From an uncultured Bacillota bacterium (GTDB taxonomy: Bacteria > Bacillota_I > Bacilli_A > RF39 > UBA660), in NCBI GenBank assembly GCA_958428295.1, contig CAUAFL010000007.1, positions 2,250-66,249 on the forward strand: a stretch of DNA of 64,000 nt. Reading direction: 5' to 3'. A program made the position numbers and the translations under genes. The notes below the pieces were generated by a model that saw only the letters and a program-made list of their open reading frames with translations, had not been told where the DNA came from and did no database searches. Every line of letters starts with the position of its first letter. The stretch's first letter is position 1. Of the stretch, positions 1-64,000 are shown piece by piece.

Positions 1-807
1 ATTGAATTTATTTTTGGATGTTTTTTTGTTGCCTTAGCATTTAACCTGTTTTTTTCTCCCAATAATATAGTCGCTGGAGGTGTAAGCGGTTTTTCCCTAA
101 TTTTAAAACACTTTTTTGGTGTTTCTCCTTCCATTGTTATTTTCATTAGCAATATCTTACTTTTAACACTTTCCTATTTCGTTTTAGGAAAAGAAAAAAC
201 AAAGGGAAGTATTTTAGGATCCTTGTTATTTCCTGTTTTTGTAAATTTAACTCAGAATCTAGCAACCTACATAAGTTTTAATCAGAGCGAAATGTTATTG
301 GTAGCGATTTTTGGAGGACTTTTACAAGGAATGGGGGCAGGACTAATTTTTAAAGCTGGATTTTCAACTGGGGGAACAGATATACTAAATATGATCGTTT
401 CCAAAAAATTAAAAATTAGTATGGGAAATAGCATGCTTTGTACAGATGGTTTAATTGTTTTGTCCGGAACCTTTGTATTTGGTTTTAATAAGTTGATGTA
501 TGCATTAATCGTTTTATATCTAATTTCCATTACCACAGATAAAGTACTATTAGGTATTTCTGATTCCAAAGCCTTTTATATCATTACCAAAAAAGAGGAT
601 CAGGTCAAAGAGTTTATCATGGAAAAAATGCAGCATGGTGTGACAGTATTTGAAGCGAAAGGTGGCTTTGAATTAGAAAATCAGAACGTTCTTATGTGCG
701 TAATACCAACAAAAGATTATTATAAATTAAAAGATGGCATTTATAAAATAGATCAAGAATCATTTTTTGTAGTAACAGATGCCTATGAAGTGTTTGGTGG
801 TGAATAA
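1..807 (+). CDS. YitT-family integral membrane protein (DUF2179 C-terminal domain), 5'-truncated at window edge
   Basis: Frame 1 is open from nt 1 (IEFIFGCFFVALAFNLFFSPNNIVAGGVSGFSLIL...) and is continuous with the 223..807 ORF. It has a multi-TM N-terminal part and a C-terminal ...VTVFEAKGGF...VVTDAYEVFGG motif shared with the next gene. Confidence 0.8.
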   Translation: MEFIFGCFFVALAFNLFFSPNNIVAGGVSGFSLILKHFFGVSPSIVIFISNILLLTLSYFVLGKEKTKGSILGSLLFPVFVNLTQNLATYISFNQSEMLLVAIFGGLLQGMGAGLIFKAGFSTGGTDILNMIVSKKLKISMGNSMLCTDGLIVLSGTFVFGFNKLMYALIVLYLISITTDKVLLGISDSKAFYIITKKEDQVKEFIMEKMQHGVTVFEAKGGFELENQNVLMCVIPTKDYYKLKDGIYKIDQESFFVVTDAYEVFGGE

Positions 808-808
808 A

Positions 809-1645
809 ATGAAGAAAGATAACTTAATTTATCGTTATATTGTTTTAATCGTCAGTTTGTTTTTTTCAGCAATTATATTCAATATCTTTTTATATCCAAC
901 AGATTTAGTAACTGGAGGTACGAATGGGATCGCTATTATTATAACCCATCTGATAGAAGTATCCCCAGCCACAGTAATTTTAATTTGCTCTTTAGTTTTA
1001 TTGGGATTGAGTTACCTATTTTTAGGAAAAGATCAGACAGCGGCTTCTTTGCTCGCCACTCTTATTTACCCTTTCTTTGTATCTCTTACTAGTGGTTTAA
1101 CGAAATATCTAATGATTGATACTAGCGATTTAATCTTAATGGCAATTATTATTGGCATATTATTAGGAATAGTAAATGGCTTAATGTACAAAGTTGGTTT
1201 TAGTAACGGTGGTCTTAATATTATTAGTCAAATTCTGTATAAACATTTTCACATATCACTTAGTAAAAGTAGTATGTTTATTAATATGATAGTAGTCTTA
1301 ATTGGTGGTATTTATTTTGGATTTAACATGGTTCTTTATGCTTTAATCGTTATATATATTAGCACACTTATGATGGATAGGGTTTTATTAGGAGTCTCAA
1401 AAAATAAGGCTTTTTACATTATGACCACTGAAGAAAAAAAAGTTCGGCAATATATAATTGAAGAATTACATCATTCTGTCACCATTTTTAATGTTAAAGG
1501 TGGCTTTCTTGAGAAAAAACGACGAGTTCTATTAGCTGTTGTCCCAACAAGAGAATATTTTCAAGTAACCGAGGGAATTAAAGAGATAGATAAAAATTCT
1601 TTCTTTGTGGCAACGGATGCCTATGAAGTAAAAGGTGGTAAATAG
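809..1645 (+). CDS. YitT-family integral membrane protein (DUF2179), tandem paralog
   Basis: Same architecture as the upstream gene (GGTNGIAII..., C-terminal VTIFNVKGGF...VATDAYEVKGG). I prefer the ATG at 809 (MKKDNLIYRY) over the track start at 779, which overlaps the previous gene. Confidence 0.8.
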   Translation: MKKDNLIYRYIVLIVSLFFSAIIFNIFLYPTDLVTGGTNGIAIIITHLIEVSPATVILICSLVLLGLSYLFLGKDQTAASLLATLIYPFFVSLTSGLTKYLMIDTSDLILMAIIIGILLGIVNGLMYKVGFSNGGLNIISQILYKHFHISLSKSSMFINMIVVLIGGIYFGFNMVLYALIVIYISTLMMDRVLLGVSKNKAFYIMTTEEKKVRQYIIEELHHSVTIFNVKGGFLEKKRRVLLAVVPTREYFQVTEGIKEIDKNSFFVATDAYEVKGGK

Positions 1646-1807
1646 AGATTTTAATCTATTATAAAATTAACTCCTACTTTAATACCTCGAAAAGCCTAAA
1701 ACTGTTGCAATAACAACAGTTTTTTAATTGACAAATTTGGCAGGAATTAACTCTATCTAAAAATGTCGACATATGTTATACTGAATAATGAATAAGGTGA
1801 TGATAAG

Positions 1808-2497
1808 ATGGATTTAATTCGAATTAAGAATGTTAATAAACAATATAAAAATGGTGTAACAGCAATCTATGATTTATCACTATCCATAAAAAAAGGCTCT
1901 TTTGTATTTGTTATTGGAGGGTCAGGAAGTGGTAAAAGTACCTTAATAAAAATGTTATATCGTGAGGAAAAACCTAGTAGTGGTGAAATTGTTGTCGGTG
2001 GTTTAAATGTAGCTAAGCTTCGTAATAAAAAAGTTTATAAATTAAGAAGAAAATTAGGAATTGTTTTTCAAGATTACCGCCTTTTGCCAAAATTAACCGT
2101 ATATGAAAACGTAGCTTTTACTATGGAAGCTTTAGGCGCTAAAAAAGATGAAACCCGGAAAAAAGTATTAAAATCTTTAGAGTTAGTGGGTTTAAAACAT
2201 AAAATACATAATTATCCAGATCAATTATCAGGTGGTGAACAACAACGTGTCGCTATTGCAAGAGCTATTGTGAATGAACCTAAATTATTGCTTTGTGATG
2301 AACCAACTGGAAATTTAGATCCCGATATGAGTATGGAAATTGTAAAAGTACTAGAAGAGATTAATAAAACCTGTGGAACAACCATTATTATGGCTACGCA
2401 TGATAAGGAAATCGTTAACAAAATGAAAAAGGAAGTTATTATCTTGAAAGATGGTCGACTAATTAAACATGAAGAGAAGGGAGGCTATCAGGAATGA
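1808..2497 (+). CDS. ftsE: Cell-division ABC transporter ATP-binding protein FtsE
   Basis: Walker A GGSGSGKST, ABC signature LSGGEQQRVAIARA and Walker B LLLCDEPT are present. Its stop overlaps the ftsX start (ATGA). Confidence 0.93.
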   Translation: MDLIRIKNVNKQYKNGVTAIYDLSLSIKKGSFVFVIGGSGSGKSTLIKMLYREEKPSSGEIVVGGLNVAKLRNKKVYKLRRKLGIVFQDYRLLPKLTVYENVAFTMEALGAKKDETRKKVLKSLELVGLKHKIHNYPDQLSGGEQQRVAIARAIVNEPKLLLCDEPTGNLDPDMSMEIVKVLEEINKTCGTTIIMATHDKEIVNKMKKEVIILKDGRLIKHEEKGGYQE

Positions 2498-3393
2498 AGT
2501 TTTTTAGAATGTTAGGAAGAAGTATTCGTGATGCTTTTAAAAGTGTATTTCGTAATTTTAGTCTTTCTTTAGCGTCTATTTCCTGTATTACAATTACACT
2601 TTTGATAGTAGCAGCCTCTATTTTAATTACTTTCAATGTTGAAAATTTTACTAAAAAAATGGAAGAGGATTTAACTATCGTAGTCTTTTTAAATAATACC
2701 ACTACGGAAGAACAATCCAAGGCCGTCATGGAAAAATTAGAAAAAATGGATAATGTTGATAGTCTAACCTTCCAAAGTAAAGCTGCTGTCAAAGAAGAAA
2801 TGCGCAAAGAAAGTGATGTATTTAATGAAGTAATGAGTACTTGGAGTGATGACGATAATCCATTAAAGGATACTTTTCAAGTGAAAGTAAAAGAAGTAGA
2901 AAAAATTAGTGATACCGCTAAAAAAATAGAAAAACTAGATCAAGTAAGCGTGGTTCGCTATGGAGAAGGAATGGTTGATAAACTAATTGTTGCTTTTAAA
3001 TCTGCCGAAAAAGTGTCTTATGGTATGGTGATCGCTTTAGTTTTAGTTACTGTCTTTCTAATCATTAACACCATTAAACTAACTATTTTCTCTCGAAAAA
3101 GAGAAATATCTATTATGCGTTTAGTGGGTGCTAGTAATTTTATAATTAAAACACCATTTATTGTAGAAGGTATGATTTTAGGTTTGCTCGGATCAATTAT
3201 TCCAATTTTGGGAATCTGTTTTGGCTATGTTGCACTTTATAATCATTTTGATGGATACTTATTCAGCCAAATTATTCAGTTGGTAAAACCCGAGCCGTTT
3301 ATATATATAATTTCAATGATCGTTGCTATAATTGGTATGTTAGTTGGTATGATAGGTTCTGCTTCTGCTGTTAGAAAGTATTTAAAGGTGTAA
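2494..3393 (+). CDS. ftsX: Cell-division permease-like protein FtsX
   Basis: One N-terminal TM helix, a large extracellular domain, then three C-terminal TM helices (FtsX fold). It is coupled to ftsE. Confidence 0.9.
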   Translation: MKFFRMLGRSIRDAFKSVFRNFSLSLASISCITITLLIVAASILITFNVENFTKKMEEDLTIVVFLNNTTTEEQSKAVMEKLEKMDNVDSLTFQSKAAVKEEMRKESDVFNEVMSTWSDDDNPLKDTFQVKVKEVEKISDTAKKIEKLDQVSVVRYGEGMVDKLIVAFKSAEKVSYGMVIALVLVTVFLIINTIKLTIFSRKREISIMRLVGASNFIIKTPFIVEGMILGLLGSIIPILGICFGYVALYNHFDGYLFSQIIQLVKPEPFIYIISMIVAIIGMLVGMIGSASAVRKYLKV

Positions 3394-3394
3394 T

Positions 3395-4573
3395 ATGAAG
3401 AAAATAACGATAATAGGGAGCCTTTTACTCTTCACTTCAATTCTTCTAATGCCACTAGGAGTACAAGCAAAAACTATTAAAGATTTTGAAGCGGAAGTTG
3501 ATAAATTTACAAAAGATCTTCAAGAAAAACAAAATAAAATTGCAAAGAATGATCAAGAAGTAGCCAAAATCAAAGAAAATATTGCTAAGATAGAAAGGCA
3601 AATGCAAGAAATTGAACAACAAACAGTTCAATTACAAAAAGAAATAGATGAATCTAACGAGGAAATCGCTAAAAAAAGTAAAGAAAGCAAGGAATTATTT
3701 CAGTATCTTCAAATTAGCGAAGGTGAAAATTCCTATTTAGAATATGTATTTGGTGCTACTAGTATAACTGATATGGTATATCGCATGTCTATTGTAGAAC
3801 AACTAACGGAATACAATGAAAAAGTAATGAATGAATTAAAAGAATTAATTCAGAAAAATAAAGTCAAAAAAGAAGAGTTAGCGACGAAACAGGCAGAACT
3901 AAAAACCTTGAATAGAGAACTAGAAAGCGAAAAAGAACGAATTAATGCTGATACTAAATCAATTCGTGATGCGATGCCAAGTGTGCAACAGCAATTAAAA
4001 TCAGCAAAAGATAATTTAGCCTATTATAAAAAATTAGGTTGTGGTGTCAATGAGGATATTTATACCTGTCAATATCGAGTGGAACAAAACTCTGGTGGCA
4101 GTTCACTTCCCTCAGTAGATGGTTTTTTCCGACCAATGATAAATGGTTATGTAACCCAGAATTACAGTGGCTATGGTGGACACCTGGGAATGGACTTATC
4201 TAATACTAATAAAACAATTGAGATTTATCCAATTGCTGAAGGAATGATCTTTGCTAAATACCTTGATCCTTATGGAGCACTTTGTGTCAAAATAAGACAT
4301 AACGTTGGGGGCCGTTATATTTACTCAACGTATGCGCATTTAAGTTCTTGGGGCAATATAAGTGTGGGCCAATATGTTACTAGTAATACCTTGATAGGTA
4401 GAATGGGTGATAGCGGCTATTCCTTTGGTTCACATTTACACCTGGAACTAACAACCTGTGATTGGCATGAGGGGGGAGGCTGTACTTGGGCTACTTATCA
4501 AAAGAGTACAATTAATCCTCGCCAATATGTAAGCTTTCCAACGACTCTTAGAGCTTGGTGGTATAATAAATAA
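3395..4573 (+). CDS. Secreted coiled-coil M23 (LytM-type) metallopeptidase, probable FtsEX-partner hydrolase
   Basis: Signal peptide, then about 200 aa of heptad-rich coiled coil, then an M23 domain with intact HxxxD (HLGMD) and HxH (SHLHLE) motifs. The gene starts 2 nt after ftsX. Confidence 0.85.
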   Translation: MKKITIIGSLLLFTSILLMPLGVQAKTIKDFEAEVDKFTKDLQEKQNKIAKNDQEVAKIKENIAKIERQMQEIEQQTVQLQKEIDESNEEIAKKSKESKELFQYLQISEGENSYLEYVFGATSITDMVYRMSIVEQLTEYNEKVMNELKELIQKNKVKKEELATKQAELKTLNRELESEKERINADTKSIRDAMPSVQQQLKSAKDNLAYYKKLGCGVNEDIYTCQYRVEQNSGGSSLPSVDGFFRPMINGYVTQNYSGYGGHLGMDLSNTNKTIEIYPIAEGMIFAKYLDPYGALCVKIRHNVGGRYIYSTYAHLSSWGNISVGQYVTSNTLIGRMGDSGYSFGSHLHLELTTCDWHEGGGCTWATYQKSTINPRQYVSFPTTLRAWWYNK

Positions 4574-4578
4574 TTAAC

Positions 4579-4606
4579 AAGGTATCTTTTGATATCCTTT
4601 TGTTTG
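4579..4606 (+). terminator. Intrinsic terminator after the M23 peptidase gene
   Basis: AAGGTATC-tttt-GATATCCTT hairpin (one bulge) followed by a T-rich run. Confidence 0.6.
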
Positions 4607-4692
4607 CATCATTGGTATTTATAAAACATTAGGCTTTCTTGGTAACTAACGTAATTTACTATTACATAAACTACCAAGAAAGGAGGAAAAAA

Positions 4693-5079
4693 ATGAATGA
4701 ATTAACTAACTTTATTGGTGCTAGTGGTACCTATAACAATGTACCTTTGACCTTGAGTTCTGCGCCAGTAACAACAACGATGGTAACCGGCCTAACCCTT
4801 ACAATAGAAGCTGACAAAAAAGCCTGGGCAGATGGTCACCTAACTTATACTGCTACCATTGATAATCAAACTTCTCTTCCCTATGTCAGTCCTACGTTAA
4901 CAGATACTCTAAATCCAACGCTCGTTTCACTTGTTGATAATAGTGTGATGATTAATGGGACACAAGCTACAAGCGAACAGTACAATTATGATAAAACTTC
5001 AGGTATTCTATCAGTAACATTGTCAGATGTCACCGCTACATCATCTGCCACAGTAACATTTCAAGTTCAAAAAGTGTAG
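4693..5079 (+). CDS. Small DUF11-like (conserved repeat domain) protein, possibly truncated by a frameshift
   Basis: An AGGAGG RBS lies 6 nt before the ATG at 4693 (MNELTNF...). The protein is Thr/Ser-rich and looks beta-rich (TLTIEADKKAWADGHLTYTATIDN...ATVTFQVQKV), resembling DUF11/coat-type repeat domains. See the finding on the +1-frame Cys-rich continuation. Confidence 0.6.
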   Translation: MNELTNFIGASGTYNNVPLTLSSAPVTTTMVTGLTLTIEADKKAWADGHLTYTATIDNQTSLPYVSPTLTDTLNPTLVSLVDNSVMINGTQATSEQYNYDKTSGILSVTLSDVTATSSATVTFQVQKV

Positions 5080-5238
5080 AGAATGTAATTTTATTTTAAA
5101 TAATCAGTGCCAACTTTTTTGCTGTCAACAGATATATCACAGTAATGAAGTAACAACAGACGTTCGTGCCAAATTATACAAACTTGCTTGTAGTTGTGAA
5201 TGTCCCTATTGGCGCGAAGATATATTTTAAATATTCCA

Positions 5239-5268
5239 CCACAAATAATGAAAATTATTTGTGGTTTT
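5239..5268 (+). terminator. Strong intrinsic terminator about 160 nt downstream of the DUF11-like stop codon
   Basis: CCACAAATAAT-gaaa-ATTATTTGTGG (11-bp perfect stem) followed by TTTT. No T-run on the opposite strand. Confidence 0.8.
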
Positions 5269-5280
5269 AATGATTTTCAA

Positions 5281-6183
5281 TTAGGAAAAGAAACTAAGTT
5301 GTGTTTCTTTTCCTAAAGTTTGGGGTACATATCGATGATAATCCCGTGAAACTTGGTATTCATTCGCTAATTCCGTTAAAACCTGACTGAGCATTTTTTT
5401 ATACCGGTTTTTCTGTTCTTTATCATGATAAAGCGTCCATAATTTTGTATAATAAGCAGGATAAACATTTTTTATAAACTCAAAAAAGTGTTGACGAGTG
5501 GGACCTCTTAAATTTAACATTCCCGTAATCATATAATCTACTTGACATTCTCTAGCCGTCTTGAAAATATTTGTTAAATTACTCTTAGTAGCAGTCAGAT
5601 ATGGGATAATAGGCATCAAGTGCCAACCTACACTAATCCCTTCGGCTTTTAAGCGCCTGATAACATCAATTCGTTCTGAAATAGGAGAAGCATGTGGTTC
5701 CAATTGATTCGCTAATTCTTGATCGAGTGTAGTAATAGTACAAGCTACTTGCAATCCTGCAACCTCTGATAATTGTTTCAATAAAGAAATGTCCCGCAAA
5801 ATTAAAGAAGATTTTGTACTAATAATAGCAGGGGTCTTATAACGAATCAATAATTTTAAAATTTCTGGCATGATTTGATAAATCTTTTCTGCTGGTTGAT
5901 AGCTATCGGTTACGCCTCCCAAATTAATAACTTCCCGTTTCCAAGTCCGACTTTGTAATTTTTTTTCTAAAACAGCCACAATATTTTGTTTCACAAAAAT
6001 ATGATGAAAAAAGTCTTCATCATCTAAATAACGATGAGAATATTGAGCATAACAATAAGCACATTGATGTTCACACCCCCGATAAATATTTAAATCCCAG
6101 TGATAGGGAAGAAAACTGTCAATATGGTTCAAAGCACTTTTACAAATAATTGGTTGATACTTAAAATTTTCTTGCACTTTCAT
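5281..6183 (-). CDS. Radical SAM protein, SPL/'DNA repair photolyase' (COG1533-like) family
   Basis: CxxxCxxC cluster motif CEHQCAYCYA near the N-terminus, and length and pattern typical of SplB-like radical SAM proteins. I place the start at 6183 (GAGG RBS, MKVQENF) because a promoter and LexA box occupy 6194..6222. Confidence 0.75.
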   Translation of the reverse strand: MKVQENFKYQPIICKSALNHIDSFLPYHWDLNIYRGCEHQCAYCYAQYSHRYLDDEDFFHHIFVKQNIVAVLEKKLQSRTWKREVINLGGVTDSYQPAEKIYQIMPEILKLLIRYKTPAIISTKSSLILRDISLLKQLSEVAGLQVACTITTLDQELANQLEPHASPISERIDVIRRLKAEGISVGWHLMPIIPYLTATKSNLTNIFKTARECQVDYMITGMLNLRGPTRQHFFEFIKNVYPAYYTKLWTLYHDKEQKNRYKKMLSQVLTELANEYQVSRDYHRYVPQTLGKETQLSFFS

Positions 6184-6193
6184 CACCAACCTC

Positions 6194-6222
6194 ACTATAT
6201 AACGAATTTTTGTTCGTGTCAA
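6194..6222 (-). promoter_or_regulatory. Sigma-A promoter with a LexA (Cheo) box in the spacer
   Basis: Minus strand reads TTGACA-CGAACAAAAATTCGTTA-TATAGT. The -35 is a consensus match with a 17-nt spacer. The spacer contains CGAACAAAAATTCG (6203..6216), 13/14 identical to CGAAC-N4-GTTCG. Confidence 0.7.
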
Positions 6223-6499
6223 TAAAAATAATTATCATAATATAATAAAATTTTGACTTTTTGTATGTAATTTCATATGATTAATACTATCCCGTTAAAT
6301 GGCACTAACAATCTCGCTAATAGATAGTTCATCTTTACTAAGAGCAGTAGTAAATTATTCCACCGTAAATATTTTACCTTGGTACTATTTAAACACATCA
6401 TATTTTTAAAATCTTATCCAAAAAGTGTGACCCTTGCTATGATCTGTCTCAACTGAAACCAATTTTTCTATCCTAAACCAGTCATATTTCTTTCACCGG

Positions 6500-6528
6500 T
6501 TCACATCTTAAAGTATACATGCTATAAT
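6500..6528 (+). promoter_or_regulatory. Candidate promoter for uvrB (extended -10)
   Basis: TTCACA, 17 nt, then TGcTATAAT. This leaves a leader of about 150 nt before uvrB. Confidence 0.5.
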
Positions 6529-6686
6529 AATGAATACCAAGAACCCCAGTAGTAGATAGCACTGTTTAGATAAAAAATATGAAGGCAAGCAAAATTGATG
6601 GAAAACTAAAATTCATTTTTTCCTTCTAAAATAAAGTAGCTTGTCAAGGCAAATTGGAATTATCTAAAAAATGGAGATGAGATAAA

Positions 6687-8633
6687 ATGTTTGAATTAGT
6701 ATCAAAATATAAACCAAGTGGTGACCAGCCCAAAGCGATTGAGGAACTAGTAAAGGGAATCAAAGATGGTAAAAAACATCAGGTTTTACTAGGTGCAACA
6801 GGAACAGGGAAGACTTTTACGATTGCTAATGTTATAAAAGAAATCAATAAGCCAACTTTAATTTTGGCGCATAATAAGACATTAGCAGGTCAATTGTATT
6901 CAGAGTTCAAAGAGTTGTTTCCCAATGCGCACGTATGTTATTTTGTGTCGTATTATGATTATTATCAACCAGAAGCATATGTTCCTAGTACTGATACGTA
7001 TATTGAAAAGGATTCTTCTATTAATGATGAGATCGATGAACTGCGTCATGCGGCAACGTCGGCTTTACTTTCCTTTAGAGATACAATTGTTGTTGCCAGT
7101 GTATCCTGTATTTATGGTATTGGAGAAGTAGAAGAATATAAAAATAAAATGATAACATTATCTGTTGGTCAAGGAGTAGAAAGAAATCAAATTTTAGCAA
7201 AATTAGTAGACATGCAATATCAAAGAAATGACTTCGATTTTCATCGTGGTACTTTTCGCGTTCGTGGTGACGTTTTAGAAGTTATTCCTGTCAATCAAAA
7301 TACTACGGGTTATCGTATTGAATTTTTTGGAAGTGAAATAGACCGAATTAGTGAAATAGATACTTTAACGGGAGCCATTTTAAATAATAAAAAGAATATT
7401 AGTATTTATCCAGCTAGTCACTTTGTGATCGGGGATAAAAAATTACAACGAGCTATTTCTACAATTAAGCAAGAATTAAAAGAGCGTCTTCAATATTTGC
7501 GAGATAATAATAAACTATTAGCGGCCGAGCGACTAGAACAGCGTACTAACTATGATTTAGAAATGTTACAAGAGACGGGCTTTTGTCATGGTATTGAGAA
7601 TTATTCTCGTCATATGGCTGGCCGTTTTGAAGGAGAAACACCAACTACTTTAATGGATTTCTTTGGGGATGATTATTTATTAGTCGTTGATGAATCTCAT
7701 GTCACCTTACCTCAAGTGCGTGGGATGTATAATGGCGATCGTGCGCGGAAACAAAATCTAGTTGACTATGGTTTTCGTCTTCCGAGTGCTCTTGATAACC
7801 GACCTTTAAAGTTTGAAGAATTTGAACAAAAAATTCATCAGGCAATCTATGTATCTGCTACCCCGGGAGATTATGAATTAACGAAAACAAATCAGCACTT
7901 TATTGAACAAATTATCCGCCCTACGGGTTTATTAGACCCAACCATTGAAATTCGAAAAACAGAAAATCAAATAGATGACTTATTAGAAGAAATTAGAAAG
8001 CGAATTGAAAAAGGAGAGCGTACTTTAATTACGACACTAACCATTCGTATGGCTGAAGAATTAACCAATTATTTAAAAGAAGTAGAAATAAAAGTCACTT
8101 ATCTTCATACTGAAGTAAAAACTTTAGAACGACTACAAATTATTCATGATTTACGTGCTGGGATTTATGATGTAGTCGTAGGAATTAACTTATTACGCGA
8201 AGGTATTGATATCCCAGAAGTTTCTTTAATAGCTATATTAGATGCCGATAAAGAAGGATTTCTAAGAAGTGAACGCAGTTTAATTCAAACAATTGGCCGT
8301 TGTGCTAGGAATGCTCAAGGACACGTTATTATGTATGGTGATAAAATTACGGATAGTATGCAGAAAGCGATCGATGAAACTCTTCGTCGACGACATATTC
8401 AAGAAGAATATAATAGAATACATGGCATTACACCACAAACAATTCAAAAGGAAATTCATGATGTGATTAGTAACATTGATACTGAAAAAACAAAAAAGAA
8501 AAAGCAAACAAAACAAGAAAGAATGAATGAAATAGAAAGAATTGAAACTGAAATGAAAGAAGCTGCAAAAAATCTTGATTTTGAACGAGCTATGGAATTA
8601 AGGGATATACTCTTTGAAATGAAGAGCGCTTAG
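6687..8633 (+). CDS. uvrB: Excinuclease ABC subunit B
   Basis: [18 protein letters not shown]..., Walker [13 protein letters not shown] box, helicase motifs, and the C-terminal UVR motif ([15 protein letters not shown]). Confidence 0.97.
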
Positions 8634-8645
8634 AGGTGATATACA

Positions 8646-9155
8646 ATGGCCAAAGAACTCAATATAAATCATTTGCGACAAAAAGCAATAGAAAGTAGTG
8701 AAACAGGTTTTATGGTTGCTGCTTCTTTAATTAATGATTGCTATCATTGTAGTGACCAGGAAGTTAGGGCTGTTGATACTTTTTTTCAAGCAACGCATGA
8801 AAATACTATGGCTAGTATCTATCAATCCTATATCGAGAGAATGAATAGGGAACGAAAAAATTCCAGTAAATCCAAATTCTGTATTATTACGCCGGTTTAT
8901 GCCAGCAAAAATGACAATGTTAATATTAGAAATTATTTAAGTTATTTGTATTTACAAAAATTTGTGGCTTTGTCTATGGAAGAGATAGGATTTTGTTGTC
9001 TTGAACTTGCAAAATTATGGTTTTCTTCTATTCCTGATGATATTATTTTTGAGAAAGTAGAACATGATTTTTATAATAATGATTGTTATGCCTTAAAAAG
9101 TTACTTTGATTTAGAACACAAGCAGGCGAACAAGCAAAAAATAAAAATACGCTAA
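8646..9155 (+). CDS. Hypothetical protein (169 aa), tightly following uvrB
   Basis: Long ORF starting 13 nt after the uvrB stop. I recognise no motif. It occupies the position where uvrA sits in many Firmicutes. Confidence 0.5.
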   Translation: MAKELNINHLRQKAIESSETGFMVAASLINDCYHCSDQEVRAVDTFFQATHENTMASIYQSYIERMNRERKNSSKSKFCIITPVYASKNDNVNIRNYLSYLYLQKFVALSMEEIGFCCLELAKLWFSSIPDDIIFEKVEHDFYNNDCYALKSYFDLEHKQANKQKIKIR

Positions 9156-9223
9156 TCAGGGTACCTAGAAGTATTTTCTACAAATTAAAAAATCACTCTA
9201 TATACAAAAATTAGCCAAAAGAA

Positions 9224-9252
9224 TTGACATGCAAATAATAATGTGCTATTGT
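9224..9252 (+). promoter_or_regulatory. Candidate promoter for secE-nusG
   Basis: TTGACA, 17 nt, then TATTGT. Confidence 0.5.
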
Positions 9253-9306
9253 ACAAATAAGCACTGATAGGTGTTTTTCTTTTGAAAAGTAAAAGGAAGC
9301 GAGAAA

Positions 9307-9594
9307 ATGGCAAAGAAACAAGAGAAGTTAGAAGAAACAAAAACGATGAAAAACAAACCAAAATCCACTGCAAGTAAAACAAAAAAAGCAGTGGCAAATA
9401 ATCAGGAAAGTATAGTAAAAAGAATAAAAAATTTCTTTGGTGGTGTCAAAACAGAAGCTAAACGAGTAAAATGGCCTAGTAAAAAAGAAATGATGAAATA
9501 TTCTATTGCTACCATAGTCTTTATTATTGGCTGTTCATTATTCTTTTATGCAATCGACATTATCATGGCATTTTTGCATACATTAGGAAAGTAG
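9307..9594 (+). CDS. secE: Preprotein translocase subunit SecE (with Lys-rich N-terminal extension)
   Basis: C-terminal part VKTEAKRVKWPSKKEMMKYSIATIVFIIGCSLFFYAIDIIMAF matches the SecE TM signature. It lies immediately upstream of nusG. The start could be an internal Met. Confidence 0.85.
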   Translation: MAKKQEKLEETKTMKNKPKSTASKTKKAVANNQESIVKRIKNFFGGVKTEAKRVKWPSKKEMMKYSIATIVFIIGCSLFFYAIDIIMAFLHTLGK

Positions 9595-9606
9595 GGGAAA
9601 CGATAC

Positions 9607-10140
9607 ATGGAAAAACAGTGGTATGTAGTAAATACATATTCAGGACATGAAAATAAAGTAAAAGAAAAATTATTAATGCGTGCTGAGTCAATGGATATGC
9701 AAGAATATATTTATCGTGTCATTGTCCCTGAGCAAGAGGAGACAGAAATCAAAGACGGTGTTACGAAGAAAAAAGTCAAAAAAATGTTTCCAGGTTACAT
9801 TTTAGTGGAGATGATTATGACAGATGAAGCTTGGTACATTGTTCGTAATACCCCGGGTGTTACCGGCTTTATCGGCTCTAGTGGAAAGGGAGCTAAACCA
9901 ACCCCTTTACAACCTTATGAAGTGGATAATATCCTAAAAAATATGGGAATTAGTCGTATTGATATAGATAAAGAATTAGAAGTAGGGACTAAAACTAAAA
10001 TTGTAGGGGGACCTTTTACAGGAATGTATGGTACGGTTGAAGAAATTGATACTGATCATCAGAAAATTGTTCTAAATGTTGATTTATTTGGACAAGAAAC
10101 ACAAGTAGAAGTCGAATTAGGACAAATTGAAAAAGTATAA
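9607..10140 (+). CDS. nusG: Transcription termination/antitermination factor NusG
   Basis: MEKQWYVVNTYSGHENKVKE..., an NGN domain plus a C-terminal KOW domain. Position matches secE-nusG-rplK synteny. Confidence 0.96.
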   Translation: MEKQWYVVNTYSGHENKVKEKLLMRAESMDMQEYIYRVIVPEQEETEIKDGVTKKKVKKMFPGYILVEMIMTDEAWYIVRNTPGVTGFIGSSGKGAKPTPLQPYEVDNILKNMGISRIDIDKELEVGTKTKIVGGPFTGMYGTVEEIDTDHQKIVLNVDLFGQETQVEVELGQIEKV

Positions 10141-10143
10141 ATA

Positions 10144-10172
10144 TTGCAAATACAAGCATTTTATGCTATTAT
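10144..10172 (+). promoter_or_regulatory. Candidate promoter for rplK-rplA
   Basis: TTGCAA, 17 nt, then TATTAT, followed by a leader of about 100 nt. Confidence 0.45.
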
Positions 10173-10280
10173 TTAAGGGCTATATTAATTAAAATATAGA
10201 TAAGTGGGAAGCAAAAGTGAAAAAACAAAAAAAGCTATTAGAACCACTCGCGAAAACGAGAAAGAAAGGATGTGTTTTTC

Positions 10281-10715
10281 GTGGCAAAAGCAGTTGTAAA
10301 AAAAATTAAGTTACAAATTCCTGCTGGCAAAGCAACACCTGCTCCACCCGTTGGTACAGTGTTAGGACCTGCTGGGATTAATCTACAAGAATTTTGTACA
10401 AAATATAATGATGCAACTAGAGAAAAAATGGGAGATATATTACCAGTAGAAATTTCTATTTATGATGATAGAAGTTTCGACTTTGTAATTAAAACTCCAC
10501 CAACCAGTTTCTTAATTAAAAAGTATGCCAAAATCAATAAGGGTTCAGTGAAAGGTGCTAATGAAACCATCGCAACCCTCACAGCTCAACAACTTAGCGA
10601 AATTGCTGAAACTAAGTTACCAGATTTAAATTGCTATACAGTAGAAGAAGCGAAAAAAATCGTTGCTGGTACAGCTAAAAATATGGGCGTTGATATAAAA
10701 GATACACAAGATTAA
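10281..10715 (+). CDS. rplK: 50S ribosomal protein L11
   Basis: ...KIKLQIPAGKATPAPPVGTVLGPAGINLQEFC... I prefer the GTG at 10281 (AKAVVKKIKLQ) because it matches the canonical L11 N-terminus. The track start at 10272 adds MFF. Confidence 0.93.
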   Translation: MAKAVVKKIKLQIPAGKATPAPPVGTVLGPAGINLQEFCTKYNDATREKMGDILPVEISIYDDRSFDFVIKTPPTSFLIKKYAKINKGSVKGANETIATLTAQQLSEIAETKLPDLNCYTVEEAKKIVAGTAKNMGVDIKDTQD

Positions 10716-10804
10716 GAACATTGAAACACATATAGGTAATTTACCTATGTGGGAGGATAAAGCCACTTATTGCTTACCGATATACCACATAAGGAGGAAA
10801 GAAA

Positions 10805-11503
10805 ATGAAGAAGAGAAGTAAAAAGTACCAAGAAGCCTCTTCTAAGATAGAAAAGAATACCTTGTATTCTAAAGAAGAAGCCTTAAAATTAGTAAAACAG
10901 ACAAGTGTTACTAAGTTTGATGCTTCTGTGGAAGTTGCTTTAAGATTAAATCTTGATACAAAAAAAGCTGATCAACAATTAAGAGGAGCGATAGTATTAC
11001 CAAAAGGAACGGGTAAAACAAATCGTGTCTTAGTCATTGCCAAAGGAGACCAAGCTAAAGCCGCTACTGAAGCAGGGGCTGATTATGTTGGGGATACGGA
11101 TTTATTAGAAAAAATCGAAAAGGAAAATTGGTTTGAATTCGATACAATGATTGCTACTCCTGATATGATGCCTTTACTAGGACGTCTTGGTCGGGTATTA
11201 GGACCAAAAGGATTAATGCCAAACCCTAAAACAGGAACGGTAACTACGGATGTTGCTAAAGCAGTGACAGATGCCAAAGCAGGACGCGTTGAATATAGAA
11301 CTGATAGTTTTGGGAATATTCATGCAATGATTGGGAAAGCATCATTTAGCGAAGAAGATTTGTTAGCAAATTTGAACGCTTTTGTAGCGCAAATTTTAAA
11401 AATCAAACCAGCTACCGTTAAAGGAGAATATGTAAAAAATATCTCAATTGCAACGACTATGGGTCCTGGCATTAAAATTATGCCAAATTCCTTTGACAAA
11501 TAG
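10805..11503 (+). CDS. rplA: 50S ribosomal protein L1
   Basis: [10 protein letters not shown]...[13 protein letters not shown]...[24 protein letters not shown]. Confidence 0.96.
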
Positions 11504-11521
11504 ACTCAAGTAGCATATAAT
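11493..11521 (+). promoter_or_regulatory. Consensus sigma-A promoter for rplJ-rplL (inside the 3' end of rplA)
   Basis: TTGACA, 17 nt, then TATAAT; both hexamers are perfect. Confidence 0.7.
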
Positions 11522-11527
11522 AAACTT

Positions 11528-11623
11528 GTTTGTTGGTGCCAAAGACAGTAGGTATAAACTTAAATCCTACCGAGGACGACTTTAAAATAAAAGTTCTCGC
11601 AAGGATTAGCGCGAGAATTTTTT
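11528..11623 (+). promoter_or_regulatory. L10 (rplJ) ribosomal-protein leader with attenuator terminator
   Basis: GGTGCCAAAGACAGTAGG...CCTACCGAGGACG resembles the firmicute L10 leader, an rRNA mimic of the L10(L12)4 site. It is followed by a TTCTCGC-aaggattagc-GCGAGAA hairpin plus T6 at 11594..11623. Confidence 0.65.
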
Positions 11624-11655
11624 GCACCCACAAAATATTTTATAGGAGGTGTAAC

Positions 11656-12150
11656 ATGGCGAATCAAAAAATCTTAGTTCAGAAACAACAAGTAATTGAA
11701 GAAATCAAAGATAAAGTAAATCAAAGTTCTTCGATTGTTTTATTTGATTATCGTGGTATGACTGACGAAGAAATCAAAGAGCTAAGAAATGCTTTAAGAA
11801 AAGCAGAAGCAGATTACAAAGTTTACAAGAATACCCTTATGGCTAGAGCTTTCAATGATCTACAAATAGATTTAAATAGTGCTTTAAAAGGCCCTAGTGC
11901 TCTTGCATACAGTACAGATCAAATCGCTCCCATTAAGGTATTAACAGATTTTGCAAAAGAACATCCTACGCTAAGTTTAAAAATTGGGGTAGTTGATGGT
12001 GAAATTGCCGATCAGACTAAATTGGCTGAATATGCAACCATTCCATCAAGAGATGGCTTACTAACGATGCTTGCTGGTGGAATGATTGGACTTGTAAGAG
12101 ACCTATCTATCTGCTTAGACTTATATGGTCAACAAAAAGAAGAAAATTAA
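11656..12150 (+). CDS. rplJ: 50S ribosomal protein L10
   Basis: AGGAGG RBS, then MANQKILVQKQQVIEEIKDK... The track ORF start at 11530 translates the leader and is rejected. Confidence 0.94.
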   Translation: MANQKILVQKQQVIEEIKDKVNQSSSIVLFDYRGMTDEEIKELRNALRKAEADYKVYKNTLMARAFNDLQIDLNSALKGPSALAYSTDQIAPIKVLTDFAKEHPTLSLKIGVVDGEIADQTKLAEYATIPSRDGLLTMLAGGMIGLVRDLSICLDLYGQQKEEN

Positions 12151-12169
12151 AATAAGGAGGAAATGAATA

Positions 12170-12541
12170 ATGGCAAAAATTACAAAAGATGAATTTATCA
12201 GTTCTTTAAAAGAAATGACACTTTTAGAAATCAAAGAATTAGTAGATGCAATGAAGGAGGAATTTGGTGTTGATCCATCAGCCGTAGCTGTTGCTGCTCC
12301 TGCTGCTGGTGCTAGTGAAGATGCTGAACCATCAACAGTTACTATTTCCATTGCTGAAGCTGGTGCTGCAAAAGTAGCTGTAATTAAAGTAGTACGTGAA
12401 ATTACAGGTTTAGGATTAAAGGAATCTAAAGATCTAGTAGATAATCCTGGAACTGCTATTAAAGAAAATATTAGTGTAGAAGAAGCAAATGAAATCAAGG
12501 CTAAACTTGAAGAAGCTGGCGCTACTGTGGAAGTAAAATAA
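12170..12541 (+). CDS. rplL: 50S ribosomal protein L7/L12
   Basis: Ala-rich hinge ([11 protein letters not shown]) and C-terminal [24 protein letters not shown]...EAGATVEVK. Confidence 0.97.
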
Positions 12542-12550
12542 GGTTAAAAA

Positions 12551-12572
12551 GGAAACTGCGGTTTCTTTTTTT
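12551..12572 (+). terminator. Intrinsic terminator after rplL
   Basis: GGAAAC-tgcg-GTTTC(T) hairpin followed by T8. Confidence 0.7.
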
Positions 12573-12597
12573 ATGTTATAAATGATACCTAAGTAAG

Positions 12598-12626
12598 TTA
12601 CATTCCAAACCAACTAATGGTATAAT
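12598..12626 (+). promoter_or_regulatory. Candidate promoter for the SDR gene
   Basis: TTACAT, 17 nt, then TATAAT, preceded by TGg (extended -10). Confidence 0.5.
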
Positions 12627-12644
12627 AATGGTAAGGAGGATAAA

Positions 12645-13382
12645 ATGTTAGAAAATAAAGTTGCTATTATTACTGGGGGAACACGTGGAATCGGTTTCGC
12701 TAGTGCAAAACTATTTTTAGAAAATAAAGCAAAAGTAGTTATATTAGGTTCTAGAAAAGAAACGGTAGAAAAGGCCATTAATCAATTAGCAAACTATCAT
12801 GGAAATGTCATTGGGTTTTATCCCAACTTGGTAAACGAACAGGAAATAAAACAAATGCTAGCCAAAGTCAAAGAAACATTTGGGCATATTGATATTTTAG
12901 TTAATAATGCTGGTATTTCTTCTAGTACCCCTATAAGTAATTATACAAATAAGGAATACGACAACATTATGGACTTAAATTTAAAAGCGGTCTTTTTATG
13001 TAGTCAACTAGTGATTCCTTACATGAAGGAGGAAAAAGGTGGTGTTATCATCAATACTTCTTCTGTGGTTAGCCATTATGGCCAAGCATCAGGGTGTTTA
13101 TATCCTAGCTCTAAATTTGCGGTCAATGGATTAACAAAGTCCTTAGCACGTGAACTTGGAAAAGATAATATTCGCGTTAATGCAGTGGCACCAGGGATTG
13201 TCAATACTGATATGGTTTCTAGTCTACCAAAAGAAATGATTGAACCATTAGTAAATACCATTCCGTTGCATCGAATGGCAGAACCTGTGGATATTGCGAA
13301 TGCTATTTTATACTTAGCAAGCCCGATGGCTAATTATGTTACAGGAGCTATTTTATCAGTAGACGGAGGAGCTGTCATTTAA
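12645..13382 (+). CDS. Short-chain dehydrogenase/reductase (FabG-like 3-oxoacyl reductase family)
   Basis: TGGTRGIG cofactor motif, NNAG, and catalytic YPSSKFAV (YxxxK). Confidence 0.85.
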   Translation: MLENKVAIITGGTRGIGFASAKLFLENKAKVVILGSRKETVEKAINQLANYHGNVIGFYPNLVNEQEIKQMLAKVKETFGHIDILVNNAGISSSTPISNYTNKEYDNIMDLNLKAVFLCSQLVIPYMKEEKGGVIINTSSVVSHYGQASGCLYPSSKFAVNGLTKSLARELGKDNIRVNAVAPGIVNTDMVSSLPKEMIEPLVNTIPLHRMAEPVDIANAILYLASPMANYVTGAILSVDGGAVI

Positions 13383-13420
13383 AATATTATGTCAAGTGGC
13401 AAAAAATAGTGATTAGGATC

Positions 13421-13705
13421 TTGACTTTTAAAAAAGATCATGTATACTTTAAATATAGTTCTTAGTAATATTGCAAGGAAATAAAAGATAATCATTCTAA
13501 ATATTTCGAGAAAATTGTAATATTGAGATGAAGTTTGGGAGCGCACTTTGAGCTTTAAACGAAAGGTCTACCACAGCTAAGAACTAATAACTATTAGAAT
13601 GAGAAAGACAACTCAAAATGGATAAGCAGCTATTAAATGTACTGATAATACAATTAATAGTACCTAAACAAACTAGGATCATTTACGAAAGTAAATGATT
13701 TTTTT
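13421..13705 (+). ncRNA. Candidate orphan transcript (about 250 nt): promoter to terminator with no annotated ORF, contains a 26-codon ORF
   Basis: TTGACT, 16 nt, TATACT at 13421..13448. Terminator ATCATTTAC-gaaa-GTAAATGAT plus T7 at 13678..13705. Internal long-range complements AGTTCTTAG/CTAAGAACT and TCATTCTAA/TTAGAATGA. Small ORF at 13618..13698. Confidence 0.4.
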
Positions 13706-13713
13706 ATTTATAA

Positions 13714-13739
13714 ATAAAAAAAGCCTTAGAATTAGGCTT
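13714..13739 (-). terminator. Intrinsic terminator for the acidic-protein gene
   Basis: Minus strand reads AAGCCT-aattcta-AGGCTT followed by T7. Confidence 0.6.
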
Positions 13740-13744
13740 CACTT

Positions 13745-13987
13745 TTAAAATAAATCATGAAAAGAAGTCGTATCATCACTTTCGATGATATCATCTCCTT
13801 CAACAATTGAAGTACTATCATTATCGTCTATATCATCCATAATAGTTTCCTCTTCGTCCTCATCTGGAATATTCATAACAATTGGTTCACTTATGCTAGC
13901 ACCATGATTCTGCAAATAACGTAATGCCTTTCTGGCTTCCTCGGGAATCTCGGTAATTTGCTGTTCATCTACTCTATCTTGATCCAT
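13745..13987 (-). CDS. Hyper-acidic small protein (80 aa), unknown function, divergent from essC
   Basis: MDQDRVDEQQITEIPEEARKALRYLQNHG... followed by a D/E-rich tail (PDEDEEETIMDDIDDNDSTSIVEGDDIIESDD). GGAGG-type RBS (aaggaggaagagt) upstream and its own terminator. Confidence 0.6.
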   Translation of the reverse strand: MDQDRVDEQQITEIPEEARKALRYLQNHGASISEPIVMNIPDEDEEETIMDDIDDNDSTSIVEGDDIIESDDTTSFHDLF

Positions 13988-14133
13988 ACTCTTCCTCCTT
14001 ATTCATCAAAAGAATACCATAAATAGGAGTACTTTTCAACTGCTAGACAACTTTCACAAAAAAGAACTTTAGCATTGTTTCTTTGAAATTATTATAGTAA
14101 AATGAATTATAGAATAAAATAGAGGTGAGTTAG

Positions 14134-17100
14134 ATGTTACTATATTTACTATATGAGAACAAATTATCTACTTTTCTCTTGCCTAAAAATATTTCTGGTA
14201 ACTATATTGTATCTGATTATGATCATTTAGGCAGCAAAAGAAATATTATAAATATTGAAGAACGAAACGGTATCTGGCAAATTTGTAGTAACTACGATAA
14301 TAAGTTAATTTATAAAAAAGAATACTTGGATACTGCTGAATTGAAATTATTTGAATTCTACCAAATTCAGTTATATACAGGCGAAATGCTGTTAATTTAT
14401 GTAGCAGAAGCTTATGCCAATACCATTATTCAAAAACAAATGCTAGATAATAGCACTATCATAATTGGTAATATGGATGAGTGTGATATTAAATATGCAG
14501 GCTTTAATAATTTAAACCAATTACAAATAGAATATAAAAACCACCAATATTATATAACCAATATAAATCCTACTATGAATCTGTATGTAAATCGTCTAAA
14601 AAAAGAAAAGACAATATTAAAAAATTTAGATACTATTTTTTGTATGGGGTTAAGGATAACAGTTTGCGGCTCTTCCTTATTTTTTATAGTACCTAAGCAA
14701 TCTCTACAAATTCTTTCCCATAAGTTTGAAGAAGTAACAAGTCAGTTAATTACTAAAGATTATCAGGCTTCTGCTGATATCTATAAAGATTTTTATGATG
14801 AAAAAGAATATTATGCAAAAGCACCTGTTTTCAAAAATAAATTAGAACCTTTAGAATTGACGATTGCAACCCCTCCTCCTAAGCAAGAACCTGAAAATGA
14901 ATCCGTAATGATGACAGTAATCCCTTCTTCATTAATGTGCATGACCTCTGTTATTATGGGGTATTTTGCTATTAAGAATTTTAACAATAAAGACGTAGAT
15001 ATGGAAACGAATATTTTATCACTTGTGATGTGCATTTCCATGTTGATGGCTTGTATATTGTGGCCTTTTGTCGAGCGAAACTATCAAAACCATCGGCTTG
15101 CTAAAAAAGAAAAAAAACGGCTTAAAACGTTTGAAAAATATTTACAAGAAAAAGAAATACTATTAAAAAAAGAAATAGAACAACAACGTTTAATTTTGCA
15201 AAATAACAACATTACGTTGAATGAATGTCAAAAAGCAATTCTTAACAGAACGCCTAATTTATTTTCGAGAAATATAGAACAAGAGGACTTTCTAACAGTA
15301 AGACTAGGGATTGGAACTGTTCCTTTAGCCTGTAATTTACAATATCATCGAGAAGAGTTTACCGAAAATGAAGATACATTACGTGATCAAATTGATAAAA
15401 TTGTGAATGAAAATAAAGAAGTATCTAATGTGCCTATCAGTTTATCCCTAACTGAACATAATGTAGTTGCCTTCTTGAGCGATAGTGTGGATAAAAAAGC
15501 TTACTTTGAAGCGATTTTATTACAATTAATTACCTTACAAAGTTATACAGATCTAAAGTTAATTATGCTGACAGATAGCTTAGGAGAAAATGAGCTTTCC
15601 TATATGAAACACCTAAATCATTGTTGGAGTAATGATAAAAGTATTCGCTTCTTTGCTACTACTTTTGAACAGGGACAAATACTTTCTAGTTATTTAGAAC
15701 GGGAATTAAATGATCGAACTAGCGAAAACACTCATAAGGATCAAAAATATGCCCCCTTTTATTTAATTTTGTCAGATAATATCAGTAGTTATCGTAATTT
15801 GAAAATAGTAAAAGATATTTTAAAAGAAAAAAAGCAAGTTGGATTTGGCTTATTAATTTTTGATACTAAAGTTTCTAATGTTCCTAATGAATGTGATCAA
15901 TTCATAAATTATAATAAAGAGCAAGCAGCTTATTTCTCCAATGTTATGGATAAAGACACGATTCTTTATTTTAAGCCAGAATTTATGGAGGCTACGTTAA
16001 ATATTTCTGAATGTTGCCGTATACTAGCTAATACCCCTGTTAAATTGGCTCTTGATGAGGCCAAACAGATTCCCAATAATGTGGGCTTTTTAGAAATGTA
16101 TGAAGTAGGCAATGTTGAACAATTAAATACGAAAGGCCGTTGGGAAATGTCAACGGTTACTACAAGTCTAGCTGCGCCTATTGGAATCGATGCCTTTGGT
16201 AATGTATTACTTCTTGATTTGCATGAGAAAAAGCATGGACCTCATGGTTTAGTGGCAGGAATGACGGGTTCTGGTAAAAGTGAATTTATTATTACCTATA
16301 TTCTCTCATTAGCAGTCAATTATCGTCCCACAGAAGTACAGTTTGTCTTAATTGATTATAAAGGGGGCGGTTTAGCGGGTGCTTTTGAAAACCGTAAAAC
16401 GGGTGTTAAACTTCCCCACTTAGTAGGAACGATAACGAATTTAGATAAGGCCTCTATGAATCGTTCATTAGTATCCATTAATAGTGAATTACAACGAAGA
16501 CAACGACTCTTTAATGAAACGAAAGAACAATTAAATATTGGTACTATTGATATTTATAAATATCAAAAATTATATCGTGAAAATACCATTACTACTCCTT
16601 TATCTCATCTATTTATTATTTGTGATGAATTTGCCGAATTAAAAGATCAACAACCGGAGTTTATGGACCAGTTGATTTCAACAGCACGAATTGGACGAAG
16701 TTTAGGAATTCATCTAATTTTAGCTACACAGAAACCAACGGGTGTCGTTGATGATCAAATTTGGAGTAATAGTAAGTTTAAAATCTGTTGTAAGGTGCAA
16801 ACGGAAGAGGATAGTAAAGAAATGATTAATCGTCCGGATGCTGCCTACATTAAAGAAATCGGTCGTTTTTTTCTCCAGGTAGGCTATGATGAATACTTCG
16901 TGGAAGGACAGTCAGCTTATACTGGTAGACCATATATTCCAACGAATAAAGTAAAATCAAAAGTAGATAATAGTATCAATTTTGTAAATACAACTGGAGA
17001 GATAATGAAAACGGTCGAAGACTTAGAAGAAAATAAGGCCAATAATAACACTTATGGAGAGGAATTAAAAAATATTTTAGAGTATCTTATTAAAATCGCC

Positions 17101-18690
17101 TCTAGTCAAAATTTTCAGTATCAGCAATTATGGCTTGAAAATATTCCTCCTAAAATTTATATTGAAGATATCCGTAAAAAGTATCCATCAGAACCTAAAA
17201 GGAATATATTAAATCCAATGATCGGTGAGTATGATGATCCTGCCCACCAAACACAAGGTGTAGTGACCTTACCGATTACTGAGGGTGGTAATTGCTTTAT
17301 TGCAGGAATGACGGGCAGTGGAAAAACCACGCTGTTAAAAACATTAATCTACTCTATTATGGTAACGCACCGCAGTGATGAAGTGAATATCTATGTTATA
17401 GATTTAGGATTGGAGGCACTAAAACAATTTGAGCGTGCACCTCAAGTAGGGGAAGTATTGACCGTAGCAGAAGAAGAAAAAATAAAACGCTTATTCAAAA
17501 TATTAGAGAATGAAGCAGAACAACGAAAAAAAATATTATCTAAAACAGGTGGTACTTATCAGAGCTATTGTCAGGAGGGGAATCTTCCCAATATAGTTAT
17601 AATGATTAACGGAATTGAAGTTTTTAAAGAGGTTTTTGATGAACTTTACGAAGAAACCTTTATTAATCTCACAAGAGATTGTAACAAATATGGAATAACT
17701 TTTATTGTTACCAGCACGAGTTCTACGGGATTAGGATACCGAGCTGAAAATAATTTTCCACAAAAAATTGGGCTTCGCTTACTAGATCAGGACGAATACT
17801 ATAACTTATTTCCAAGAAATGACGTTTTAATTACCCAAACACCAGGACGTGGTCTGATAAACTTAGAAGGAATTTATGAGTTTCAAACTGCCTTACTATT
17901 TACTGAGGAGACCCTAGAAACAAACCTGGATTATATTTTTAATGAGTTACAGAAAGTTTTAAAAAAGGTAAAACCAATACCTACAATGCCTAGCATAGTA
18001 ACTGCTAGTTCACTTTTAAAAAACAATCTTGCTTTAAATTATTTTCCAATAGGGAAAAATATAGAAACGGTCAGTACTGTTTACTACAACTTTACTGAAC
18101 CACTAACTGTTATTAGTACGCTAGAAGAAGAAACGTACGTAAGTTTTACAGAGGCTTTTCTAACGATTGCCAAAAATTGCCCTCAAACGAAGATGATTAT
18201 TTTAGATGGCCTCAAATTAATTACCAATCCAAAAGATGACAAAATAAAGTACTATGATGCTAACTTTAAACCGCTAATGAAGTATTTAAAAGAAATGATT
18301 CCTACGATTGCCGATCGGAAGGATCAAACTTATGCTATTGTGGTGATGGGGTACCAGAAGATTGCACAACACTTAGAAAAACTAAAGGAAGAAAGTTTAG
18401 ACGAAGAAGTTGTAACTTTGGATGACATTATAGAATTAGCACAAACAACGACTAATTTCAAGTTTATTTTTCTTGATTTATATGCCTCTTTAAAAAGTAT
18501 TAAAAAGAAATCATGGTATTCGCTTATGAAACGAAATTCTGGAATTTGGTTAGGCAGTGGATTTGAAGATCAAACTCTTATAAACGCTAAGCATAAAGAT
18601 CGCTATTTCTCAGAAGAAGAAAATATTGCCTATGTGATAACGGAAGGAGAAGTGACATTAATGAAACCAATACAAGGAGGAGATAGATGA
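14134..18690 (+). CDS. essC: Type VII secretion (T7SSb) FtsK/SpoIIIE-family ATPase EssC/YukB-like
   Basis: 1518 aa. N-terminal FHA-like region, two TM helices, then tandem FtsK-type ATPase modules with Walker A GMTGSGKSEF and GMTGSGKTTL. The third module has no recognisable P-loop. Confidence 0.88.
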   Translation: MLLYLLYENKLSTFLLPKNISGNYIVSDYDHLGSKRNIINIEERNGIWQICSNYDNKLIYKKEYLDTAELKLFEFYQIQLYTGEMLLIYVAEAYANTIIQKQMLDNSTIIIGNMDECDIKYAGFNNLNQLQIEYKNHQYYITNINPTMNLYVNRLKKEKTILKNLDTIFCMGLRITVCGSSLFFIVPKQSLQILSHKFEEVTSQLITKDYQASADIYKDFYDEKEYYAKAPVFKNKLEPLELTIATPPPKQEPENESVMMTVIPSSLMCMTSVIMGYFAIKNFNNKDVDMETNILSLVMCISMLMACILWPFVERNYQNHRLAKKEKKRLKTFEKYLQEKEILLKKEIEQQRLILQNNNITLNECQKAILNRTPNLFSRNIEQEDFLTVRLGIGTVPLACNLQYHREEFTENEDTLRDQIDKIVNENKEVSNVPISLSLTEHNVVAFLSDSVDKKAYFEAILLQLITLQSYTDLKLIMLTDSLGENELSYMKHLNHCWSNDKSIRFFATTFEQGQILSSYLERELNDRTSENTHKDQKYAPFYLILSDNISSYRNLKIVKDILKEKKQVGFGLLIFDTKVSNVPNECDQFINYNKEQAAYFSNVMDKDTILYFKPEFMEATLNISECCRILANTPVKLALDEAKQIPNNVGFLEMYEVGNVEQLNTKGRWEMSTVTTSLAAPIGIDAFGNVLLLDLHEKKHGPHGLVAGMTGSGKSEFIITYILSLAVNYRPTEVQFVLIDYKGGGLAGAFENRKTGVKLPHLVGTITNLDKASMNRSLVSINSELQRRQRLFNETKEQLNIGTIDIYKYQKLYRENTITTPLSHLFIICDEFAELKDQQPEFMDQLISTARIGRSLGIHLILATQKPTGVVDDQIWSNSKFKICCKVQTEEDSKEMINRPDAAYIKEIGRFFLQVGYDEYFVEGQSAYTGRPYIPTNKVKSKVDNSINFVNTTGEIMKTVEDLEENKANNNTYGEELKNILEYLIKIASSQNFQYQQLWLENIPPKIYIEDIRKKYPSEPKRNILNPMIGEYDDPAHQTQGVVTLPITEGGNCFIAGMTGSGKTTLLKTLIYSIMVTHRSDEVNIYVIDLGLEALKQFERAPQVGEVLTVAEEEKIKRLFKILENEAEQRKKILSKTGGTYQSYCQEGNLPNIVIMINGIEVFKEVFDELYEETFINLTRDCNKYGITFIVTSTSSTGLGYRAENNFPQKIGLRLLDQDEYYNLFPRNDVLITQTPGRGLINLEGIYEFQTALLFTEETLETNLDYIFNELQKVLKKVKPIPTMPSIVTASSLLKNNLALNYFPIGKNIETVSTVYYNFTEPLTVISTLEEETYVSFTEAFLTIAKNCPQTKMIILDGLKLITNPKDDKIKYYDANFKPLMKYLKEMIPTIADRKDQTYAIVVMGYQKIAQHLEKLKEESLDEEVVTLDDIIELAQTTTNFKFIFLDLYASLKSIKKKSWYSLMKRNSGIWLGSGFEDQTLINAKHKDRYFSEEENIAYVITEGEVTLMKPIQGGDR

Positions 18691-18938
18691 ATAAAATATT
18701 AATTAGTGTATATGTTATTACCCTTGATGCAAAATACGATTTATTTGTTCCTATTAACATAAAAACGAGTAAAATGATTGACCTGATTCAAAAATCTATT
18801 GTGGAATTATCATTAGGACATTATCAGATCAATCAAACGGCACATCTTTATGATGGTAAAAGCGGAATGTTAATCAATACAAACAATATCGTGAAATATT
18901 CAGGGTTACAAAATGGCAGTAATGTTTTATTGATATAA
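18687..18938 (+). CDS. YukD/EsaB-like ubiquitin-fold (beta-grasp) T7SS accessory protein
   Basis: 83 aa. ISVYVITLDAKYDLFVPINIKTSKMIDLI...LYDGKSGMLINTNNIVKYSGLQNGSNVLLI matches the EsaB/YukD pattern. The ATGA overlap with essC indicates translational coupling. Confidence 0.75.
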   Translation: MNKILISVYVITLDAKYDLFVPINIKTSKMIDLIQKSIVELSLGHYQINQTAHLYDGKSGMLINTNNIVKYSGLQNGSNVLLI

Positions 18939-18940
18939 TA

Positions 18941-18974
18941 AAAACTCTTATCTTTTAAAGATGAGAGTTTTTTT
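18941..18974 (+). terminator. Intrinsic terminator after essC-yukD
   Basis: AAAACTCTTATC-ttttaaa-GATGAGAGTTTT (one G-U pair) running into a T-run. Confidence 0.75.
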
Positions 18975-19332
18975 CATAAAAAAAGAGATTTAAATCTCTT
19001 ATGTTAGCCAAATATAACAAAGTTATATTCTAGGATAAAAAGAACCTGATAAATTCTAGATTATCCGAGTTTTATGGGGGCAGAAAATATAGTGGCTACT
19101 ATCCATGTATTTGGATCCTTACATGTCTGCCGTCTACCATTAAAGTAACTCTCTTCTTGTTTGGCTGATAACTATCAATATACATTAACCGATAAGCATT
19201 CCCTAAGGTAGCATAGCTGTTCTGAATAAACCTAATAAGCGTTTAACAGAATTACTATTAATCTGTATACTGTAATTTCATTATAAATAAAAAGTATAAA
19301 AATGTCAATAATAGAAGAATATTTTTATGGTG

Positions 19333-19361
19333 TTGACAGCAGTGTTGACAAAAAATATAAA
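19333..19361 (+). promoter_or_regulatory. Candidate promoter for the two small helical genes, within a duplicated GTGTTGACA motif
   Basis: TTGACA, 17 nt, then TATAAA. GTGTTGACA occurs twice (19330..19338 and 19342..19350). Confidence 0.5.
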
Positions 19362-19432
19362 AAATAATAAAGAAATAGTTGAATAACCATAAGTAATATG
19401 ATAAAGTCAAGGTAAAGTAAGGAGGCTAAAAT

Positions 19433-19789
19433 ATGGCAACAACAACTGATGATCAAATTAAAATTGATTTTGATCAAATAGAAAATTATCAAAGTTTATG
19501 TAACAAGAGTCTGCAAAGTATTGGGAAATCATTTACCGCAATTGCGACCCAATATCGTTATCTAGTAAAAAATGGCGGTTTACAGGGAACTGCGGATGGT
19601 AAAGCAATTCAAGAAAGTCTAAGAAGTACTGTAAAAAAAGCTAAGATAAGAGCAAAAAAAGTGGAAGATCGCCGCAATGAACTAGACAAAGCAATTACTG
19701 CTGACACCCAGAAGGCTTATCAACAATTGATGAAAGGTCATGCAGAACTAGAAGCAAGAGTTGCTAAACTAGAGCAAGCTCAAGACTAA
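19433..19789 (+). CDS. Small all-helical protein, putative T7SS substrate/partner (WXG100-like layout but no W-x-G)
   Basis: 118 aa with an AGGAGG RBS. A helix-turn-helix hairpin layout is predicted by eye, with GGLQGTADGKA at the turn where WXG100 proteins have W-x-G. The C-terminal part is heptad-rich. Confidence 0.45.
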   Translation: MATTTDDQIKIDFDQIENYQSLCNKSLQSIGKSFTAIATQYRYLVKNGGLQGTADGKAIQESLRSTVKKAKIRAKKVEDRRNELDKAITADTQKAYQQLMKGHAELEARVAKLEQAQD

Positions 19790-19805
19790 AAGGAGGAAGG
19801 AAAAT

Positions 19806-20081
19806 ATGGCAAAGAGTATTAAAATTAATAGATCAGAAATTACGAAACGTTGTAATGCAGTCAATGCTGAAATTGAATCTATGAAAAAGCAAATTCAAAA
19901 CTATCGCAAGTATATTTCGGAAATGCAAGCTAAAGAAGTATTTGTCAATGGCCCAGCTAGTAAAAAATTCTATCAAAATTCTGAGAAAAACATGAAATCT
20001 AATGAACTAGCCATTCAACAATTTGATACCTTAAATCAGAGCTTAATGAACAGATTTGGTAAATGGCAAGTTAATAGTTAA
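19806..20081 (+). CDS. Small all-helical protein, putative T7SS substrate/partner
   Basis: 91 aa, the size of WXG100 proteins, with a GGAGG RBS. It starts 16 nt after the previous gene. The central turn is FVNGPASKKF; there is no W-x-G. Confidence 0.45.
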   Translation: MAKSIKINRSEITKRCNAVNAEIESMKKQIQNYRKYISEMQAKEVFVNGPASKKFYQNSEKNMKSNELAIQQFDTLNQSLMNRFGKWQVNS

Positions 20082-20145
20082 AAAAGTTTATCTATAAAAT
20101 TGACATTTTTTGAAAACTACTGTAAAATATAGTTTACGAAAGGAG

Positions 20146-20181
20146 ACAACTATAAAATTTAGAATTATAGTTGTTTTTTTC
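20146..20181 (+). terminator. Strong intrinsic terminator after the small helical genes
   Basis: ACAACTATAA-aatttagaa-TTATAGTTGT followed by T7. Confidence 0.8.
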
Positions 20182-20198
20182 TTTTTTGGAGTGATGAA

Positions 20199-20789
20199 AT
20201 GAGCCACTATTTTGAAAATGATCAGAAATTACAAAGTAACTTAAAAAAAACAACGGCCTATCTTCTTTCTCACCAATTTACTTTTTATACAGATAATGGT
20301 GTTTTTGCTAAGAACGGTCTAGATTATGGGAGTAAATTGTTACTAGAATCTCTACCAGCTGCTACAATTAAAGGTCATGTTCTCGATGTCGGCTGTGGTT
20401 ATGGTGCTTTAGGAATTGTGCTCAATAAAGTCTATAATGTGAAAGTGGATATGATTGATATTAATAAACGAGCTTTGCATTTAGCTAAAAAAAACCAAGC
20501 TGAAAATCATTGCCACCAACTAAAGATTTATGAGAGTAATATATATCAACAAGTAACGGATCCATTTGATATAATTATTACCAATCCACCCATTCGAGCC
20601 GGCAAAAAAATTCTCTATGAAATTTTATTGGGAGCGAAAGAGCATTTAATAAAAGGGGGACTACTTTATTTTGTTGTTAGAAAAGATCAAGGTGCTAAAT
20701 CGATCATTTCCGACTTAAAAAAAGTATACGATATAACTATTATAAATAAAAGTAAAGGTTTTTACATAATTCAAGCAGAAAATGATTGA
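20199..20789 (+). CDS. Class I SAM-dependent methyltransferase, RsmC/YbxB-like (16S rRNA m2G-type small domain)
   Basis: VLDVGCGYGALG SAM motif and IITNPPIRAG (NPPxxxG). It has the same position, just upstream of rpoB, as ybxB in B. subtilis. Confidence 0.8.
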   Translation: MSHYFENDQKLQSNLKKTTAYLLSHQFTFYTDNGVFAKNGLDYGSKLLLESLPAATIKGHVLDVGCGYGALGIVLNKVYNVKVDMIDINKRALHLAKKNQAENHCHQLKIYESNIYQQVTDPFDIIITNPPIRAGKKILYEILLGAKEHLIKGGLLYFVVRKDQGAKSIISDLKKVYDITIINKSKGFYIIQAEND

Positions 20790-20886
20790 CTTGTTGCTTG
20801 AACTATGATAATAATATAAATTGGCAGCGTGTTATTTTTTAGAATAATAAATCGTGCAACAAATATGTGTATAGGGGTGAATTTTA

Positions 20887-23800
20887 GTGGCATTTAAAAC
20901 AGTAAAATATGGCGAATATCGAAGTAGAAGAAACTTTTCCAGAATTAGAAACACTTATGAATTAAAGGATTTACTAGAAATCCAGAAAAAATCGTATGAT
21001 TGGTTTATTACCACAGGAATTAAAGAGGTCTTTGAGGATTTATTTCCCGTGGAAAATTTTTCCGGAACCTTATCTTTAGAATTTGGTGATTATCATTTTG
21101 AAGAACCACGATATTCTATTAAAGCTAGCAAAGATAGAGAAACAACTTTTGCAGCACCTTTAAAAGTGGAGGTACGATTATTTAACCGAGAAACTGGAGA
21201 AGTAAAAGAACAGGAAATTTTTATGGGTGATATGCCGATTATGACAGATAGTGGAACCTTCATTATCAATGGTGCAGAACGGGTCATTGTCTCACAATTA
21301 GTACGCTCTCCAAGTGTATATTTTAATCATGAAATTGATAAAAATGGTCGTGAATTGATTACTTCACAAATTATTCCTACTCGTGGGACTTGGCTAGAAT
21401 TTGAAACAGACGCAAGAGATGTTTTATATGTTAGAATTGATCGAACCAGAAAAGTAACCCTAACCACTTTACTACGCGCGTTTGGTTTATCGAGTGATGA
21501 TGAAATTTTAGCATTATTTGGCGAAGATGATTATTTGAAAAATACAATTCAAAAAGATTCTACCAAAAATACAGATGAAGCTTTAATTGAAATTTATGAA
21601 AAATTACGTCCTGGAGAACCGGCAACATTAGATTCCTCAAAGAATCAAATTATTACTCGTTTCTTTGATGAGTTCAGATATGATTTAGCAAAAGTAGGCC
21701 GCTATAAGTTTAACCGTAAATTAAATGTAGTAGATCGTCTTTTAAATCAAACATTAGCAGAAGATATAAAAGTGAATAACGAAGTTCTTTATGAAAAAGG
21801 AACTGTCGTTACGAAAGAAATTACAGAGAACTTACGGGAAGTTTTAGCGACCGGTTTTGGTGTCAAAGAGGTTACTGTCAATGAAGAATTAGATACATAC
21901 AATAAAATTCAACAAATTAAGATTATTGATCCAAATGATAAAAAGAATAAGCTTAATGTGATTGGAAATGATCAGACAATCGAAGTAAAACGCTTAACTA
22001 TTTCAGATGTCTATGCAGCAGTATCCTATTATTTAAATTTATTACATGGCGTGGGAAATTTTGATGAAATCGACCATTTAGGAAATCGACGGATTCGTCA
22101 AGTTGGGGAATTGTTACAAAATCAGTTTAGAATCGGTGTATCTCGAATGGAACGAGTAATTCGGGAACGAATGACTACACAGGAAATGGAAGAAGTAACC
22201 CCTAAGACATTAATCAATATTCGTCCTGTGACAGCTGCTATGAAAGAATTCTTTGGTAGTAGTCAATTGTCACAATTTATGGATCAAACCAATCCAATTG
22301 CTGAATTAACGAACAAACGAAGATTATCAGCATTAGGTCCTGGAGGTCTTTCAAGAGATCGAGCTGGTGTAGAAGTTCGAGATGTAAATGCTTCTCACTA
22401 TGGTCGTATTTGTCCAATTGAATCGCCAGAAGGACCCAACATTGGTCTTATCACCTCTCTTGCAAGTTATGCTAAAATTGATGAATATGGTTTTATCATG
22501 ACTCCTTATCGCAAAGTAGAGAACAGCAAAATTACTGATCAGATCGATTATTTAACAGCTGATGAAGAACAAGATTATATTATTAGTCAATCCACAGTAA
22601 CAACAAGTGATGAAAATATTATTATGGATCATCGAGTAGCGGCACGTTTCCGAGGCGAGAATATTTTAGCCAAACCAGAACAAGTTGATTACATAGATGT
22701 CTCTCCTCAACAGGTAGTTTCAATTACTACTAGTTGTATTCCTTTCTTAGAACACGATGATGCAACACGTGCTTTAATGGGAGCTAACATGCAGCGGCAA
22801 GCGATGCCCCTTATTAAAACGGAGGCACCACTTGTAGGAACTGGAGTAGAGCATATTGCTGCTAAGGATTCTGGTGTTTGTATTGTTGCTAAAGCAGATG
22901 GTATTGTCAGTTATGTAGATGCTAAGAAAATTGTCATTAAAAATAAAAATGGAGAAGATACCTATTATCTATCTAATTTTGAATTAGCTAACTCTGGTAT
23001 TTGTAATCACCAACGTCCTATTGTTAAAGTGGGAGATAAAGTGATTGCTAATAAAACAATTATTGCTGATGGTAACAGTTGTGATAAAGGAGAACTAGCA
23101 CTTGGTAAAAATATGGTAGTAGCGTTTATGACATTCAACGGCTATAACTATGAAGATGCTGTTATTTTAAATGAAAATTTAGTAAAAGATGATAAATACA
23201 CCTCACTCCACTTAGAAGACTACGAACTTCAATGTCGTGAAACTAAATTAGGACCAGAAGAAATCACGCGCGATATTCCTAATGTCAGTGAAGAAGCCCG
23301 TAAAAATCTCGATGAAAACGGAATTATTACAATTGGTACAGAAGTTAAAGAAGGTGATATTCTAGTTGGAAAAGTAACACCAAAAGGAATGGCGGAATTA
23401 ACTTCAGAAGAAAAACTATTACATGCTATCTTCGGTGAAAAAACAAGAGAAGTACGTGATACTTCCCTTCGAGTACCGCACGGTGGTGATGGAATTGTCC
23501 ACGATATAAAAATTTACTCTCGTAAAGATAACGATGAATTACCAGCTGGTGTTTCTAAGGTCATTCGGGTCTATATTATTCAAAAGAGAAAAATTCAAGT
23601 TGGGGATAAGATGTCTGGACGTCACGGAAATAAAGGTGTTATTTCTCTCATCTTACCACAAGAAGATATGCCATACTTGCCAGATGGTACACCAGTAGAT
23701 ATTATGTTAAATCCACAAGGTGTTCCTTCTCGAATGAATTTAGGTCAAATCTTGGAAATTCATACAGGGATGGCTGCTAAAAAATTGGGTGTCCACGTAG

Positions 23801-24489
23801 CAACTCCTGTCTTTGATGGCGCTCATATCGCCGATATTGAAGAGATGATGGAAGAAGCCGGAATGAATAAAGATGGTAAAACCGTTCTTTATGATGGAAG
23901 AACAGGAGAACCATTTGATAATCGCATTTCTGTCGGTGTCATGTATATGATTAAACTACATCATATGGTTGATGATAAATTACATGCTCGTAGTACAGGA
24001 CCTTACTCTTTAGTAACCCAACAACCACTAGGTGGTAAAGCACAATTTGGTGGTCAACGTTTTGGGGAAATGGAAGTATGGGCACTATATGCCTATGGAG
24101 CAGCGTATACCCTTCAAGAAATGATGACCGTTAAATCAGACGACGTCATTGGACGAGTGAAGGTTTATGAATCTATTGTTAAGGGTCAAGAAATCAATCA
24201 AGCAGGAGTTCCAGAATCCTTTAGAGTACTAATGAAAGAATTCCAAGCACTGGGATTAGATATTTCTATTATTAATGATCAAGGAGAGGCTCTACAATTA
24301 AAAGAAATTGAAGAATCTGAAGAGGAAGTTGAGAATGCCTTCAGTGATGATATCAATATTACTCCTCTTAATGATACTAAAGAAAAAGATGAACCATTAG
24401 CAGACTTAGAACAAGTTGAAGATGAATTAGATGAGGACGAGGTTGAATTTGAATTCGTTGAAGAAGAAATGGAAGGAGATGATGAATAA
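20887..24489 (+). CDS. rpoB: DNA-directed RNA polymerase subunit beta
   Basis: GTG start with a GGGGTGA RBS. Conserved beta-subunit blocks throughout ([39 protein letters not shown]). About 60 aa of acidic C-terminal tail. Confidence 0.98.
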
Positions 24490-27400
24490 TGATGGAAGTA
24501 AACAAATTCGATGCCATAAGAATTGGCATTGCATCTCCTGAAAAAATTCGTGAATGGTCACATGGTGAAGTTAAGAAACCAGAAACTATCAATTATCGGA
24601 CTCTTCGTCCAGAACGTGATGGACTATTCTGTGAAAAGATTTTTGGACCTACTAAAGATTTTGAATGTGCTTGTGGAAAATATAAACGGGTGCGTTATAA
24701 AAATATTGTCTGTGACCGTTGTGGAGTAGAGGTAACTAAGGCAAAGGTGCGACGGGAACGCATGGGTCATATTGAACTAGCCAGTCCAGTATCTCATATT
24801 TGGTTCTTTAAAGGTGTTCCCAGTCGGATGGGCCTTGTTCTTGATATGAGTCCAAGAGATTTAGAGGAAGTATTATACTTTGTTAGTTATGTAGTAATTG
24901 ATAAAGGCAATGCGCCTTTAGAAAATAAACAAACACTATCAGAAAAAGAATACCGGGCTTACTATGAAAAATATGGCAATGGTTTTAAAGTAGGAATGGG
25001 TGCGGAAGCGATTCGTGAATTATTAAAAAAGGTTGATATTAAACAAGATATTGATCAAATAAATAAAGAATTAGAAACGGCCCTTGGACAAAAACGGACT
25101 AGATTACTAAAACGCTTAGATGTATTAGATGCTTTTTATCAATCAGGACAACGTCCAGAATGGATGATTTTAGATTGTATTCCGGTAATTCCTCCTGAAC
25201 TTCGGCCAATGATCCAATTAGATGGTGGTCGCTTTGCTACCAGTGATTTAAATGATTTATACCGTCGAGTAATTAACCGTAATAATCGTTTAAAAAAATT
25301 AATCGATTTAGGGGCTCCTGGGATTATTATTCAAAATGAAAAAAGAATGCTTCAAGAAGCAGTCGATGCCCTATTTGATAATGGTCGCCGAGGTAGAAGT
25401 GTTACAGGTGCTGGAAATCGTCCTTTGAAATCACTTTCTAGCATGTTAAAAGGTAAACAAGGCCGTTTTCGGCAAAACTTACTAGGAAAACGAGTAGACT
25501 ATTCTGGTCGTTCGGTCATTGTAGTAGGGCCAAGTTTAAAAATGTATCAATGCGGTATCCCAAAAGAAATGGCACTTGAACTTTTTAAACCGCATGTTAT
25601 TAATGGTCTAGTAGATCGTGATATTGCTCATAATATCAAGGCAGCGAAACGCTTAATTGAAAATCAAGATCCAGTTGTTTGGGATGTGGTGGAAGATGTG
25701 ATTAAAGAACATCCTATTCTATTAAACCGTGCTCCAACGCTTCATCGCTTAGGAATTCAAGCTTTCGAACCAATTCTAGTAGGTGGCAAAGCGATTCGTC
25801 TACATCCATTAGTATGTCCTGCCTTTAATGCCGACTTTGATGGAGATCAAATGGCTGTTCATGTTCCCTTGTCCGAAGAAGCGCAAGCAGAAGCTAGATT
25901 ATTAATGTTGGGATCAAATAATATCCTTCATCCAAAATCAGGGGATCCCATTGTTACACCATCACAGGATATGGTATTAGGGAATTATTATATTACCATG
26001 GAAAAAGCCTTTGAAGAAGGAGAAGGACGGGTCTTTAGAAATTGTAATGAAGCCTTAATGGCCTATGAAAGACGTGAAGTTACGCTACATACCAGAATTG
26101 CCATTCCTGTTGATTCTTTTAAGTATAAGCTATTTACGGAAACACAACGGGGTAAATATTTAGTAACCACCGTAGGAAAGATTAAGTTTAATGAGATTTT
26201 ACCAGATTCTTTCCCTTATATTAATGAACCAACCGATGATAATATTCAAAAAATTACCCCTAATAAATACTTTCTTAAAAAGGGTAGTAACATTAAAGAG
26301 GAAATTACTAAAATGCCGCTTGTCAAACCCTTTGCTAAAGGGACACTTGAAAAAGTCATCGCTCAGGTATTTAAACGTTATAAAACAACAGAAACATCCG
26401 CCATGCTTGATAAAATGAAGGATTTAGGATTCTACTACTCAACCATTGCAGGAATTACTGTTGCAATGAGTGATGTATCTACTAGTGAACATAAACAAGA
26501 ATTTGTGGAAGAAGGACAAAGTCTTGTTAATAAAATTAATAAACAATACGCACGTGGATTAATTACAGAAGAAGAACGTCACCAAAAGGTAATAGAAATT
26601 TGGCATAGTGTTAAAGATAAGGTACAAGATGAACTTGAAGAAATCTCTAAAGAACAAGTAGATAACCCGATCTTTATCATGATGCACTCTAAGGCTCGTG
26701 GTAGTTTATCACAGTTTACTCAGGTCGCTGGTATGCGTGGTTTAATGCAAAAACCTAATGGTGATCCGATTGAAATTCCTGTTCTTTCGAACTTTAAAGA
26801 AGGCCTATCTGTATCAGAATTCTTCTTATCTACCCACTCTGCTCGAAAAGGTAGTGCCGATACCGCTTTAAAAACAGCCGATTCTGGCTACTTAACGAGA
26901 CGATTAGTAGATGTATCCCAAGATATAATCATTCGAGAAGAAGATTGTGGTACGGAACAAGGGGTAGTAGCAAGAGCCTTTATCAACGATAAAAGTGGTT
27001 CCGTAATTGAGAGTCTTTATGACAGAATTGTGGGTCGCTTTGCTAGTAAAAAGGTGATTGATCCACAAACCAAAAAAGTATTAGTAGAACGAAATGATTT
27101 AATTACCGAATCACTTGCTGAAAAAATTATTGCTGCTGGTGTGGAAGAAGTAGAAATTCGTACAATTTTAACTTGTAACACAGAAAAAGGTGTTTGCCAA
27201 CGGTGTTATGGTCGCAATCTTGCTACGGGTAATTTAGTAGAAATTGGAGAGGCTGTCGGTGTTATGGCCGCTCAATCAATTGGAGAACCAGGAACCCAAC
27301 TAACCATGCGTACGTTCCATACAGGAGGTGTCGCTGGTGGGGAAGACATTACACAAGGTCTTCCCAGAGTTCAAGAATTATTCGAAGCTCGTAATCCAAA

Positions 27401-28121
27401 AGGAAAAGCTACGATTGCTGAAATTGATGGAAAAGTTTCTAAAATTAGTGAAGACCATGGCAAATATAAAATTAGCATAACCAATAAAGTAGAAACAAAA
27501 GAACATGTTTCTAACTATGGTGCTAAACTTTGTGTTGAAAAAGGTGATGAAATTCACTGTGGAGATCGCCTCACTAATGGTGCTATTAGTCCAAAAGAAC
27601 TATTAGATGTTACAGATCCAATTACAACGCAGGAATATATCTTGAAAGAAGTACAAAATACCTACCGTTCTCAAGGGGTAGAAATTTCTGATAAACATAT
27701 TGAAGTTATTGCCCGACGGATGATTTCTAAAATTCGCATTGTCGAAGGTGGAGATACTAAATTTTTACCGGGTAGCCTTGTCAATTTTAGAGAATTTACG
27801 GAAGGTAATAAAGATATTATCTTAAAAGGAAAACGTCCAGCGACGGGTCGTCCAGTTTTACTAGGAATTACCAAAGCCTCGCTAGAAACAGACTCTTTCT
27901 TATCAGCCGCTTCTTTCCAGGAAACAACTAGAATTTTGACAGATGCTGCAATTCGTGGAAAAGTTGATCATTTAGAGGGCTTAAAAGAAAACGTCTTGCT
28001 TGGAAAACTAATCCCAGCAGGAACAGGATTAAAACAATATCGAGATATATCTTACGAACTAGAAAGTGAATTTCTTGATGAAGAACCGTTAGATAAATTA
28101 GAAGATGAGTTTATGGAATAG
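24489..28121 (+). CDS. rpoC: DNA-directed RNA polymerase subunit beta'
   Basis: Zn-binding CxC...CxxC near the N-terminus and the [12 protein letters not shown] catalytic motif. There is a 1-nt overlap with the rpoB stop. Confidence 0.98.
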
Positions 28122-28140
28122 GGTTACCTATTCTTTTTTT
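28116..28140 (+). terminator. Intrinsic terminator after rpoC
   Basis: GAATAGG-gtta-CCTATTC followed by T7. The hairpin overlaps the stop codon. Confidence 0.8.
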
Positions 28141-28187
28141 GATGAAAAACTGCTATACTAATATTAGAAAATATAAGGATGATAGAA

Positions 28188-28925
28188 ATGAAAAAAAATA
28201 CCAAAAGACTAAGACAAAATGTGATAAAAGGTAGTATTGCTTGTTTTACCATTCTTTTATTAGTTACTATCAACACCTTCACTCAAAAAAATATGATACC
28301 ACCCAGCAGGGAAGTTTCTGTTTTTTCCTATGATATCAATAGTATTCCTCCCTATACCGGAGCTTCCTATGTACCACTAAATAATAATCAGCCGCACTTC
28401 AAAGAAAAGCAAAGAACCACCACTTCTTTTGAATATTATAGTGATTTAGATAATTTAAGTAGATGTGGAGTAGCGTTCGCTAACATTGGGGAAGAGACAA
28501 TGCCTACTACGAAACGTGAAAGTATTGGCCAAATAAAACCATCAGGCTGGCAACTTTCAAAATATGATATTGTGAGTGGCAAATTCCTGTATAATCGCTG
28601 TCATTTAATCGGCTACCAATTAACTGGTGAAAATGCTAATCCCAAAAATTTGATTACATGTACAAGATATATGAATACCGTAGGAATGTTAGAATTTGAA
28701 AACAAAGTAGCAGCTTACATTAAAAAGACAAAAAATCATGTTCTCTATCGTGTTACCCCTATTTTTGAAGGTGAAAATTTACTCGCTAGCGGGGTGCAAA
28801 TAGAAGCTCAATCCGTAGAAGATGAAGGAAAAGGAATGAGCTTTAATGTTTTTGTCTATAATGTACAAGAGGGAATTGATATTGATTATAAAACAGGACA
28901 AAGCAAGCTTCATACTGCTCCTTAG
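28188..28925 (+). CDS. Membrane-anchored/secreted DNA/RNA non-specific endonuclease (NucA/DNA-entry-nuclease-like, Endonuclease_NS_2 type)
   Basis: N-terminal TM/signal anchor, then RCHLIGYQLTGENANPKNLITCTRYMN, which matches the H-N-N-type motif of firmicute DNA-entry nucleases. Start taken at MKKNTKR, with an AAGGA RBS. Confidence 0.75.
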   Translation: MKKNTKRLRQNVIKGSIACFTILLLVTINTFTQKNMIPPSREVSVFSYDINSIPPYTGASYVPLNNNQPHFKEKQRTTTSFEYYSDLDNLSRCGVAFANIGEETMPTTKRESIGQIKPSGWQLSKYDIVSGKFLYNRCHLIGYQLTGENANPKNLITCTRYMNTVGMLEFENKVAAYIKKTKNHVLYRVTPIFEGENLLASGVQIEAQSVEDEGKGMSFNVFVYNVQEGIDIDYKTGQSKLHTAP

Positions 28926-28993
28926 TTTCATTATTTTTAGTGACATTTACAAAAAATATAAATTTGGTTATACTAAAATTAGGAAGTGAAATA

Positions 28994-29761
28994 ATGAAAA
29001 AATTATTGCTTATCATAATTAATACCTTACTATTAATAATGATCCTATTACTGGTACTTTATCGGGAACAAAAGGTAGCTGTTTTAACTTATCATTCCTT
29101 TGCTACTTCCCAACAATTAAATAGTTTAGAACAAAAAGATAATTTAGTTATGAATATTGAACATTTTGAGGAACAACTAGCTTATTTAAAAAAACACCAT
29201 TATAAAACCCTAACCTTAGAAGAATTTTATTGTTTTAAAAAAAACACCTGTCAAATTCCTCGTAAAAGTGTCTTAATTACCATGGATGATGGGTATCAAT
29301 CAAATTATGAATTAGCCTTTCCTTTATTAAAAAAATATCAAATGCAAGCAGTTGTTTTCTATATTGGTCAAAATGAAACAGGATCTTTTTCCAACTATAT
29401 GGACAAAGAAACACTACGGAAGGCCCAACAAGAATATCCTAATATCACCTTTGCCTCACATTCCTATTATTTACATGAACGTGGGATGATAGATAAGGGC
29501 GAGAAGTTCTTAACACAAGACTTTGAGAAAATGAATGATTTACTCTCTAGTCCCTATTTTGCTTACCCTTTCGGGGAACATAATGATGCGATTCAAAAAG
29601 TATTAAAACAACAACATTATAAATTAGCCTTTACTTTTGGTCCTAAAAAAGAGCATCGCAAAGCCCGTCGCCAAGATCAGGACTATGAAATCCCCCGCTT
29701 AAACATCTCGAATGATATGCCCTTATGGAAATTTATTATGCGTCTTTCGCTCCCGTATTAA
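28994..29761 (+). CDS. Polysaccharide deacetylase (NodB-homology) family protein, membrane-anchored
   Basis: N-terminal TM helix and the ITMDDGYQSNYELAFPLLKKY NodB motif 1, plus downstream His motifs. Confidence 0.8.
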   Translation: MKKLLLIIINTLLLIMILLLVLYREQKVAVLTYHSFATSQQLNSLEQKDNLVMNIEHFEEQLAYLKKHHYKTLTLEEFYCFKKNTCQIPRKSVLITMDDGYQSNYELAFPLLKKYQMQAVVFYIGQNETGSFSNYMDKETLRKAQQEYPNITFASHSYYLHERGMIDKGEKFLTQDFEKMNDLLSSPYFAYPFGEHNDAIQKVLKQQHYKLAFTFGPKKEHRKARRQDQDYEIPRLNISNDMPLWKFIMRLSLPY

Positions 29762-29779
29762 AAAAGAATAGAGGATCTT

Positions 29780-30535
29780 ATGAAAAAATTAAAAATTATG
29801 ACTTTCAATTTAAAAAATAATTTGACAATTACCAAATCTAAAACCTATTGGTTAAAACGTCTTGGCCCCATTGCTAGTGTGATCTATGAAGAACAGCCAG
29901 ATATTGTAGGAACCCAAGAAATGGCTACTTCTATGCGTAAGTATTTAGAAAAGCTTTTACCAGAATATCAGTTCGTAGCAGCAGCAAGAACTAACGATCG
30001 GCACATTGATGATATAGCTAATACTATCTTAATTAAGAAGGAAATAGAAGTCCTCAGTTCTAAAATTTACTCTTTAGGGCCTAATATCTATCAGCCTGGT
30101 AGTAAAAATTTATTATGCACTATGCCTCGGTCATGTAATTGGGCCAAAGTAATGGTTAACCAACAGCCCATAGAGTTATTTAATGTACACCTAGATCATC
30201 TGTTTCAAAGAACTAGAAACTTCCAAATTACACAACTAGAAAAAATATTTACTCTTTCTAACCCATCTGATAAGGCTAAGATTATTACAGGTGATTTTAA
30301 TATGACTTACCAAGCTAAATTGAATGAAATGTGTAAAAGACATCATCTCTATGATGCGGCTAAAGGTCTAGGGTCTACTTTTCGAGCACTCCCTTATCAA
30401 GCTGCCATCGATCATATTTTATTAACAGATGACTTTGAACTAGTGGATTGCTATCTAAAAAAAGAAAGTTATAATGGAGTATTTCCTAGTGATCATTATC
30501 CAGTAACAGCTAAAGTTTACCTTAAAAAACCTTAA
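29780..30535 (+). CDS. Endonuclease/exonuclease/phosphatase (EEP) family protein
   Basis: MTFNLKN..., GTQE, GDFN, IDHILL and SDHYPV are the canonical EEP motif series. Confidence 0.8.
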   Translation: MKKLKIMTFNLKNNLTITKSKTYWLKRLGPIASVIYEEQPDIVGTQEMATSMRKYLEKLLPEYQFVAAARTNDRHIDDIANTILIKKEIEVLSSKIYSLGPNIYQPGSKNLLCTMPRSCNWAKVMVNQQPIELFNVHLDHLFQRTRNFQITQLEKIFTLSNPSDKAKIITGDFNMTYQAKLNEMCKRHHLYDAAKGLGSTFRALPYQAAIDHILLTDDFELVDCYLKKESYNGVFPSDHYPVTAKVYLKKP

Positions 30536-30620
30536 GTTCTGTCAAAGTAAGACAAATTAGCAAGGCAGTCTTTCTTTTTTTTGTTGGCTTTGCTACAATG
30601 AAATAGAAGGGATGGTCAGT

Positions 30621-31223
30621 ATGAGAATTGGAGTGGACATCGATGGAGTATTAAATGACGTAGCAGAGTGGCACTTTTCGCTAGGGTCAAAATTTTGCTT
30701 AGATCATCATATTAATCGTGGCTTTGATCCTACCAAGTACTATATGGAAGATCAATTCTATTTAACGACGGAAGAAAATAAAGAATTTTGGCGTCAATAT
30801 ATCTTTGATTTACTAATTGCTATTCCGCCTCGTCCTTTTGCTAGTGAAGTAATCCATCGTCTGCGGCAAAATCATCATCAAATTATTATTCTAACAGCAA
30901 GAGATAATCAATACTTAACTCATCAATATAATGGAACCATTGACTTTTATGTTAAAGAATGGTTAGCTAAATATAACATTGAATACGACGAAATAATTAC
31001 GGGAAGTACGAACAAAAAACAAAAATGTCTAGCTGCTAATTTAGACTTGATGATTGAAGATAAAACCTCTAATATCGAAATGATTCAAAACATTATTCCC
31101 GTATTTGTATTTGATGCTCCCTACAATCAAAATTGTAAAGGTAAAAATATTGTTCGTGTATATAGTTGGTATCAGATTTACCAAGAAATATTAAACAAAT
31201 TTGCGGCCGTTGAAATACTATAA
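30621..31223 (+). CDS. HAD-superfamily 5'(3')-(deoxy)nucleotidase-like protein (NT5C/YqfW-like)
   Basis: MRIGVDIDGVLND (HAD motif I DxDGV), ILTAR (motif II) and the terminal D in IEDK. Start taken at 30621, after a GAAGGGA RBS. Confidence 0.6.
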   Translation: MRIGVDIDGVLNDVAEWHFSLGSKFCLDHHINRGFDPTKYYMEDQFYLTTEENKEFWRQYIFDLLIAIPPRPFASEVIHRLRQNHHQIIILTARDNQYLTHQYNGTIDFYVKEWLAKYNIEYDEIITGSTNKKQKCLAANLDLMIEDKTSNIEMIQNIIPVFVFDAPYNQNCKGKNIVRVYSWYQIYQEILNKFAAVEIL

Positions 31224-31238
31224 AGTAGAGGTGATACA

Positions 31239-31424
31239 ATGAAACGTCTTAACCAACAGGGCTTTAGTATAGGGGTAATGATTGGATTTATTAGTTTTTT
31301 TCTAATTATTATGATTGCCATTATTATTTTAGCCTATAATTATGGCATTGCTAAAAATGCCAAAGACCCAGCAATAAAAATTGAAGAAAATATGTTTGTT
31401 CCCAATGATAGCGGGACAAACTAA
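31239..31424 (+). CDS. Small membrane protein (61 aa), unknown
   Basis: GAGGTGA RBS and a single TM helix ([23 protein letters not shown]). Confidence 0.5.
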
Positions 31425-31441
31425 TAAAAAGGAGAGATAAA

Positions 31442-32455
31442 ATGATAAAAGTAGCAATTAATGGGTTTGGGAGAATTGGTCGGCTAGTATTTCGGTTAAT
31501 GGAGGAAGATGAAGCATTTGAAATTGTTGCAATTAATGATTTAACAGATGCTGAACAATTAGCGTATTTATTAAAATATGACACCTCCCATCGAGGATAT
31601 AAACAGGATCAAATACATGCTGAAGAAGATTATCTAGTCGTTGGGGATAAAAAAATCAAGATTTTTAAGGAAAAAGATCCTAGTAACTTACCCTGGAAGG
31701 ACCTAGCCATTGATGTTGTCTACGAATGTACCGGTTTCTTTACATCACTTGAGAAAGCGCTTGCTCATATTGAAGCTGGTGCTAGGAAAGTTGTGATTTC
31801 CGCACCTTCTAAAGGCGATTTAAAAACAATTGTCTATAATGTAAATCAGCAAACATTAACAGGGGAAGAACAAGTCATTTCTGCAGCTAGTTGTACTACA
31901 AATTGTTTAGCGCCTGTTTTACAAGTGTTAGAAGATAGTTTTGGGATTGAACAAGGATATATGACGACTGTACATGCTTATACAAATGATCAAGCTACTT
32001 TGGATGTGGCACACAAAAAAGGGATTTATGCCCGTCGGGGAAGAGCAAGTGCTGCGAATATTGTCCCTGCCTCTACTGGGGCTGCTAGTGCGATTGGCAA
32101 AGTTCTTCCTAATTTGGAAGGTAAATTAGCAGGAACGGCGATGCGTGTCCCTGTAATCACAGGATCCGTCATTGACTTAGTATTGAAATTAAAACGCAAA
32201 GTGACAGTAGAGGAAATTAATACTACCTTAAAGGAACACTGTAATGAGACCTTAGGGTATACGACTGACCCCATTGTCTCTAGTGATACAATTGGTATGC
32301 GCTATGGGGCTTTAGTCGATAGTTTGTTAACCTCTGTAAATGAGGTAGAAGGTGAACAACTAGTGAAAGTAGTGGCCTGGTACGATAATGAAATGAGTTA
32401 CTCAGCTCAAATGGTACGTACGGCTAAATATTTTGCTACCTTACAAAGTTGTTAG
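31442..32455 (+). CDS. gap: Glyceraldehyde-3-phosphate dehydrogenase
   Basis: [14 protein letters not shown] and active-site [12 protein letters not shown]. Confidence 0.97.
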
Positions 32456-32520
32456 AAAGGAGCAAGGCTCTTTTTTTTAAGCTAAAAAAATGCTATACTT
32501 AGAAAGAAAGGATGAGTGTG

Positions 32521-33702
32521 ATGAAAAAAACGATTAAGGATTTTAGGTTAAAAGGCAAAAAAGTTATAATTCGCAGTGATTTAAATGTCCCCTTAAAAGA
32601 AGGAAAAATATTAGATGATACTAGAATCCAAAAAAGCTTAGAAACCATTGACTATGCTTTAGAACATGGTGCTAAAGTGATTGTTCTATCGCACCTAGGA
32701 AGGATTAATAGCCCCACAGACTTAGCTAAAAATGACTTAAAAATTGTCGCTCAACGTCTTGAAGAATTACTTCAAAGAAAAATCTTATTTGTTCCTAAGA
32801 CAAGAGGAAAAGAAGTCGAAAATGCAGTACAAGCTTTAACCAATGGGCAAGTATTATTATTGCAAAATACGCGCTATGAAGATCTAGAAGGTAACAAAGA
32901 AAGTAATTGTGATTCTGAATTAGCTAAATATTGGGCAGGCTTAGGCGACATTTTTATTAATGATGCGTTTGGGACCCTACATCGTCGTCATGCTTCTAAT
33001 GTTGGTATCAGTGCTTATCTGCCCAGTGGTATTGGATTTTTAGTGGCCAAAGAACTAACCGCTTTAGATTATCTTTTTCATCCTGATAAACCATTTATGA
33101 TAATTTTAGGTGGTGCTAAAGTGAAAGATAAAATAGGGTTAATCGAACATTTATTACCCCAGTGCGCTAAAATATTAATTGGTGGCGGCATGGCTTTCAG
33201 CTTTTTACAAGCCGATGGCTATGAAGTTGGCAATTCTCTGATTGATAAAGAAACTCTCGGTTTCTGTGAGAAGCTATTAACAACATATTCTGATAAAATT
33301 ATTCTACCAATAGATGTAATGACCAGTACCGAATTTAGTAATCACTCTTCTCGGAAATTGAAAGCTATTAATGAAATAGAATTTAATGAAATAGGATTAG
33401 ATATTGGCCCTGAGACAATCTCCTTATTTGAACGTTATTTACAAGAAGCAAACACAATTCTCTGGAATGGACCCTTAGGTGTTTACGAATTTGAAAAATA
33501 TCAACAGGGAACAAAACAATTATTAACTTTTATTAATCAACAATCTAATAAAGCCGTATTAGCTGGCGGAGATATGGTCGCTGCCGCTAAACAATTAAAC
33601 TTAACTACTAACCTATACCATGTCTCAACTGGTGGAGGTGCCACCTTAGCATACTTAGAAGGCCAAAAGTTGCCAGGATTAGAAACTATTCCTGAGGTAT
33701 AA
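32521..33702 (+). CDS. pgk: Phosphoglycerate kinase
   Basis: VIIRSDLNVP, SHLGR, GGAKVKDKI and STGGGA. ATG at 32521 preferred (AAAGGA RBS). Confidence 0.96.
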   Translation: MKKTIKDFRLKGKKVIIRSDLNVPLKEGKILDDTRIQKSLETIDYALEHGAKVIVLSHLGRINSPTDLAKNDLKIVAQRLEELLQRKILFVPKTRGKEVENAVQALTNGQVLLLQNTRYEDLEGNKESNCDSELAKYWAGLGDIFINDAFGTLHRRHASNVGISAYLPSGIGFLVAKELTALDYLFHPDKPFMIILGGAKVKDKIGLIEHLLPQCAKILIGGGMAFSFLQADGYEVGNSLIDKETLGFCEKLLTTYSDKIILPIDVMTSTEFSNHSSRKLKAINEIEFNEIGLDIGPETISLFERYLQEANTILWNGPLGVYEFEKYQQGTKQLLTFINQQSNKAVLAGGDMVAAAKQLNLTTNLYHVSTGGGATLAYLEGQKLPGLETIPEV

Positions 33703-33704
33703 AC

Positions 33705-34181
33705 ATGAATGAAAAAAGAATAGAAATAATCAATCCTAATAAAGATGATCATATTGAATTATTAAATGACTTTTGTCTACGAAACAATATAGATAATGTA
33801 GCCAAAATTTTTAAACAACAAAAAAAAGAAAATCAGCTGCCGTATCATCCTTTTATTGATACGTATCTAGGTCTTTTTGCAAATAATACAATAGTTGATT
33901 ACTGTTATATTCATGGAGAACGTGACCTAGGGCAATGTTTTTTAGAATTTCCACAAATCACAGAAAAACGTCCTACCAAAAAACGGAAGTTAGTAGCGCT
34001 AGCCATTGATTATGCATTTCAAGACTTAGGAATGGAAAATGTATTTATCAAGACGACAGGGGAAGATCCATTCCTTGCCCAGAATTTACAGAATTTAGGA
34101 TTTTTATCTTTAGGAAAAGAAGCAAACAGTATCATTTATATGAAGACAAAAGAAGAGGTAGTAAAGGAAAAGGTCATATGA
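33705..34181 (+). CDS. Small GNAT-like acetyltransferase-fold protein (tentative)
   Basis: 158 aa, starting 2 nt after pgk. The C-terminal pattern (ALAIDYAFQDLGMENVFIKT...NLGFLSLGKE) is GNAT-like, but the assignment is weak. Confidence 0.4.
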   Translation: MNEKRIEIINPNKDDHIELLNDFCLRNNIDNVAKIFKQQKKENQLPYHPFIDTYLGLFANNTIVDYCYIHGERDLGQCFLEFPQITEKRPTKKRKLVALAIDYAFQDLGMENVFIKTTGEDPFLAQNLQNLGFLSLGKEANSIIYMKTKEEVVKEKVI

Positions 34182-35191
34182 AAAATTTAAAAAGAAATAG
34201 CCTGATTATTCTAATTATTACGATCTTAGTATTATATCTTTCTTTAAAAGATGATGTCTCTTCTGTAATAGCAATAATGCAAAAAATGGATTATCGCTTT
34301 ATTCTGTTAGCCTTTTTCTTTTATTTTCTATATTTATTTTTTAAAGCGCTGGTCAATTATTACTGGGTCAATGAAAAGACAAAATTATCTTTAAAAGAAG
34401 CGTTAGAACATACGATTATTACCCAGTTCTTTAATGGAATTACGCCATTTTCTACTGGGGGGCAGCCCATGGAAATCTATATGCTGAAAGAACATGGTCA
34501 ACGGACGACAAAAGCAACAAATATTATCATGCAAAACTTTGTTGTCTATCAACTAGCCTTAGTTTTATTTGGCTTATTCGCCGTTTTATATAATGCTAAG
34601 ACTCAAATATTAGTCAATAATAGTCTGTTGAAAAACTTAATTTTGCTAGGATTTCTCATCAATTTAATAGTCGCTATTTTTATTTTTTTCATTGCTACCT
34701 CTAAAAAGTTTACAAAGTTCACTCTCCATTTATTAATTAATATTTTCTCTCGACTAAAGTTCATTAAAAATAAAGAAAATACACTTAAAAAGTGGGAAGA
34801 ACGTTTAACCGACTTTCATCAATATACAAATGAAATGAAAGATAAAAAAGGTCTATTTGCCTTAGGTATTATTTTAAACTTACTAGGGCTAGCCGCCTAC
34901 TATATTATTCCTTTATTTTTAGCATATAGTCTTCATGACTATACCTCTTTAACCATCAGCAAAACATTAGTAGCATCCGCTTATGTTCTAATCATTGGTT
35001 CCTTTGTTCCCATCCCTGGAGCAACGGGAGGAATTGAATATGGATTTATGCAGATGTTTAGCAACTTCCTGCCTGGTAGTGAGTTAAGTGCTATGATGAT
35101 TATTTGGCGTTTTATTACGTATTATCTAGGAATGATGATAGGAGGTATCTTATTTAATTTCCATCAAGGAGGGAAAAAATCATGCGCATAG
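34178..35191 (+). CDS. Flippase-like / lysyl-phosphatidylglycerol-synthase TM-region family membrane protein (UPF0104)
   Basis: About 8 TM helices with conserved FFNGITPFSTGGQPMEIY and PGATGGIEYGF motifs. It overlaps both neighbours. Confidence 0.7.
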   Translation: MKNLKRNSLIILIITILVLYLSLKDDVSSVIAIMQKMDYRFILLAFFFYFLYLFFKALVNYYWVNEKTKLSLKEALEHTIITQFFNGITPFSTGGQPMEIYMLKEHGQRTTKATNIIMQNFVVYQLALVLFGLFAVLYNAKTQILVNNSLLKNLILLGFLINLIVAIFIFFIATSKKFTKFTLHLLINIFSRLKFIKNKENTLKKWEERLTDFHQYTNEMKDKKGLFALGIILNLLGLAAYYIIPLFLAYSLHDYTSLTISKTLVASAYVLIIGSFVPIPGATGGIEYGFMQMFSNFLPGSELSAMMIIWRFITYYLGMMIGGILFNFHQGGKKSCA

Positions 35192-36435
35192 GAATTTTTA
35201 CAGATAGTTATCCCCCATTTATTAATGGGGTATCCACAAGTATCGATACATTGAAAAAGGCATTAGAGCAACAAGGGCATACAGTTTATATAGTGACAGT
35301 TGGACAGGATGCCACCACTTATTCATATAATGAACAACAAAAGGTTTTAAAAGTACCAGGGCTTCCTCTTGGAATATACGATTATCGAGTGGCTAGTATC
35401 TATCCTCTAAAGGTATTAAACCAAATTAAATCCTGGAATTTAGATGTTATTCATTCACAAACAGAATTATGTATGGGTATATTTGCTCGTCTGTTTGCCA
35501 AACAATATGGTATTCCCTTAGTTCATACGTATCATACAATGTATAAGGACTATACTTACTATATTTCTAGAAATCATAAATATTTTGACATGGGCTGCAA
35601 AAAAGCCGTGGAATATTTAAGTAAGTTTTACTGTGATAGTACGGCTAATGCCTTTATTGTTCCAACCGTTAAGACGTATCACTTATTCCGTGATGAATAT
35701 CATTATAATAAGGATATTTTTATTGTTCCAACGGGAATTGATGCCCAAAGTTTTTATCAAGAAAATATCAATATGACTCAAGTAGCCAAACTACGGCGTA
35801 GTCTAGGTTATAAAAAAAGTGATTTTGTCATTTTATTTGTGGGTCGTCTTGCACAAGAAAAAAATATTGAGTTTCTGTTAAAAATGATGCAAATAGTGAA
35901 ACGAAATAACAAAAATATTAAACTACTATTTGTCGGTGATGGACCAGATAAAGAAAAATATGAGGCTGATGCCAAAGTATGGGACGTTGAAGAAATTACT
36001 CTTTTTGCAGGACGTGTACCCTTAACCGAAATGCCGCTTTATTATCATTGTTGTGATCTTTTTGTAACGGCATCTATCACAGAAACGCAAGGATTAACGG
36101 TCATTGAAGCACTAGCCGCTTCCAAACCAGTTGTCTGTATTGAAGATGAAGCATTTCACACTATGGTAACGGAAGGCGTTAATGGTCGTTTCTTTGCCAC
36201 GGAACGAGGATGTGCCGAAATTATAGAAGAATTAGCGCACGATAAAAATCAATATCTTTCCTTAAGCAAAGCTGCCCGTAACAGTATTAAAAAATATTCC
36301 CTTTCTTCCTTTGCAACAAGTGTTTTAGAGGTTTATCAAGTGGCTATTAAAAACTTTAATAATAAAAAAGATTTTTCTAGTATTGTCAGACGCGTTTTTA
36401 AAAATCGTAAAGAAAAGAAGGAGAAAAATGAATGA
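35182..36435 (+). CDS. GT4-family glycosyltransferase, diacylglycerol glycosyltransferase-like (glycolipid synthase)
   Basis: MRIGIFTDSYPPFINGVSTSI N-terminus, as in MGlcDAG synthases/CpoA, and the C-terminal GT-B motif (ETQGLTVIEALA..P). Confidence 0.8.
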   Translation: MRIGIFTDSYPPFINGVSTSIDTLKKALEQQGHTVYIVTVGQDATTYSYNEQQKVLKVPGLPLGIYDYRVASIYPLKVLNQIKSWNLDVIHSQTELCMGIFARLFAKQYGIPLVHTYHTMYKDYTYYISRNHKYFDMGCKKAVEYLSKFYCDSTANAFIVPTVKTYHLFRDEYHYNKDIFIVPTGIDAQSFYQENINMTQVAKLRRSLGYKKSDFVILFVGRLAQEKNIEFLLKMMQIVKRNNKNIKLLFVGDGPDKEKYEADAKVWDVEEITLFAGRVPLTEMPLYYHCCDLFVTASITETQGLTVIEALAASKPVVCIEDEAFHTMVTEGVNGRFFATERGCAEIIEELAHDKNQYLSLSKAARNSIKKYSLSSFATSVLEVYQVAIKNFNNKKDFSSIVRRVFKNRKEKKEKNE

Positions 36436-37121
36436 TTGTTGCTCTTAACCATAAAAGTCAGCTATTGTCATCACAGATGCTAACCTATTTACAAGAATAC
36501 CAAAAATTACAAACCTATAATCATCAATTGCTCTTATTTCCTAGTACCTGTTATTTAGGGTTATGTCAAAACATAGAAAATCTAGGAAGTCAGGATCTCA
36601 GTTGTTATCCAAAAGGGGCATATACCGGCGAAATATCTGGCGAAGCACTAAAATCATTAGGGGTAAGTTATGTTTTAATTAATCATAGTGAACGACACCT
36701 TTATCAACAAGAGACGCTTTCTCTAGCTTCTCAAAAATTACAAAGAGCGTTAGCGACCTCTTTAATTCCTATCATTTGTATTGGCGAAACGCTGCAAGAA
36801 CATCAAGCTGGAACCTACTTAGAAGTTTTACAGCAAAAACTGGACCAGTTAATATCTTCTAAAGTAAAAGGATCATTTATCATCGCTTATGAGCCGCTCT
36901 ATGCTATTGGTAGTGGAATAATTCCTGAAGCTAGTGATATCAGTGAAGTAGTATCTATGCTAAAAAGAAAGTACAATTGTCCAGTTCTCTATGGAGGTAG
37001 CCTTAATGTCAAAAATATTGATATTATCACCAAAATTCCTTTACTGGATGGTATTTTATTAGGAGGAGTTAGTCTTAATTTAACTACTTTGCAACAATTA
37101 CTAGCCAAATTGCCTTCCTAA
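36432..37121 (+). CDS. tpiA: Triosephosphate isomerase (short, divergent)
   Basis: Catalytic positions are retained: LNHK (for GNWK), INHSERH (His95 region), AYEPLYAIGSG (Glu165 loop) and YGGS. It is 229 aa and has an ATGA overlap with the GT4 gene. Confidence 0.8.
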   Translation: MIVALNHKSQLLSSQMLTYLQEYQKLQTYNHQLLLFPSTCYLGLCQNIENLGSQDLSCYPKGAYTGEISGEALKSLGVSYVLINHSERHLYQQETLSLASQKLQRALATSLIPIICIGETLQEHQAGTYLEVLQQKLDQLISSKVKGSFIIAYEPLYAIGSGIIPEASDISEVVSMLKRKYNCPVLYGGSLNVKNIDIITKIPLLDGILLGGVSLNLTTLQQLLAKLPS

Positions 37122-37138
37122 TACGAAGAAAAAAGAAG

Positions 37139-37154
37139 TTTGACAAATTCGACA
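37139..37154 (+). promoter_or_regulatory. Tandem Spo0A-box-like sites upstream of spo0A (embedded in the tpiA terminator hairpin)
   Basis: TTCGACA (37148..37154) is the exact reverse complement of the 0A-box TGTCGAA. The adjacent TTTGACA (37139..37145) is a one-mismatch copy, 9 bp start-to-start. Confidence 0.5.
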
Positions 37155-37236
37155 AAATCTTCTTTTTTTTGCTCTATCAATTTCTTTTATCCTGGTATAT
37201 AATAAAAATGCGTGGTAGTATATGGAAGGAGAGAAA

Positions 37237-38013
37237 ATGAAAAAAACCAACGTATTAATGATTGATGATAATATTGAATTAGTAACCATGGTAGAGGAGT
37301 ACTTCAGTGAACATGAGGAAATAAACATCAGCTTAACTGCTCATAATGGAGTAGAAGGATTAGATCTTATTGAAAACTCCCAAGATAAATATGATGTCAT
37401 CTTACTGGACTTAATTATGCCCAAGAAAGATGGTATGCAGGTATTAAAAGAAATGCATGAGAAGGGGATGCAGAAAAAAGTGATTGTCCTAACCTCATTT
37501 AATACCCAAGATGTCATTCGGCAAGCAAGTGAATTAGGAATCAGTTACTTTATTTTAAAACCGTTTGAATTAAGTGATTTAGAAAAGCGTATTTTAGAAT
37601 GTAATAGTGATGATGAATTCAGTCGTAAAACAATTGATATGCGCTATAATAATTTACAAGTATCGATTACCAAAATTCTACATGAATTAGGGGTTCCTTC
37701 CCATATTAAGGGCTATCAATATATTCGCGAAGGAGTAACTGTTCTTTTTGAACGACCTGAAGTGATTGGTGGGATTACGAAAGAATTATATCCTGACATT
37801 GCTGAAAAATTTGATACAACCGTCTCAAGAGTCGAACGTGCTATTCGTCATGCTATTGAGGTCAGTTGGAATCGTGGTAACTGGCAATTAATGGAGGAAA
37901 TCTTTGGTCATAGTGTTGACATTGATAAAGCGAAACCGACAAATTCGGAATTTATTGTAACCGTAGCCGATAAACTTCGTCTAGAATTTCATCAAGATGC
38001 CATTAGACAGTAG
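37237..38013 (+). CDS. spo0A: Sporulation master regulator Spo0A
   Basis: A receiver domain (MIDDN...[14 protein letters not shown]) plus the unmistakable Spo0A C-terminal domain ([18 protein letters not shown]...[19 protein letters not shown]...[19 protein letters not shown]). Confidence 0.95.
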
Positions 38014-38129
38014 TACTAAGACGAGCAGTAGTAGTCTTTTTTATTTGCGCTTATAACGCTACTAATCTTGACACTTTTAGCAACATAAACTATACTTAAT
38101 TTATGAAATATGTGAGGTGATAACAATTT

Positions 38130-39407
38130 ATGGAACGAAAAATTATGAAATTCTTTCTGAAATGGAAAAATGATTTAATTCGCAAACCGTTATTACTTTT
38201 TGGTGGTAAACAAATTGGCAAAACTTATGCGGTCCTAGAATTTGGGCACAATTATTACAAAAAAGTAGCTTATATTAATACCACAGAAAATGAAGCCTTA
38301 CAACAATTATTTAAAAAAGAACGAGCAATTGATCGTTTAGCGATTGCCTTCACTTCCCTATGTGGCGTAGAAATAGATAAAGATAATACTTTAATTGTTT
38401 TTGATAATGTCAATGATGAAGAAATCATTAAGGGAATTAAACTCTTTGGTTTTGATCGCAATGAATATCATGTGATTGCCATTACCTCTAGTAAAGAGAA
38501 TATTCTTAAATTTCGTGGGGAAGAATTGCAATATAAAATGATGAATGAGATGGACTTTGAAGAATATTTGTGGGCGCGTGGAGAAAGAGCATTAAGTGAC
38601 AAAATTCGTTATGCTTACGCACATCATAAAAGTTGTGCTGCACATACGAAAGCCTTAGATTTCTTTATGGACTATTTACTAACTGGTGGCTACCCGGAAG
38701 TAGTGAAAGCTTTTATAAATCAACAAAGCGCTGCTCACCAAATTAGTATTCAAGAGAAAATTTTTGATACCTATCGCTCAGAATTAGTTAGTTGTAAAAA
38801 CTTGATAGATATTCCAAGAGGCGTAGAAGTATTAAATTGTCTTCCGCAACAATTACAAAAAAGAAATAAAAAATTCCAATATGGCTTATTAGGTTCTGGA
38901 AGGAGGGCAAAAGAGTATGAAAGTGTCATCAAATATTTAGTCAATAATCAATTAGTCTATCGTAGTTATAAAATCACTACGGTAAAGTCACCACTATCCA
39001 GTTGTCGTGAACTTGATAGTTTTAAATTATATTATACAGATGATGGTATATTGAGTAACAGACTTCATTTAACGAAACAGAAATTACTTCAGGACGAAGA
39101 ATTAAAAGCCACTCTTTATGAACATCATATTGCCCATACTTTAATGGAAGCCGGGTATTCTTTATATTACTATCAATCAGAAGGCAAAGCCGAAGTGGAT
39201 TTTGTCATCCAAAATCGCTTAGGAAAGATTATTCCCATTGAAATTGCTACGAGAAGTGGTTCTAAAGTAAAAAGTTTATCTGTTTTTATGAAAAAGTTTA
39301 TTGTAACTGAGGCTTATCGGATTACTGAAAACAACTTTGCTACCAAAAAAGGAGTGCAATATTTACCAGTTTATGCTGTTTTTTGCTTAAACGAACAACC
39401 TTATTAA
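38130..39407 (+). CDS. AAA-family ATPase with DUF4143-type C-terminal domain
   Basis: Walker A LLFGGKQIGKTY, Walker B-like LIVFDNV, and a C-terminal restriction-endonuclease-like fold pattern (EVDFVI...IPIEI). Confidence 0.7.
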   Translation: MERKIMKFFLKWKNDLIRKPLLLFGGKQIGKTYAVLEFGHNYYKKVAYINTTENEALQQLFKKERAIDRLAIAFTSLCGVEIDKDNTLIVFDNVNDEEIIKGIKLFGFDRNEYHVIAITSSKENILKFRGEELQYKMMNEMDFEEYLWARGERALSDKIRYAYAHHKSCAAHTKALDFFMDYLLTGGYPEVVKAFINQQSAAHQISIQEKIFDTYRSELVSCKNLIDIPRGVEVLNCLPQQLQKRNKKFQYGLLGSGRRAKEYESVIKYLVNNQLVYRSYKITTVKSPLSSCRELDSFKLYYTDDGILSNRLHLTKQKLLQDEELKATLYEHHIAHTLMEAGYSLYYYQSEGKAEVDFVIQNRLGKIIPIEIATRSGSKVKSLSVFMKKFIVTEAYRITENNFATKKGVQYLPVYAVFCLNEQPY

Positions 39408-39432
39408 ACAAAACCAGAAAGGAGAGAATTAA

Positions 39433-40950
39433 ATGAAGAAAGTGATATTAACTATTATGGATGGCTATGGTTATCGTGAAGAAAAGAAAGGAAATGCTAT
39501 TGCTGCGGCATGCCCTAATAATATTCAAAAACTCTGGGATCATTATCCTCATACTTTATTGCAGGCTAGTGGAAATGCTGTTGGCTTGCCACAAGGACAA
39601 ATGGGTAATAGTGAAGTAGGGCATTTAAACATAGGGGCAGGGCGAGTAGTTGATCAACCATTAATGCAGATCAATCATGCCATTGCCGATGGTACCTTTT
39701 ACCAAAACAAAGCCTTAAAAGACGTAATAGCTCACTGTAAAAAAAATCAGTCTACCTTACATATTTTTGGATTACTAAGCGATGGTGGTGTGCACTCTCA
39801 TATAGATCATTTTTATGCAATGCTTGAACTATGTCGAGAAGAACAAGTAAAAAAGGTTGCCATCCATGCCTTTCTAGATGGTCGGGATACCTTACCTAAA
39901 ATATCTCTAACGTTTATCCACAGTCTTGTGGATAAAATGGAGCAATTAGGAGTAGGAAAATTAGTTGATATTTCCGGGCGTTATTATTCCATGGATCGTG
40001 AAAGAATGTGGGATTTAACAGAGCAGTATTATCACTTGTTAGTAGACGAGAAGACAGCCGTGATTACAGATATTGATAGTTATATAAAGAAAGCCTATCA
40101 ACAAGGCTTAACCGATGAATTTATTGTTCCTGTAAAAGTAGCATCGGGTGGACAATTAAAAGAAAACGATGGAATGGTTATGTTAAATTTTCGACCTGAT
40201 CGGATTACACAATTATTCACTGCTTTAACAAATCCTGAGTTTACTGAATTTCCTACGCATCAATTTAAAAATGTTCCCTTAGTAACTATGATGAGTGTAG
40301 AGCATAGCGTTTTAGCGACCATTGCTTTTCCTCCACATCACTTAGTCAATACTTTAGGGAGTTATTTAGCATCACTTAATAAAAAAGTGCTACGAATTGC
40401 CGAAGCTAGCAAGTATCCTCATGTAACCTACTTCTTTGATGGTGGTGAGGAGAAAGATTTAAGGGGAACCGATAAAGTGATTATTCCTCGGAAGGAAGTA
40501 GCTACCTATGATTTATATCCTAGCATGAGCGCTCCTGAAATTACAAATAAATTAACTGAAATAATGGATAGCTATGATGTGATTATTTTAAATTATGCCA
40601 ATTGTGATATGGTAGGGCATACCGGTAAGTTTGCCAAAGTAGTGGAAGCTGTTCAGGCCGTTGATCAAAACATTGGAAGACTTTATGAACTGTGTAAGCA
40701 AAAAGGGTTTACTATGTTTTTAACAGCCGATCATGGAAATGCCGAAATAATGGAAGACGAACATGGAAATATCGTTACCGCTCATACTACCAGTCCCGTT
40801 CCTTGCATTATTACAGATAAAAACTTGACCTTTCGTGCCGGCAGCAAAAAGTTAGGGGATTTAGCGCCGACTATTTTAGACTATTTGGAAATTGCTAAAC
40901 CAAAGGAAATGACGGGAGAAAGTTTAATCAATCATAGAAAGAAGGACTAA
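39433..40950 (+). CDS. gpmI: 2,3-bisphosphoglycerate-independent phosphoglycerate mutase
   Basis: ILTIMDGYG, NSEVGHLNIGAGR, and TADHGNAE near the C-terminus. Confidence 0.96.
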   Translation: MKKVILTIMDGYGYREEKKGNAIAAACPNNIQKLWDHYPHTLLQASGNAVGLPQGQMGNSEVGHLNIGAGRVVDQPLMQINHAIADGTFYQNKALKDVIAHCKKNQSTLHIFGLLSDGGVHSHIDHFYAMLELCREEQVKKVAIHAFLDGRDTLPKISLTFIHSLVDKMEQLGVGKLVDISGRYYSMDRERMWDLTEQYYHLLVDEKTAVITDIDSYIKKAYQQGLTDEFIVPVKVASGGQLKENDGMVMLNFRPDRITQLFTALTNPEFTEFPTHQFKNVPLVTMMSVEHSVLATIAFPPHHLVNTLGSYLASLNKKVLRIAEASKYPHVTYFFDGGEEKDLRGTDKVIIPRKEVATYDLYPSMSAPEITNKLTEIMDSYDVIILNYANCDMVGHTGKFAKVVEAVQAVDQNIGRLYELCKQKGFTMFLTADHGNAEIMEDEHGNIVTAHTTSPVPCIITDKNLTFRAGSKKLGDLAPTILDYLEIAKPKEMTGESLINHRKKD

Positions 40951-41067
40951 TACTTTAGCAGGAGGAGAAAAGTGGACACTGAAAAACGTGTTCTTTTTTG
41001 TTAAAAAATTCCTATTGAATAACGAACAAATGTATAATACAATGAAAAGAGGAAGGAGGAAAGAAAT

Positions 41068-42255
41068 ATGCAGCGGATTATCTTTCATGTAGATGTCAAT
41101 AATGCCTTTCTATCTTGGACGGCCATCTATTTATTAAAGCAAGGATATCCTTTGGATATAAGAACGATTCCTGCGATCATTGGAGGCGATGAATCCTTAC
41201 GTAAAGGTGTTGTTCTAGCGAAAAGTCCAGTGGCCAAAAAGTATGGCATTGTTACTGCCGAAACCATTTATGCCGCTCGTCTCAAATGCCCTCAACTGCA
41301 AACCTTTCCTGCGAATTATGAGTGGTATCAACAACAGTCTCATCTCCTTTATCAATATCTAGCAACTTATACACCCGTAATTGAACAATTTTCTATTGAT
41401 GAGTGCTTCCTAGATATGAGTGGCACTAGGCTTTTATATGGCGATGATTACGATGCCTTAGCCAATAGAATGCGCCAAGAAATTAAAGAAAAGTTTGGCT
41501 TTACTGTCAATATTGGTATTGGAGCAAACAAGCTTTGTGCCAAAATGGCTAGTGATTTTGAAAAACCTGATAAGGTACATACCCTTTATCCACACGAAGT
41601 AAAGACAAAAATGTGGCCTCTACCAGTAGGGGATTTATTTATGGTAGGCAAAAAATCATCTCAAAAGCTTCAACAATTAGGAATTACAACAATTGGGCAA
41701 TTAGCAAGTACGCCCGCTTCTTTATTACAACGTTATTTCAAAAGTCAAGGTCTTTACCTTAAAGAAGCATCTTGGGGGAAGGATGATAGTCCTGTCGCGC
41801 AACACCAACCAAAAAATAAGGGAATTAGTATTTCTCGAACCTTACCATATGACTATATAAAAAAGGAAGAATTATTAAAAGTATTAGCGAAAGAAGTAGA
41901 AGAATTAGCGTTTGCCCTTAGAAAGCAAAAACTCTATACCAAAACAATTGCTATTACTTACAAAAACAATCTCTTTAAAAGCTATTCCCATCAACTAACC
42001 TTAGCCAATCCAACCAGTACTACCCAAGAAATATACCAACAGATAATCACTTTATTTGAGTGTAGTTGGAAAGAAGATGCCATTCGTAATATTGGGGTAC
42101 GATTTTCTGATTTGACAAAAGAGCGGAAAGAACAATTGTCTCTGTTTGATAAACTGGATGAAAATAAGCAAGATCAAGTAGAAAAGGTAATGGACGAATT
42201 AACAGAAAAGTTTGGTAAGAATAGTATTATGCGCGCTAGCAATAAAGAAGAATAA
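41068..42255 (+). CDS. dinB: Y-family DNA polymerase (Pol IV-like)
   Basis: IFHVDVNNAF..., SIDECFLDMSG catalytic motif, and the little-finger region. Confidence 0.85.
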   Translation: MQRIIFHVDVNNAFLSWTAIYLLKQGYPLDIRTIPAIIGGDESLRKGVVLAKSPVAKKYGIVTAETIYAARLKCPQLQTFPANYEWYQQQSHLLYQYLATYTPVIEQFSIDECFLDMSGTRLLYGDDYDALANRMRQEIKEKFGFTVNIGIGANKLCAKMASDFEKPDKVHTLYPHEVKTKMWPLPVGDLFMVGKKSSQKLQQLGITTIGQLASTPASLLQRYFKSQGLYLKEASWGKDDSPVAQHQPKNKGISISRTLPYDYIKKEELLKVLAKEVEELAFALRKQKLYTKTIAITYKNNLFKSYSHQLTLANPTSTTQEIYQQIITLFECSWKEDAIRNIGVRFSDLTKERKEQLSLFDKLDENKQDQVEKVMDELTEKFGKNSIMRASNKEE

Positions 42256-42278
42256 AAAAAGCTACTTTTATTGCTCCA

Positions 42279-42485
42279 TTATTTGACAGAATTAGTAGCA
42301 TTATTCGAAGAAGATTGAATGCTATTTATCAATATTTGCTGGCTAACATTAGTGATCATTGCTTGCCCTACAAGTTCTAACCAATGACCAAAACTATGCT
42401 GTTCTTCTAGTGTTAAATCGCTTTTTAAGATATTGGCTGTTAAAAACGCTGATAGCGTAAAAATACAAGGAGTAACATTAGACAT
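42279..42485 (-). CDS. Hypothetical small protein (68 aa)
   Basis: ORF with a plausible GGTGAAAG RBS. No motif recognised. Confidence 0.35.
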   Translation of the reverse strand: MSNVTPCIFTLSAFLTANILKSDLTLEEQHSFGHWLELVGQAMITNVSQQILINSIQSSSNNATNSVK

Positions 42486-42573
42486 TTTCTTTCACCTACC
42501 AATAGTATATGAAATGTTATTTTAGATGACAATAATCTAGTTTTGTGCTACTATTAAAATAGGAGGAAATAAT

Positions 42574-43335
42574 ATGAATGAAAATTATCATGTAGATCAA
42601 TTATCTACTAATAAGAAAAGTACCAAAATTCGTTATCTATTATTAGGGATATTAATAGGTATTGTTGTTTGTGGAGTTATTTTCCTGCTCTTACGACAAC
42701 AAGGCGTCTTAAAAGTCAGTTCATCACCAAAAGAAGCGCAAAATAATCAGACTGAAGAAGAAAAGAAAAATCAAAATCATCAATCAGAAGAACCACAAGG
42801 AAGTAGTGATGAAAGTACCAAGTCTCTTCTCTTGGGATTTGATTCAACAAAGTGTATCACTAATAAACAAAATAAATATGTTCTAAGCCATACTAATGGT
42901 GACTATGGGATAAATATCACTGTGGATGAAACTCAAAAGGGGGTAACATTAGGGATTAACAGGGCTCGTTTAATGGCTGCTTTAGGGCTTGATAATGGTA
43001 ATACTACGAGTCCTAGCTATACCTTAGAAAACTATACTGTCACTAATTTTTCTCAAGAAGTACAAGACATTTATTTAGGGGGCTTTGGTCAGGATAGTAC
43101 TGGTATTATGATTTTTTATCTGATGAAAGATGGAACAGTAGAGTATACACCGCTCAAAAAGGCCGTACAACAAAATAATTTTATTTCTTATGGGACCATA
43201 GTAGGAGTTGAGAATATTGTGAAATTTTATAATGCCTCTTTTAGCCAGGGTCAAACAGGAAACGGAATGACTGTCTTAGCGCAAAAAATGGATGGTACTT
43301 TCTATGATTTACAAGATATCATCCCTAAGTCTTAA
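42574..43335 (+). CDS. Membrane-anchored hypothetical protein (253 aa)
   Basis: GGAGG RBS, one TM helix (YLLLGILIGIVVCGVIFLLL), a low-complexity linker, then a globular extracytoplasmic domain. Confidence 0.6.
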   Translation: MNENYHVDQLSTNKKSTKIRYLLLGILIGIVVCGVIFLLLRQQGVLKVSSSPKEAQNNQTEEEKKNQNHQSEEPQGSSDESTKSLLLGFDSTKCITNKQNKYVLSHTNGDYGINITVDETQKGVTLGINRARLMAALGLDNGNTTSPSYTLENYTVTNFSQEVQDIYLGGFGQDSTGIMIFYLMKDGTVEYTPLKKAVQQNNFISYGTIVGVENIVKFYNASFSQGQTGNGMTVLAQKMDGTFYDLQDIIPKS

Positions 43336-43341
43336 CTCCCA

Positions 43342-43914
43342 ATGCGAATATTATTTATATCTGATCTTCATGGCAAAGTAGCAAATTTGAAAATATTAAA
43401 ATCACAACTTAATCTTGATCACTTTGATAAAGTGGTAGTACTAGGGGATTTATATACTACTTCCCCTTTTCTTGACGTTGGGAAAATTCCTCTCAATGAT
43501 CAAATAGAGGACTTCCTATCGCAATATCAAGATAAACTACTGTGCCTACGCGGTAATTGTGATACTGATCTCGACGTTCAAAGAAGTGCTCTGTCCTTCT
43601 TTGAGGGGATGTATCACCTGAAAGTGGCAAACCTTGACTTATATTTAACGCATGGGCAAGATGCTAGTTTTGAAGGTCGGCATCAACTTTCCTTTCAAAA
43701 GGGAATTCTCATTTATGGCCATTTTCATATTCCTTATATTAAAAAATTGGACGATAGAATTTATATTTGTGTTGGTTCACTCTCCCTACCACGTGGTGGT
43801 AGCCCAGCGAGTTATTTAATTTACGAGAATAACACATTTACCCTATATACCATCGGTGGTCAAAAATTGCAACAATATACAATCATGGAAAAAGAGATTA
43901 GAAAAAACGACTAA
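43342..43914 (+). CDS. YfcE/MJ0936-type metallophosphoesterase
   Basis: ISDLHG, VLGDL, GNCD, THG and GHFH form the calcineurin-like phosphoesterase motif series. Confidence 0.8.
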   Translation: MRILFISDLHGKVANLKILKSQLNLDHFDKVVVLGDLYTTSPFLDVGKIPLNDQIEDFLSQYQDKLLCLRGNCDTDLDVQRSALSFFEGMYHLKVANLDLYLTHGQDASFEGRHQLSFQKGILIYGHFHIPYIKKLDDRIYICVGSLSLPRGGSPASYLIYENNTFTLYTIGGQKLQQYTIMEKEIRKND

Positions 43915-43981
43915 TTTCTTTTTTGTTATCATAAACTAGCACGAAAGCTTTGAAAAATAACAGAAAATTTGCAGTTTAGGG

Positions 43982-44010
43982 TTGCAATTTAAAAAAGAGC
44001 ATGTTAAAAT
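43982..44010 (+). promoter_or_regulatory. Candidate promoter of the S10-spc-alpha cluster
   Basis: TTGCAA, 17 nt, then TAAAAT, followed by a leader of about 120 nt. Confidence 0.55.
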
Positions 44011-44133
44011 TAAATACGTGTGGCTGCTTAGATGTGGGAGGTTGCTGATACGCTAGGTTGAGTTGTCAATTAGCTATCGGGTTATTCACACGGAGCAAGT
44101 CTATACTAGATATAGGCGAAGGGAGGATAAAAT

Positions 44134-44445
44134 ATGTCAACGCAAAAAGTTCGCATCAAGTTAAAAGCATATGACCATAGAGTTTTGGATAATGCTGTAA
44201 CGAAAATTGTTGAAACCATTAAAAGAAGTGGAGGAGAAATTTCAGGACCAGTGCCATTACCAACGGAAATTGAAAAATTCACTATTTTACGTGCTGTTCA
44301 TAAATATAAGGATAGCCGTGAACAATTTGAAATGCGTACACACAAAAGATTAATTGACATCAAAAATCCAAGTAAGGATACAATCGATGCATTAGCACAT
44401 TTGGATTTGCCAAGTGGTGTTGATATTCAAATCAAAACAATATAA
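44134..44445 (+). CDS. rpsJ: 30S ribosomal protein S10
   Basis: [16 protein letters not shown]...RTHKRLIDI. Confidence 0.97.
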
Positions 44446-44457
44446 TAGGAGGATATT

Positions 44458-45174
44458 ATGAAGAAAGGAATCTTAGGAAAAAAGCTAGGAATGACCCAAG
44501 TATTTACTAAAGAAGGTAAATTAATTCCAGTCACTGTTGTCGAAGTTCAACCTAATGTAATTACACAAATTAAAACAGCAGAAAAAGATGGTTATGAAGC
44601 AATTCAATTAAGTTATGAAACCGTAACGGAAAAAAGAAGCTCAAAACCAAAGATGGGGCATACTGCGAAAGCAAATACAGAACCTAAGCGCTTCTTGAGA
44701 GAAATAAGAGGAGTTAACGTAAGCGATTACACATTAGGACAAGTATTAGCAGCAGATGTTTTTACAGCTGGTGAAATCGTTGATGTTACAGGAATCAGTA
44801 AAGGAAAAGGGTTCCAAGGTGTCATCAAACGTCATAACCAATCACGTGGTCCCATGGGACACGGCTCTCAGTATCATAGAGGTGTTGGTTCTCTTGGAAC
44901 GATGAGACCAATGCATGTATTAAAAGGTAAAAAATTACCAGGACAAATGGGGAATGTAAAATCAACTGTTCAAAACCTTGAAATTGTAGCTGTTGATTTA
45001 GAAAACAATGTAATTTTAATTAAAGGAAATGTACCTGGCCCTAAAAAAAGCTTAGTTATTATTCAAACTGCTGTTAAAAAGCCAGGCGTAAAACATACCG
45101 CAGCTGACTTAATCACTTATGAAAAGGCAGAAAAAACATCTGTTGAACCTGCATCAGAAGAAGTGTCAGAATAA
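44458..45174 (+). CDS. rplC: 50S ribosomal protein L3
   Basis: [14 protein letters not shown]...[12 protein letters not shown]. Confidence 0.97.
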
Positions 45175-45230
45175 TCATCACAACGTAAGTGAAAACAATA
45201 ATAAACAATGTGATGAAAGGAGGATAAAAG

Positions 45231-45857
45231 ATGGAAAAGATAGAACTTTTAAATCTTAAAGGTGAAAAAGTAAAAGAATTAAAATTAAATGAAGAAATAT
45301 TTGGAATTACCCCCAATGATAAAGTCTTATATGATGCTATTATTTTACAACAAGCATCACTAAGACAAGGCACTCATTCTACAAAAAATCGTTCTGAAGT
45401 AAGTGGTGGAGGCCGTAAACCCTGGAGACAAAAAGGAACAGGACATGCCCGACAAGGTTCTATTAGAGCAGTTCAATGGGTCGGTGGAGGCCGTTATGGA
45501 ACTCCCGTACCAAGAGATTATAGTAAAAAACAAAATCGTAAAGAAAGACGTTTAGCACTAAAAAGTGCACTAAGTCATAAATTTCTAGCAAATGAAGTCA
45601 TTGTGATGGAAGAACTAGTATTTACAACACCAAAAACAAAAGAGATGATCGGATTGCTACAAAGTTTGAAAGTAGCTGACAAGAAAGTATTATTTGTAGT
45701 AGATAAGTTTGAAGAAAATGTTATTTTAGCATCACGTAATCTTCAAAATGTAGCGATTATTGCTGATTATGAGATAAATGTTTTGGATTTAGTCAATGCC
45801 GATATCGTCATCTTTACAAACCAAGCGTTAAACCAAATAGAGGAGGCTCTTAAATAA
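45231..45857 (+). CDS. rplD: 50S ribosomal protein L4
   Basis: SGGGRKPWRQKGTGHARQGSIR. Confidence 0.97.
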   Translation: MEKIELLNLKGEKVKELKLNEEIFGITPNDKVLYDAIILQQASLRQGTHSTKNRSEVSGGGRKPWRQKGTGHARQGSIRAVQWVGGGRYGTPVPRDYSKKQNRKERRLALKSALSHKFLANEVIVMEELVFTTPKTKEMIGLLQSLKVADKKVLFVVDKFEENVILASRNLQNVAIIADYEINVLDLVNADIVIFTNQALNQIEEALK

Positions 45858-46138
45858 TGGATACAAGATATTTAGAAATCATTAAAGAACCGGTAATTAC
45901 CGAAAAGAGCGGAACCCTAGCTCAAAGTGGACAATACGTTTTTAAAGTAGATCCTAAAGCAAATAAGACAGAAATTAAACTTGCAATCGAAAAGATTTTT
46001 CATGTTCATGTGAAAGAGATTAGAACGATTCAAGTAAAACCTAAAAAGAGAAGAGTTGGTCGTTACAGCGGACTTACAAATCGTGCTAAAAAAGCAATTG
46101 TAACTTTAGCTGACGGTGAACAAATCGATCTTGGTTAG
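45857..46138 (+). CDS. rplW: 50S ribosomal protein L23
   Basis: YVFKVDPKANKTEIKLAIEKIF. Confidence 0.96.
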   Translation: MDTRYLEIIKEPVITEKSGTLAQSGQYVFKVDPKANKTEIKLAIEKIFHVHVKEIRTIQVKPKKRRVGRYSGLTNRAKKAIVTLADGEQIDLG

Positions 46139-46154
46139 AAGGAGGAAATAAACA

Positions 46155-46985
46155 ATGGCAATTAAAAATTATAAACCTACTACACCAGGACAAAGAAAAA
46201 AGAGTACTCTTGTCAATGCGGAAATTACTAAAAGTAGCCCTGAGAAAAACTTAACAGTCACTCTAAAAAGTAAAGCTGGACGGAATAATCAGGGAAAGAT
46301 TACAGTTCGTCACCAAGGTGGAGGAGTAAAAAGAAAATACCGAATCATTGATTTCAAGAGAAATAAATTAGATGTTGAAGGTGTAGTAGCAAGTATTGAA
46401 TATGATCCAAACAGAACGGCTAATATTGCCTTAATTAATTATTTAGATGGAGAAAAAAGATATATTCTTGCCCCTAAAGGGTTAAAAGTTGGTGATCGGA
46501 TTTTAGCATCTTCTACTGCGGATATTAAAGTAGGAAATGCCTTACCAATAATGAATATTCCTGTGGGTACTACCATTCATAACATCGAACTTCGTCCTGG
46601 AAAAGGCGGCGAGTTAGCGCGTAGTGCTGGTACTTCAGCACAAATTCTTGGCCGTGAAGGAAATTATGTTATGATTCGCCTATCGAGTGGTGAACAAAGA
46701 AAAGTGCTTGGCACTTGTATGGCTACGGTTGGTGTTGTGGGCAATGAAGATAGTAGTCTTGTAAAATTGGGAAAAGCCGGACGGAAACGTCATATGGGAA
46801 TACGTCCAACGGTTCGTGGTTCTGTTATGAACCCTAATGATCATCCACATGGTGGTGGAGAAGGTCGTGCGCCAATTGGTCGCAAGGCACCACTTACCCC
46901 TTGGGGAAAACCTGCTCTTGGTTATAAAACAAGAAATAATAAACAGACTGACAAATTCATTGTTCGTCGTCGGGGAAGTAAATAG
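46155..46985 (+). CDS. rplB: 50S ribosomal protein L2
   Basis: [14 protein letters not shown]...[19 protein letters not shown]. Confidence 0.98.
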
Positions 46986-46996
46986 GAGGAAAAATT

Positions 46997-47266
46997 ATGG
47001 CAAGAAGTTTAAAAAAGGGACCTTATGTTTTTGATCGATTATTAAAAAAGGTTCAAGAATTAAATAAAAATGGCAAAAAAGAAGTAATCAAAACATATTC
47101 ACGCCGTTCCACAATTTTCCCTGATTTCATTGGTCACACCTTTGCTGTACATAATGGAAAAGAATTTATTCCAGTCTATGTTACGGAAGATATGGTAGGA
47201 CACAAGTTAGGAGAATTTGCTTTAACTCGTAAAAGCGGTGGACACGGAAACGATAAGAAAAAATAG
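46997..47266 (+). CDS. rpsS: 30S ribosomal protein S19
   Basis: [11 protein letters not shown]...[23 protein letters not shown]. Confidence 0.97.
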
Positions 47267-47290
47267 TAGGACAAAAAGGAGACAAGAATT

Positions 47291-47629
47291 ATGGAAAATG
47301 AAGTACAAGCAATTGCTAAAATGCAAAGGATTTCTCCTATCAAAGCTCGTCTAGTTATCGATATGATACGCGGTAAAAAGGTGGCAGATGCCCTTGCTAT
47401 TTTAGAAAATACCAATAAAAAGGGTGCTGTCCTAATTAAAAAAGTCGTCAACTCTGCTGTTGCCAATGCGACTAATAATAATGGTTTAAAAGTAGAAGAC
47501 TTATATATTAGTGAAGCCCGTGTTGATAATGGGCCTGTGATGAAACGTGTTATGTTTGATTCGCGTGGTCACATTGGTCACAACGATAAAAGAACAAGTC
47601 ACATTGTTATTAAAGTGGCTGTAAAATAA
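47291..47629 (+). CDS. rplV: 50S ribosomal protein L22
   Basis: RISPIKARLVIDMIRGKKVADAL. Confidence 0.96.
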   Translation: MENEVQAIAKMQRISPIKARLVIDMIRGKKVADALAILENTNKKGAVLIKKVVNSAVANATNNNGLKVEDLYISEARVDNGPVMKRVMFDSRGHIGHNDKRTSHIVIKVAVK

Positions 47630-47645
47630 TTAAGGAGGAACAATA

Positions 47646-48299
47646 ATGGGACAAAAAGTTGATCCAATTGGACTAAGACTTGGTATCAATAAAGACTGGG
47701 AAGCCAAATGGTATGCTGGTAAAAAAGATTTCTCAAAGATATTAGAACGTGATTTATTAATACGTAATTATATTGCGAAGAACCTAAAAAATGCGGGAAT
47801 CGCAAAAGTGGAAATTGAGCGCACTGCTAAAAAATGTGAAGTAACCATTCATACCTCTAAACCTGGTGTTATTATCGGCCGTGGTGGCGAAGAAATTACC
47901 AAGCTAAGAAAGGCAATTTCTAAACAAGTCGGTGAAGATGTTCAAATTTCTATTGTGGACATTAAAAAAGCCGATATAAACGCACAGTTAGTCGCTGATT
48001 CAATTGCTAATCAAATTAGCAATCGTGCCTCATTTAGAATGGCACAAAAAAGAGCAATTAGAAATGCTATAAAAGCGGGCGCAAAAGGAATTAAAACTCA
48101 AGTATCAGGTCGTCTAGGTGGTGCTGACATGGCACGTAGTGAAGGCTATACAGAAGGAACAATTCCCCTACATACGTTGAGAGCAGATGTTGATTATGCA
48201 ACTAGTGAGGCTGCTACTACATTTGGTAAGATTGGTGTGAAAGTATGGATTTATAAAGGTGAGATCCTAAAAGATAAAAAGGCTAAAGGAGGTAATTAA
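47646..48299 (+). CDS. rpsC: 30S ribosomal protein S3
   Basis: [24 protein letters not shown]. Confidence 0.98.
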
Positions 48300-48300
48300 T

Positions 48301-48723
48301 ATGTTAATTCCATCAAGAACTAAATATCGTCGTGTACATAGATTACCTTACGAAGGCAAATCCCGTGGTAACACAGAATTACATTTTGGAGAATATGGTT
48401 TACAAGCAAAAGAAGGTGCTTGGATTACCACTAACCAAATTGAAGCTGCTCGTGTGGCTATGACACGTTATATGAAACGTGGTGGTAAAGTGTGGATTAA
48501 TATTTTCCCTCATTTACCACTAACTGCCAAACCAATTGGTACACGTCAAGGTAAAGGTAAAGGTAATGTTGAAAAGTGGGTAGCAGTAGTGAAAGAAGGA
48601 AAGATCATGTTTGAAATTTCTGGTGTTTCTGAAGAAGTAGCAAGAGAAGCCCTACGGCTTGCTAGTCATAAATTACCAATTGCCACAAAATTTGTAAAAA
48701 AAGAAACTGGTGGTGAACAATAA
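48301..48723 (+). CDS. rplP: 50S ribosomal protein L16
   Basis: [14 protein letters not shown]...[13 protein letters not shown]. Confidence 0.97.
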
Positions 48724-48926
48724 TGAAGGTTAAAGAAATTAGAGAACTATCCAATGAAGAAATCAACGAGAAGTTAAAAGAATCAAAAGAAGAGCTATTC
48801 AACTTACGCTTTAGTCAAGCGACTGGAAACTTAGAAAAACCTTCAAGACTTAGAGAATTAAGACACACCGTTGCAAGACTAAAAACCGTTTTAAAAGAAC
48901 GCGAAAATATGGAAAAGGTTGATTAG
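48723..48926 (+). CDS. rpmC: 50S ribosomal protein L29
   Basis: [24 protein letters not shown]. Confidence 0.95.
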
Positions 48927-48937
48927 GAGGGAATTTT

Positions 48938-49198
48938 ATGGAAAAGAAAAAAAGTCAAGAATTAGTTGGTAAAGTAGTTAGTGCAACAAATGATAAGACA
49001 ATCACTGTCCTTGTAGAAACACATAAAATGCACCCACTATATCACAAACGCGTAAAATCATCAAAAAAATATAGTGTACATGATGAGACCAACAAAGCTA
49101 AAGTGGGAGATGTCGTTAGAATTGTGGAAACCAAACCAATTTCTAAAACGAAACATTTCTACTTAAAAGAAATTGTAAAAGAAGCAGTTATTCTATAA
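48938..49198 (+). CDS. rpsQ: 30S ribosomal protein S17
   Basis: [20 protein letters not shown]...HPLYHKRVK. Confidence 0.96.
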
Positions 49199-49225
49199 CT
49201 CTAAAGACAAAGGAGGAAGTAATCT

Positions 49226-49594
49226 ATGTTACAACAAGAAAGTAGATTAAAAGTTGCTGATAACTCTGGAGCGCGTGAAGTACTTGTGATTCGTTGCCTT
49301 GGTGGAAGTAGCCGTAAGACTGCTAATATTGGGGATATCGTCGTCGCAACTGTAAAAAATGCAATTCCAAATTCACCTGTTCCTAAGGGAAAAGTAGTAA
49401 AGGCTGTCATCGTTAGAAGCAAGCAAGGGGTCCGTCGTAGTGATGGAAGCTATATCAAGTTTGATGACAATGCTTGCGTCATTATTCGGGATGATAAAAG
49501 TCCTATTGGAACCCGTATTTTCGGACCAGTCGCTCGTGAACTTCGTGATAAAGACTATATGAAAATTGTTTCACTTGCGAAAGAAGTACTATAA
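49226..49594 (+). CDS. rplN: 50S ribosomal protein L14
   Basis: [19 protein letters not shown]. Confidence 0.98.
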
Positions 49595-49604
49595 GGAGGA
49601 AACT

Positions 49605-49913
49605 ATGAAGTTAAAAGTAGGAGATAAAGTGGTAGTTATTTCTGGTTCTGACAAAGGGAAAACGGGGAAAATTATCAAAACATTAAGAAATGAAAATAAA
49701 GTCATTGTCGAAGGGGTACATATCGTTAAAAAACATCAAAAAGGCAATGGCCAAGAAACTGGTGGTATTGTGGAAATTGAAGCTCCAATTGCTGTTTCTA
49801 ATGTGATGATTGTCGATCCCAAGACCAAAAAGGGAACAAGAATTGGCCATACAATAGATAAAAACAATAAAAAAGTAAGAATCAGTACCAAATCAAAAGA
49901 AGTACTTGACTAG
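49605..49913 (+). CDS. rplX: 50S ribosomal protein L24
   Basis: AGGAGG RBS, then MKLKVGDKVVVISGSDKGKTGKI (KOW motif). The track start at 49566 overlaps rplN and is rejected. Confidence 0.95.
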   Translation: MKLKVGDKVVVISGSDKGKTGKIIKTLRNENKVIVEGVHIVKKHQKGNGQETGGIVEIEAPIAVSNVMIVDPKTKKGTRIGHTIDKNNKKVRISTKSKEVLD

Positions 49914-49933
49914 TGGAAGGAGGGTATTAATAG

Positions 49934-50473
49934 ATGAATCGTCTAAAAGAAAAATACCTAAAAGAAGTTGTTCCAAGTTTAATGAGTAAATACAACTACA
50001 AATCAATAATGGAAGTACCCAAGCTTGAGAAAGTAGTCATCAACATGGGAGTAGGAGATGCCACTATAAATTCTAAATTATTAGAGGCAGCGGTAAATGA
50101 TCTAGAAAAAATTTCAGGACAGAAACCAGTGGTAACAAAAGCAAAGAAATCCATTGCTGGATTTAAAATCCGTGAAGGACAAAGTATAGGATGTAAAGTT
50201 ACCCTTAGAGCTGAAAATATGTATAATTTTGTGGACAAATTAATTTCTATGTCATTACCACAAGTACGTGACTTCCGTGGTGTTAATCCAAAAGCTTTCG
50301 ATGGTAGAGGAAATTATACGCTAGGAATTAAAGAGCAATTAATTTTTGGAGAAATTAATTATGATGAAGTAGTAAAAGTACGTGGGATGGATATTATTTT
50401 TGTTACCACTGCGAAAACGAATGAAGAAGCTTATGACTTATTAAATGGACTTGGAATTCCTTTTAGAAAGTAA
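49934..50473 (+). CDS. rplE: 50S ribosomal protein L5
   Basis: [14 protein letters not shown]...VINMGVGDA. Confidence 0.97.
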
Positions 50474-50484
50474 GGGAGGATAAA

Positions 50485-50667
50485 ATGGCAAAAAAAAGTA
50501 TGATTGTAAAACAAAGTAGGCCAAAGTATAAAGTACGTGAATACTCTCGTTGTTCACGTTGTGGTAGACCACATGCTGTCATGAGCAAGTTTGGTATCTG
50601 CCGTATTTGCTTCCGCGAATTGGCTTATAAAGGACAAATACCAGGCGTTAAAAAATCTAGCTGGTAA
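50485..50667 (+). CDS. rpsN: 30S ribosomal protein S14, zinc-binding type Z
   Basis: 60-aa form with CSRCGRP...CRICFRE (CxxC...CxxC). Confidence 0.96.
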
Positions 50668-50684
50668 AAAAGGAGGGACATGAA

Positions 50685-51086
50685 ATGGCTGTCGTTACAG
50701 ATACAATTGCAGATATGTTAACAAGAATTCGTAATGCAAATCAAATGCGTTATACAGAAGTAAAAGTACCTGCATCAAATATGAAAATCGAAATTGCCAA
50801 AATTTTGAAAAATGAAGGATTTATTGTTGATTATAAAATAGACAATAATGATGTACAGAAAACGATTGTACTAACCTTAAAATATGGTGACAATAAAGAA
50901 AGAGTAATTACTGGACTTAAGAGAATCTCAAAACCAGGACTTCGTGTATATGCCAAAAATGATGAAATTCCTAAAGTGTTAAATGGCTTAGGGATCGCAA
51001 TTTTATCAACTTCTCAAGGTATTATGACAGATAAAGAAGCCCGTAAATTAAATATTGGTGGCGAAGTTCTAGCCTATGTTTGGTAA
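50685..51086 (+). CDS. rpsH: 30S ribosomal protein S8
   Basis: [14 protein letters not shown]... Confidence 0.97.
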
Positions 51087-51104
51087 GATGAGGGAGGTGT
51101 CAAA

Positions 51105-51635
51105 ATGAGCCGTATTGGAAATCGTAAAATTGAAGTTCCCGCAGGAGTTACTGTCAAAGAAGAAAATGGATTAGTAACGGTAACTGGCCCCAAGGGAAGC
51201 TTGACTCAAGTAATGTTAAAAGATATCTCTATGAAACAAGAAGAGAATATTCTTACATTAGAAAGAGCTAACGAAGCAGCGAAAGCAATGCATGGAACAA
51301 TGAATGCACTTCTTCAAAATATGATCATTGGGGTAACCACTGGTTATGAGAAGACACTTGAAATTGTTGGTGTTGGGTATCGCTTTAATGTCAGTGGTAA
51401 TAAATTAGTGATCAATGCTGGATATTCTCATCCAGTCGAACTAGTTATTCCAACTGGGCTTACCGTTGAATCATCTAGCAATACAGAAATCACTATTAAA
51501 GGGATTGATAAAGTGTTAGTAGGTGAGTTTGCTGCCAACGTTAGAAAAGTTCGTAAACCAGAACCATATAAGGGTAAAGGTATCCGTTATAAGGATGAAC
51601 ATATAAGACGTAAAGAAGGAAAGAAAGCTGCTTAA
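51105..51635 (+). CDS. rplF: 50S ribosomal protein L6
   Basis: MSRIGNRKIEVPAGV...GVGYRF. Confidence 0.97.
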   Translation: MSRIGNRKIEVPAGVTVKEENGLVTVTGPKGSLTQVMLKDISMKQEENILTLERANEAAKAMHGTMNALLQNMIIGVTTGYEKTLEIVGVGYRFNVSGNKLVINAGYSHPVELVIPTGLTVESSSNTEITIKGIDKVLVGEFAANVRKVRKPEPYKGKGIRYKDEHIRRKEGKKAA

Positions 51636-51656
51636 TTGTAGGAAGGAGAAAAAAGT

Positions 51657-52019
51657 ATGATTAATAAAAAATCAAGAAATGAAATGCGTGAAGTCCGCCA
51701 TGCCCGTATTAGAAAAGAAATGCATGGAACACCGGCTATACCACGGTTAAATATCTTCCGTTCTAATACCGGAATATATGCTCAAATCATCGACGATGAA
51801 AGTGCCACAACGTTAGTTTCTGCTTCTTCCCTAGAAAAAGAGTTAGAACTTAGTAACGGTTCTAATATAGAAGCAGCGAAAAAAGTAGGTGCTAGCATTG
51901 CAAAAAAAGCTAAAGAAGCAGGTATTACCAAAGTTGTATTTGATAGAGGTGGCTACCTATATCATGGTCGTGTACAAGCACTAGCTGATGCTGCACGTGA
52001 AAATGGATTAGAGTTCTAA
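51657..52019 (+). CDS. rplR: 50S ribosomal protein L18
   Basis: RHARIRKE...[26 protein letters not shown]. Confidence 0.97.
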
Positions 52020-52030
52020 GGAGGGTAAAT

Positions 52031-52540
52031 ATGCAAAAACAAACAAACGATTCCAAAGATAAACAACTAGAAGAAGTCGTTGTGCAATTAAAACCAGTTG
52101 TCAAAGTGACAAAAGGTGGTCGGCAACGTCGTTATGCAGCTGTTGTAGTAGTTGGAGACCGTAAAGGACACGTTGGTTTAGGTACCGGAAAAGCATCTGA
52201 AGTACCTGAAGCAATTAAAAAGGCCATCCAAGATGCCAACAAAAATATGATTACCATTACTCTAATGGACAATCGAACGCTTGCTCATGAAGCAACCGGA
52301 ATTAGCGGTGCTGCCAGAGTAATGTTAAAGCCAGCCAAAGAAGGTACTGGTATCATTGCCGGTGGTAGTGTTCGTGCTGTCTTAGAATTAGCTGGTATTC
52401 GTGATATTGTTTCAAAATCATTAGGTGCTAGAACCAAACTAAATATGGCTCAAGCGGCTATTAATGGTCTTAAGAGTATTAAAACACCAGAAGAAGTAGC
52501 CAAACTTCGTGGGAAGAGTGTAGAGGAGATTTTAGGATAA
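52031..52540 (+). CDS. rpsE: 30S ribosomal protein S5
   Basis: [31 protein letters not shown]. Confidence 0.97.
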
Positions 52541-52983
52541 TGAAGTTACATGAATTACAAAAAAATCCTGGTGCTACAACAAGAAAAAAAATCGTTGGCC
52601 GCGGTTCTGGTAGTGGTCTTGGGAAAACATCAGGACGTGGTCAAAAAGGGCAAAATGCTCGTAGTGGCGGCGGTGTAAATCCTGTCTTTGAAGGAGGACA
52701 ATTGCCTTTATATCGTCGACTACCAAAACGTGGTTTTTCAAACCATATGTTCAAGAAAGAATATGCGGTTATCAATGTTTCTGATTTGAATGTTTTTGAT
52801 GAGGGAACCGTTGTAACACCGGCTTTATTGAAAGAAATAGGGCTAGTTAAAAAACAGCTAGCTGGAATAAAAGTACTAGGAGAAGGAACATTAGATAAAA
52901 AATTAACTATTCAAGCACATAAATTTTCTAAAAGTGCATTAGTAAAAATAGGTGAATCAGGAAGTAAAGCCGAGGTGATCTAA
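52540..52983 (+). CDS. rplO: 50S ribosomal protein L15
   Basis: [12 protein letters not shown]...[19 protein letters not shown]. The start overlaps the rpsE stop by 1 nt, so no rpmD lies between them. Confidence 0.97.
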
Positions 52984-52984
52984 G

Positions 52985-54253
52985 ATGTTTGCTACCTTGA
53001 AGCAAATTTTCAAACCAACCAATAAAGACTTGCAGAAACGCTTAGGCTTCACCTTAGTTGTTCTAGCGATCTTTATTATTGGAACGACAATTCAGGTTCC
53101 AGGAACCAGTAGTATTACTAAGAATTTAGGATTTCTAGAATTAATTAACTCTATGGGAGGAGGAGCCTTAAAAAACTTTTCCATTTTCTCTCTAGGGGTT
53201 ATGCCTTATATTACCGCAACGATTTTAATGCAACTATTGCAAGAGGTAATTCCTTACTTTCAAGATCTTAATAAACAAGGTCCCGTAGGACGGCAAAAGA
53301 TCAATCAAATTTCTAGATATGTGGGAATTATTTTTGCTTTCATTCAGGGGTATGCCTTTTCCTTTATGTTTTTAGGACAAAGTGCTAGCCCAGCGGACTA
53401 TTTATATGTTTCGACAATTTTAACAGCAGGTACTGCTTTGTTATTATGGCTCGGTGACCAAATTACTCAAAAGGGTCTTGGTAACGGTCTAAGTCTAATT
53501 ATTATGGCAGGAATTATTGCTACATTACCACAAATGTTTATTGATGCCTTTACGGGGTTAGTAGTATTTGATGGTACGGCTCAAATGATTGCATTTGGCA
53601 TTGTTAAATTTATTCTATTTGTCATTGTCTATTTCGCCATTATTATTGGAGTTATCTTTGTGCAGGAGGCAGAGCGAAAAGTACCAATTCAATATGCCAA
53701 TAAATCGGGTAATCTTGGAACAGATACTTCCTCTTTCGTCCCAATCAAAGTAAATACAGCCAATGTAGTGCCGGTTATCTTTGCCTCTAGCCTAATGGCT
53801 ATTCCGGGGATTATTGCCCAATTAGTTAATCAAGAGGGTTTTAATCTATTTGTTCAAAAATATTTAACATATACAACACCCGTAGGATTTGTGATTTATG
53901 TAATTTTTATTTTCCTATTTGGTTTTGTTTATACTTATATGATTTTTAAACCAGAAGAATTTGCTCAAAATTTAGCTAAAAATGGAGGCTATATTCCAGG
54001 TGTTCGGCCGGGAGAAGAGACTAAAAAATATTTAGGAAAAGTCCTAACACGTGTAACCTGCTTAGGTTCTATTTTCTTAACAGTTATTGTAGCTCTACCA
54101 ATTATTTTTTCCAATATTACGAGTTTACCAACGAGTGTTAGTATTGGTGGAACGGGGCTATTAATTGTTGTAGGAGTGGCACTAGAAACCTATAAACAAA
54201 TTGAAGGAAGTTTGCTTTCTAGAAATTACAAGAAAGGCTATAAACGAAGATGA
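52985..54253 (+). CDS. secY: Preprotein translocase subunit SecY
   Basis: 10-TM protein with GVMPYITATILMQLL and GGYIPGVRPG motifs. Confidence 0.97.
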   Translation: MFATLKQIFKPTNKDLQKRLGFTLVVLAIFIIGTTIQVPGTSSITKNLGFLELINSMGGGALKNFSIFSLGVMPYITATILMQLLQEVIPYFQDLNKQGPVGRQKINQISRYVGIIFAFIQGYAFSFMFLGQSASPADYLYVSTILTAGTALLLWLGDQITQKGLGNGLSLIIMAGIIATLPQMFIDAFTGLVVFDGTAQMIAFGIVKFILFVIVYFAIIIGVIFVQEAERKVPIQYANKSGNLGTDTSSFVPIKVNTANVVPVIFASSLMAIPGIIAQLVNQEGFNLFVQKYLTYTTPVGFVIYVIFIFLFGFVYTYMIFKPEEFAQNLAKNGGYIPGVRPGEETKKYLGKVLTRVTCLGSIFLTVIVALPIIFSNITSLPTSVSIGGTGLLIVVGVALETYKQIEGSLLSRNYKKGYKRR

Positions 54254-54921
54254 AAAACATTTTATTTATAGCACCACCGGCCGCCGGAAAAGGAACGCAA
54301 AGTGAATTAATCGAAAAGAAATATCACTTGCCTCATATTTCTACGGGCGATATTTTAAGAGAAGCTAGTCTATTAGATAATGAACTAGGAAGTTATATTA
54401 GAGAGGTTTTATCCAGTGGCGGACTAGTCAAGGATGAAATTACTTATCAACTAATAGAAGAAAGACTTAGTCAATCAGATTGTCAAAATGGGTATATTTT
54501 AGATGGGTTTCCAAGAAATGTGGAACAGGCAAAAAAATACGATGAAATATTAACTAATTTAAAACAACAATTAGGCTTTGTCTTTTCTTTAGAAATTGAT
54601 GAAAAAGTGTTAGAAAAAAGAATTACTGGTCGTCGTATTTGTGAGCAGTGTAATGCAGTTTATAATCTGAACAGCAAGAATGAACAGCCTCAAATAGAAT
54701 CAACTTGTAATAAATGTAGTGGAAGACTTTATCAAAGAAATGATGATAACATTACTTCTTTTCAAAACCGTTATCAGTTGTATTTGGAAAAAACAGCACC
54801 TTTACTTGACTATTATAGGCAAAAAGGTGTATTATATGTTATCAATGGTGAAGGTTCAAAAGAGGAAATTCATGATCGAATTGTTCAAGTATTAACAGAA
54901 AGGGCCAAAGGTGGAGAATGA
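54250..54921 (+). CDS. adk: Adenylate kinase (Zn-lid type)
   Basis: P-loop APPAAGKGTQ, and a lid with CEQC...CNKC. Confidence 0.96.
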   Translation: MKNILFIAPPAAGKGTQSELIEKKYHLPHISTGDILREASLLDNELGSYIREVLSSGGLVKDEITYQLIEERLSQSDCQNGYILDGFPRNVEQAKKYDEILTNLKQQLGFVFSLEIDEKVLEKRITGRRICEQCNAVYNLNSKNEQPQIESTCNKCSGRLYQRNDDNITSFQNRYQLYLEKTAPLLDYYRQKGVLYVINGEGSKEEIHDRIVQVLTERAKGGE

Positions 54922-55664
54922 TTAGTATCAAAAGTAAACGCGAAATAGAGTTATTAAAAAAAGCGGGTACCATTGTCTATCAGACTCATCAATACCTCCG
55001 CCCCTTTCTTCGCCCAGGGATCAAAACTTGTGAACTTGACCGTTTAGCCGAAGACTTCATTAGAGCGCATGGTGCAACCCCATCCTTTAAGGGGTACGAA
55101 GGTTTTCCTAGTGCTCTTTGCATTAGCATTAACGAAGAAGTAGTACATGGCTTTCCTAGTGATAGACTGCTTGAAGAAGGTGATATTATTTCTATTGATA
55201 TCGGAGCTTGTTATAAAGGATATCATGGTGATTCTGCTTGGACATATCCAGTAGGTAAGATAAGTCCTGAAAATTCTTATTTATTAGAACATACCGAAAA
55301 AGCTTTATGGGAAGGCATCAAACAAGTAAAACCAGGCAATCAAATAGGGGATATTGGTTATGCAATTGAACAATATGCTATCAAGCATCAACTAGGGGTT
55401 GTCAAAGAATTAGTTGGTCATGGTGTAGGAACCGATGTTCACGAAGCACCGGATGTTCCTAATTATGGAAAACAAGGAACTGGGCCCAAACTAAAAGAGG
55501 GAATGGTCATTGCAATTGAACCAATGCTAACCTTAGGAAGTCCAGAAATATTTATGGATGATAATGACTGGACCATCATTACCGATGATATGTCTTGTTC
55601 AGCACATTTTGAACATACCGTCGTCGTAACCAGTGATGGTGTTGAAATATTAACAGGAGAGTGA
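54918..55664 (+). CDS. map: Methionine aminopeptidase type I
   Basis: VVHGFP, DIGA..GYHGD, GHGVG and EHTV motifs. Confidence 0.96.
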
Positions 55665-55668
55665 AAAG

Positions 55669-55884
55669 ATGGCGAAAGATGATGTGATTGAAGTAGATGG
55701 CAAAGTTTTAGAAATTATACCAGGTGGTAAATTTAAGGTCCAATTAGAAAATGGACACATTGTGGAAGCTCACGTTTCTGGTAAAATACGAATGAATTAC
55801 ATTCGCATCTTACCGGGGGATACCGTAATGATTGAATTATCACCTTATGACTTAACACGTGGGCGTATTACCTATCGTAAATAA
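55669..55884 (+). CDS. infA: Translation initiation factor IF-1
   Basis: [15 protein letters not shown]...[17 protein letters not shown]. Confidence 0.97.
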
Positions 55885-55899
55885 TAGGAGGGAATTATA

Positions 55900-56013
55900 A
55901 TGAAAGTACAAGCATCAGTAAAACCGATTTGCCCAAAATGTAAAATTGTAAGAAGAAAAGGCAAAATCAGAGTAATTTGTGAAAATCCAAAACACAAGCA
56001 AAGACAAGGTTAA
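55900..56013 (+). CDS. rpmJ: 50S ribosomal protein L36
   Basis: Not in the ORF track (37 aa). Translated by hand as [37 protein letters not shown], with an AGGAGG RBS. Confidence 0.93.
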
Positions 56014-56030
56014 TAAGAGGAGGTTATTAT

Positions 56031-56399
56031 ATGGCACGTATTAAAGGTGTAGATATTCCAAATGATAAGCATATCGTCATTTCACTTACTTATATCTATG
56101 GAATTGGAAAAAGTTTAGCAGAAACAATCTGTCAAAATGCAAAAGTAGAGCCTACAAAAAAAGCAGGAGACTTAACACAAGAAGAATTAATTACTCTTCG
56201 GGATGAAATTAATAAGCATCTAACTGAAGGAGACTTACGCCGCGAAGTTAGTATGAATATTAAAACGAAAATGGAAATTAACTCTTATCAAGGAAGTCGT
56301 CATAAAAAGGGCTTACCAGTAAGAGGTCAACGAACAAGTCGCAATGCCAGAACCCGTAAAGGTAGAGGTAAGATTGTCGCTAATAAGAAGAAAGTTTAG
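56031..56399 (+). CDS. rpsM: 30S ribosomal protein S13
   Basis: [26 protein letters not shown]. Confidence 0.97.
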
Positions 56400-56416
56400 T
56401 AAGGAGGGTGTGAAAA

Positions 56417-56800
56417 ATGGCTTATAAAACGCGAAAGAAAAAAGTAAAGAAAAATATTCCTGAAGGAATTGTACATATTCAGTCAACCTTCAATAACACA
56501 ATTATTACCGTGACTGATAAAGAAGGAAATACAATTAGTTGGTCTGCTAGTGGAGCTTTAGGATTTAAAGGAAGTAAAAAATCAACTCCATTTGCTGCTG
56601 GCATGGCTTCAGAACAAGCAGCCAAAGCCGCTTATGACTTAGGAATGAGAAAAGTAGAAGTCGTTGTCAAAGGGCTAGGACCTGGTCGTGAAACAGCAAT
56701 ACGTTCTCTTCAAACGGCTGGTCTTGAAGTAACTACCATTACCGATGTAACACCAATTCCACATAACGGATGTCGTCCACCAAAACGACCACGTGGATAA
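56417..56800 (+). CDS. rpsK: 30S ribosomal protein S11
   Basis: [20 protein letters not shown]...[16 protein letters not shown]. Confidence 0.97.
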
Positions 56801-56819
56801 TTAAAGGGAGGTTAGTAAT

Positions 56820-57770
56820 TTGTTAGAATTTGAAAAACCAGTTTATAAAATTACCGATTATGTAGAAAATAATTTTTACGGAAAGTTTGAACTTGAACCA
56901 CTAGAAAGAGGTTTTGGTACTACTTTAGGAAACGCACTACGACGAGTTATGTTATCATCTCTTCCAGGCAGTGCGATCAGTGCTGTTAGAATTGAAGGAG
57001 TACTTCATGAATTTCAAACATTGGAAGGTGTCTTAGAGGATGTTACTACCATTATTCTTAATCTAAAAGGTGTAGTACTTAAGAATCATGGTGGTGATAA
57101 TAAAGTCATTCACATAAATATCACCGAAGAAGGGCCTGTTACTGCTGGTGATATTACCGCTGATGCTGATATTGAAATTATCAATAAGGATCATGTGATT
57201 GCCAATATTGCCAAGGGTGGTAAACTTGTCATGGACATGATGGTAACCAATGGTCGCGGTTATGTGAAAAGCGAAGATTCTAGATTGAAAAATAATAATA
57301 AATGTCATGGTTATATCATTATGGATTCAATTTACTCTCCAATTGAACGAGTTTCTTTTGAAGTAGAAAGTGCTCGTGTTGGCCAAGATGAAAGTTATGA
57401 TAAACTAATGATAGAAACCTGGACGAATGGTTCTATTAAACCTGAAGAGGCGATTGCTTTAGCTGCTAAAATCTTAATCGAACACTTCAATATTGTCACC
57501 AATTTAAGTGATATTGCTGATATGAGTGGCATGATGATTGAAAAAACAGAAGATCCCAAAACCAAAGCGTTAGAAACATCAATTGAGGATTTAGATTTTT
57601 CAGTAAGAGCTTATAATTGTTTGAAAAGAGCAGGTGTTCATACATTACAAGATTTAGTAAACAAAAGTGAAAATGATATGATGAAAATCCGTAATTTAGG
57701 AAAAAAATCATTGAAAGAAGTACTTGATAAAATTAAAGAATTAGGACTAGACCTAAGAGAAGATGATTAG
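56820..57770 (+). CDS. rpoA: DNA-directed RNA polymerase subunit alpha
   Basis: TTG start after a GGGAGG RBS. LEFEKP...LERGFGTTLGNALRRVMLSSLPG, and a C-terminal domain with SVRAYNCLKRAG. Confidence 0.96.
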   Translation: MLEFEKPVYKITDYVENNFYGKFELEPLERGFGTTLGNALRRVMLSSLPGSAISAVRIEGVLHEFQTLEGVLEDVTTIILNLKGVVLKNHGGDNKVIHINITEEGPVTAGDITADADIEIINKDHVIANIAKGGKLVMDMMVTNGRGYVKSEDSRLKNNNKCHGYIIMDSIYSPIERVSFEVESARVGQDESYDKLMIETWTNGSIKPEEAIALAAKILIEHFNIVTNLSDIADMSGMMIEKTEDPKTKALETSIEDLDFSVRAYNCLKRAGVHTLQDLVNKSENDMMKIRNLGKKSLKEVLDKIKELGLDLREDD

Positions 57771-57785
57771 AAGGAGGCTAGGAAA

Positions 57786-58136
57786 ATGGCATACAGAAAA
57801 CTAGGTGTTGATAATAAACATAGAAGAAGTCTATTAGCAACCCAAGCAAAACAAGTAATTATGAACGGACAAATTACTACTACGGTGACAAGAGCCAAAG
57901 AAGTTCGTAAAGCAGTAGAAAAATTAATTACTTATGGTAAGAAGGGAAGTCTTGGAGACCGTCGTAGAGCTCTTGCTTTCGTTCACAATGACAAAGAAGT
58001 AGTTAATAAAATCTTTAATGAACTAGCTCCTCGTTATGCAAATCGTAATGGTGGCTACACACAAATCCTAAAATTACAAGAACGTCGTGGTGATAATGCA
58101 CCAATGGCCATCTTAAAATTGATTGAAGAAGCGTAA
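57786..58136 (+). CDS. rplQ: 50S ribosomal protein L17
   Basis: MAYRKLGVDNKHRRSLL...NGGYTQILKL. Confidence 0.96.
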   Translation: MAYRKLGVDNKHRRSLLATQAKQVIMNGQITTTVTRAKEVRKAVEKLITYGKKGSLGDRRRALAFVHNDKEVVNKIFNELAPRYANRNGGYTQILKLQERRGDNAPMAILKLIEEA

Positions 58137-58209
58137 GGCTTTCTTTTTTTGGTTAATAAACCAGTTGTCAAAAATATAGATATACATTATAATTACCTCA
58201 AGAGAGGTA

Positions 58210-59034
58210 ATGAGTGTGAAAAAGTATGATTATGAATCACTATCAACGAATGAACAACTTATTTATAGCCTAGAAAAGGCTCGAGAATGTTTGCAAGATG
58301 GCCGAATTAATTTAGCTTTTAAAATTTTACAAGATGTTTCTTTAGACTTAGAAACTAATAATAACTTATTATTAGAACTATCACAAACTTTACTTGCATC
58401 CAAGCAATTGGAATTAGCAATTACTTTATTGGAAAAGGGGAATCTTCAGAATATAAAGGTCTTCAGTAGTCTTTGTATCCTATATGTACGTTTAAAACAA
58501 GAACATAAACTATATAAACTCTACAACAATATCGAACCTAAAAACTTTTATCCACAAGATGGGAAACGATATTATAATGAAGTTAAAAATTATTTAGCTA
58601 AAACCCATTCTGATATTGTGGCTTTTCCTCACAATTACTATGAACAAATGCTTGCTAATTATCGTGAAAGTGCCGCACTTAATCATATTAAAGAGCGGCA
58701 TGCGAAAGATAATGGCAACTTTCGAAAGAAGAATACGAGTTGTTTTGTAGCTAATATTGATATAGAAGGAACCTTCTATTATTTGAAAAAAACAATTAAA
58801 GCAGGCAGTGATCAGACGATTTGTCATGAACATTTTTCAGATACTTATATTTATGAAAGCTTAGATTGCGGGTTAAATCATAATTATAAAAAATGTGATT
58901 ATTTAAAAGTAGTGACCTTACCTAATACAAATAAAATAGTAACCATGTTTCCTCTAGATGAGGGGCATGTTGACTCTTCTTCCAAAGTCAAACTTTCAAT
59001 AAAAAGAAAAGGCAACTATTTGCACAACCGTTAA
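58210..59034 (+). CDS. Hypothetical protein (274 aa): helical repeat N-terminal half, Cys/His-containing C-terminal half
   Basis: Long ORF with an RBS (AGAGAGG). The N-terminal half looks TPR-like and helical. The C-terminal half contains NHIKERHAKD. No confident family assignment. Confidence 0.5.
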   Translation: MSVKKYDYESLSTNEQLIYSLEKARECLQDGRINLAFKILQDVSLDLETNNNLLLELSQTLLASKQLELAITLLEKGNLQNIKVFSSLCILYVRLKQEHKLYKLYNNIEPKNFYPQDGKRYYNEVKNYLAKTHSDIVAFPHNYYEQMLANYRESAALNHIKERHAKDNGNFRKKNTSCFVANIDIEGTFYYLKKTIKAGSDQTICHEHFSDTYIYESLDCGLNHNYKKCDYLKVVTLPNTNKIVTMFPLDEGHVDSSSKVKLSIKRKGNYLHNR

Positions 59035-59050
59035 GAAAATAGTTGCCTTT
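59010..59050 (+). terminator. Possible terminator overlapping the stop of the 274-aa ORF
   Basis: GGCAACTAT...(19-nt loop)...ATAGTTGCC followed by TTTT. The large loop lowers confidence. Confidence 0.4.
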
Positions 59051-59071
59051 TCCTTAAAAGTTGCGTATAAT
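59043..59071 (+). promoter_or_regulatory. Promoter of the T-box/leuS unit
   Basis: TTGCCT, 17 nt, then TATAAT. Confidence 0.6.
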
Positions 59072-59077
59072 AAAACT

Positions 59078-59290
59078 AGTTTTAAATGCTGTTATAGTAG
59101 TAAAAAAGAATGCCTTTTAAGAGAGTTTGTGGTCGGTGCGAGCAAATATAGCTTCTTTTTGAACTTAATAACAAGAAAGCATTTACGGAAAAGCATCCGT
59201 TATCATCAATAAAAGCTGCATAGCACTGCTATGAAGTAAGGTGGTACCGCGAATCGCTAAATTCGTCCTTATGGAGAATTTAGTTTTTTT
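59078..59290 (+). promoter_or_regulatory. T-box riboswitch (leader), Leu specifier
   Basis: Stem I elements AGAGAG...GGTCGGTGCGAGC. Specifier-loop GAA-CTT-A with CTT (Leu) at 59164..59166. T-box sequence AAGGTGGTACCGCG at about 59238..59251. Terminator CTAAATTC...GAATTTAG plus T7 at 59257..59290. Confidence 0.85.
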
Positions 59291-59304
59291 ATGGAGGAGA
59301 GTTT

Positions 59305-59661
59305 ATGGAAACACAAATATTCGTCTTTATTTTAACATTTTTGTTTGTTTTTTTAATCTATGAAATCTTTTTAGTTAGGAAATGTAAAAAGGATAAAAAA
59401 CGAAAGAAACCAATAGAAGTTCAATATCTTATTAACCGTTATCATCTATCCTTACAGCATCTTAATTATAAACAATTATTAAACGTAGTAAGTATTGTTA
59501 GTGCCTTTGACATTGCTCTAGTGGTAACAGCTATTTCTATTCTAAAAAATTTCTATTTGCAATTAGCAGTAGGCTTTGTCTTAATTTTTGCACTTATCTT
59601 AGTAAGTTATGCAATCGTAGGTCATATTTATCAACAGAAAGGACGGAAAAAAAATGTATAA
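59305..59661 (+). CDS. Small polytopic membrane protein (118 aa), first gene of the T-box-controlled operon
   Basis: GGAGGAG RBS and three predicted TM helices with a KKDKKRKK loop. The 3' end overlaps the leuS start by 8 nt. Confidence 0.6.
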
Positions 59662-62470
59662 TTTTAAAAAAATAGAAAAAAAATGGAGAAGTTATTGGGA
59701 AGAAAATAAAACTTTCGAAACAAATGTATGGGATTTTAGTAAGCCAAAATACTATGTCTTAGATATGTTTCCTTATCCTTCAGGAGTTGGACTTCATGCT
59801 GGTCATATTGAAGGATATACAGCAACAGATATTATCTCACGCATGAAACGGATGCAAGGCTATAATGTTCTTCATCCAATGGGGTATGACTCTTTTGGTT
59901 TACCGGCTGAACAATATGCAGTAAATACGGGAAATCACCCTAATGGTTTTACCCAAGAAAATATAAAAACGTTTACTAATCAATTAAAATCCGTAGGCTT
60001 TGATTACGATTGGAGCAAAATGGTACAGACAAGTGATCCTAATTTTTATAAATGGACCCAATGGATATTTAAACAATTATACTTAGATGGTTATGCCAAG
60101 TATATTGATATGCCTGTCAATTGGTGTGAAGAATTAGGAACAGTTCTTTCTAATGATGAAATCATTGACGGTAAAAGTGAACGTGGTGGCTATCCTGTGA
60201 TTAGAAAAAATATGAAACAGTGGATTATTGATCAGGCTGCTTTTGCTGAAAAATTATTAGCAGGATTAGAGGAAATTGATTGGCCAGAATCAACAAAAGA
60301 AATGCAACGTAATTGGATTGGAAAATCAGTTGGAGCTAAGGTAACATTTCAAATAAAAGACTTCGATGAATCGTTTACAGTTTTTACTACTCGATGTGAT
60401 ACTTTATTTGGAGCTACCTATTGTGTGATGGCACCAGAACATCCACTAGTCAATAAAATTACTAGTCTTAACCAAAAAGAAGCAGTCATCGCTTATCAAC
60501 AGGAATGTGCTAAAAAAAGTGATTTGGAAAGAACAGAATTAAATAAAGAAAAAACAGGCGTTTTTACAGGAGCTTATGCTATTAATCCAGTGAATCAACA
60601 AGCTATTCCTATTTATATTTCAGACTATGTTTTAGCAAGTTATGGAACAGGGGCAATTATGGCAGTACCAGCGCATGATGATCGAGATTATCAATTTGCT
60701 AAGAAATTTTCTATTCCAATTGTTCAAGTTTTAGAAGAAGTAACCGGTACTCCACAACAACAAGAAAAAAACAAACAATCTATTGTAGCTATCGTTCATG
60801 ACCCTAAAACAGATCGCTATCTGACTATTAATTGGAAAGAAAAAGGTGGCCGTTTGTTTGTTGGTGGAACAAGAAAAGAAGGTGAAAGCGCCTCTTCTTG
60901 TGCACTAAGAGAAATCGCTGAGGAAACTGGGTATACGGATCTCAATTTAATAGCAGAGGATTTTAAAATTAGACACCATTACTATGCTTATAATAAAGAT
61001 CAATATTTTAGCATTGAAGCAACACCACTCTTGTTTGAATTAAAAAGCGACCAACAACAAGCTCAGGCTTTAGATGAGGATGAAGATTTTGAAGTAGAGT
61101 GGGTTTCTAAAGAAATTATTGAAAAAGAAATAATAGATGCTCTCCATCAGAAAGCTTTTGCCTATGTATTAAATCCCAATGCTATGTGCGGCGATGGCAT
61201 TCACATTAATTCCGATTTTTTAAACGGTCTAAATAAGGAACAAGCAATTAATAAAATGCTAGATTGGTTAGAAACTCATCATTGTGGTCATAAAGAAATA
61301 AATTATCGTCTTAGAGAATGGATTTTTGCCCGACAACGTTATTGGGGAGAACCAGTACCAATTGTTTATCTAGAAGATGGCCAAATTCATGTTTTAAGTG
61401 ATGCAGAGCTTCCCTTGATTTTACCAGAACTAAAGGATTATAAAGGTCACCATGGCAAAGCTCCTCTAGAAAATGCTACAAGTTGGAAACAATATCAGCA
61501 TCAAGGATTAACAGGTGTACGGGAGACATCTACAATGCCAGGTTCAGCGGGATCTTCTTGGTATTATCTTCGCTATATTGATCCTCATAATCAGGAAATG
61601 TTTGCCAATCCCCAATTACTAAAGCACTGGATGCCAGTAGATCTTTATATTGGTGGACCAGAGCATACAGTAGGACATTTATTATATTCTCGTATTTGGA
61701 ATCACTATCTTTATGACAAAGGTTTATCACCAGTAAAAGAACCCTTTAAAAAATTGGTTCACCAAGGAATGATTTTAGGTGCAAATGGCATAAAAATGGG
61801 AAAACGCTATCCTGAATTTACTGTCGATCCTCTAGAAATCGTTGAAACCTATGGTGCTGATACACTTAGACTATATGAAATGTTTATGGGTCCTTTAGAG
61901 GCTTCTAAACCATGGAGTCCACAAGGGGTATTAGGTGCCTTTAAATTTTTAGATAGAGTGTATCGGTTATATACTACTTTCCCAATTATTGAGGAAGAAA
62001 TTCCTAATTTACAGAAGACTTATCATCAGACTGTCAAGAAAGTAACTACTGATTTTGAAAAATTAAGTTTTAATACGGCCATTAGTCAAATGATGATCTT
62101 TGTCAATGCCGTTTATAAAGAAGCAAAACTTCCTAAAATCTATGCAGATGGTTTTCTCCAACTATTAAATCCTATCGCACCGCATATCACTGAAGAACTA
62201 TGGCATACTGTGTTAAGGCACACGGAAACGATCGCTTACAGTCAGTGGCCAACCTATGAAGAGGGCTATTTAGTAGAATCTGAAAAAGTGATTGCCGTAC
62301 AAGTAAATGGAAAAGTGCGAGCAACAATTACTGTTAATCAAAATGACACTGATGACATCATTAAACAAAAAGCTTTACAGGAGACTAATGTCAAAAAACA
62401 TACAGCCGACAAGGAAATTGTTAAAGTGATTGTTATTAAAGGAAAAATTGTTAACATTGTTATTCACTAA
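59654..62470 (+). CDS. leuS: Leucyl-tRNA synthetase carrying an internal Nudix-hydrolase-like insertion
   Basis: HIGH-type motif (HAGHIEGY), CP1/editing T-rich region ([12 protein letters not shown]), [33 protein letters not shown], and a KMSKS-equivalent KMGKR. It is 938 aa, with about 151 extra residues (nt 60734..61186) containing the Nudix box [23 protein letters not shown]. Confidence 0.93.
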
Positions 62471-62487
62471 AAAAATTCTATACTAAA

Positions 62488-62519
62488 AAAACTTTCTACT
62501 TTAAAATAGAAAGTTTTTT
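62488..62519. terminator. Bidirectional intrinsic terminator between convergent leuS and the LRR gene
   Basis: AAACTTTCTA-ctttaaaa-TAGAAAGTTT, flanked by an A-run upstream and a T-run downstream. Confidence 0.8.
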
Positions 62520-62565
62520 GTTGATAAATAATAGATTGAAAAGTGACACATCACTTTTCTAAAGT

Positions 62566-64000
62566 TTAAAAACGACAACCTGCTGCTTCATCAGCCCAAA
62601 CAATACTGGCATTACCACTCCAACCTGATGAATAAGTTTTACTGGCACAGCTTCCTTTTACTGTGATTATTTGACTACTACTCCAATTGGTGAATGCCAC
62701 CCCCGGAATATTTGTCCAACTACTTCCTAATTCAATAGAAGTTAGCTTAGGGCAATTTTGAAACATCTTGGTTATTTTAGTCAATTTTGAAGTATTAAAA
62801 TGGCTAACATCGAGTTGCGGCAAACTACTACAACCATTAAACATAAAAGACATATCTGTCACATTAGAGGTATTAAAGTTGCTAACATTTAAACTAGTTA
62901 AACTAGAACAGTTTGTAAACATATATACCATGTCAACTACATTAGAGGTATTAAAATTAGATAGATCTAAGCTTTTAATACTAGAACAATCTCCAAACAT
63001 ATTAGCCATATCTGTTACATTAGAAGTATCAAAACTACTAACATTTAATGTCAATAAGCTAGAGCATCCCAGAAATATAGCAGACATATCTTTTACATGA
63101 GCGGTGTTAAAACTTTGTAAATTAATCATTGTTAAGGATTCGCAATTAGCAAACATAGTAGACATATTTATTACTTTAGAGGTATTAAATTTACTAACAT
63201 CTAAATTTACTAAAGCATAACAGCTATCAAACATACTCTGCATAGTAGTAACATTTGCTGTATCAAACTTACTAACATCTAAATTCACTAATACTTCACA
63301 GTCATAAAACATATTTGACATATCCTCTACTTTAGAAGTATTAAATGAACTAATGTCTAAAGCTGTTAAATAGTAACAACCACTAAACATAGATGACATT
63401 TTTGTCACATTTGAGGTATCAAGGTTTTTTAAATTAATACTCGTTACTGCTGTAAATCCAGAAAACAGGTAACTACTATCACTATTTGCAACAATTTTCC
63501 CTTTGCCTCCCAAGGTTAATTTATAAGTACCAGCACCTTGTCCATCATCTTCCAAATAGGCAATAACATTCTTATCACCAGCTTCGGATACATCCCAATT
63601 TATGATTGCATTATTAGGTACCAAAGTATCCGTTTTAGTTGTAATACTTGTTATATTTCTTTTATACTTACTAGCATGATAATCTTCTGAAGAGTCCTCC
63701 ATATAAGCCTTCATCACGGAACTACTATGGTTAGCTACTTTTCCATAAACATTAATTCTTGTTTTATATATTAAACCGCCACCATCACCCTGTGGATTAT
63801 AATTTTCGTCTACCCATAATCTTAATCGATAATTAGTTGTCTGACTTATATCACTACTCCCCGTTAGTAAACTCATCATCGAAGCAGGTCTTCCTGTATC
63901 AGTATTTGCAGTGCTATCCTCCAAATAAGTTTTAGGGCTCATCATTTCTGTTTCTATATTTTGATGAATTTGTGTTAAATAATATTTAACATTACTTCCA
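62566..64000 (-). CDS. BspA-type leucine-rich-repeat (DUF285-like) surface protein, N-terminus beyond window
   Basis: The reading frame stays open upstream of the track's Met to nt 64000 (...GSNVKYYLTQIHQNIETEMMSPK...). Nine tandem 26-aa repeats follow the pattern LDVSxFNTSNVTDMSxMFxxCSSLxx. Confidence 0.8.
   Translation of the reverse strand, partial: GSNVKYYLTQIHQNIETEMMSPKTYLEDSTANTDTGRPASMMSLLTGSSDISQTTNYRLRLWVDENYNPQGDGGGLIYKTRINVYGKVANHSSSVMKAYMEDSSEDYHASKYKRNITSITTKTDTLVPNNAIINWDVSEAGDKNVIAYLEDDGQGAGTYKLTLGGKGKIVANSDSSYLFSGFTAVTSINLKNLDTSNVTKMSSMFSGCYYLTALDISSFNTSKVEDMSNMFYDCEVLVNLDVSKFDTANVTTMQSMFDSCYALVNLDVSKFNTSKVINMSTMFANCESLTMINLQSFNTAHVKDMSAIFLGCSSLLTLNVSSFDTSNVTDMANMFGDCSSIKSLDLSNFNTSNVVDMVYMFTNCSSLTSLNVSNFNTSNVTDMSFMFNGCSSLPQLDVSHFNTSKLTKITKMFQNCPKLTSIELGSSWTNIPGVAFTNWSSSQIITVKGSCASKTYSSGWSGNASIVWADEAAGCRF
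62737..63438 (-). repeat. Nine tandem 78-nt coding repeats (26-aa LRR units)
   Basis: 78-nt periodicity is seen directly: for example, aacatctaaatt recurs at 63196 and 63274. The repeats are in frame with the LRR ORF. Confidence 0.85.

Follow-up and report, generated by a model that had tools for sequence, protein, structure and literature searches.

[quoted passage not shown] We consider it probable that the locus encodes a compact T7SS, predicted to be functional, of a kind lying outside the published T7SSa-j scheme. Its features are collected in Table 1. Comparison was made with 84 related loci, counted at species level, from MAGs and metagenome contigs of uncultured gut Bacilli, with 10 kb visible on each side; the layout is common to more than 80 of these related species.

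Table 1. Features of the locus and its flanks, in positions of the window
Feature	Position (nt)	Strand	Basis or remark
rplL (L7/L12)	12170..12541	+	ORF; left edge of the rplL-methyltransferase-rpoB string that the locus interrupts
SDR/FabG-like oxidoreductase	12645..13382	+	Pfam adh_short, E=6.7e-63
Conserved non-coding element with terminator hairpin at its end	13532..13713	+	resembles Rfam PGK RNA motif, sub-threshold
Hyper-acidic 80-aa protein, net charge ~-22	13745..13987	-	family HMM
EssC/YukB-type T7SS ATPase, 1518 aa	14134..18690	+	NCBIfam TIGR03928
Tandem FHA-like domains of EssC, residues 1 to ~195	14134..14718	+	AF2, Foldseek
Two TM helices of EssC, residues 258-280 and 294-313	14905..15072	+	sequence
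D1 motor domain core of EssC	16258..16641	+	Walker A and Walker B motifs
EssC segment SINFVNTTGEIMKT, residues 947-960	16972..17013	+	phmmer alignment to 9qks_G
D2 Walker A of EssC, GMTGSGKTTL, residues 1058-1067	17305..17334	+	sequence
D3 module of EssC, without P-loop	18001..18690	+	most variable domain
83-aa ubiquitin-like (YukD/EsaB/TsxB-like) protein	18687..18938	+	AF2 fold, synteny
Hairpin between A-run and T-run, terminator-like in both directions	18943..18975	.	read from sequence
118-aa basic helical protein, predicted partner of the WXG-like protein	19433..19789	+	synteny, fusions
91-aa basic protein, probable WXG100-superfamily member, motif V47-N48-G49 (nt 19944-19952)	19806..20081	+	hhalign, alignment
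ybxB-like class I methyltransferase	20199..20789	+	Pfam MTS, E=6.2e-44; right boundary

The largest ORF of the locus matches TIGR03928 with E = 4.8e-279, scoring 928.9 bits where the curated cutoff is 778.4, a match to EssC far beyond chance, and on this profile evidence it is a true EssC. About 130 homologues, each of about 1520 aa, were found, and the closest solved structure is B. subtilis YukB (9qks_G, E=1.1e-107). The AF2 model of the N-terminus is all-beta, with pLDDT above 90 over residues 1-200, and its top Foldseek matches are the EssC FHA structure 5fwh, YukB 9qks_H and S. aureus SAV0287 (1wv3). Pfam FHA was detected in 13 of 21 EssC homologues and was not detected in the window's own EssC; as modelled, the N-terminus is a tandem FHA of the T7SSb type. 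The FHA-like modules, two TM helices and two P-loops that the first-pass annotation had read in this ORF were thus all recovered.

The D1 Walker A and Walker B motifs (GMTGSGKSEF, residues 709-718; LFIICDEFAEL, residues 825-836) do not vary among 21 homologues that are 40-56% identical, and family mean identity is highest in D1 (76%) and lowest in D3 (28%), a pattern of purifying selection on EssC. Residues G1058, G1061, G1063, K1064 and T1066 of D2 are likewise invariant in the 21-sequence alignment. The whole protein contains exactly two GxxxxGK[ST] motifs, at residues 709 and 1058; the third module therefore has no P-loop, as had been noticed at first reading, and no P-loop residues were found among the conserved D3 positions of the family alignment. 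The TIGR03928 alignment still spans D3, reaching model position 1293 of 1296, and D3, which is degenerate and evolves fast, is presumed to be the substrate-recognition module. The 947-960 segment, with family-wide conservation of F950 and G955, aligns with the YukB beta-hairpin 918-931, which contacts YukD (PMC12637312).

The essC stop overlaps the start of the 83-aa gene (ATGA, 18687-18690). AF2 predicts for the product, with pLDDT 92, a beta-beta-alpha-beta-beta fold. Foldseek returned 182 PDB matches at E<=1e-3; those listed are all ubiquitin-like or other beta-grasp folds and include the EccD ubiquitin-like domains 7npt_D8 and 4kv2, while YukD itself (2BPS) is missing from the best 50 of the 182. 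The protein has no C-terminal Gly-Gly and ends in ...NVLLI. No direct curated-family match was obtained for the window's 80-, 83-, 91- or 118-aa proteins, the 83-aa protein having been compared with Pfam and NCBIfam and the 80-aa protein with Pfam. Six of 41 members of the 83-aa family weakly match Pfam YukD (PF08817; best E=0.001), and a profile search of PDB sequences with this family did not find YukD. Its genes adjoin essC in 78 of the 84 related loci. Because of its fold and synteny, rather than a curated-family match, we assign the 83-aa product as a YukD-like protein of modelled ubiquitin fold, translationally coupled to EssC. Both the ATGA overlap and the YukD/EsaB-like beta-grasp character proposed for it earlier therefore stand.

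Downstream lie two small helical proteins that had been described as lacking W-x-G. This is literally true, but the 91-aa protein carries V-N-G at the homologous position, its G49 is nearly invariant in relatives, and W-x-G is kept in 15 of 16 aligned relatives, the exchange of W for V being confined to the window genome. In hhalign the 91-aa family matches a WXG100-type family (c4) at 95.6% probability (E=1.1e-8), and c4 in turn connects, at 98-98.6%, with families scoring above the Pfam WXG100 cutoff. Pfam WXG100 (PF06013) stayed below the gathering score, giving no match, in the 91-aa protein and its 11 closest orthologues, and exhaustive phmmer found no further relatives. The 91-aa protein also fits WXG100 by length and by position beside the essC gene, and on these profile and alignment grounds it is probably a WXG100-superfamily member with a degenerated motif.

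In relatives, the gene for the 118-aa homologue directly precedes the WXG-like gene, and in four of them (L002, L004, L010 and L043) the two are fused; profile similarity of the 118-aa protein to WXG100 families is weak (63% probability). As the genes are adjacent or fused, the 118-aa protein is predicted to be a heterodimer-type partner of the 91-aa protein, with an EsxB-like or Lap-like role. The suggestion of non-WXG clients for this EssC is accordingly not upheld. Both families are basic, with median net charges of +5.5 (118-aa) and +6 (91-aa), and the canonical WXG100 proteins of the sister clade have a charge of about -5. The T7SS cargo of that sister clade includes WXG100 and DUF4176 proteins, LXG-like toxins, and ADP-ribosyl toxin and immunity pairs.

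The locus had been taken to hold otherwise only EssC and YukD. This does not fit the distribution of the hyper-acidic protein, whose family HMM found members throughout 23 loci, 20 of them non-redundant, all belonging to the window's clade. In the 80-aa protein the N-terminal motif IPEEARKALRYLQ is combined with an acidic tail, and FHDLF stands at the C-terminus; other family members end in SDLDSLF, DLEDLF, LNDLFQ and similar sequences. The family charge is -26, against the positive values of the two small-protein families, and in the window genome the gene is inverted. By its conservation, the acidic protein is a fifth cassette component with a C-terminal DLxxLF-type motif.

The cassette interrupts the rplL-ybxB-rpoB string, as the first-pass annotation had seen, with rpoB starting at 20887. 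In relatives, the rplL counterpart was called as Ribosomal_L12 in L001 and L002, and the methyltransferase also follows the cassette in L002, L005, L009, L014, L015, L018, L020, L025 and L027. A comparison of the rplL-rpoB interval, proposed with the first reading, extended to about 12 loci scattered across the window's clade in which the same gap is occupied by the cassette; its start there is often just 61-97 nt past rplL, and EssC identity among loci sharing the arrangement is 40-50%. Because EssC and the 83-aa gene recur in 78 of the 84 loci, and about 12 loci occupy this gap, the sequence comparison argues that the arrangement with the 7.5-kb insert is old and lineage-wide; the insertion itself is thus present as first described, but it is no recent wedge. 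Given this long residence beside rplL at such short distances, the cassette is probably expressed with or near the ribosomal and RNA-polymerase transcription units. The SDR/FabG-like gene is a passenger: no SDR gene lies between rplL and the methyltransferase in any of the six loci readable at both flanks (L002, L009, L015, L018, L020 and L027).

Two non-coding elements accompany the genes. The one preceding the acidic gene is 79% identical to positions 15002-15194 of a related locus (L023), compared with 51% identity between the EssC proteins; RF03040 scores are 34.1 bits in the window and 42.1 bits in L023, both short of the gathering score, 50.8. The other, 3' of the yukD-like gene, also folds as the 3' hairpin of a minus-strand RNA. 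The 494-nt gap that contains it (18939-19432) yielded no gene remnant by blastx or blastn, and the terminator with about 0.45 kb of noncoding DNA reported after the 83-aa gene is confirmed.

The membrane partners expected of T7SSb are missing, in agreement with the initial description. No candidates for EssA, EssB/YukC or EsaA/YueB were found within the 64-kb window. In the related loci, neither these three, judging by clustering, a transmembrane census and sampled Pfam scans, nor T7SSe/f/j-type accessories were found in the 10 kb to either side of essC. No membrane-protein family, single-pass ones included, recurs among the 84 loci at up to 4 kb from essC; Pfam gave no YukC match in the five contexts that were annotated with it, and sampling of the large multi-TM neighbours turned up a P-type ATPase, an MMPL protein and a GGDEF protein, unrelated by Pfam. 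Apart from ribosomal and RNA-polymerase context genes, no neighbour of more than 150 aa is conserved within 3 kb. The outgroup essC genes nearest to the clade adjoin PP2C, DUF6382, FHA-protein and kinase accessories. When proteins from these outgroup loci were used as phmmer queries, not one PP2C, DUF6382, FHA, kinase or LytTR homologue was found in 1569 flanking ORFs of the clade. The extra conserved proteins of the locus are all small and soluble.

A mechanism can be proposed in which EssC would oligomerise in the membrane and the YukD-like protein would take the place that YukD has in YukB, gripped by the FHA and DUF domains and the 947-960 hairpin, and so lock an assembly-competent EssC conformation. 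The 118- and 91-aa proteins would form an EsxA/EsxB-like heterodimer, either exported cargo or a co-secreted core substrate. The acidic protein could neutralise or chaperone this basic dimer and may supply a C-terminal targeting motif docking on D3, with ATP hydrolysis at D1 driving export. We put forward only tentatively the stronger proposal that the system is a self-sufficient, minimal T7SS, in which an EssC hexamer braced by the YukD-like protein alone would be the whole translocon and the acidic protein a DLxxLF adaptor presenting the basic EsxAB-like dimer to D3. If so, no EssB, EsaA, EssA, kinase or phosphatase accessories would be needed; a minimal T7SS would occur widely among uncultured gut Bacilli, one clade of which would have it hard-wired into the rplKAJL-rpoBC expression hub.

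Since the T7SSb FHA tandem normally binds EssB/YukC, one would not expect EssB to be missing, and this allows for a partner that is distant or relocated. The locus could belong to an ordinary T7SSb with EssA, EssB/YukC and EsaA/YueB encoded elsewhere, the rplL-rpoB cassette being its ATPase and substrate module. EssC does score as the TIGR03928 'T7_EssCb_Firm' equivalog and bears the FHA tandem that in B. subtilis binds YukC, and the view extends over the 64-kb window and, in relatives, over 10 kb on either side. We nevertheless find this explanation unlikely: in T7SSb loci characterised so far the EssA/EssB/EsaA genes are contiguous with essC (PMC11217815), whereas no partner is adjacent in 84 species-level loci across many genomic contexts, and they do not travel with the cassette, which moves as a unit. 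The partners might instead be other, non-homologous membrane or regulatory proteins, encoded elsewhere or too divergent to cluster, paralleling the accessory sets of T7SSc-j. Each T7SS variant described has at least one component beyond TsxA, TsxB and TsxC, and the accessories beside the nearest outgroup EssCs point the same way. This too we rate as rather improbable, given that the clade shows no conserved large neighbour, that the outgroup accessory proteins are unmatched in its flanking ORFs, and that its extra conserved proteins are only small and soluble.

A decaying remnant in reduced genomes, with secretion lost, would account for the change of W-x-G to V-N-G in the window genome, for the inverted acidic gene, for a cassette that has taken up the SDR gene along with 0.45 kb of non-coding DNA, and for the split second essC copy in L048. 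It is very unlikely, however, in view of an intact 1518-aa ORF with invariant catalytic motifs, the retained overlap of essC with the 83-aa gene, and five genes that are all intact and conserved over more than 20 loci of the clade. An FtsK/SpoIIIE-like ATPase with no role in secretion, e.g. a DNA translocase or conjugation coupling protein, was considered because of a Pfam FtsK_SpoIIIE domain match and weak matches to TraB, TrwB and FtsK models. The scores obtained (FtsK 57.3 bits vs 1566, TraB 24.1 vs 800, TraD 14.9 vs 366) are far below cutoff, while EssC is above its own; the grouping with non-secretion FtsK-like proteins that the first-pass annotation had allowed for finds no support in these scores. 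The FHA tandem, YukD-like partner and WXG100-type neighbours are, moreover, T7SS hallmarks. By these profile scores, we regard this last explanation as effectively refuted, its chance being close to nil.

The compact T7SS that we favour can be set against known systems. With T7SSb (Ess of S. aureus, Yuk/Yue of B. subtilis) it shares the tandem FHA, two TM helices, DUF and D1-D3 of EssC/YukB, a separate ubiquitin-like EsaB/YukD-type protein adjoining essC, the conserved D1 hairpin contacting YukD, a variable D3, and small helical WXG100-type proteins alongside. It departs from T7SSb in that EssB/YukC, EsaA/YueB and EssA/YueC are missing, both from the window and from the 10 kb to either side of essC in the 84 loci. 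It has two non-identical small proteins instead of one EsxA homodimer; these are basic, not acidic, and in the window genome the W of W-x-G is lost. The extra hyper-acidic protein with its DLxxLF tail and the location inside the rplKAJL-rpoBC string are further differences.

The T7SSc-T7SSj variants were defined by Garrett, Higginson and Palmer in 2024 in a survey of RefSeq only, which left uncultured lineages like that of the window unsampled (PMC11217815). The near-universal trio of TsxA (WXG100), TsxB (ubiquitin-like, no Gly-Gly) and TsxC (ATPase) has its counterparts here; T7SSe and T7SSg, the latter a simple system, also have a non-identical pair of small proteins, and T7SSf, T7SSi and T7SSj have FHA domains on the ATPase. 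In contrast to these variants, there is no kinase TsxD, PP2C TsxF or DUF6382/FHA TsxJ near essC and, judged from neighbour conservation, no Ig-rich TsxI, beta-propeller TsgL, EspG-like TsxG or AAA+ TsfV.

T7SSa differs in having EccB, EccD, EccE and MycP, which are absent here. As with its EsxA/EsxB (ESAT-6/CFP-10), however, an adjacent, non-identical pair of helical proteins of about 100 aa lies beside the ATPase. By analogy with T7SSa, the short C-terminal motif, ending in a hydrophobic residue and Phe, may plausibly serve to dock on the last ATPase domain; here it is borne by a third, hyper-acidic protein and not by the window's WXG-like pair, and in relatives it occurs also on some WXG-like orthologues or fusions.

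The ORF map of the window agrees exactly with the coordinates of the first-pass annotation, which had described a T7SSb-like locus holding only EssC and YukD, wedged between rplL and the ybxB/rpoB block. The position was borne out as well: the five-gene cassette is bounded by rplL, ending at 12541, and by a ybxB-like methyltransferase gene starting at 20199 and followed by rpoB and rpoC. Reading of the sequence confirmed the ATGA overlap, in which the ATG of the 83-aa ORF overlaps the stop of the 1518-aa ORF. Coordinates of the cassette and of other features, including a T-box leader and an S10 leader elsewhere in the window, are collected in the table.

Features of the window (WIN) and of related essC loci from MAGs or metagenome contigs (L-numbers)
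Feature	Locus	Coordinates	Strand	Size	Source
Acidic ORF	WIN	13745-13987	-	80 aa	ORF map
Large ORF (EssC)	WIN	14134-18690	+	1518 aa	ORF map
YukD-like ORF	WIN	18687-18938	+	83 aa	ORF map
118-aa ORF	WIN	19433-19789	+	118 aa	ORF map
91-aa ORF	WIN	19806-20081	+	91 aa	ORF map
rplJ (mechanical TTG ORF)	WIN	11530-12150	+	206 aa	
SDR/FabG-like oxidoreductase gene	WIN	12645-13382	+		
PGK-like element	WIN	13532-13713	+		
PGK-like element	L023	15002-15194	+		
Sigma-70 consensus promoter	WIN	19308-19280	-		
Predicted RNA from this promoter	WIN	19272-18940	-		
S10 leader	WIN	44021-44119			
T-box leader	WIN	59084-59273			
L10 leader	L002	8878-8996			Rfam
L10 leader	L005	7743-7858			Rfam
L10 leader	L060	7837-7954			Rfam
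Subclade non-coding element	L002	15752-16480			
Subclade non-coding element	L004	15701-16254			
Subclade non-coding element	L048	15620-16200			
Subclade non-coding element	L060	15630-16459			
Two essC-yukD cassettes	L048	about 5000-16500			
Sister-clade cargo region	L044	10381-11601			
Sister-clade cargo region	L056	8711-9886	-		
Sister-clade cargo region	L088	17289-24584			

By sequence the 1518-aa protein is an EssC. It scored 928.9 bits with TIGR03928, the NCBIfam equivalog model for EssC of Firmicutes (curated cutoff 778.4), and its closest solved relative is B. subtilis YukB (9qks_G, E=1.1e-107), well ahead of actinobacterial EccC. A non-secretion ATPase of the FtsK type was ruled out, the FtsK model giving 57 vs 1566 bits and TraB 24 vs 800. 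The two TM helices quoted in the first-pass annotation lie at residues 258-280 and 294-313. The P-loop pattern GxxxxGK[ST] occurs at residues 709 and 1058 and nowhere else in the protein, so that the C-terminal module, D3, lacks a P-loop, as first noted. For the EssC of the window itself Pfam detected no FHA domain; among the 21 aligned homologues it matched 13. AlphaFold2 modelled residues 1-240 as a confident pair of beta-sandwiches (pLDDT above 90 to residue 200), for which the best three Foldseek matches were the FHA tandem of G. thermodenitrificans EssC (5fwh), YukB of the B. subtilis core unit (9qks_H) and S. aureus SAV0287 (1wv3). Within the family, Walker A and Walker B of D1 are invariant, and mean identity falls from 76% in D1 to 48% in D2, 36% in the FHA region and 28% in D3, a gradient as expected for a conserved motor with a substrate-specific last domain.

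Pfam and NCBIfam searches with the four small proteins (83, 80, 118 and 91 aa) returned nothing usable, the 83-aa protein having no match to any curated family. Its family profile did not find YukD among PDB sequences, and 6 of 41 family members weakly matched Pfam YukD. The AlphaFold2 model (pLDDT 92) has the order beta-beta-alpha-beta-beta, and Foldseek returned 182 PDB matches at E<=1e-3; all among the matches listed were ubiquitin-like or other beta-grasp proteins, including the EccD ubiquitin-like domains of ESX-5 (7npt_D8, rank 4) and EccD1 (4kv2). YukD itself was absent from the best 50 of the 182. Judged by this model, the 83-aa protein is ubiquitin-like; it has no C-terminal Gly-Gly. 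In 78 of 84 loci a member of its family is encoded no more than 3 kb from essC. [quoted passage not shown] This hairpin aligns to residues 947-960 of the EssC of the window, with F950 and G955 conserved in the family.

About 130 EssC homologues of ~1520 aa were found in the protein collection, almost all unnamed and the nearest 56% identical. A scan of GTDB species genomes yielded 80 loci, every one in a MAG of an uncultured gut or rumen bacterium; the labels given are Bacilli, Tenericutes, Mollicutes, Erysipelotrichaceae or 'Ca. Coprovivens'. ORFs were called and clustered in 87 loci, 84 of them non-redundant. A neighbour-joining tree divides the family into two clades. Clade I, to which the window belongs, has the acidic protein, a divergent WXG-like gene and the partner gene of the latter. 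Clade II never occupies the rplL-rpoB position; its cargo comprises canonical WXG100 and DUF4176 proteins, as well as proteins with an LXG-like helical N-terminus and a peptidoglycan-hydrolase-like C-terminus, the latter called D-Ala-D-Ala-carboxypeptidase-like or CHAP-like by eye from the sequence, without a Pfam scan. In one clade II locus, ADP-ribosyltransferase toxins are paired with ADP-ribosylglycohydrolase genes. Such peptidoglycan-hydrolase-like and ADP-ribosylating toxins are relevant to gut competition. The two clades can coexist in one genome, since two MAGs hold both on different contigs (L010 and L069 in RUG12933, L021 and L040 in RUG343). Locus L048 carries two adjacent essC-yukD cassettes, in one of which essC is broken into two ORFs (1036 and 463 aa); L007, as far as its contig reaches, seems to have this same double-essC arrangement, with essC unsplit.

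The rplL-methyltransferase-rpoB position is shared by about a dozen clade I loci (WIN, L002, L005, L009, L014, L015, L018, L020, L025, L026, L027 and L060), which are dispersed across the clade in the neighbour-joining tree. The interval is 6.7-7.7 kb long, and rplL lies just 61-97 nt from essC in L002, L009 and L020. Because it is spread through clade I, the position is old and probably ancestral to the clade; the cassette of L004, which adjoins scpAB, is read as a later move. Recent horizontal insertion was rejected: GC content is 0.28-0.35 in the insert against about 0.33-0.37 in the flanks, and the position is common to a deep clade. The conserved rplL-rpoB placement suggests constitutive, growth-coupled expression in abundant uncultured gut bacteria. 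The window has an SDR/FabG-like oxidoreductase gene between rplL and the cassette; neither it nor an inverted acidic gene occurs in any of the six related intervals readable at both flanks, and the SDR gene looks like a lineage-specific passenger. Upstream, the ORF called for rplJ is probably too long at its 5' end, because rplJ of relatives encodes 164-175 aa. An Rfam L10 leader lies 5' of rplJ in three relatives; none reached the gathering score upstream of rplJ in the window.

In current models EssB/YukC is the scaffold of the T7SSb channel, with YukB, YukC and YukD in a 1:2:1 unit, and all T7SS variants described so far have additional membrane or regulatory components of their own. No candidates for EssA, EssB or EsaA were found in the 64-kb window. 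Among TM-protein clusters encoded within 4 kb of essC, the most widespread reached six of the 84 loci and was SecE; the membrane neighbours sampled were Abi, HtrA, P-type ATPase, MMPL, GGDEF proteins and similar. The remaining conserved neighbours encode small helical proteins or are context genes (L1, L10, L12, NusG, methyltransferase and RpoB). Neither YukC nor EssA appeared in the five contexts for which independently called genes came with precomputed Pfam annotation. The absence of partners concerns the neighbourhood of essC and is based on clustering, sampled Pfam scans and the TM census. As a control, the loci of the nearest outgroup EssCs (32-34% identity) were inspected. These adjoin genes for PP2C, DUF6382, FHA-protein, kinase, LytTR and WXG100, which makes them T7SSe/f/j-like in the scheme of Garrett et al. 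2024. A phmmer search with the outgroup accessory proteins gave zero matches in 1569 flanking ORFs of the family of the window.

The 91-aa protein matched itself alone in a word-indexed homologue search, and exhaustive phmmer added one weak coiled-coil match. Its central turn carries W-x-G in 15 of 16 aligned sequences, the window having V47-N48-G49. The 91-aa subfamily was not detected by Pfam WXG100. Alignment with hhalign matched it to a small-protein family of clade II over the full length, with the motif aligned (95.6% probability, E=1.1e-8), and that family is linked at 98-98.6% to families above the Pfam WXG100 cutoff. Against the PDB, the WXG-like family profile returned coiled-coil noise and an ESAT-6-like chain at E=0.068. 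Homologues of the 118-aa protein adjoin the WXG-like gene in all cases; no Pfam family was found for them, and their similarity to WXG100 is weak (63% probability). The two are fused in four loci (L002, L004, L010 and L043; products of 218-335 aa), classic evidence that the 118-aa and 91-aa proteins are a physical pair. Median net charge is +6 and +5.5 in the two small-protein families, so that both are basic; canonical WXG100 proteins of clade II, at about -5, are acidic.

The acidic family, present in 20 non-redundant clade I loci and without a Pfam match, shares the N-terminal motif MPxxLKxAIxxLN (IPEEARKALRYLQ in the window), to which an acidic tail is joined; the median net charge is -26, and the C-terminal end is of the SDLDSLF, DLEDLF or FHDLF type. 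Since some WXG-like orthologues, and the fusion proteins as well, end in a similar D-x-x-F, we propose that this motif may serve for targeting, with the acidic protein as a possible chaperone or adaptor of the basic 118-aa/91-aa pair.

Several non-coding elements accompany the cassettes. One in the window is 79% identical to an element in L023, the EssCs of these loci being 51% identical. Both match the whole Rfam PGK RNA motif (RF03040) below its gathering score of 50.8, at 34.1 bits in the window and 42.1 in L023, and a terminator hairpin with one compensatory change lies 3' of the element. In L023 it is directly 5' of the gene for the acidic protein; that gene being inverted in the window, element and gene are convergent there. 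The DNA 5' of gap/pgk in the window gave no PGK motif. On the minus strand of the 0.45-kb gap that separates the yukD-like and 118-aa genes is a perfect sigma-70 consensus promoter (TTGACA-17-TATAAT). The RNA expected from it folds much better than shuffled sequences (z = -4.68) and has as its 3' end two terminator-like hairpins that follow the yukD-like gene. Rfam gave no match for it, and related loci show nothing similar. At ~300 nt it is a candidate for an sRNA or an antisense RNA. Neither blastx nor blastn revealed a gene remnant in the gap, nor did Rfam find anything there. In the L002/L004/L048/L060 subclade the yukD-like gene is separated from essC, and about 500 nt of conserved non-coding DNA lie between the acidic and yukD-like genes (67-86% identity, without a consistent reading frame, and no Rfam family at gathering threshold).

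Garrett, Higginson and Palmer defined T7SSa-j from RefSeq genomes; TsxA (WXG100), TsxB (ubiquitin-like) and TsxC (ATPase) are common to these variants with rare exceptions, and each variant has its own additional components (PMC11217815). The B. anthracis T7SS is functional without EssA, EssB and EsaA, yet other conserved genes flank its essC (PMC11217815). Compared with T7SSb, the EssC of the window keeps the FHA tandem to which EssB normally binds; no recognisable partner is encoded nearby. Compared with T7SSa-j as a whole, the family has the TsxA/TsxB/TsxC trio, and all the listed accessories are missing nearby. Its lineages are uncultured and outside the sampling of the RefSeq survey, and our literature searches found neither a prior description of this family nor T7SS subtypes beyond j. 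For these reasons we rate it as a new T7SS variant. As a large natural clade it offers a 'minimal translocon' for asking what EssC and YukD do alone or, alternatively, points to partners still unknown. Further candidate components from this clade are an EsxAB-like pair of basic charge and the acidic protein, which ends in a DLxxLF tail.

Follow-up and report, generated by a model that had tools for sequence, protein, structure and literature searches.

The stretch of DNA analysed here, referred to as the window, comprises 64,000 nt from an uncultured Bacillota bacterium (RF39; UBA660), corresponding to positions 2,250–66,249 of contig CAUAFL010000007.1 in assembly GCA_958428295.1. The gene of interest, leuS (59654–62470, forward strand, as are all the features described below), codes for a bacterial-type leucyl-tRNA synthetase (LeuRS) with a class 1 backbone, and its reading frame in the ORF list is unbroken over 938 amino acids. 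The product scored 980.4 bits against TIGR00396 (leuS_bact), above the equivalog threshold of 548.4 bits, and its full-length AF2 model matched solved LeuRS structures with target-normalised TM-scores of 0.79–0.82. A T-box leader (59084–59273; Rfam RF00230, 97 bits against a gathering score of 93, E = 2e-22) precedes the gene, and in its alignment the specifier position is occupied by CUU, a leucine codon (GAA-CUU-A). Between the T-box and leuS lies orf118 (59305–59661), which codes for a small predicted membrane protein and whose stop codon overlaps the start of leuS, such that the T-box stands upstream of an orf118-leuS unit. No Pfam or PADLOC family was found for orf118; it stands immediately 5′ of leuS in both classes (26 loci of class 1 and 20 of class 2), with a mean identity of ~42–44%. 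When ten more ORFs of the window, mostly the larger ones, were scanned with Pfam, no further protein with a nested domain emerged.

The LeuRS retains its catalytic core, CP1 editing site, anticodon-binding domain and C-terminal domain. Its HIGH motif, H48-A-G50-H51, is invariant. In place of KMSKS it has K714-M-G-K717-R, in which both lysines are invariant; class 2 has the two canonical serines, which are substituted in class 1. Class 1 enzymes are further characterised, besides the HAGH and KMGKR motifs, by having neither the zinc-knuckle cysteines nor a leucine-specific domain. The editing residues T245, T246, R247, D249, T250, D342 and D345 were found to be invariant in all 185 sequences compared (120 clusters and 65 species). 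With these editing residues, the HIGH motif and the KMSKS lysines all in place and a leucine (CUU) T-box upstream, the host LeuRS is predicted to be functional.

The CP1 domain is encoded in two parts. The N-terminal part (60329–60733, residues ~226–360), which carries the Thr-rich TTRCDT region (245–250) and the AHDDRD motif (340–345), matched Pfam PF13603 with 213 bits over model positions 1–153, and the CP1 of the window matched that of S. pneumoniae (4k47) with 220 bits. The C-terminal part (61187–61288, residues 512 to ~545) comprises, according to the AF2 model, the GDGIHINS hairpin and the next helix, before the NYRLREW hinge. Between the two lies an insert of 151 amino acids (60734–61186, residues 361–511, with a folded core at ~372–506), whose translation returned exactly the segment quoted in the preliminary description of this locus. 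That description had placed a Nudix domain after the editing domain, on a surface loop at the junction between CP1 and the catalytic core. The surface loop and the intact catalytic residues it reported both stand; the location at the CP1/core junction was wrong, and the insert sits inside CP1. Specifically, the PF13603 editing model is broken by the insert at ~153 of its 185 positions, and after the insert the chain runs through ~40 more residues of CP1 (512 to ~555) and only then re-enters the catalytic core. In the alignment to the LeuRS of T. thermophilus (1h3n), query residues 367–514 correspond to Tth residues 368–380, so that ~146 residues stand where the Tth enzyme has a loop of ~11 residues, and the C-terminal part of CP1 aligns from Tth residue 380 onward. 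The CP1 of T. thermophilus comprises residues 224–417.

The assignment of the insert to the Nudix family, proposed initially from a motif, was borne out by profile search, in which the insert scored 45.6 bits against Pfam PF00293 (E = 8.9e-12, gathering score 21.1) and the full protein 41.1 bits against the same cut-off. So was its folding as an independent module: the insert modelled alone with AF2 gave a pLDDT of 90.6 and a pTM of 0.84, and its pLDDT was 85–95 inside the full-length model. The model adopts the Nudix alpha/beta/alpha fold, and the helix of the box spans insert residues 53–65. Foldseek returned many solved Nudix hydrolases with a probability of 1.00, the best being 2azw (TM-scores of 0.78 and 0.80); further neighbours were NudI and NUDT15, both high-ranking, RppH, Ap4A/Ap6A hydrolases and 5ggc. 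None of the curated NCBIfam families was matched by the Nudix insert above its cut-off.

The Nudix box (60866–60934), read from the sequence as the 23 residues from G405 to Y427, is intact as first reported: G405-x5-E411-x7-R419-E420-I-A-E423-E424-T-G426-Y427, a match that lies well outside chance. Each of G405, E411, R419, E420, I421, E423, E424, G426 and Y427 is kept in 117–120 of the 120 clusters, and the strict box is found in 64 of the 65 species sequences. Downstream of it, the X-loop motif HHYYAYNK (60974–60997, residues 441–448) places Y443 and Y444 at positions +16 and +17, counted from where the box ends. The 65 species sequences all have H441, H442, Y443, Y444, N447 and K448, and each of these residues is present in 117–120 of the 120 clusters, Y444 being invariant and Y443 occurring in 117 clusters. 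Conservation extends to E477, E482 and W483, to the linker residues E361, T364 and G365 and to the C-terminal pair A510-M511, and two motifs of the domain, one a run of 13 residues and the other ExxxxEW, are invariant in and specific to the lineage. With its metal-binding box intact, the domain appears catalytically competent.

LeuRS proteins bearing the insert were collected from NCBI, ENA, JGI and Logan assemblies as 120 clusters at 67–100% identity, and PF00293 was present in all but one of these. At least 80 GTDB species genomes matched the whole 227-aa query, among 300 confirmed candidates. For within-class pairs with a dS of 0.05–0.8, the omega of the Nudix domain was 0.13 in class 1 and 0.10 in class 2, with ~0.05 for the synthetase body. 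Seven of the 120 clusters have lost at least one residue of the box (for example REVLAETG and IHEIKEETG), and in one sequence, P0041, the box is heavily degenerate. As judged from these substitution ratios, the domain is under purifying selection. Overall, a genuine and selected Nudix domain almost certainly resides inside CP1.

The segment that combines CP1 with the Nudix domain (60329–61288, residues ~226–545) very probably has a history different from that of the synthetase body. In a 30-aa sliding window, class 2 sequences equalled class 1 sequences in similarity to the window LeuRS only at ~226–545; outside this segment the similarity was ~45% for class 2 versus ~80% for class 1. Between the two classes, identity is 0.47 in the body, 0.71 in CP1 and 0.67 in the Nudix domain. 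The breakpoints of the cassette lie at NWIGKS and NYRLR(D/E)W, with the similarity break on the C-terminal side at ~545–555. The CP1 of S. pneumoniae was matched equally well by class 1 (220 bits) and class 2 (215 bits), while the bodies had unlike affinities, the scores of class 1 versus class 2 being 594 versus 503 bits with M. mobile and 676 versus 720 bits with Thermus. The cassette tree was computed by neighbour-joining, without support values. Both classes of leuS occupy the same locus, behind orf118, and in a representative of each (L004 for class 1, L066 for class 2) the upstream rpoA and rplQ show 85% and 83% identity to those of the window. The CP1 and Nudix domains would thus have been kept together and swapped by recombination at the two hinge strands of CP1 between two very dissimilar LeuRS backbones of one group of uncultured gut Bacilli. 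The single insertion into one gene that was originally envisaged is not upheld, as the cassette is common to two backbones and the same Nudix lineage is nested elsewhere.

Relatives of the insert were sought with an exhaustive search of 1.84 billion representatives; an insert-only query of a 5.8-billion-protein database returned 8 fragments because that database is searched through a word index. Most of the closest relatives lay within LeuRS proteins, which hold them at five different sites and in up to three copies. The lineage was also found nested in a true IleRS (TIGR00392, 775 bits), in RNase PH and in an M17 aminopeptidase, and one IleRS, P0156, contains a Nudix domain and a histidine phosphatase together. 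Other, unrelated small enzymes are nested as well: His_Phos_1 occurs inside IleRS, and the M17 peptidase holds GNAT domains. More distant lineages contain recurrent “Q-type” Nudix copies that are devoid of the first Glu and the Arg of the box; these are widespread and conserved and in multi-copy arrays are paired with a canonical copy, and their recurrence indicates that catalysis is not universally required. Two of the five free-standing relatives examined adjoin class I synthetase genes (valS or argS/ileS). The closest, P0137, lies between tsaD and valS and ends 5 nt before valS; it had been considered as a fragment of leuS, which was rejected once the DNA showed a separate gene. The second, P0158, lies between argS and ileS on three independent contigs, and the adjacent ileS contains a nested His_Phos domain. 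Two further free-standing relatives, P0173 and P0164, adjoin other Nudix genes, UDG and transporters, and not synthetases. P0273 was rejected as a free-standing Nudix protein, being a piece of a frameshifted leuS. Nesting in class I synthetases, or a position beside their genes, is thus a recurrent trait of the lineage.

The X-loop offers some indication of the substrate. According to PMC5389931, a tyrosine ~16–18 residues after the box coincides with ApnA activity (Dunn et al. 1999), a proline ~15–16 residues after it with ADPRase, and an SQPWPFPQS array with NADH pyrophosphatase. Y443/Y444 occupy the place of the ApnA tyrosine; since this tyrosine is a correlate and not diagnostic, membership of the ApnA subgroup is not established. 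Positions +14 to +18 after the box read H-H-Y-Y-A, without the ADP-ribose proline, and SQPWPFPQS occurs nowhere in the insert. The invariant tyrosine pair would weakly favour Ap4A-type dinucleotides, and the general resemblance of the modelled fold to Ap4A/Ap6A hydrolases and RppH may lend weak support to the clearance of Ap4A or adenylate in cis. Taken by itself, an Ap4A-type substrate is possible and on the whole doubtful.

We propose that the LeuRS described here is a housekeeping, T-box-regulated enzyme that carries an autonomous and apparently competent Nudix pyrophosphohydrolase domain, nested on a surface loop inside its CP1 editing domain. This domain would hydrolyse a nucleoside-diphosphate-X compound tied to the chemistry of the synthetase, the likeliest candidates being Ap4A/Ap3A-type dinucleoside polyphosphates or Np4-type caps. 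Such dinucleotides would arise when ATP or another nucleotide attacks the enzyme-bound aminoacyl-adenylate, and mounting on the mobile CP1 would keep the Nudix domain beside the source of its substrate. The combination of a nested Nudix domain, an exchanged CP1 and Nudix cassette and synthetase-linked hydrolysis is the best explanation that we can offer, and we hold it tentatively. LeuRS is a weak producer of Ap4A next to LysRS or PheRS. Moreover, RNase PH and M17 aminopeptidase make no Ap4A, and synthetase-made Ap4A does not explain these two hosts.

The heterogeneity of the hosts (LeuRS, IleRS, RNase PH and M17 peptidase) is accommodated if the domain is a general sanitiser of the nucleotide pool, such as a MutT-like, NudI-like or NTP-pyrophosphatase-like enzyme, that is chemically unlinked to leucylation. 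Small-genome gut Bacilli would then nest accessory enzymes in loops of essential and highly expressed proteins, and the nested Nudix domain would be retained as the cell's copy of that activity. The unrelated enzymes nested in the same manner, His_Phos_1 in IleRS and GNAT in M17 peptidase, argue for such house-cleaning, as does the existence of an NCBIfam exception model, NF040702, for an IleRS in which a GNAT domain is nested. The best fold match, 2azw, is a MutT/nudix protein with NudI and NUDT15 also ranking high, the surroundings of P0173 and P0164 include other Nudix genes and UDG, and the pairing of Nudix with histidine phosphatase recalls mycobacterial MutT1 (weak NF052459 match; 5ggc). 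However, a role unlinked to leucylation leaves unexplained the independent insertion at five positions of LeuRS, the presence of two of the five free-standing relatives beside class I synthetase genes and the retention of CP1 and Nudix as a unit through the swap of backbones. We consider it somewhat unlikely.

A broader form of the synthetase-linked proposal, which we regard as unlikely, would make the whole Nudix lineage a dedicated partner of enzymes acting at the tRNA acceptor end, cleaning up in cis from CP1. The domain would have entered LeuRS at five positions in separate events, as well as IleRS and RNase PH, with free-standing members beside valS and argS/ileS, and its substrates could be Ap4A/Np4N released from the adenylate or a 3′-pyrophosphorylated or capped tRNA end. 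Recombination would then have spread CP1 and Nudix, as a transferable cassette, between unrelated LeuRS backbones because the combination was selected.

The domain might, conversely, be non-catalytic, serving as a nucleotide sensor or as a structural or docking element that modulates the movement of CP1, with hydrolysis being irrelevant. The seven clusters of 120 that have lost at least one catalytic box residue and yet keep the domain are consistent with this, the Q-type copies found alongside a canonical copy in arrays resemble a pseudo-dimer, and the conserved linker together with A510-M511 suggests a fixed orientation on CP1. Nevertheless, in the clade to which the window LeuRS belongs, at least 97.5% of clusters and 64 of 65 species retain the metal-binding residues, and retention of the box at an omega of ~0.1 is not expected without catalysis, which makes a purely non-catalytic role quite improbable.

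Slightly less probable again is a pyrophosphohydrolase of tRNA or RNA ends, which would free the acceptor end of a modification attached through pyrophosphate, for example a 3′-pyrophosphate left by toxSAS of the FaRel2/CapRel type or a nucleotide cap, and restore chargeable tRNA in cis. That toxSAS enzymes pyrophosphorylate the CCA end of tRNA is established (PMC11559606; 10.1101/2021.04.30.441581). The Nudix domain rides on CP1, which binds the tRNA 3′ CCA end, and dealing with the 3′ ends of tRNAs is common to the LeuRS CP1, IleRS and RNase PH; the histidine phosphatase of IleRS P0156 could conceivably take off a remaining 3′-phosphate. In addition, P0137 is flanked by the tRNA modification gene tsaD and by valS, and the insert shows weak sequence or fold affinities to the RNA-end Nudix enzymes RppH, YtkD and Dcp2/g5R. 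The proposal is nonetheless entirely inferential: no Nudix enzyme acting on 3′-pyrophosphorylated tRNA was found in the literature searched, the 64-kb window contains no toxSAS or other defence context, and the M17 peptidase is a host that it does not accommodate. The single PADLOC match was a weak and generic Nudix match of 17.6 bits, and a defence system is therefore unsupported.

Lastly, an assembly chimera, a pseudogene or an intein-like selfish insert, in favour of which only the unusual architecture speaks and, among relatives, the poorly assembled frameshifted leuS from which P0273 derives, is effectively refuted already, since the frame is intact across hundreds of independent assemblies from four sources, GC content is uniform (0.33–0.35) over both junctions, the Nudix domain shows purifying selection, and an intein or selfish in-frame element is ruled out by the junctions, at which no repeats beyond short AT-rich noise, no trace of an intein or mobile DNA element and no intein junction residues were found (VQVL/EEVTG and NPNAM/C, the +1 residue differing between members of the clade).

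Aminoacyl-tRNA synthetases rank with the most thoroughly studied enzymes, and those of bacteria are usually seen as architecturally conservative, with extra catalytic domains being mostly eukaryotic. Here, in numerous species of uncultured gut Bacilli, the proofreading domain of an essential synthetase houses a second and apparently active enzyme. Were the Nudix domain coupled to leucylation or editing, through the clearing of Ap4A-type compounds or the repair of tRNA ends, it would constitute a new layer of quality control, and a single polypeptide would allow direct tests of how synthetases are connected with dinucleotide alarmones, a matter of long debate. The occurrence of one cassette in two backbones that are only 47% identical is a clear natural case of recombination between domains of an essential gene; it is also an indication that modules can be exchanged at the hinges of CP1, a tolerance of use in engineering. 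That Nudix, GNAT and histidine phosphatase domains are nested in IleRS, RNase PH and an M17 peptidase suggests a mode of protein evolution shared across the lineage, in which the nested-domain proteins are currently named by annotation pipelines just “leucine--tRNA ligase”.

The closest structural counterparts of the insert are the MutT, RppH and Ap4A/Ap6A hydrolase Nudix enzymes (2azw, 4s2x/7sp3, Ndx1 1vc8 and 3i7u), which share its fold with TM-scores of 0.63–0.80, the full GX5EX7REUXEEXGU box and an aromatic X-loop residue ~17 positions after it. Identity to characterised Nudix enzymes is just 15–21%, and the characterised matches cover many substrate classes (MutT-like, NudI, NUDT15, RppH and ApnA hydrolases). 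The RppH structure 7sp3 binds Ap4A. The RppH models NF001938 and NF001936 gave 15–17 bits, below their cut-offs of 116–118, and lupin Ap4A hydrolase (1f3y) gave an E-value of 0.25; the insert thus falls in neither the curated Ap4A hydrolase family nor that of RppH. Whereas the MutT-, RppH- and Ap4A-type enzymes stand alone, the Nudix domain of the window is nested in the CP1 loop of LeuRS. Mycobacterial MutT1 (5ggc) is likewise a stand-alone protein, of two domains; its pairing of Nudix with histidine phosphatase recurs in IleRS P0156, where the domains are separately nested in a synthetase, and the window LeuRS, unlike MutT1, has the Nudix domain only.

On the side of the host, the canonical LeuRS enzymes of T. 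thermophilus (1h3n) and E. coli (4aq7/4arc) and that of M. mobile (3ziu) have the same core domains as the window LeuRS. The canonical enzymes have a short loop of ~11 residues (Tth 368–380) and KMSKS where the class 1 enzyme of the window has the Nudix domain and KMGKR, and their zinc-knuckle cysteines have been lost in the class 1 backbone. The minimal LeuRS of Mycoplasma mobile is, like that of the window, devoid of the leucine-specific domain (PMC3643597).

The preliminary description knew of no LeuRS with this architecture, and none was found in the literature searched; nor did that literature, including the 2017 review of the Nudix clan searched by term, yield a description of any synthetase-Nudix fusion. 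Similarly, no curated model for LeuRS with Nudix was matched. The nearest counterpart is NF040702, against which the window LeuRS scored 57 bits (cut-off 1999). Both are class Ia editing synthetases with a small enzyme inside; in NF040702 the host is IleRS and the guest an N-acetyltransferase (GNAT), whereas in the window the host is LeuRS and the guest a Nudix domain. A Nudix domain nested in the CP1 of LeuRS is apparently new to the literature searched, while the general kind to which it belongs, a synthetase with a nested enzyme, is already recognised in annotation through the existence of NF040702.

The leuS gene of the window (59654-62470, + strand) was found, as the preliminary description had stated, to be an open reading frame of 938 codons without breaks. 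Its product has the features of a bacterial leucyl-tRNA synthetase (LeuRS) and scored 980 bits against TIGR00396 (cut-off 548). An upstream T-box leader (59084-59273) carries a CUU (Leu) specifier, and the gene is therefore probably tRNA-Leu-regulated. Between this leader and leuS lies orf118 (59305-59661, +), coding for a predicted membrane protein of 118 aa with no known family; its stop codon overlaps the leuS start and its position is kept in 46 related loci. Further upstream, a 274-aa ORF (58210-59034, +) showed no family match and is poorly conserved even among close relatives (28-32% identity in two loci), while a DUF285/BspA-type leucine-rich-repeat protein, typical of Mycoplasma-like genomes, is encoded downstream of leuS (62566-63945, -). 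A 1518-aa FtsK/SpoIIIE ATPase-domain protein was also located among housekeeping genes (14134-18690, +); its extra P-loop region matched NB-ARC just above threshold and AAA and STAND below threshold, and is possibly EssC-like.

Translation of 60734-61186 reproduced exactly the 151-residue segment previously quoted (residues 361-511), and the Nudix box at nt 60866-60934 was confirmed as G405-x5-E411-x7-R419-E420-I-A-E423-E424-T-G426-Y427. The insert alone matched the Pfam NUDIX model with 45.6 bits (E 8.9e-12; gathering score 21.1) and displayed every sequence and fold hallmark of the Nudix superfamily; none of the curated Nudix subfamily models scored above its threshold. In an alignment with T. 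thermophilus LeuRS (1h3n), residues 2-367 of the query corresponded to Tth 4-368 and 514-709 to Tth 380-579, so that approximately 146 residues stand in for a loop of about 11. The replaced loop lies within the CP1 editing domain (Tth 224-417), and the Pfam editing-domain model is broken by the insert at about position 153 of 185. Some 40 CP1 residues, forming the GDGIHINS hairpin and a helix, follow the insert before the NYRLREW hinge. As CP1 continues beyond it, the insert is nested within the editing domain, and its earlier placement after this domain, at the junction of CP1 and the catalytic core, was incorrect.

The proposal that the insert folds as a separate Nudix module was borne out by structure prediction. 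In the full-length AlphaFold2 model (71-sequence alignment, mean pLDDT 81.8), residues 371-510 reached pLDDT 85-95, above much of the synthetase core. Modelled alone (32 sequences), the insert gave a pLDDT of 90.6 and a pTM of 0.84; the box sits on helix 53-65 (insert numbering). A Foldseek search of the PDB with this model returned Nudix hydrolases only, headed by 2azw (TM 0.78/0.80) and followed by RppH, NudI, NUDT15 and Ap4A/Ap6A hydrolases. All of these matches were at 15-21% identity, so the fold of the modelled insert is certain while its substrate class is not. The full-length model matched solved LeuRS structures with TM scores of 0.79-0.82, normalised by target, and none of these contains a Nudix insert.

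The insert is a Nudix domain under selection, with its box intact, carried on the CP1 of a LeuRS that retains all of its catalytic and editing residues. A whole-protein search of NCBI, ENA, JGI and Logan gave, as its best 120 clusters, proteins of 919-1105 aa with 67-100% identity; PF00293 was detected in all but one, and each box residue was conserved in 117-120 of them. Of the 300 candidates confirmed in a scan of a single genome for each GTDB species, the 80 best all showed 64-75% identity over the whole 227-residue query. The hosts of these 80 were uncultured gut Bacilli or "Mycoplasmatota" MAGs, including Ca. Onthousia, Ca. Faecimonas, Ca. Onthocola and Clostridium sp. CAG:451, and 64 intact leuS genes, 935-943 codons long, were extracted from their loci. 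The strict box was present in 64/65 species sequences, and editing residues T245, T246, R247, D249, T250, D342 and D345 were invariant, as were HIGH and both KMSKS lysines. Omega (Nei-Gojobori, within-class pairs, dS 0.05-0.8) was lowest in the body of the synthetase (0.05), intermediate in CP1 (0.08 and 0.06) and highest in the Nudix segment (0.13 and 0.10). The many independent assemblies, intact genes and purifying omega values exclude the assembly artefact that had been considered as a possible refutation; base composition is also uniform over both insert junctions. In one assembly (GCA_009741595.1, locus L081, 2897-6173) a leuS+Nudix gene is split into about 10 short ORFs, probably by frameshift errors in a low-quality assembly, a caution that "free-standing Nudix" database matches can be fragments.

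The 64 genes fell into two backbone classes, class 1 (n=34, the window type) and class 2 (n=30). Identity of the synthetase body dropped from 0.78-0.79 within a class to 0.47 between classes, whereas CP1 (0.72-0.76 against 0.71) and the Nudix domain (0.68-0.69 against 0.67) were almost equally similar in both comparisons. In a 30-residue sliding window, similarity switched at about residues 226 and 545-555, where the conserved strands NWIGKS and NYRLR(D/E)W form the hinges on either side of CP1. The class 2 body has a canonical KMSKS and intact zinc-knuckle cysteines (CPTC...CERC, CPKC...CPKC), and its scores against the LeuRS of Thermus and Neisseria are higher. The class 1 body of the window is relatively nearer to Mycoplasma mobile LeuRS; it has KMGKR in place of KMSKS (61793-61807, K714-R718; the same in 114/120 clusters) and has lost the zinc ligands (region ~60110-60200). 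The CP1 of S. pneumoniae was matched equally well by the CP1 of both classes (220 and 215 bits). Both classes occupy the same locus: leuS is preceded by orf118 (mean identity ~42-44%) in 26 loci of class 1 and 20 of class 2, and the genes upstream in a class 1 (L004) and a class 2 locus (L066) include rpoA, 85% identical to that of the window, and rplQ, 83% identical. The classes were interleaved in a neighbour-joining tree built on the CP1+Nudix segment, a distance tree without support values; by parsimony it required 5 changes, compared with 1 for the body. CP1 and Nudix have a history of their own as a cassette. Most simply, a cassette of Bacilli type would have stayed in place, or been transplanted by recombination at the hinges of CP1, as the backbone around it was exchanged.

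When 1.84 billion representatives were searched exhaustively with the insert (phmmer), 250 matches reached E <= 0.001; their hosts were assigned by mapping against the LeuRS halves and by Pfam/NCBIfam scans. The nearest relatives are mostly embedded too. Within LeuRS, five sites were occupied: that of the window, one a hairpin beyond it, the N-terminal junction of core and CP1 (~residues 206-242) and two in the second half of the catalytic domain, with up to 3 copies per protein (P0128, P0124). Three proteins of the window's clade (P0032, P0060 and P0063, 1102-1105 aa) carry tandem copies, a general-type copy at the window's site and a window-type copy, 56-60% identical, after GIHINS. Besides the canonical subtype (GG.E.GE...REI.EETGY with AAHK..NR), a conserved, recurring "Q-type" (GG.E.GQ[TS].EE.A..EI.EETGY ... 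HVPK..NR) lacks the first box Glu and the Arg. It was seen in P0124, P0128, P0139, P0141, P0134, P0150 and P0177 and in free-standing P0151, P0164, P0200 and P0260. In multi-copy LeuRS it is usually paired with a canonical copy, as in the N-junction tandems of P0128 and P0124; its role may be that of a pseudo-enzyme partner, or its chemistry may be altered.

This Nudix lineage is repeatedly associated with class I synthetases. P0156 is a genuine IleRS (1345 aa; TIGR00392 775 bits; L084 3001-7038) with nested NUDIX (270-396) and His_Phos_1 (665-809) domains. Among free-standing relatives, the association with synthetase neighbourhoods rests on five cases: P0137, the nearest (43% identical), belongs to a tsaD-nudix-valS row, with 5 nt separating its end from valS; P0158 is flanked, on three independent contigs, by argS and by an ileS with a nested His-phosphatase; two adjoin further Nudix genes; and the contig of the fifth was too short to be informative. 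The P0158 arrangement (L085-L087; L085 4594-7498), in which ileS carries the His_Phos insert only, looks like a pre-fusion state. Other hosts were an RNase PH (P0221, 519 aa; L082 4001-5560), intact, chromosomal and with six cluster members, in which Nudix and ~150 further, unassigned residues separate its two Pfam domains, and an M17 aminopeptidase (P0178, 1318 aa) with nested GNAT, NUDIX and GNAT domains.

We infer that the insert would be an active pyrophosphohydrolase with a substrate tied to synthetase chemistry. The sole hint of a substrate is the invariant HHYYAYNK motif, which places Y443 and Y444 at +16 and +17 from the box; according to the 2017 Nudix-clan review, an X-loop tyrosine at this distance coincides with ApnA hydrolase activity, and the ADP-ribose proline and NADH motif described there were absent from the insert (PMC5389931). 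Because of these tyrosines and absences, Ap4A-type dinucleotides or Np4 caps might tentatively be put forward as leading candidates. Fold neighbours of many specificities, the ill-fitting RNase PH and peptidase hosts and the loss of box residues in some copies count against such a substrate. Purely by inference, the domain might instead be a tRNA-end pyrophosphatase, for example countering toxSAS 3'-pyrophosphorylation (PMC11559606), which would fit hosts handling tRNA 3' ends and the pairing of Nudix with phosphatase. Alternatively, a house-cleaning enzyme could be hitch-hiking inside an essential gene, or the domain could be a non-catalytic sensor or structural module.

LeuRS+Nudix sequences are already in databases, labelled just "leucine--tRNA ligase", yet are undescribed in the literature searched. 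This agrees with the preliminary description, and a term search of the 2017 review (PMC5389931) turned up neither "tRNA synthetase" nor "aminoacyl". Two features were unexpected, namely a CP1+Nudix cassette common to two backbones and one Nudix lineage nested repeatedly at multiple sites. The leucine-specific domain is missing from both classes, as it is from M. mobile LeuRS. Nesting of an accessory enzyme in a class Ia synthetase already has an NCBIfam model for IleRS+GNAT (NF040702); among the models of this collection no LeuRS+Nudix counterpart was matched.
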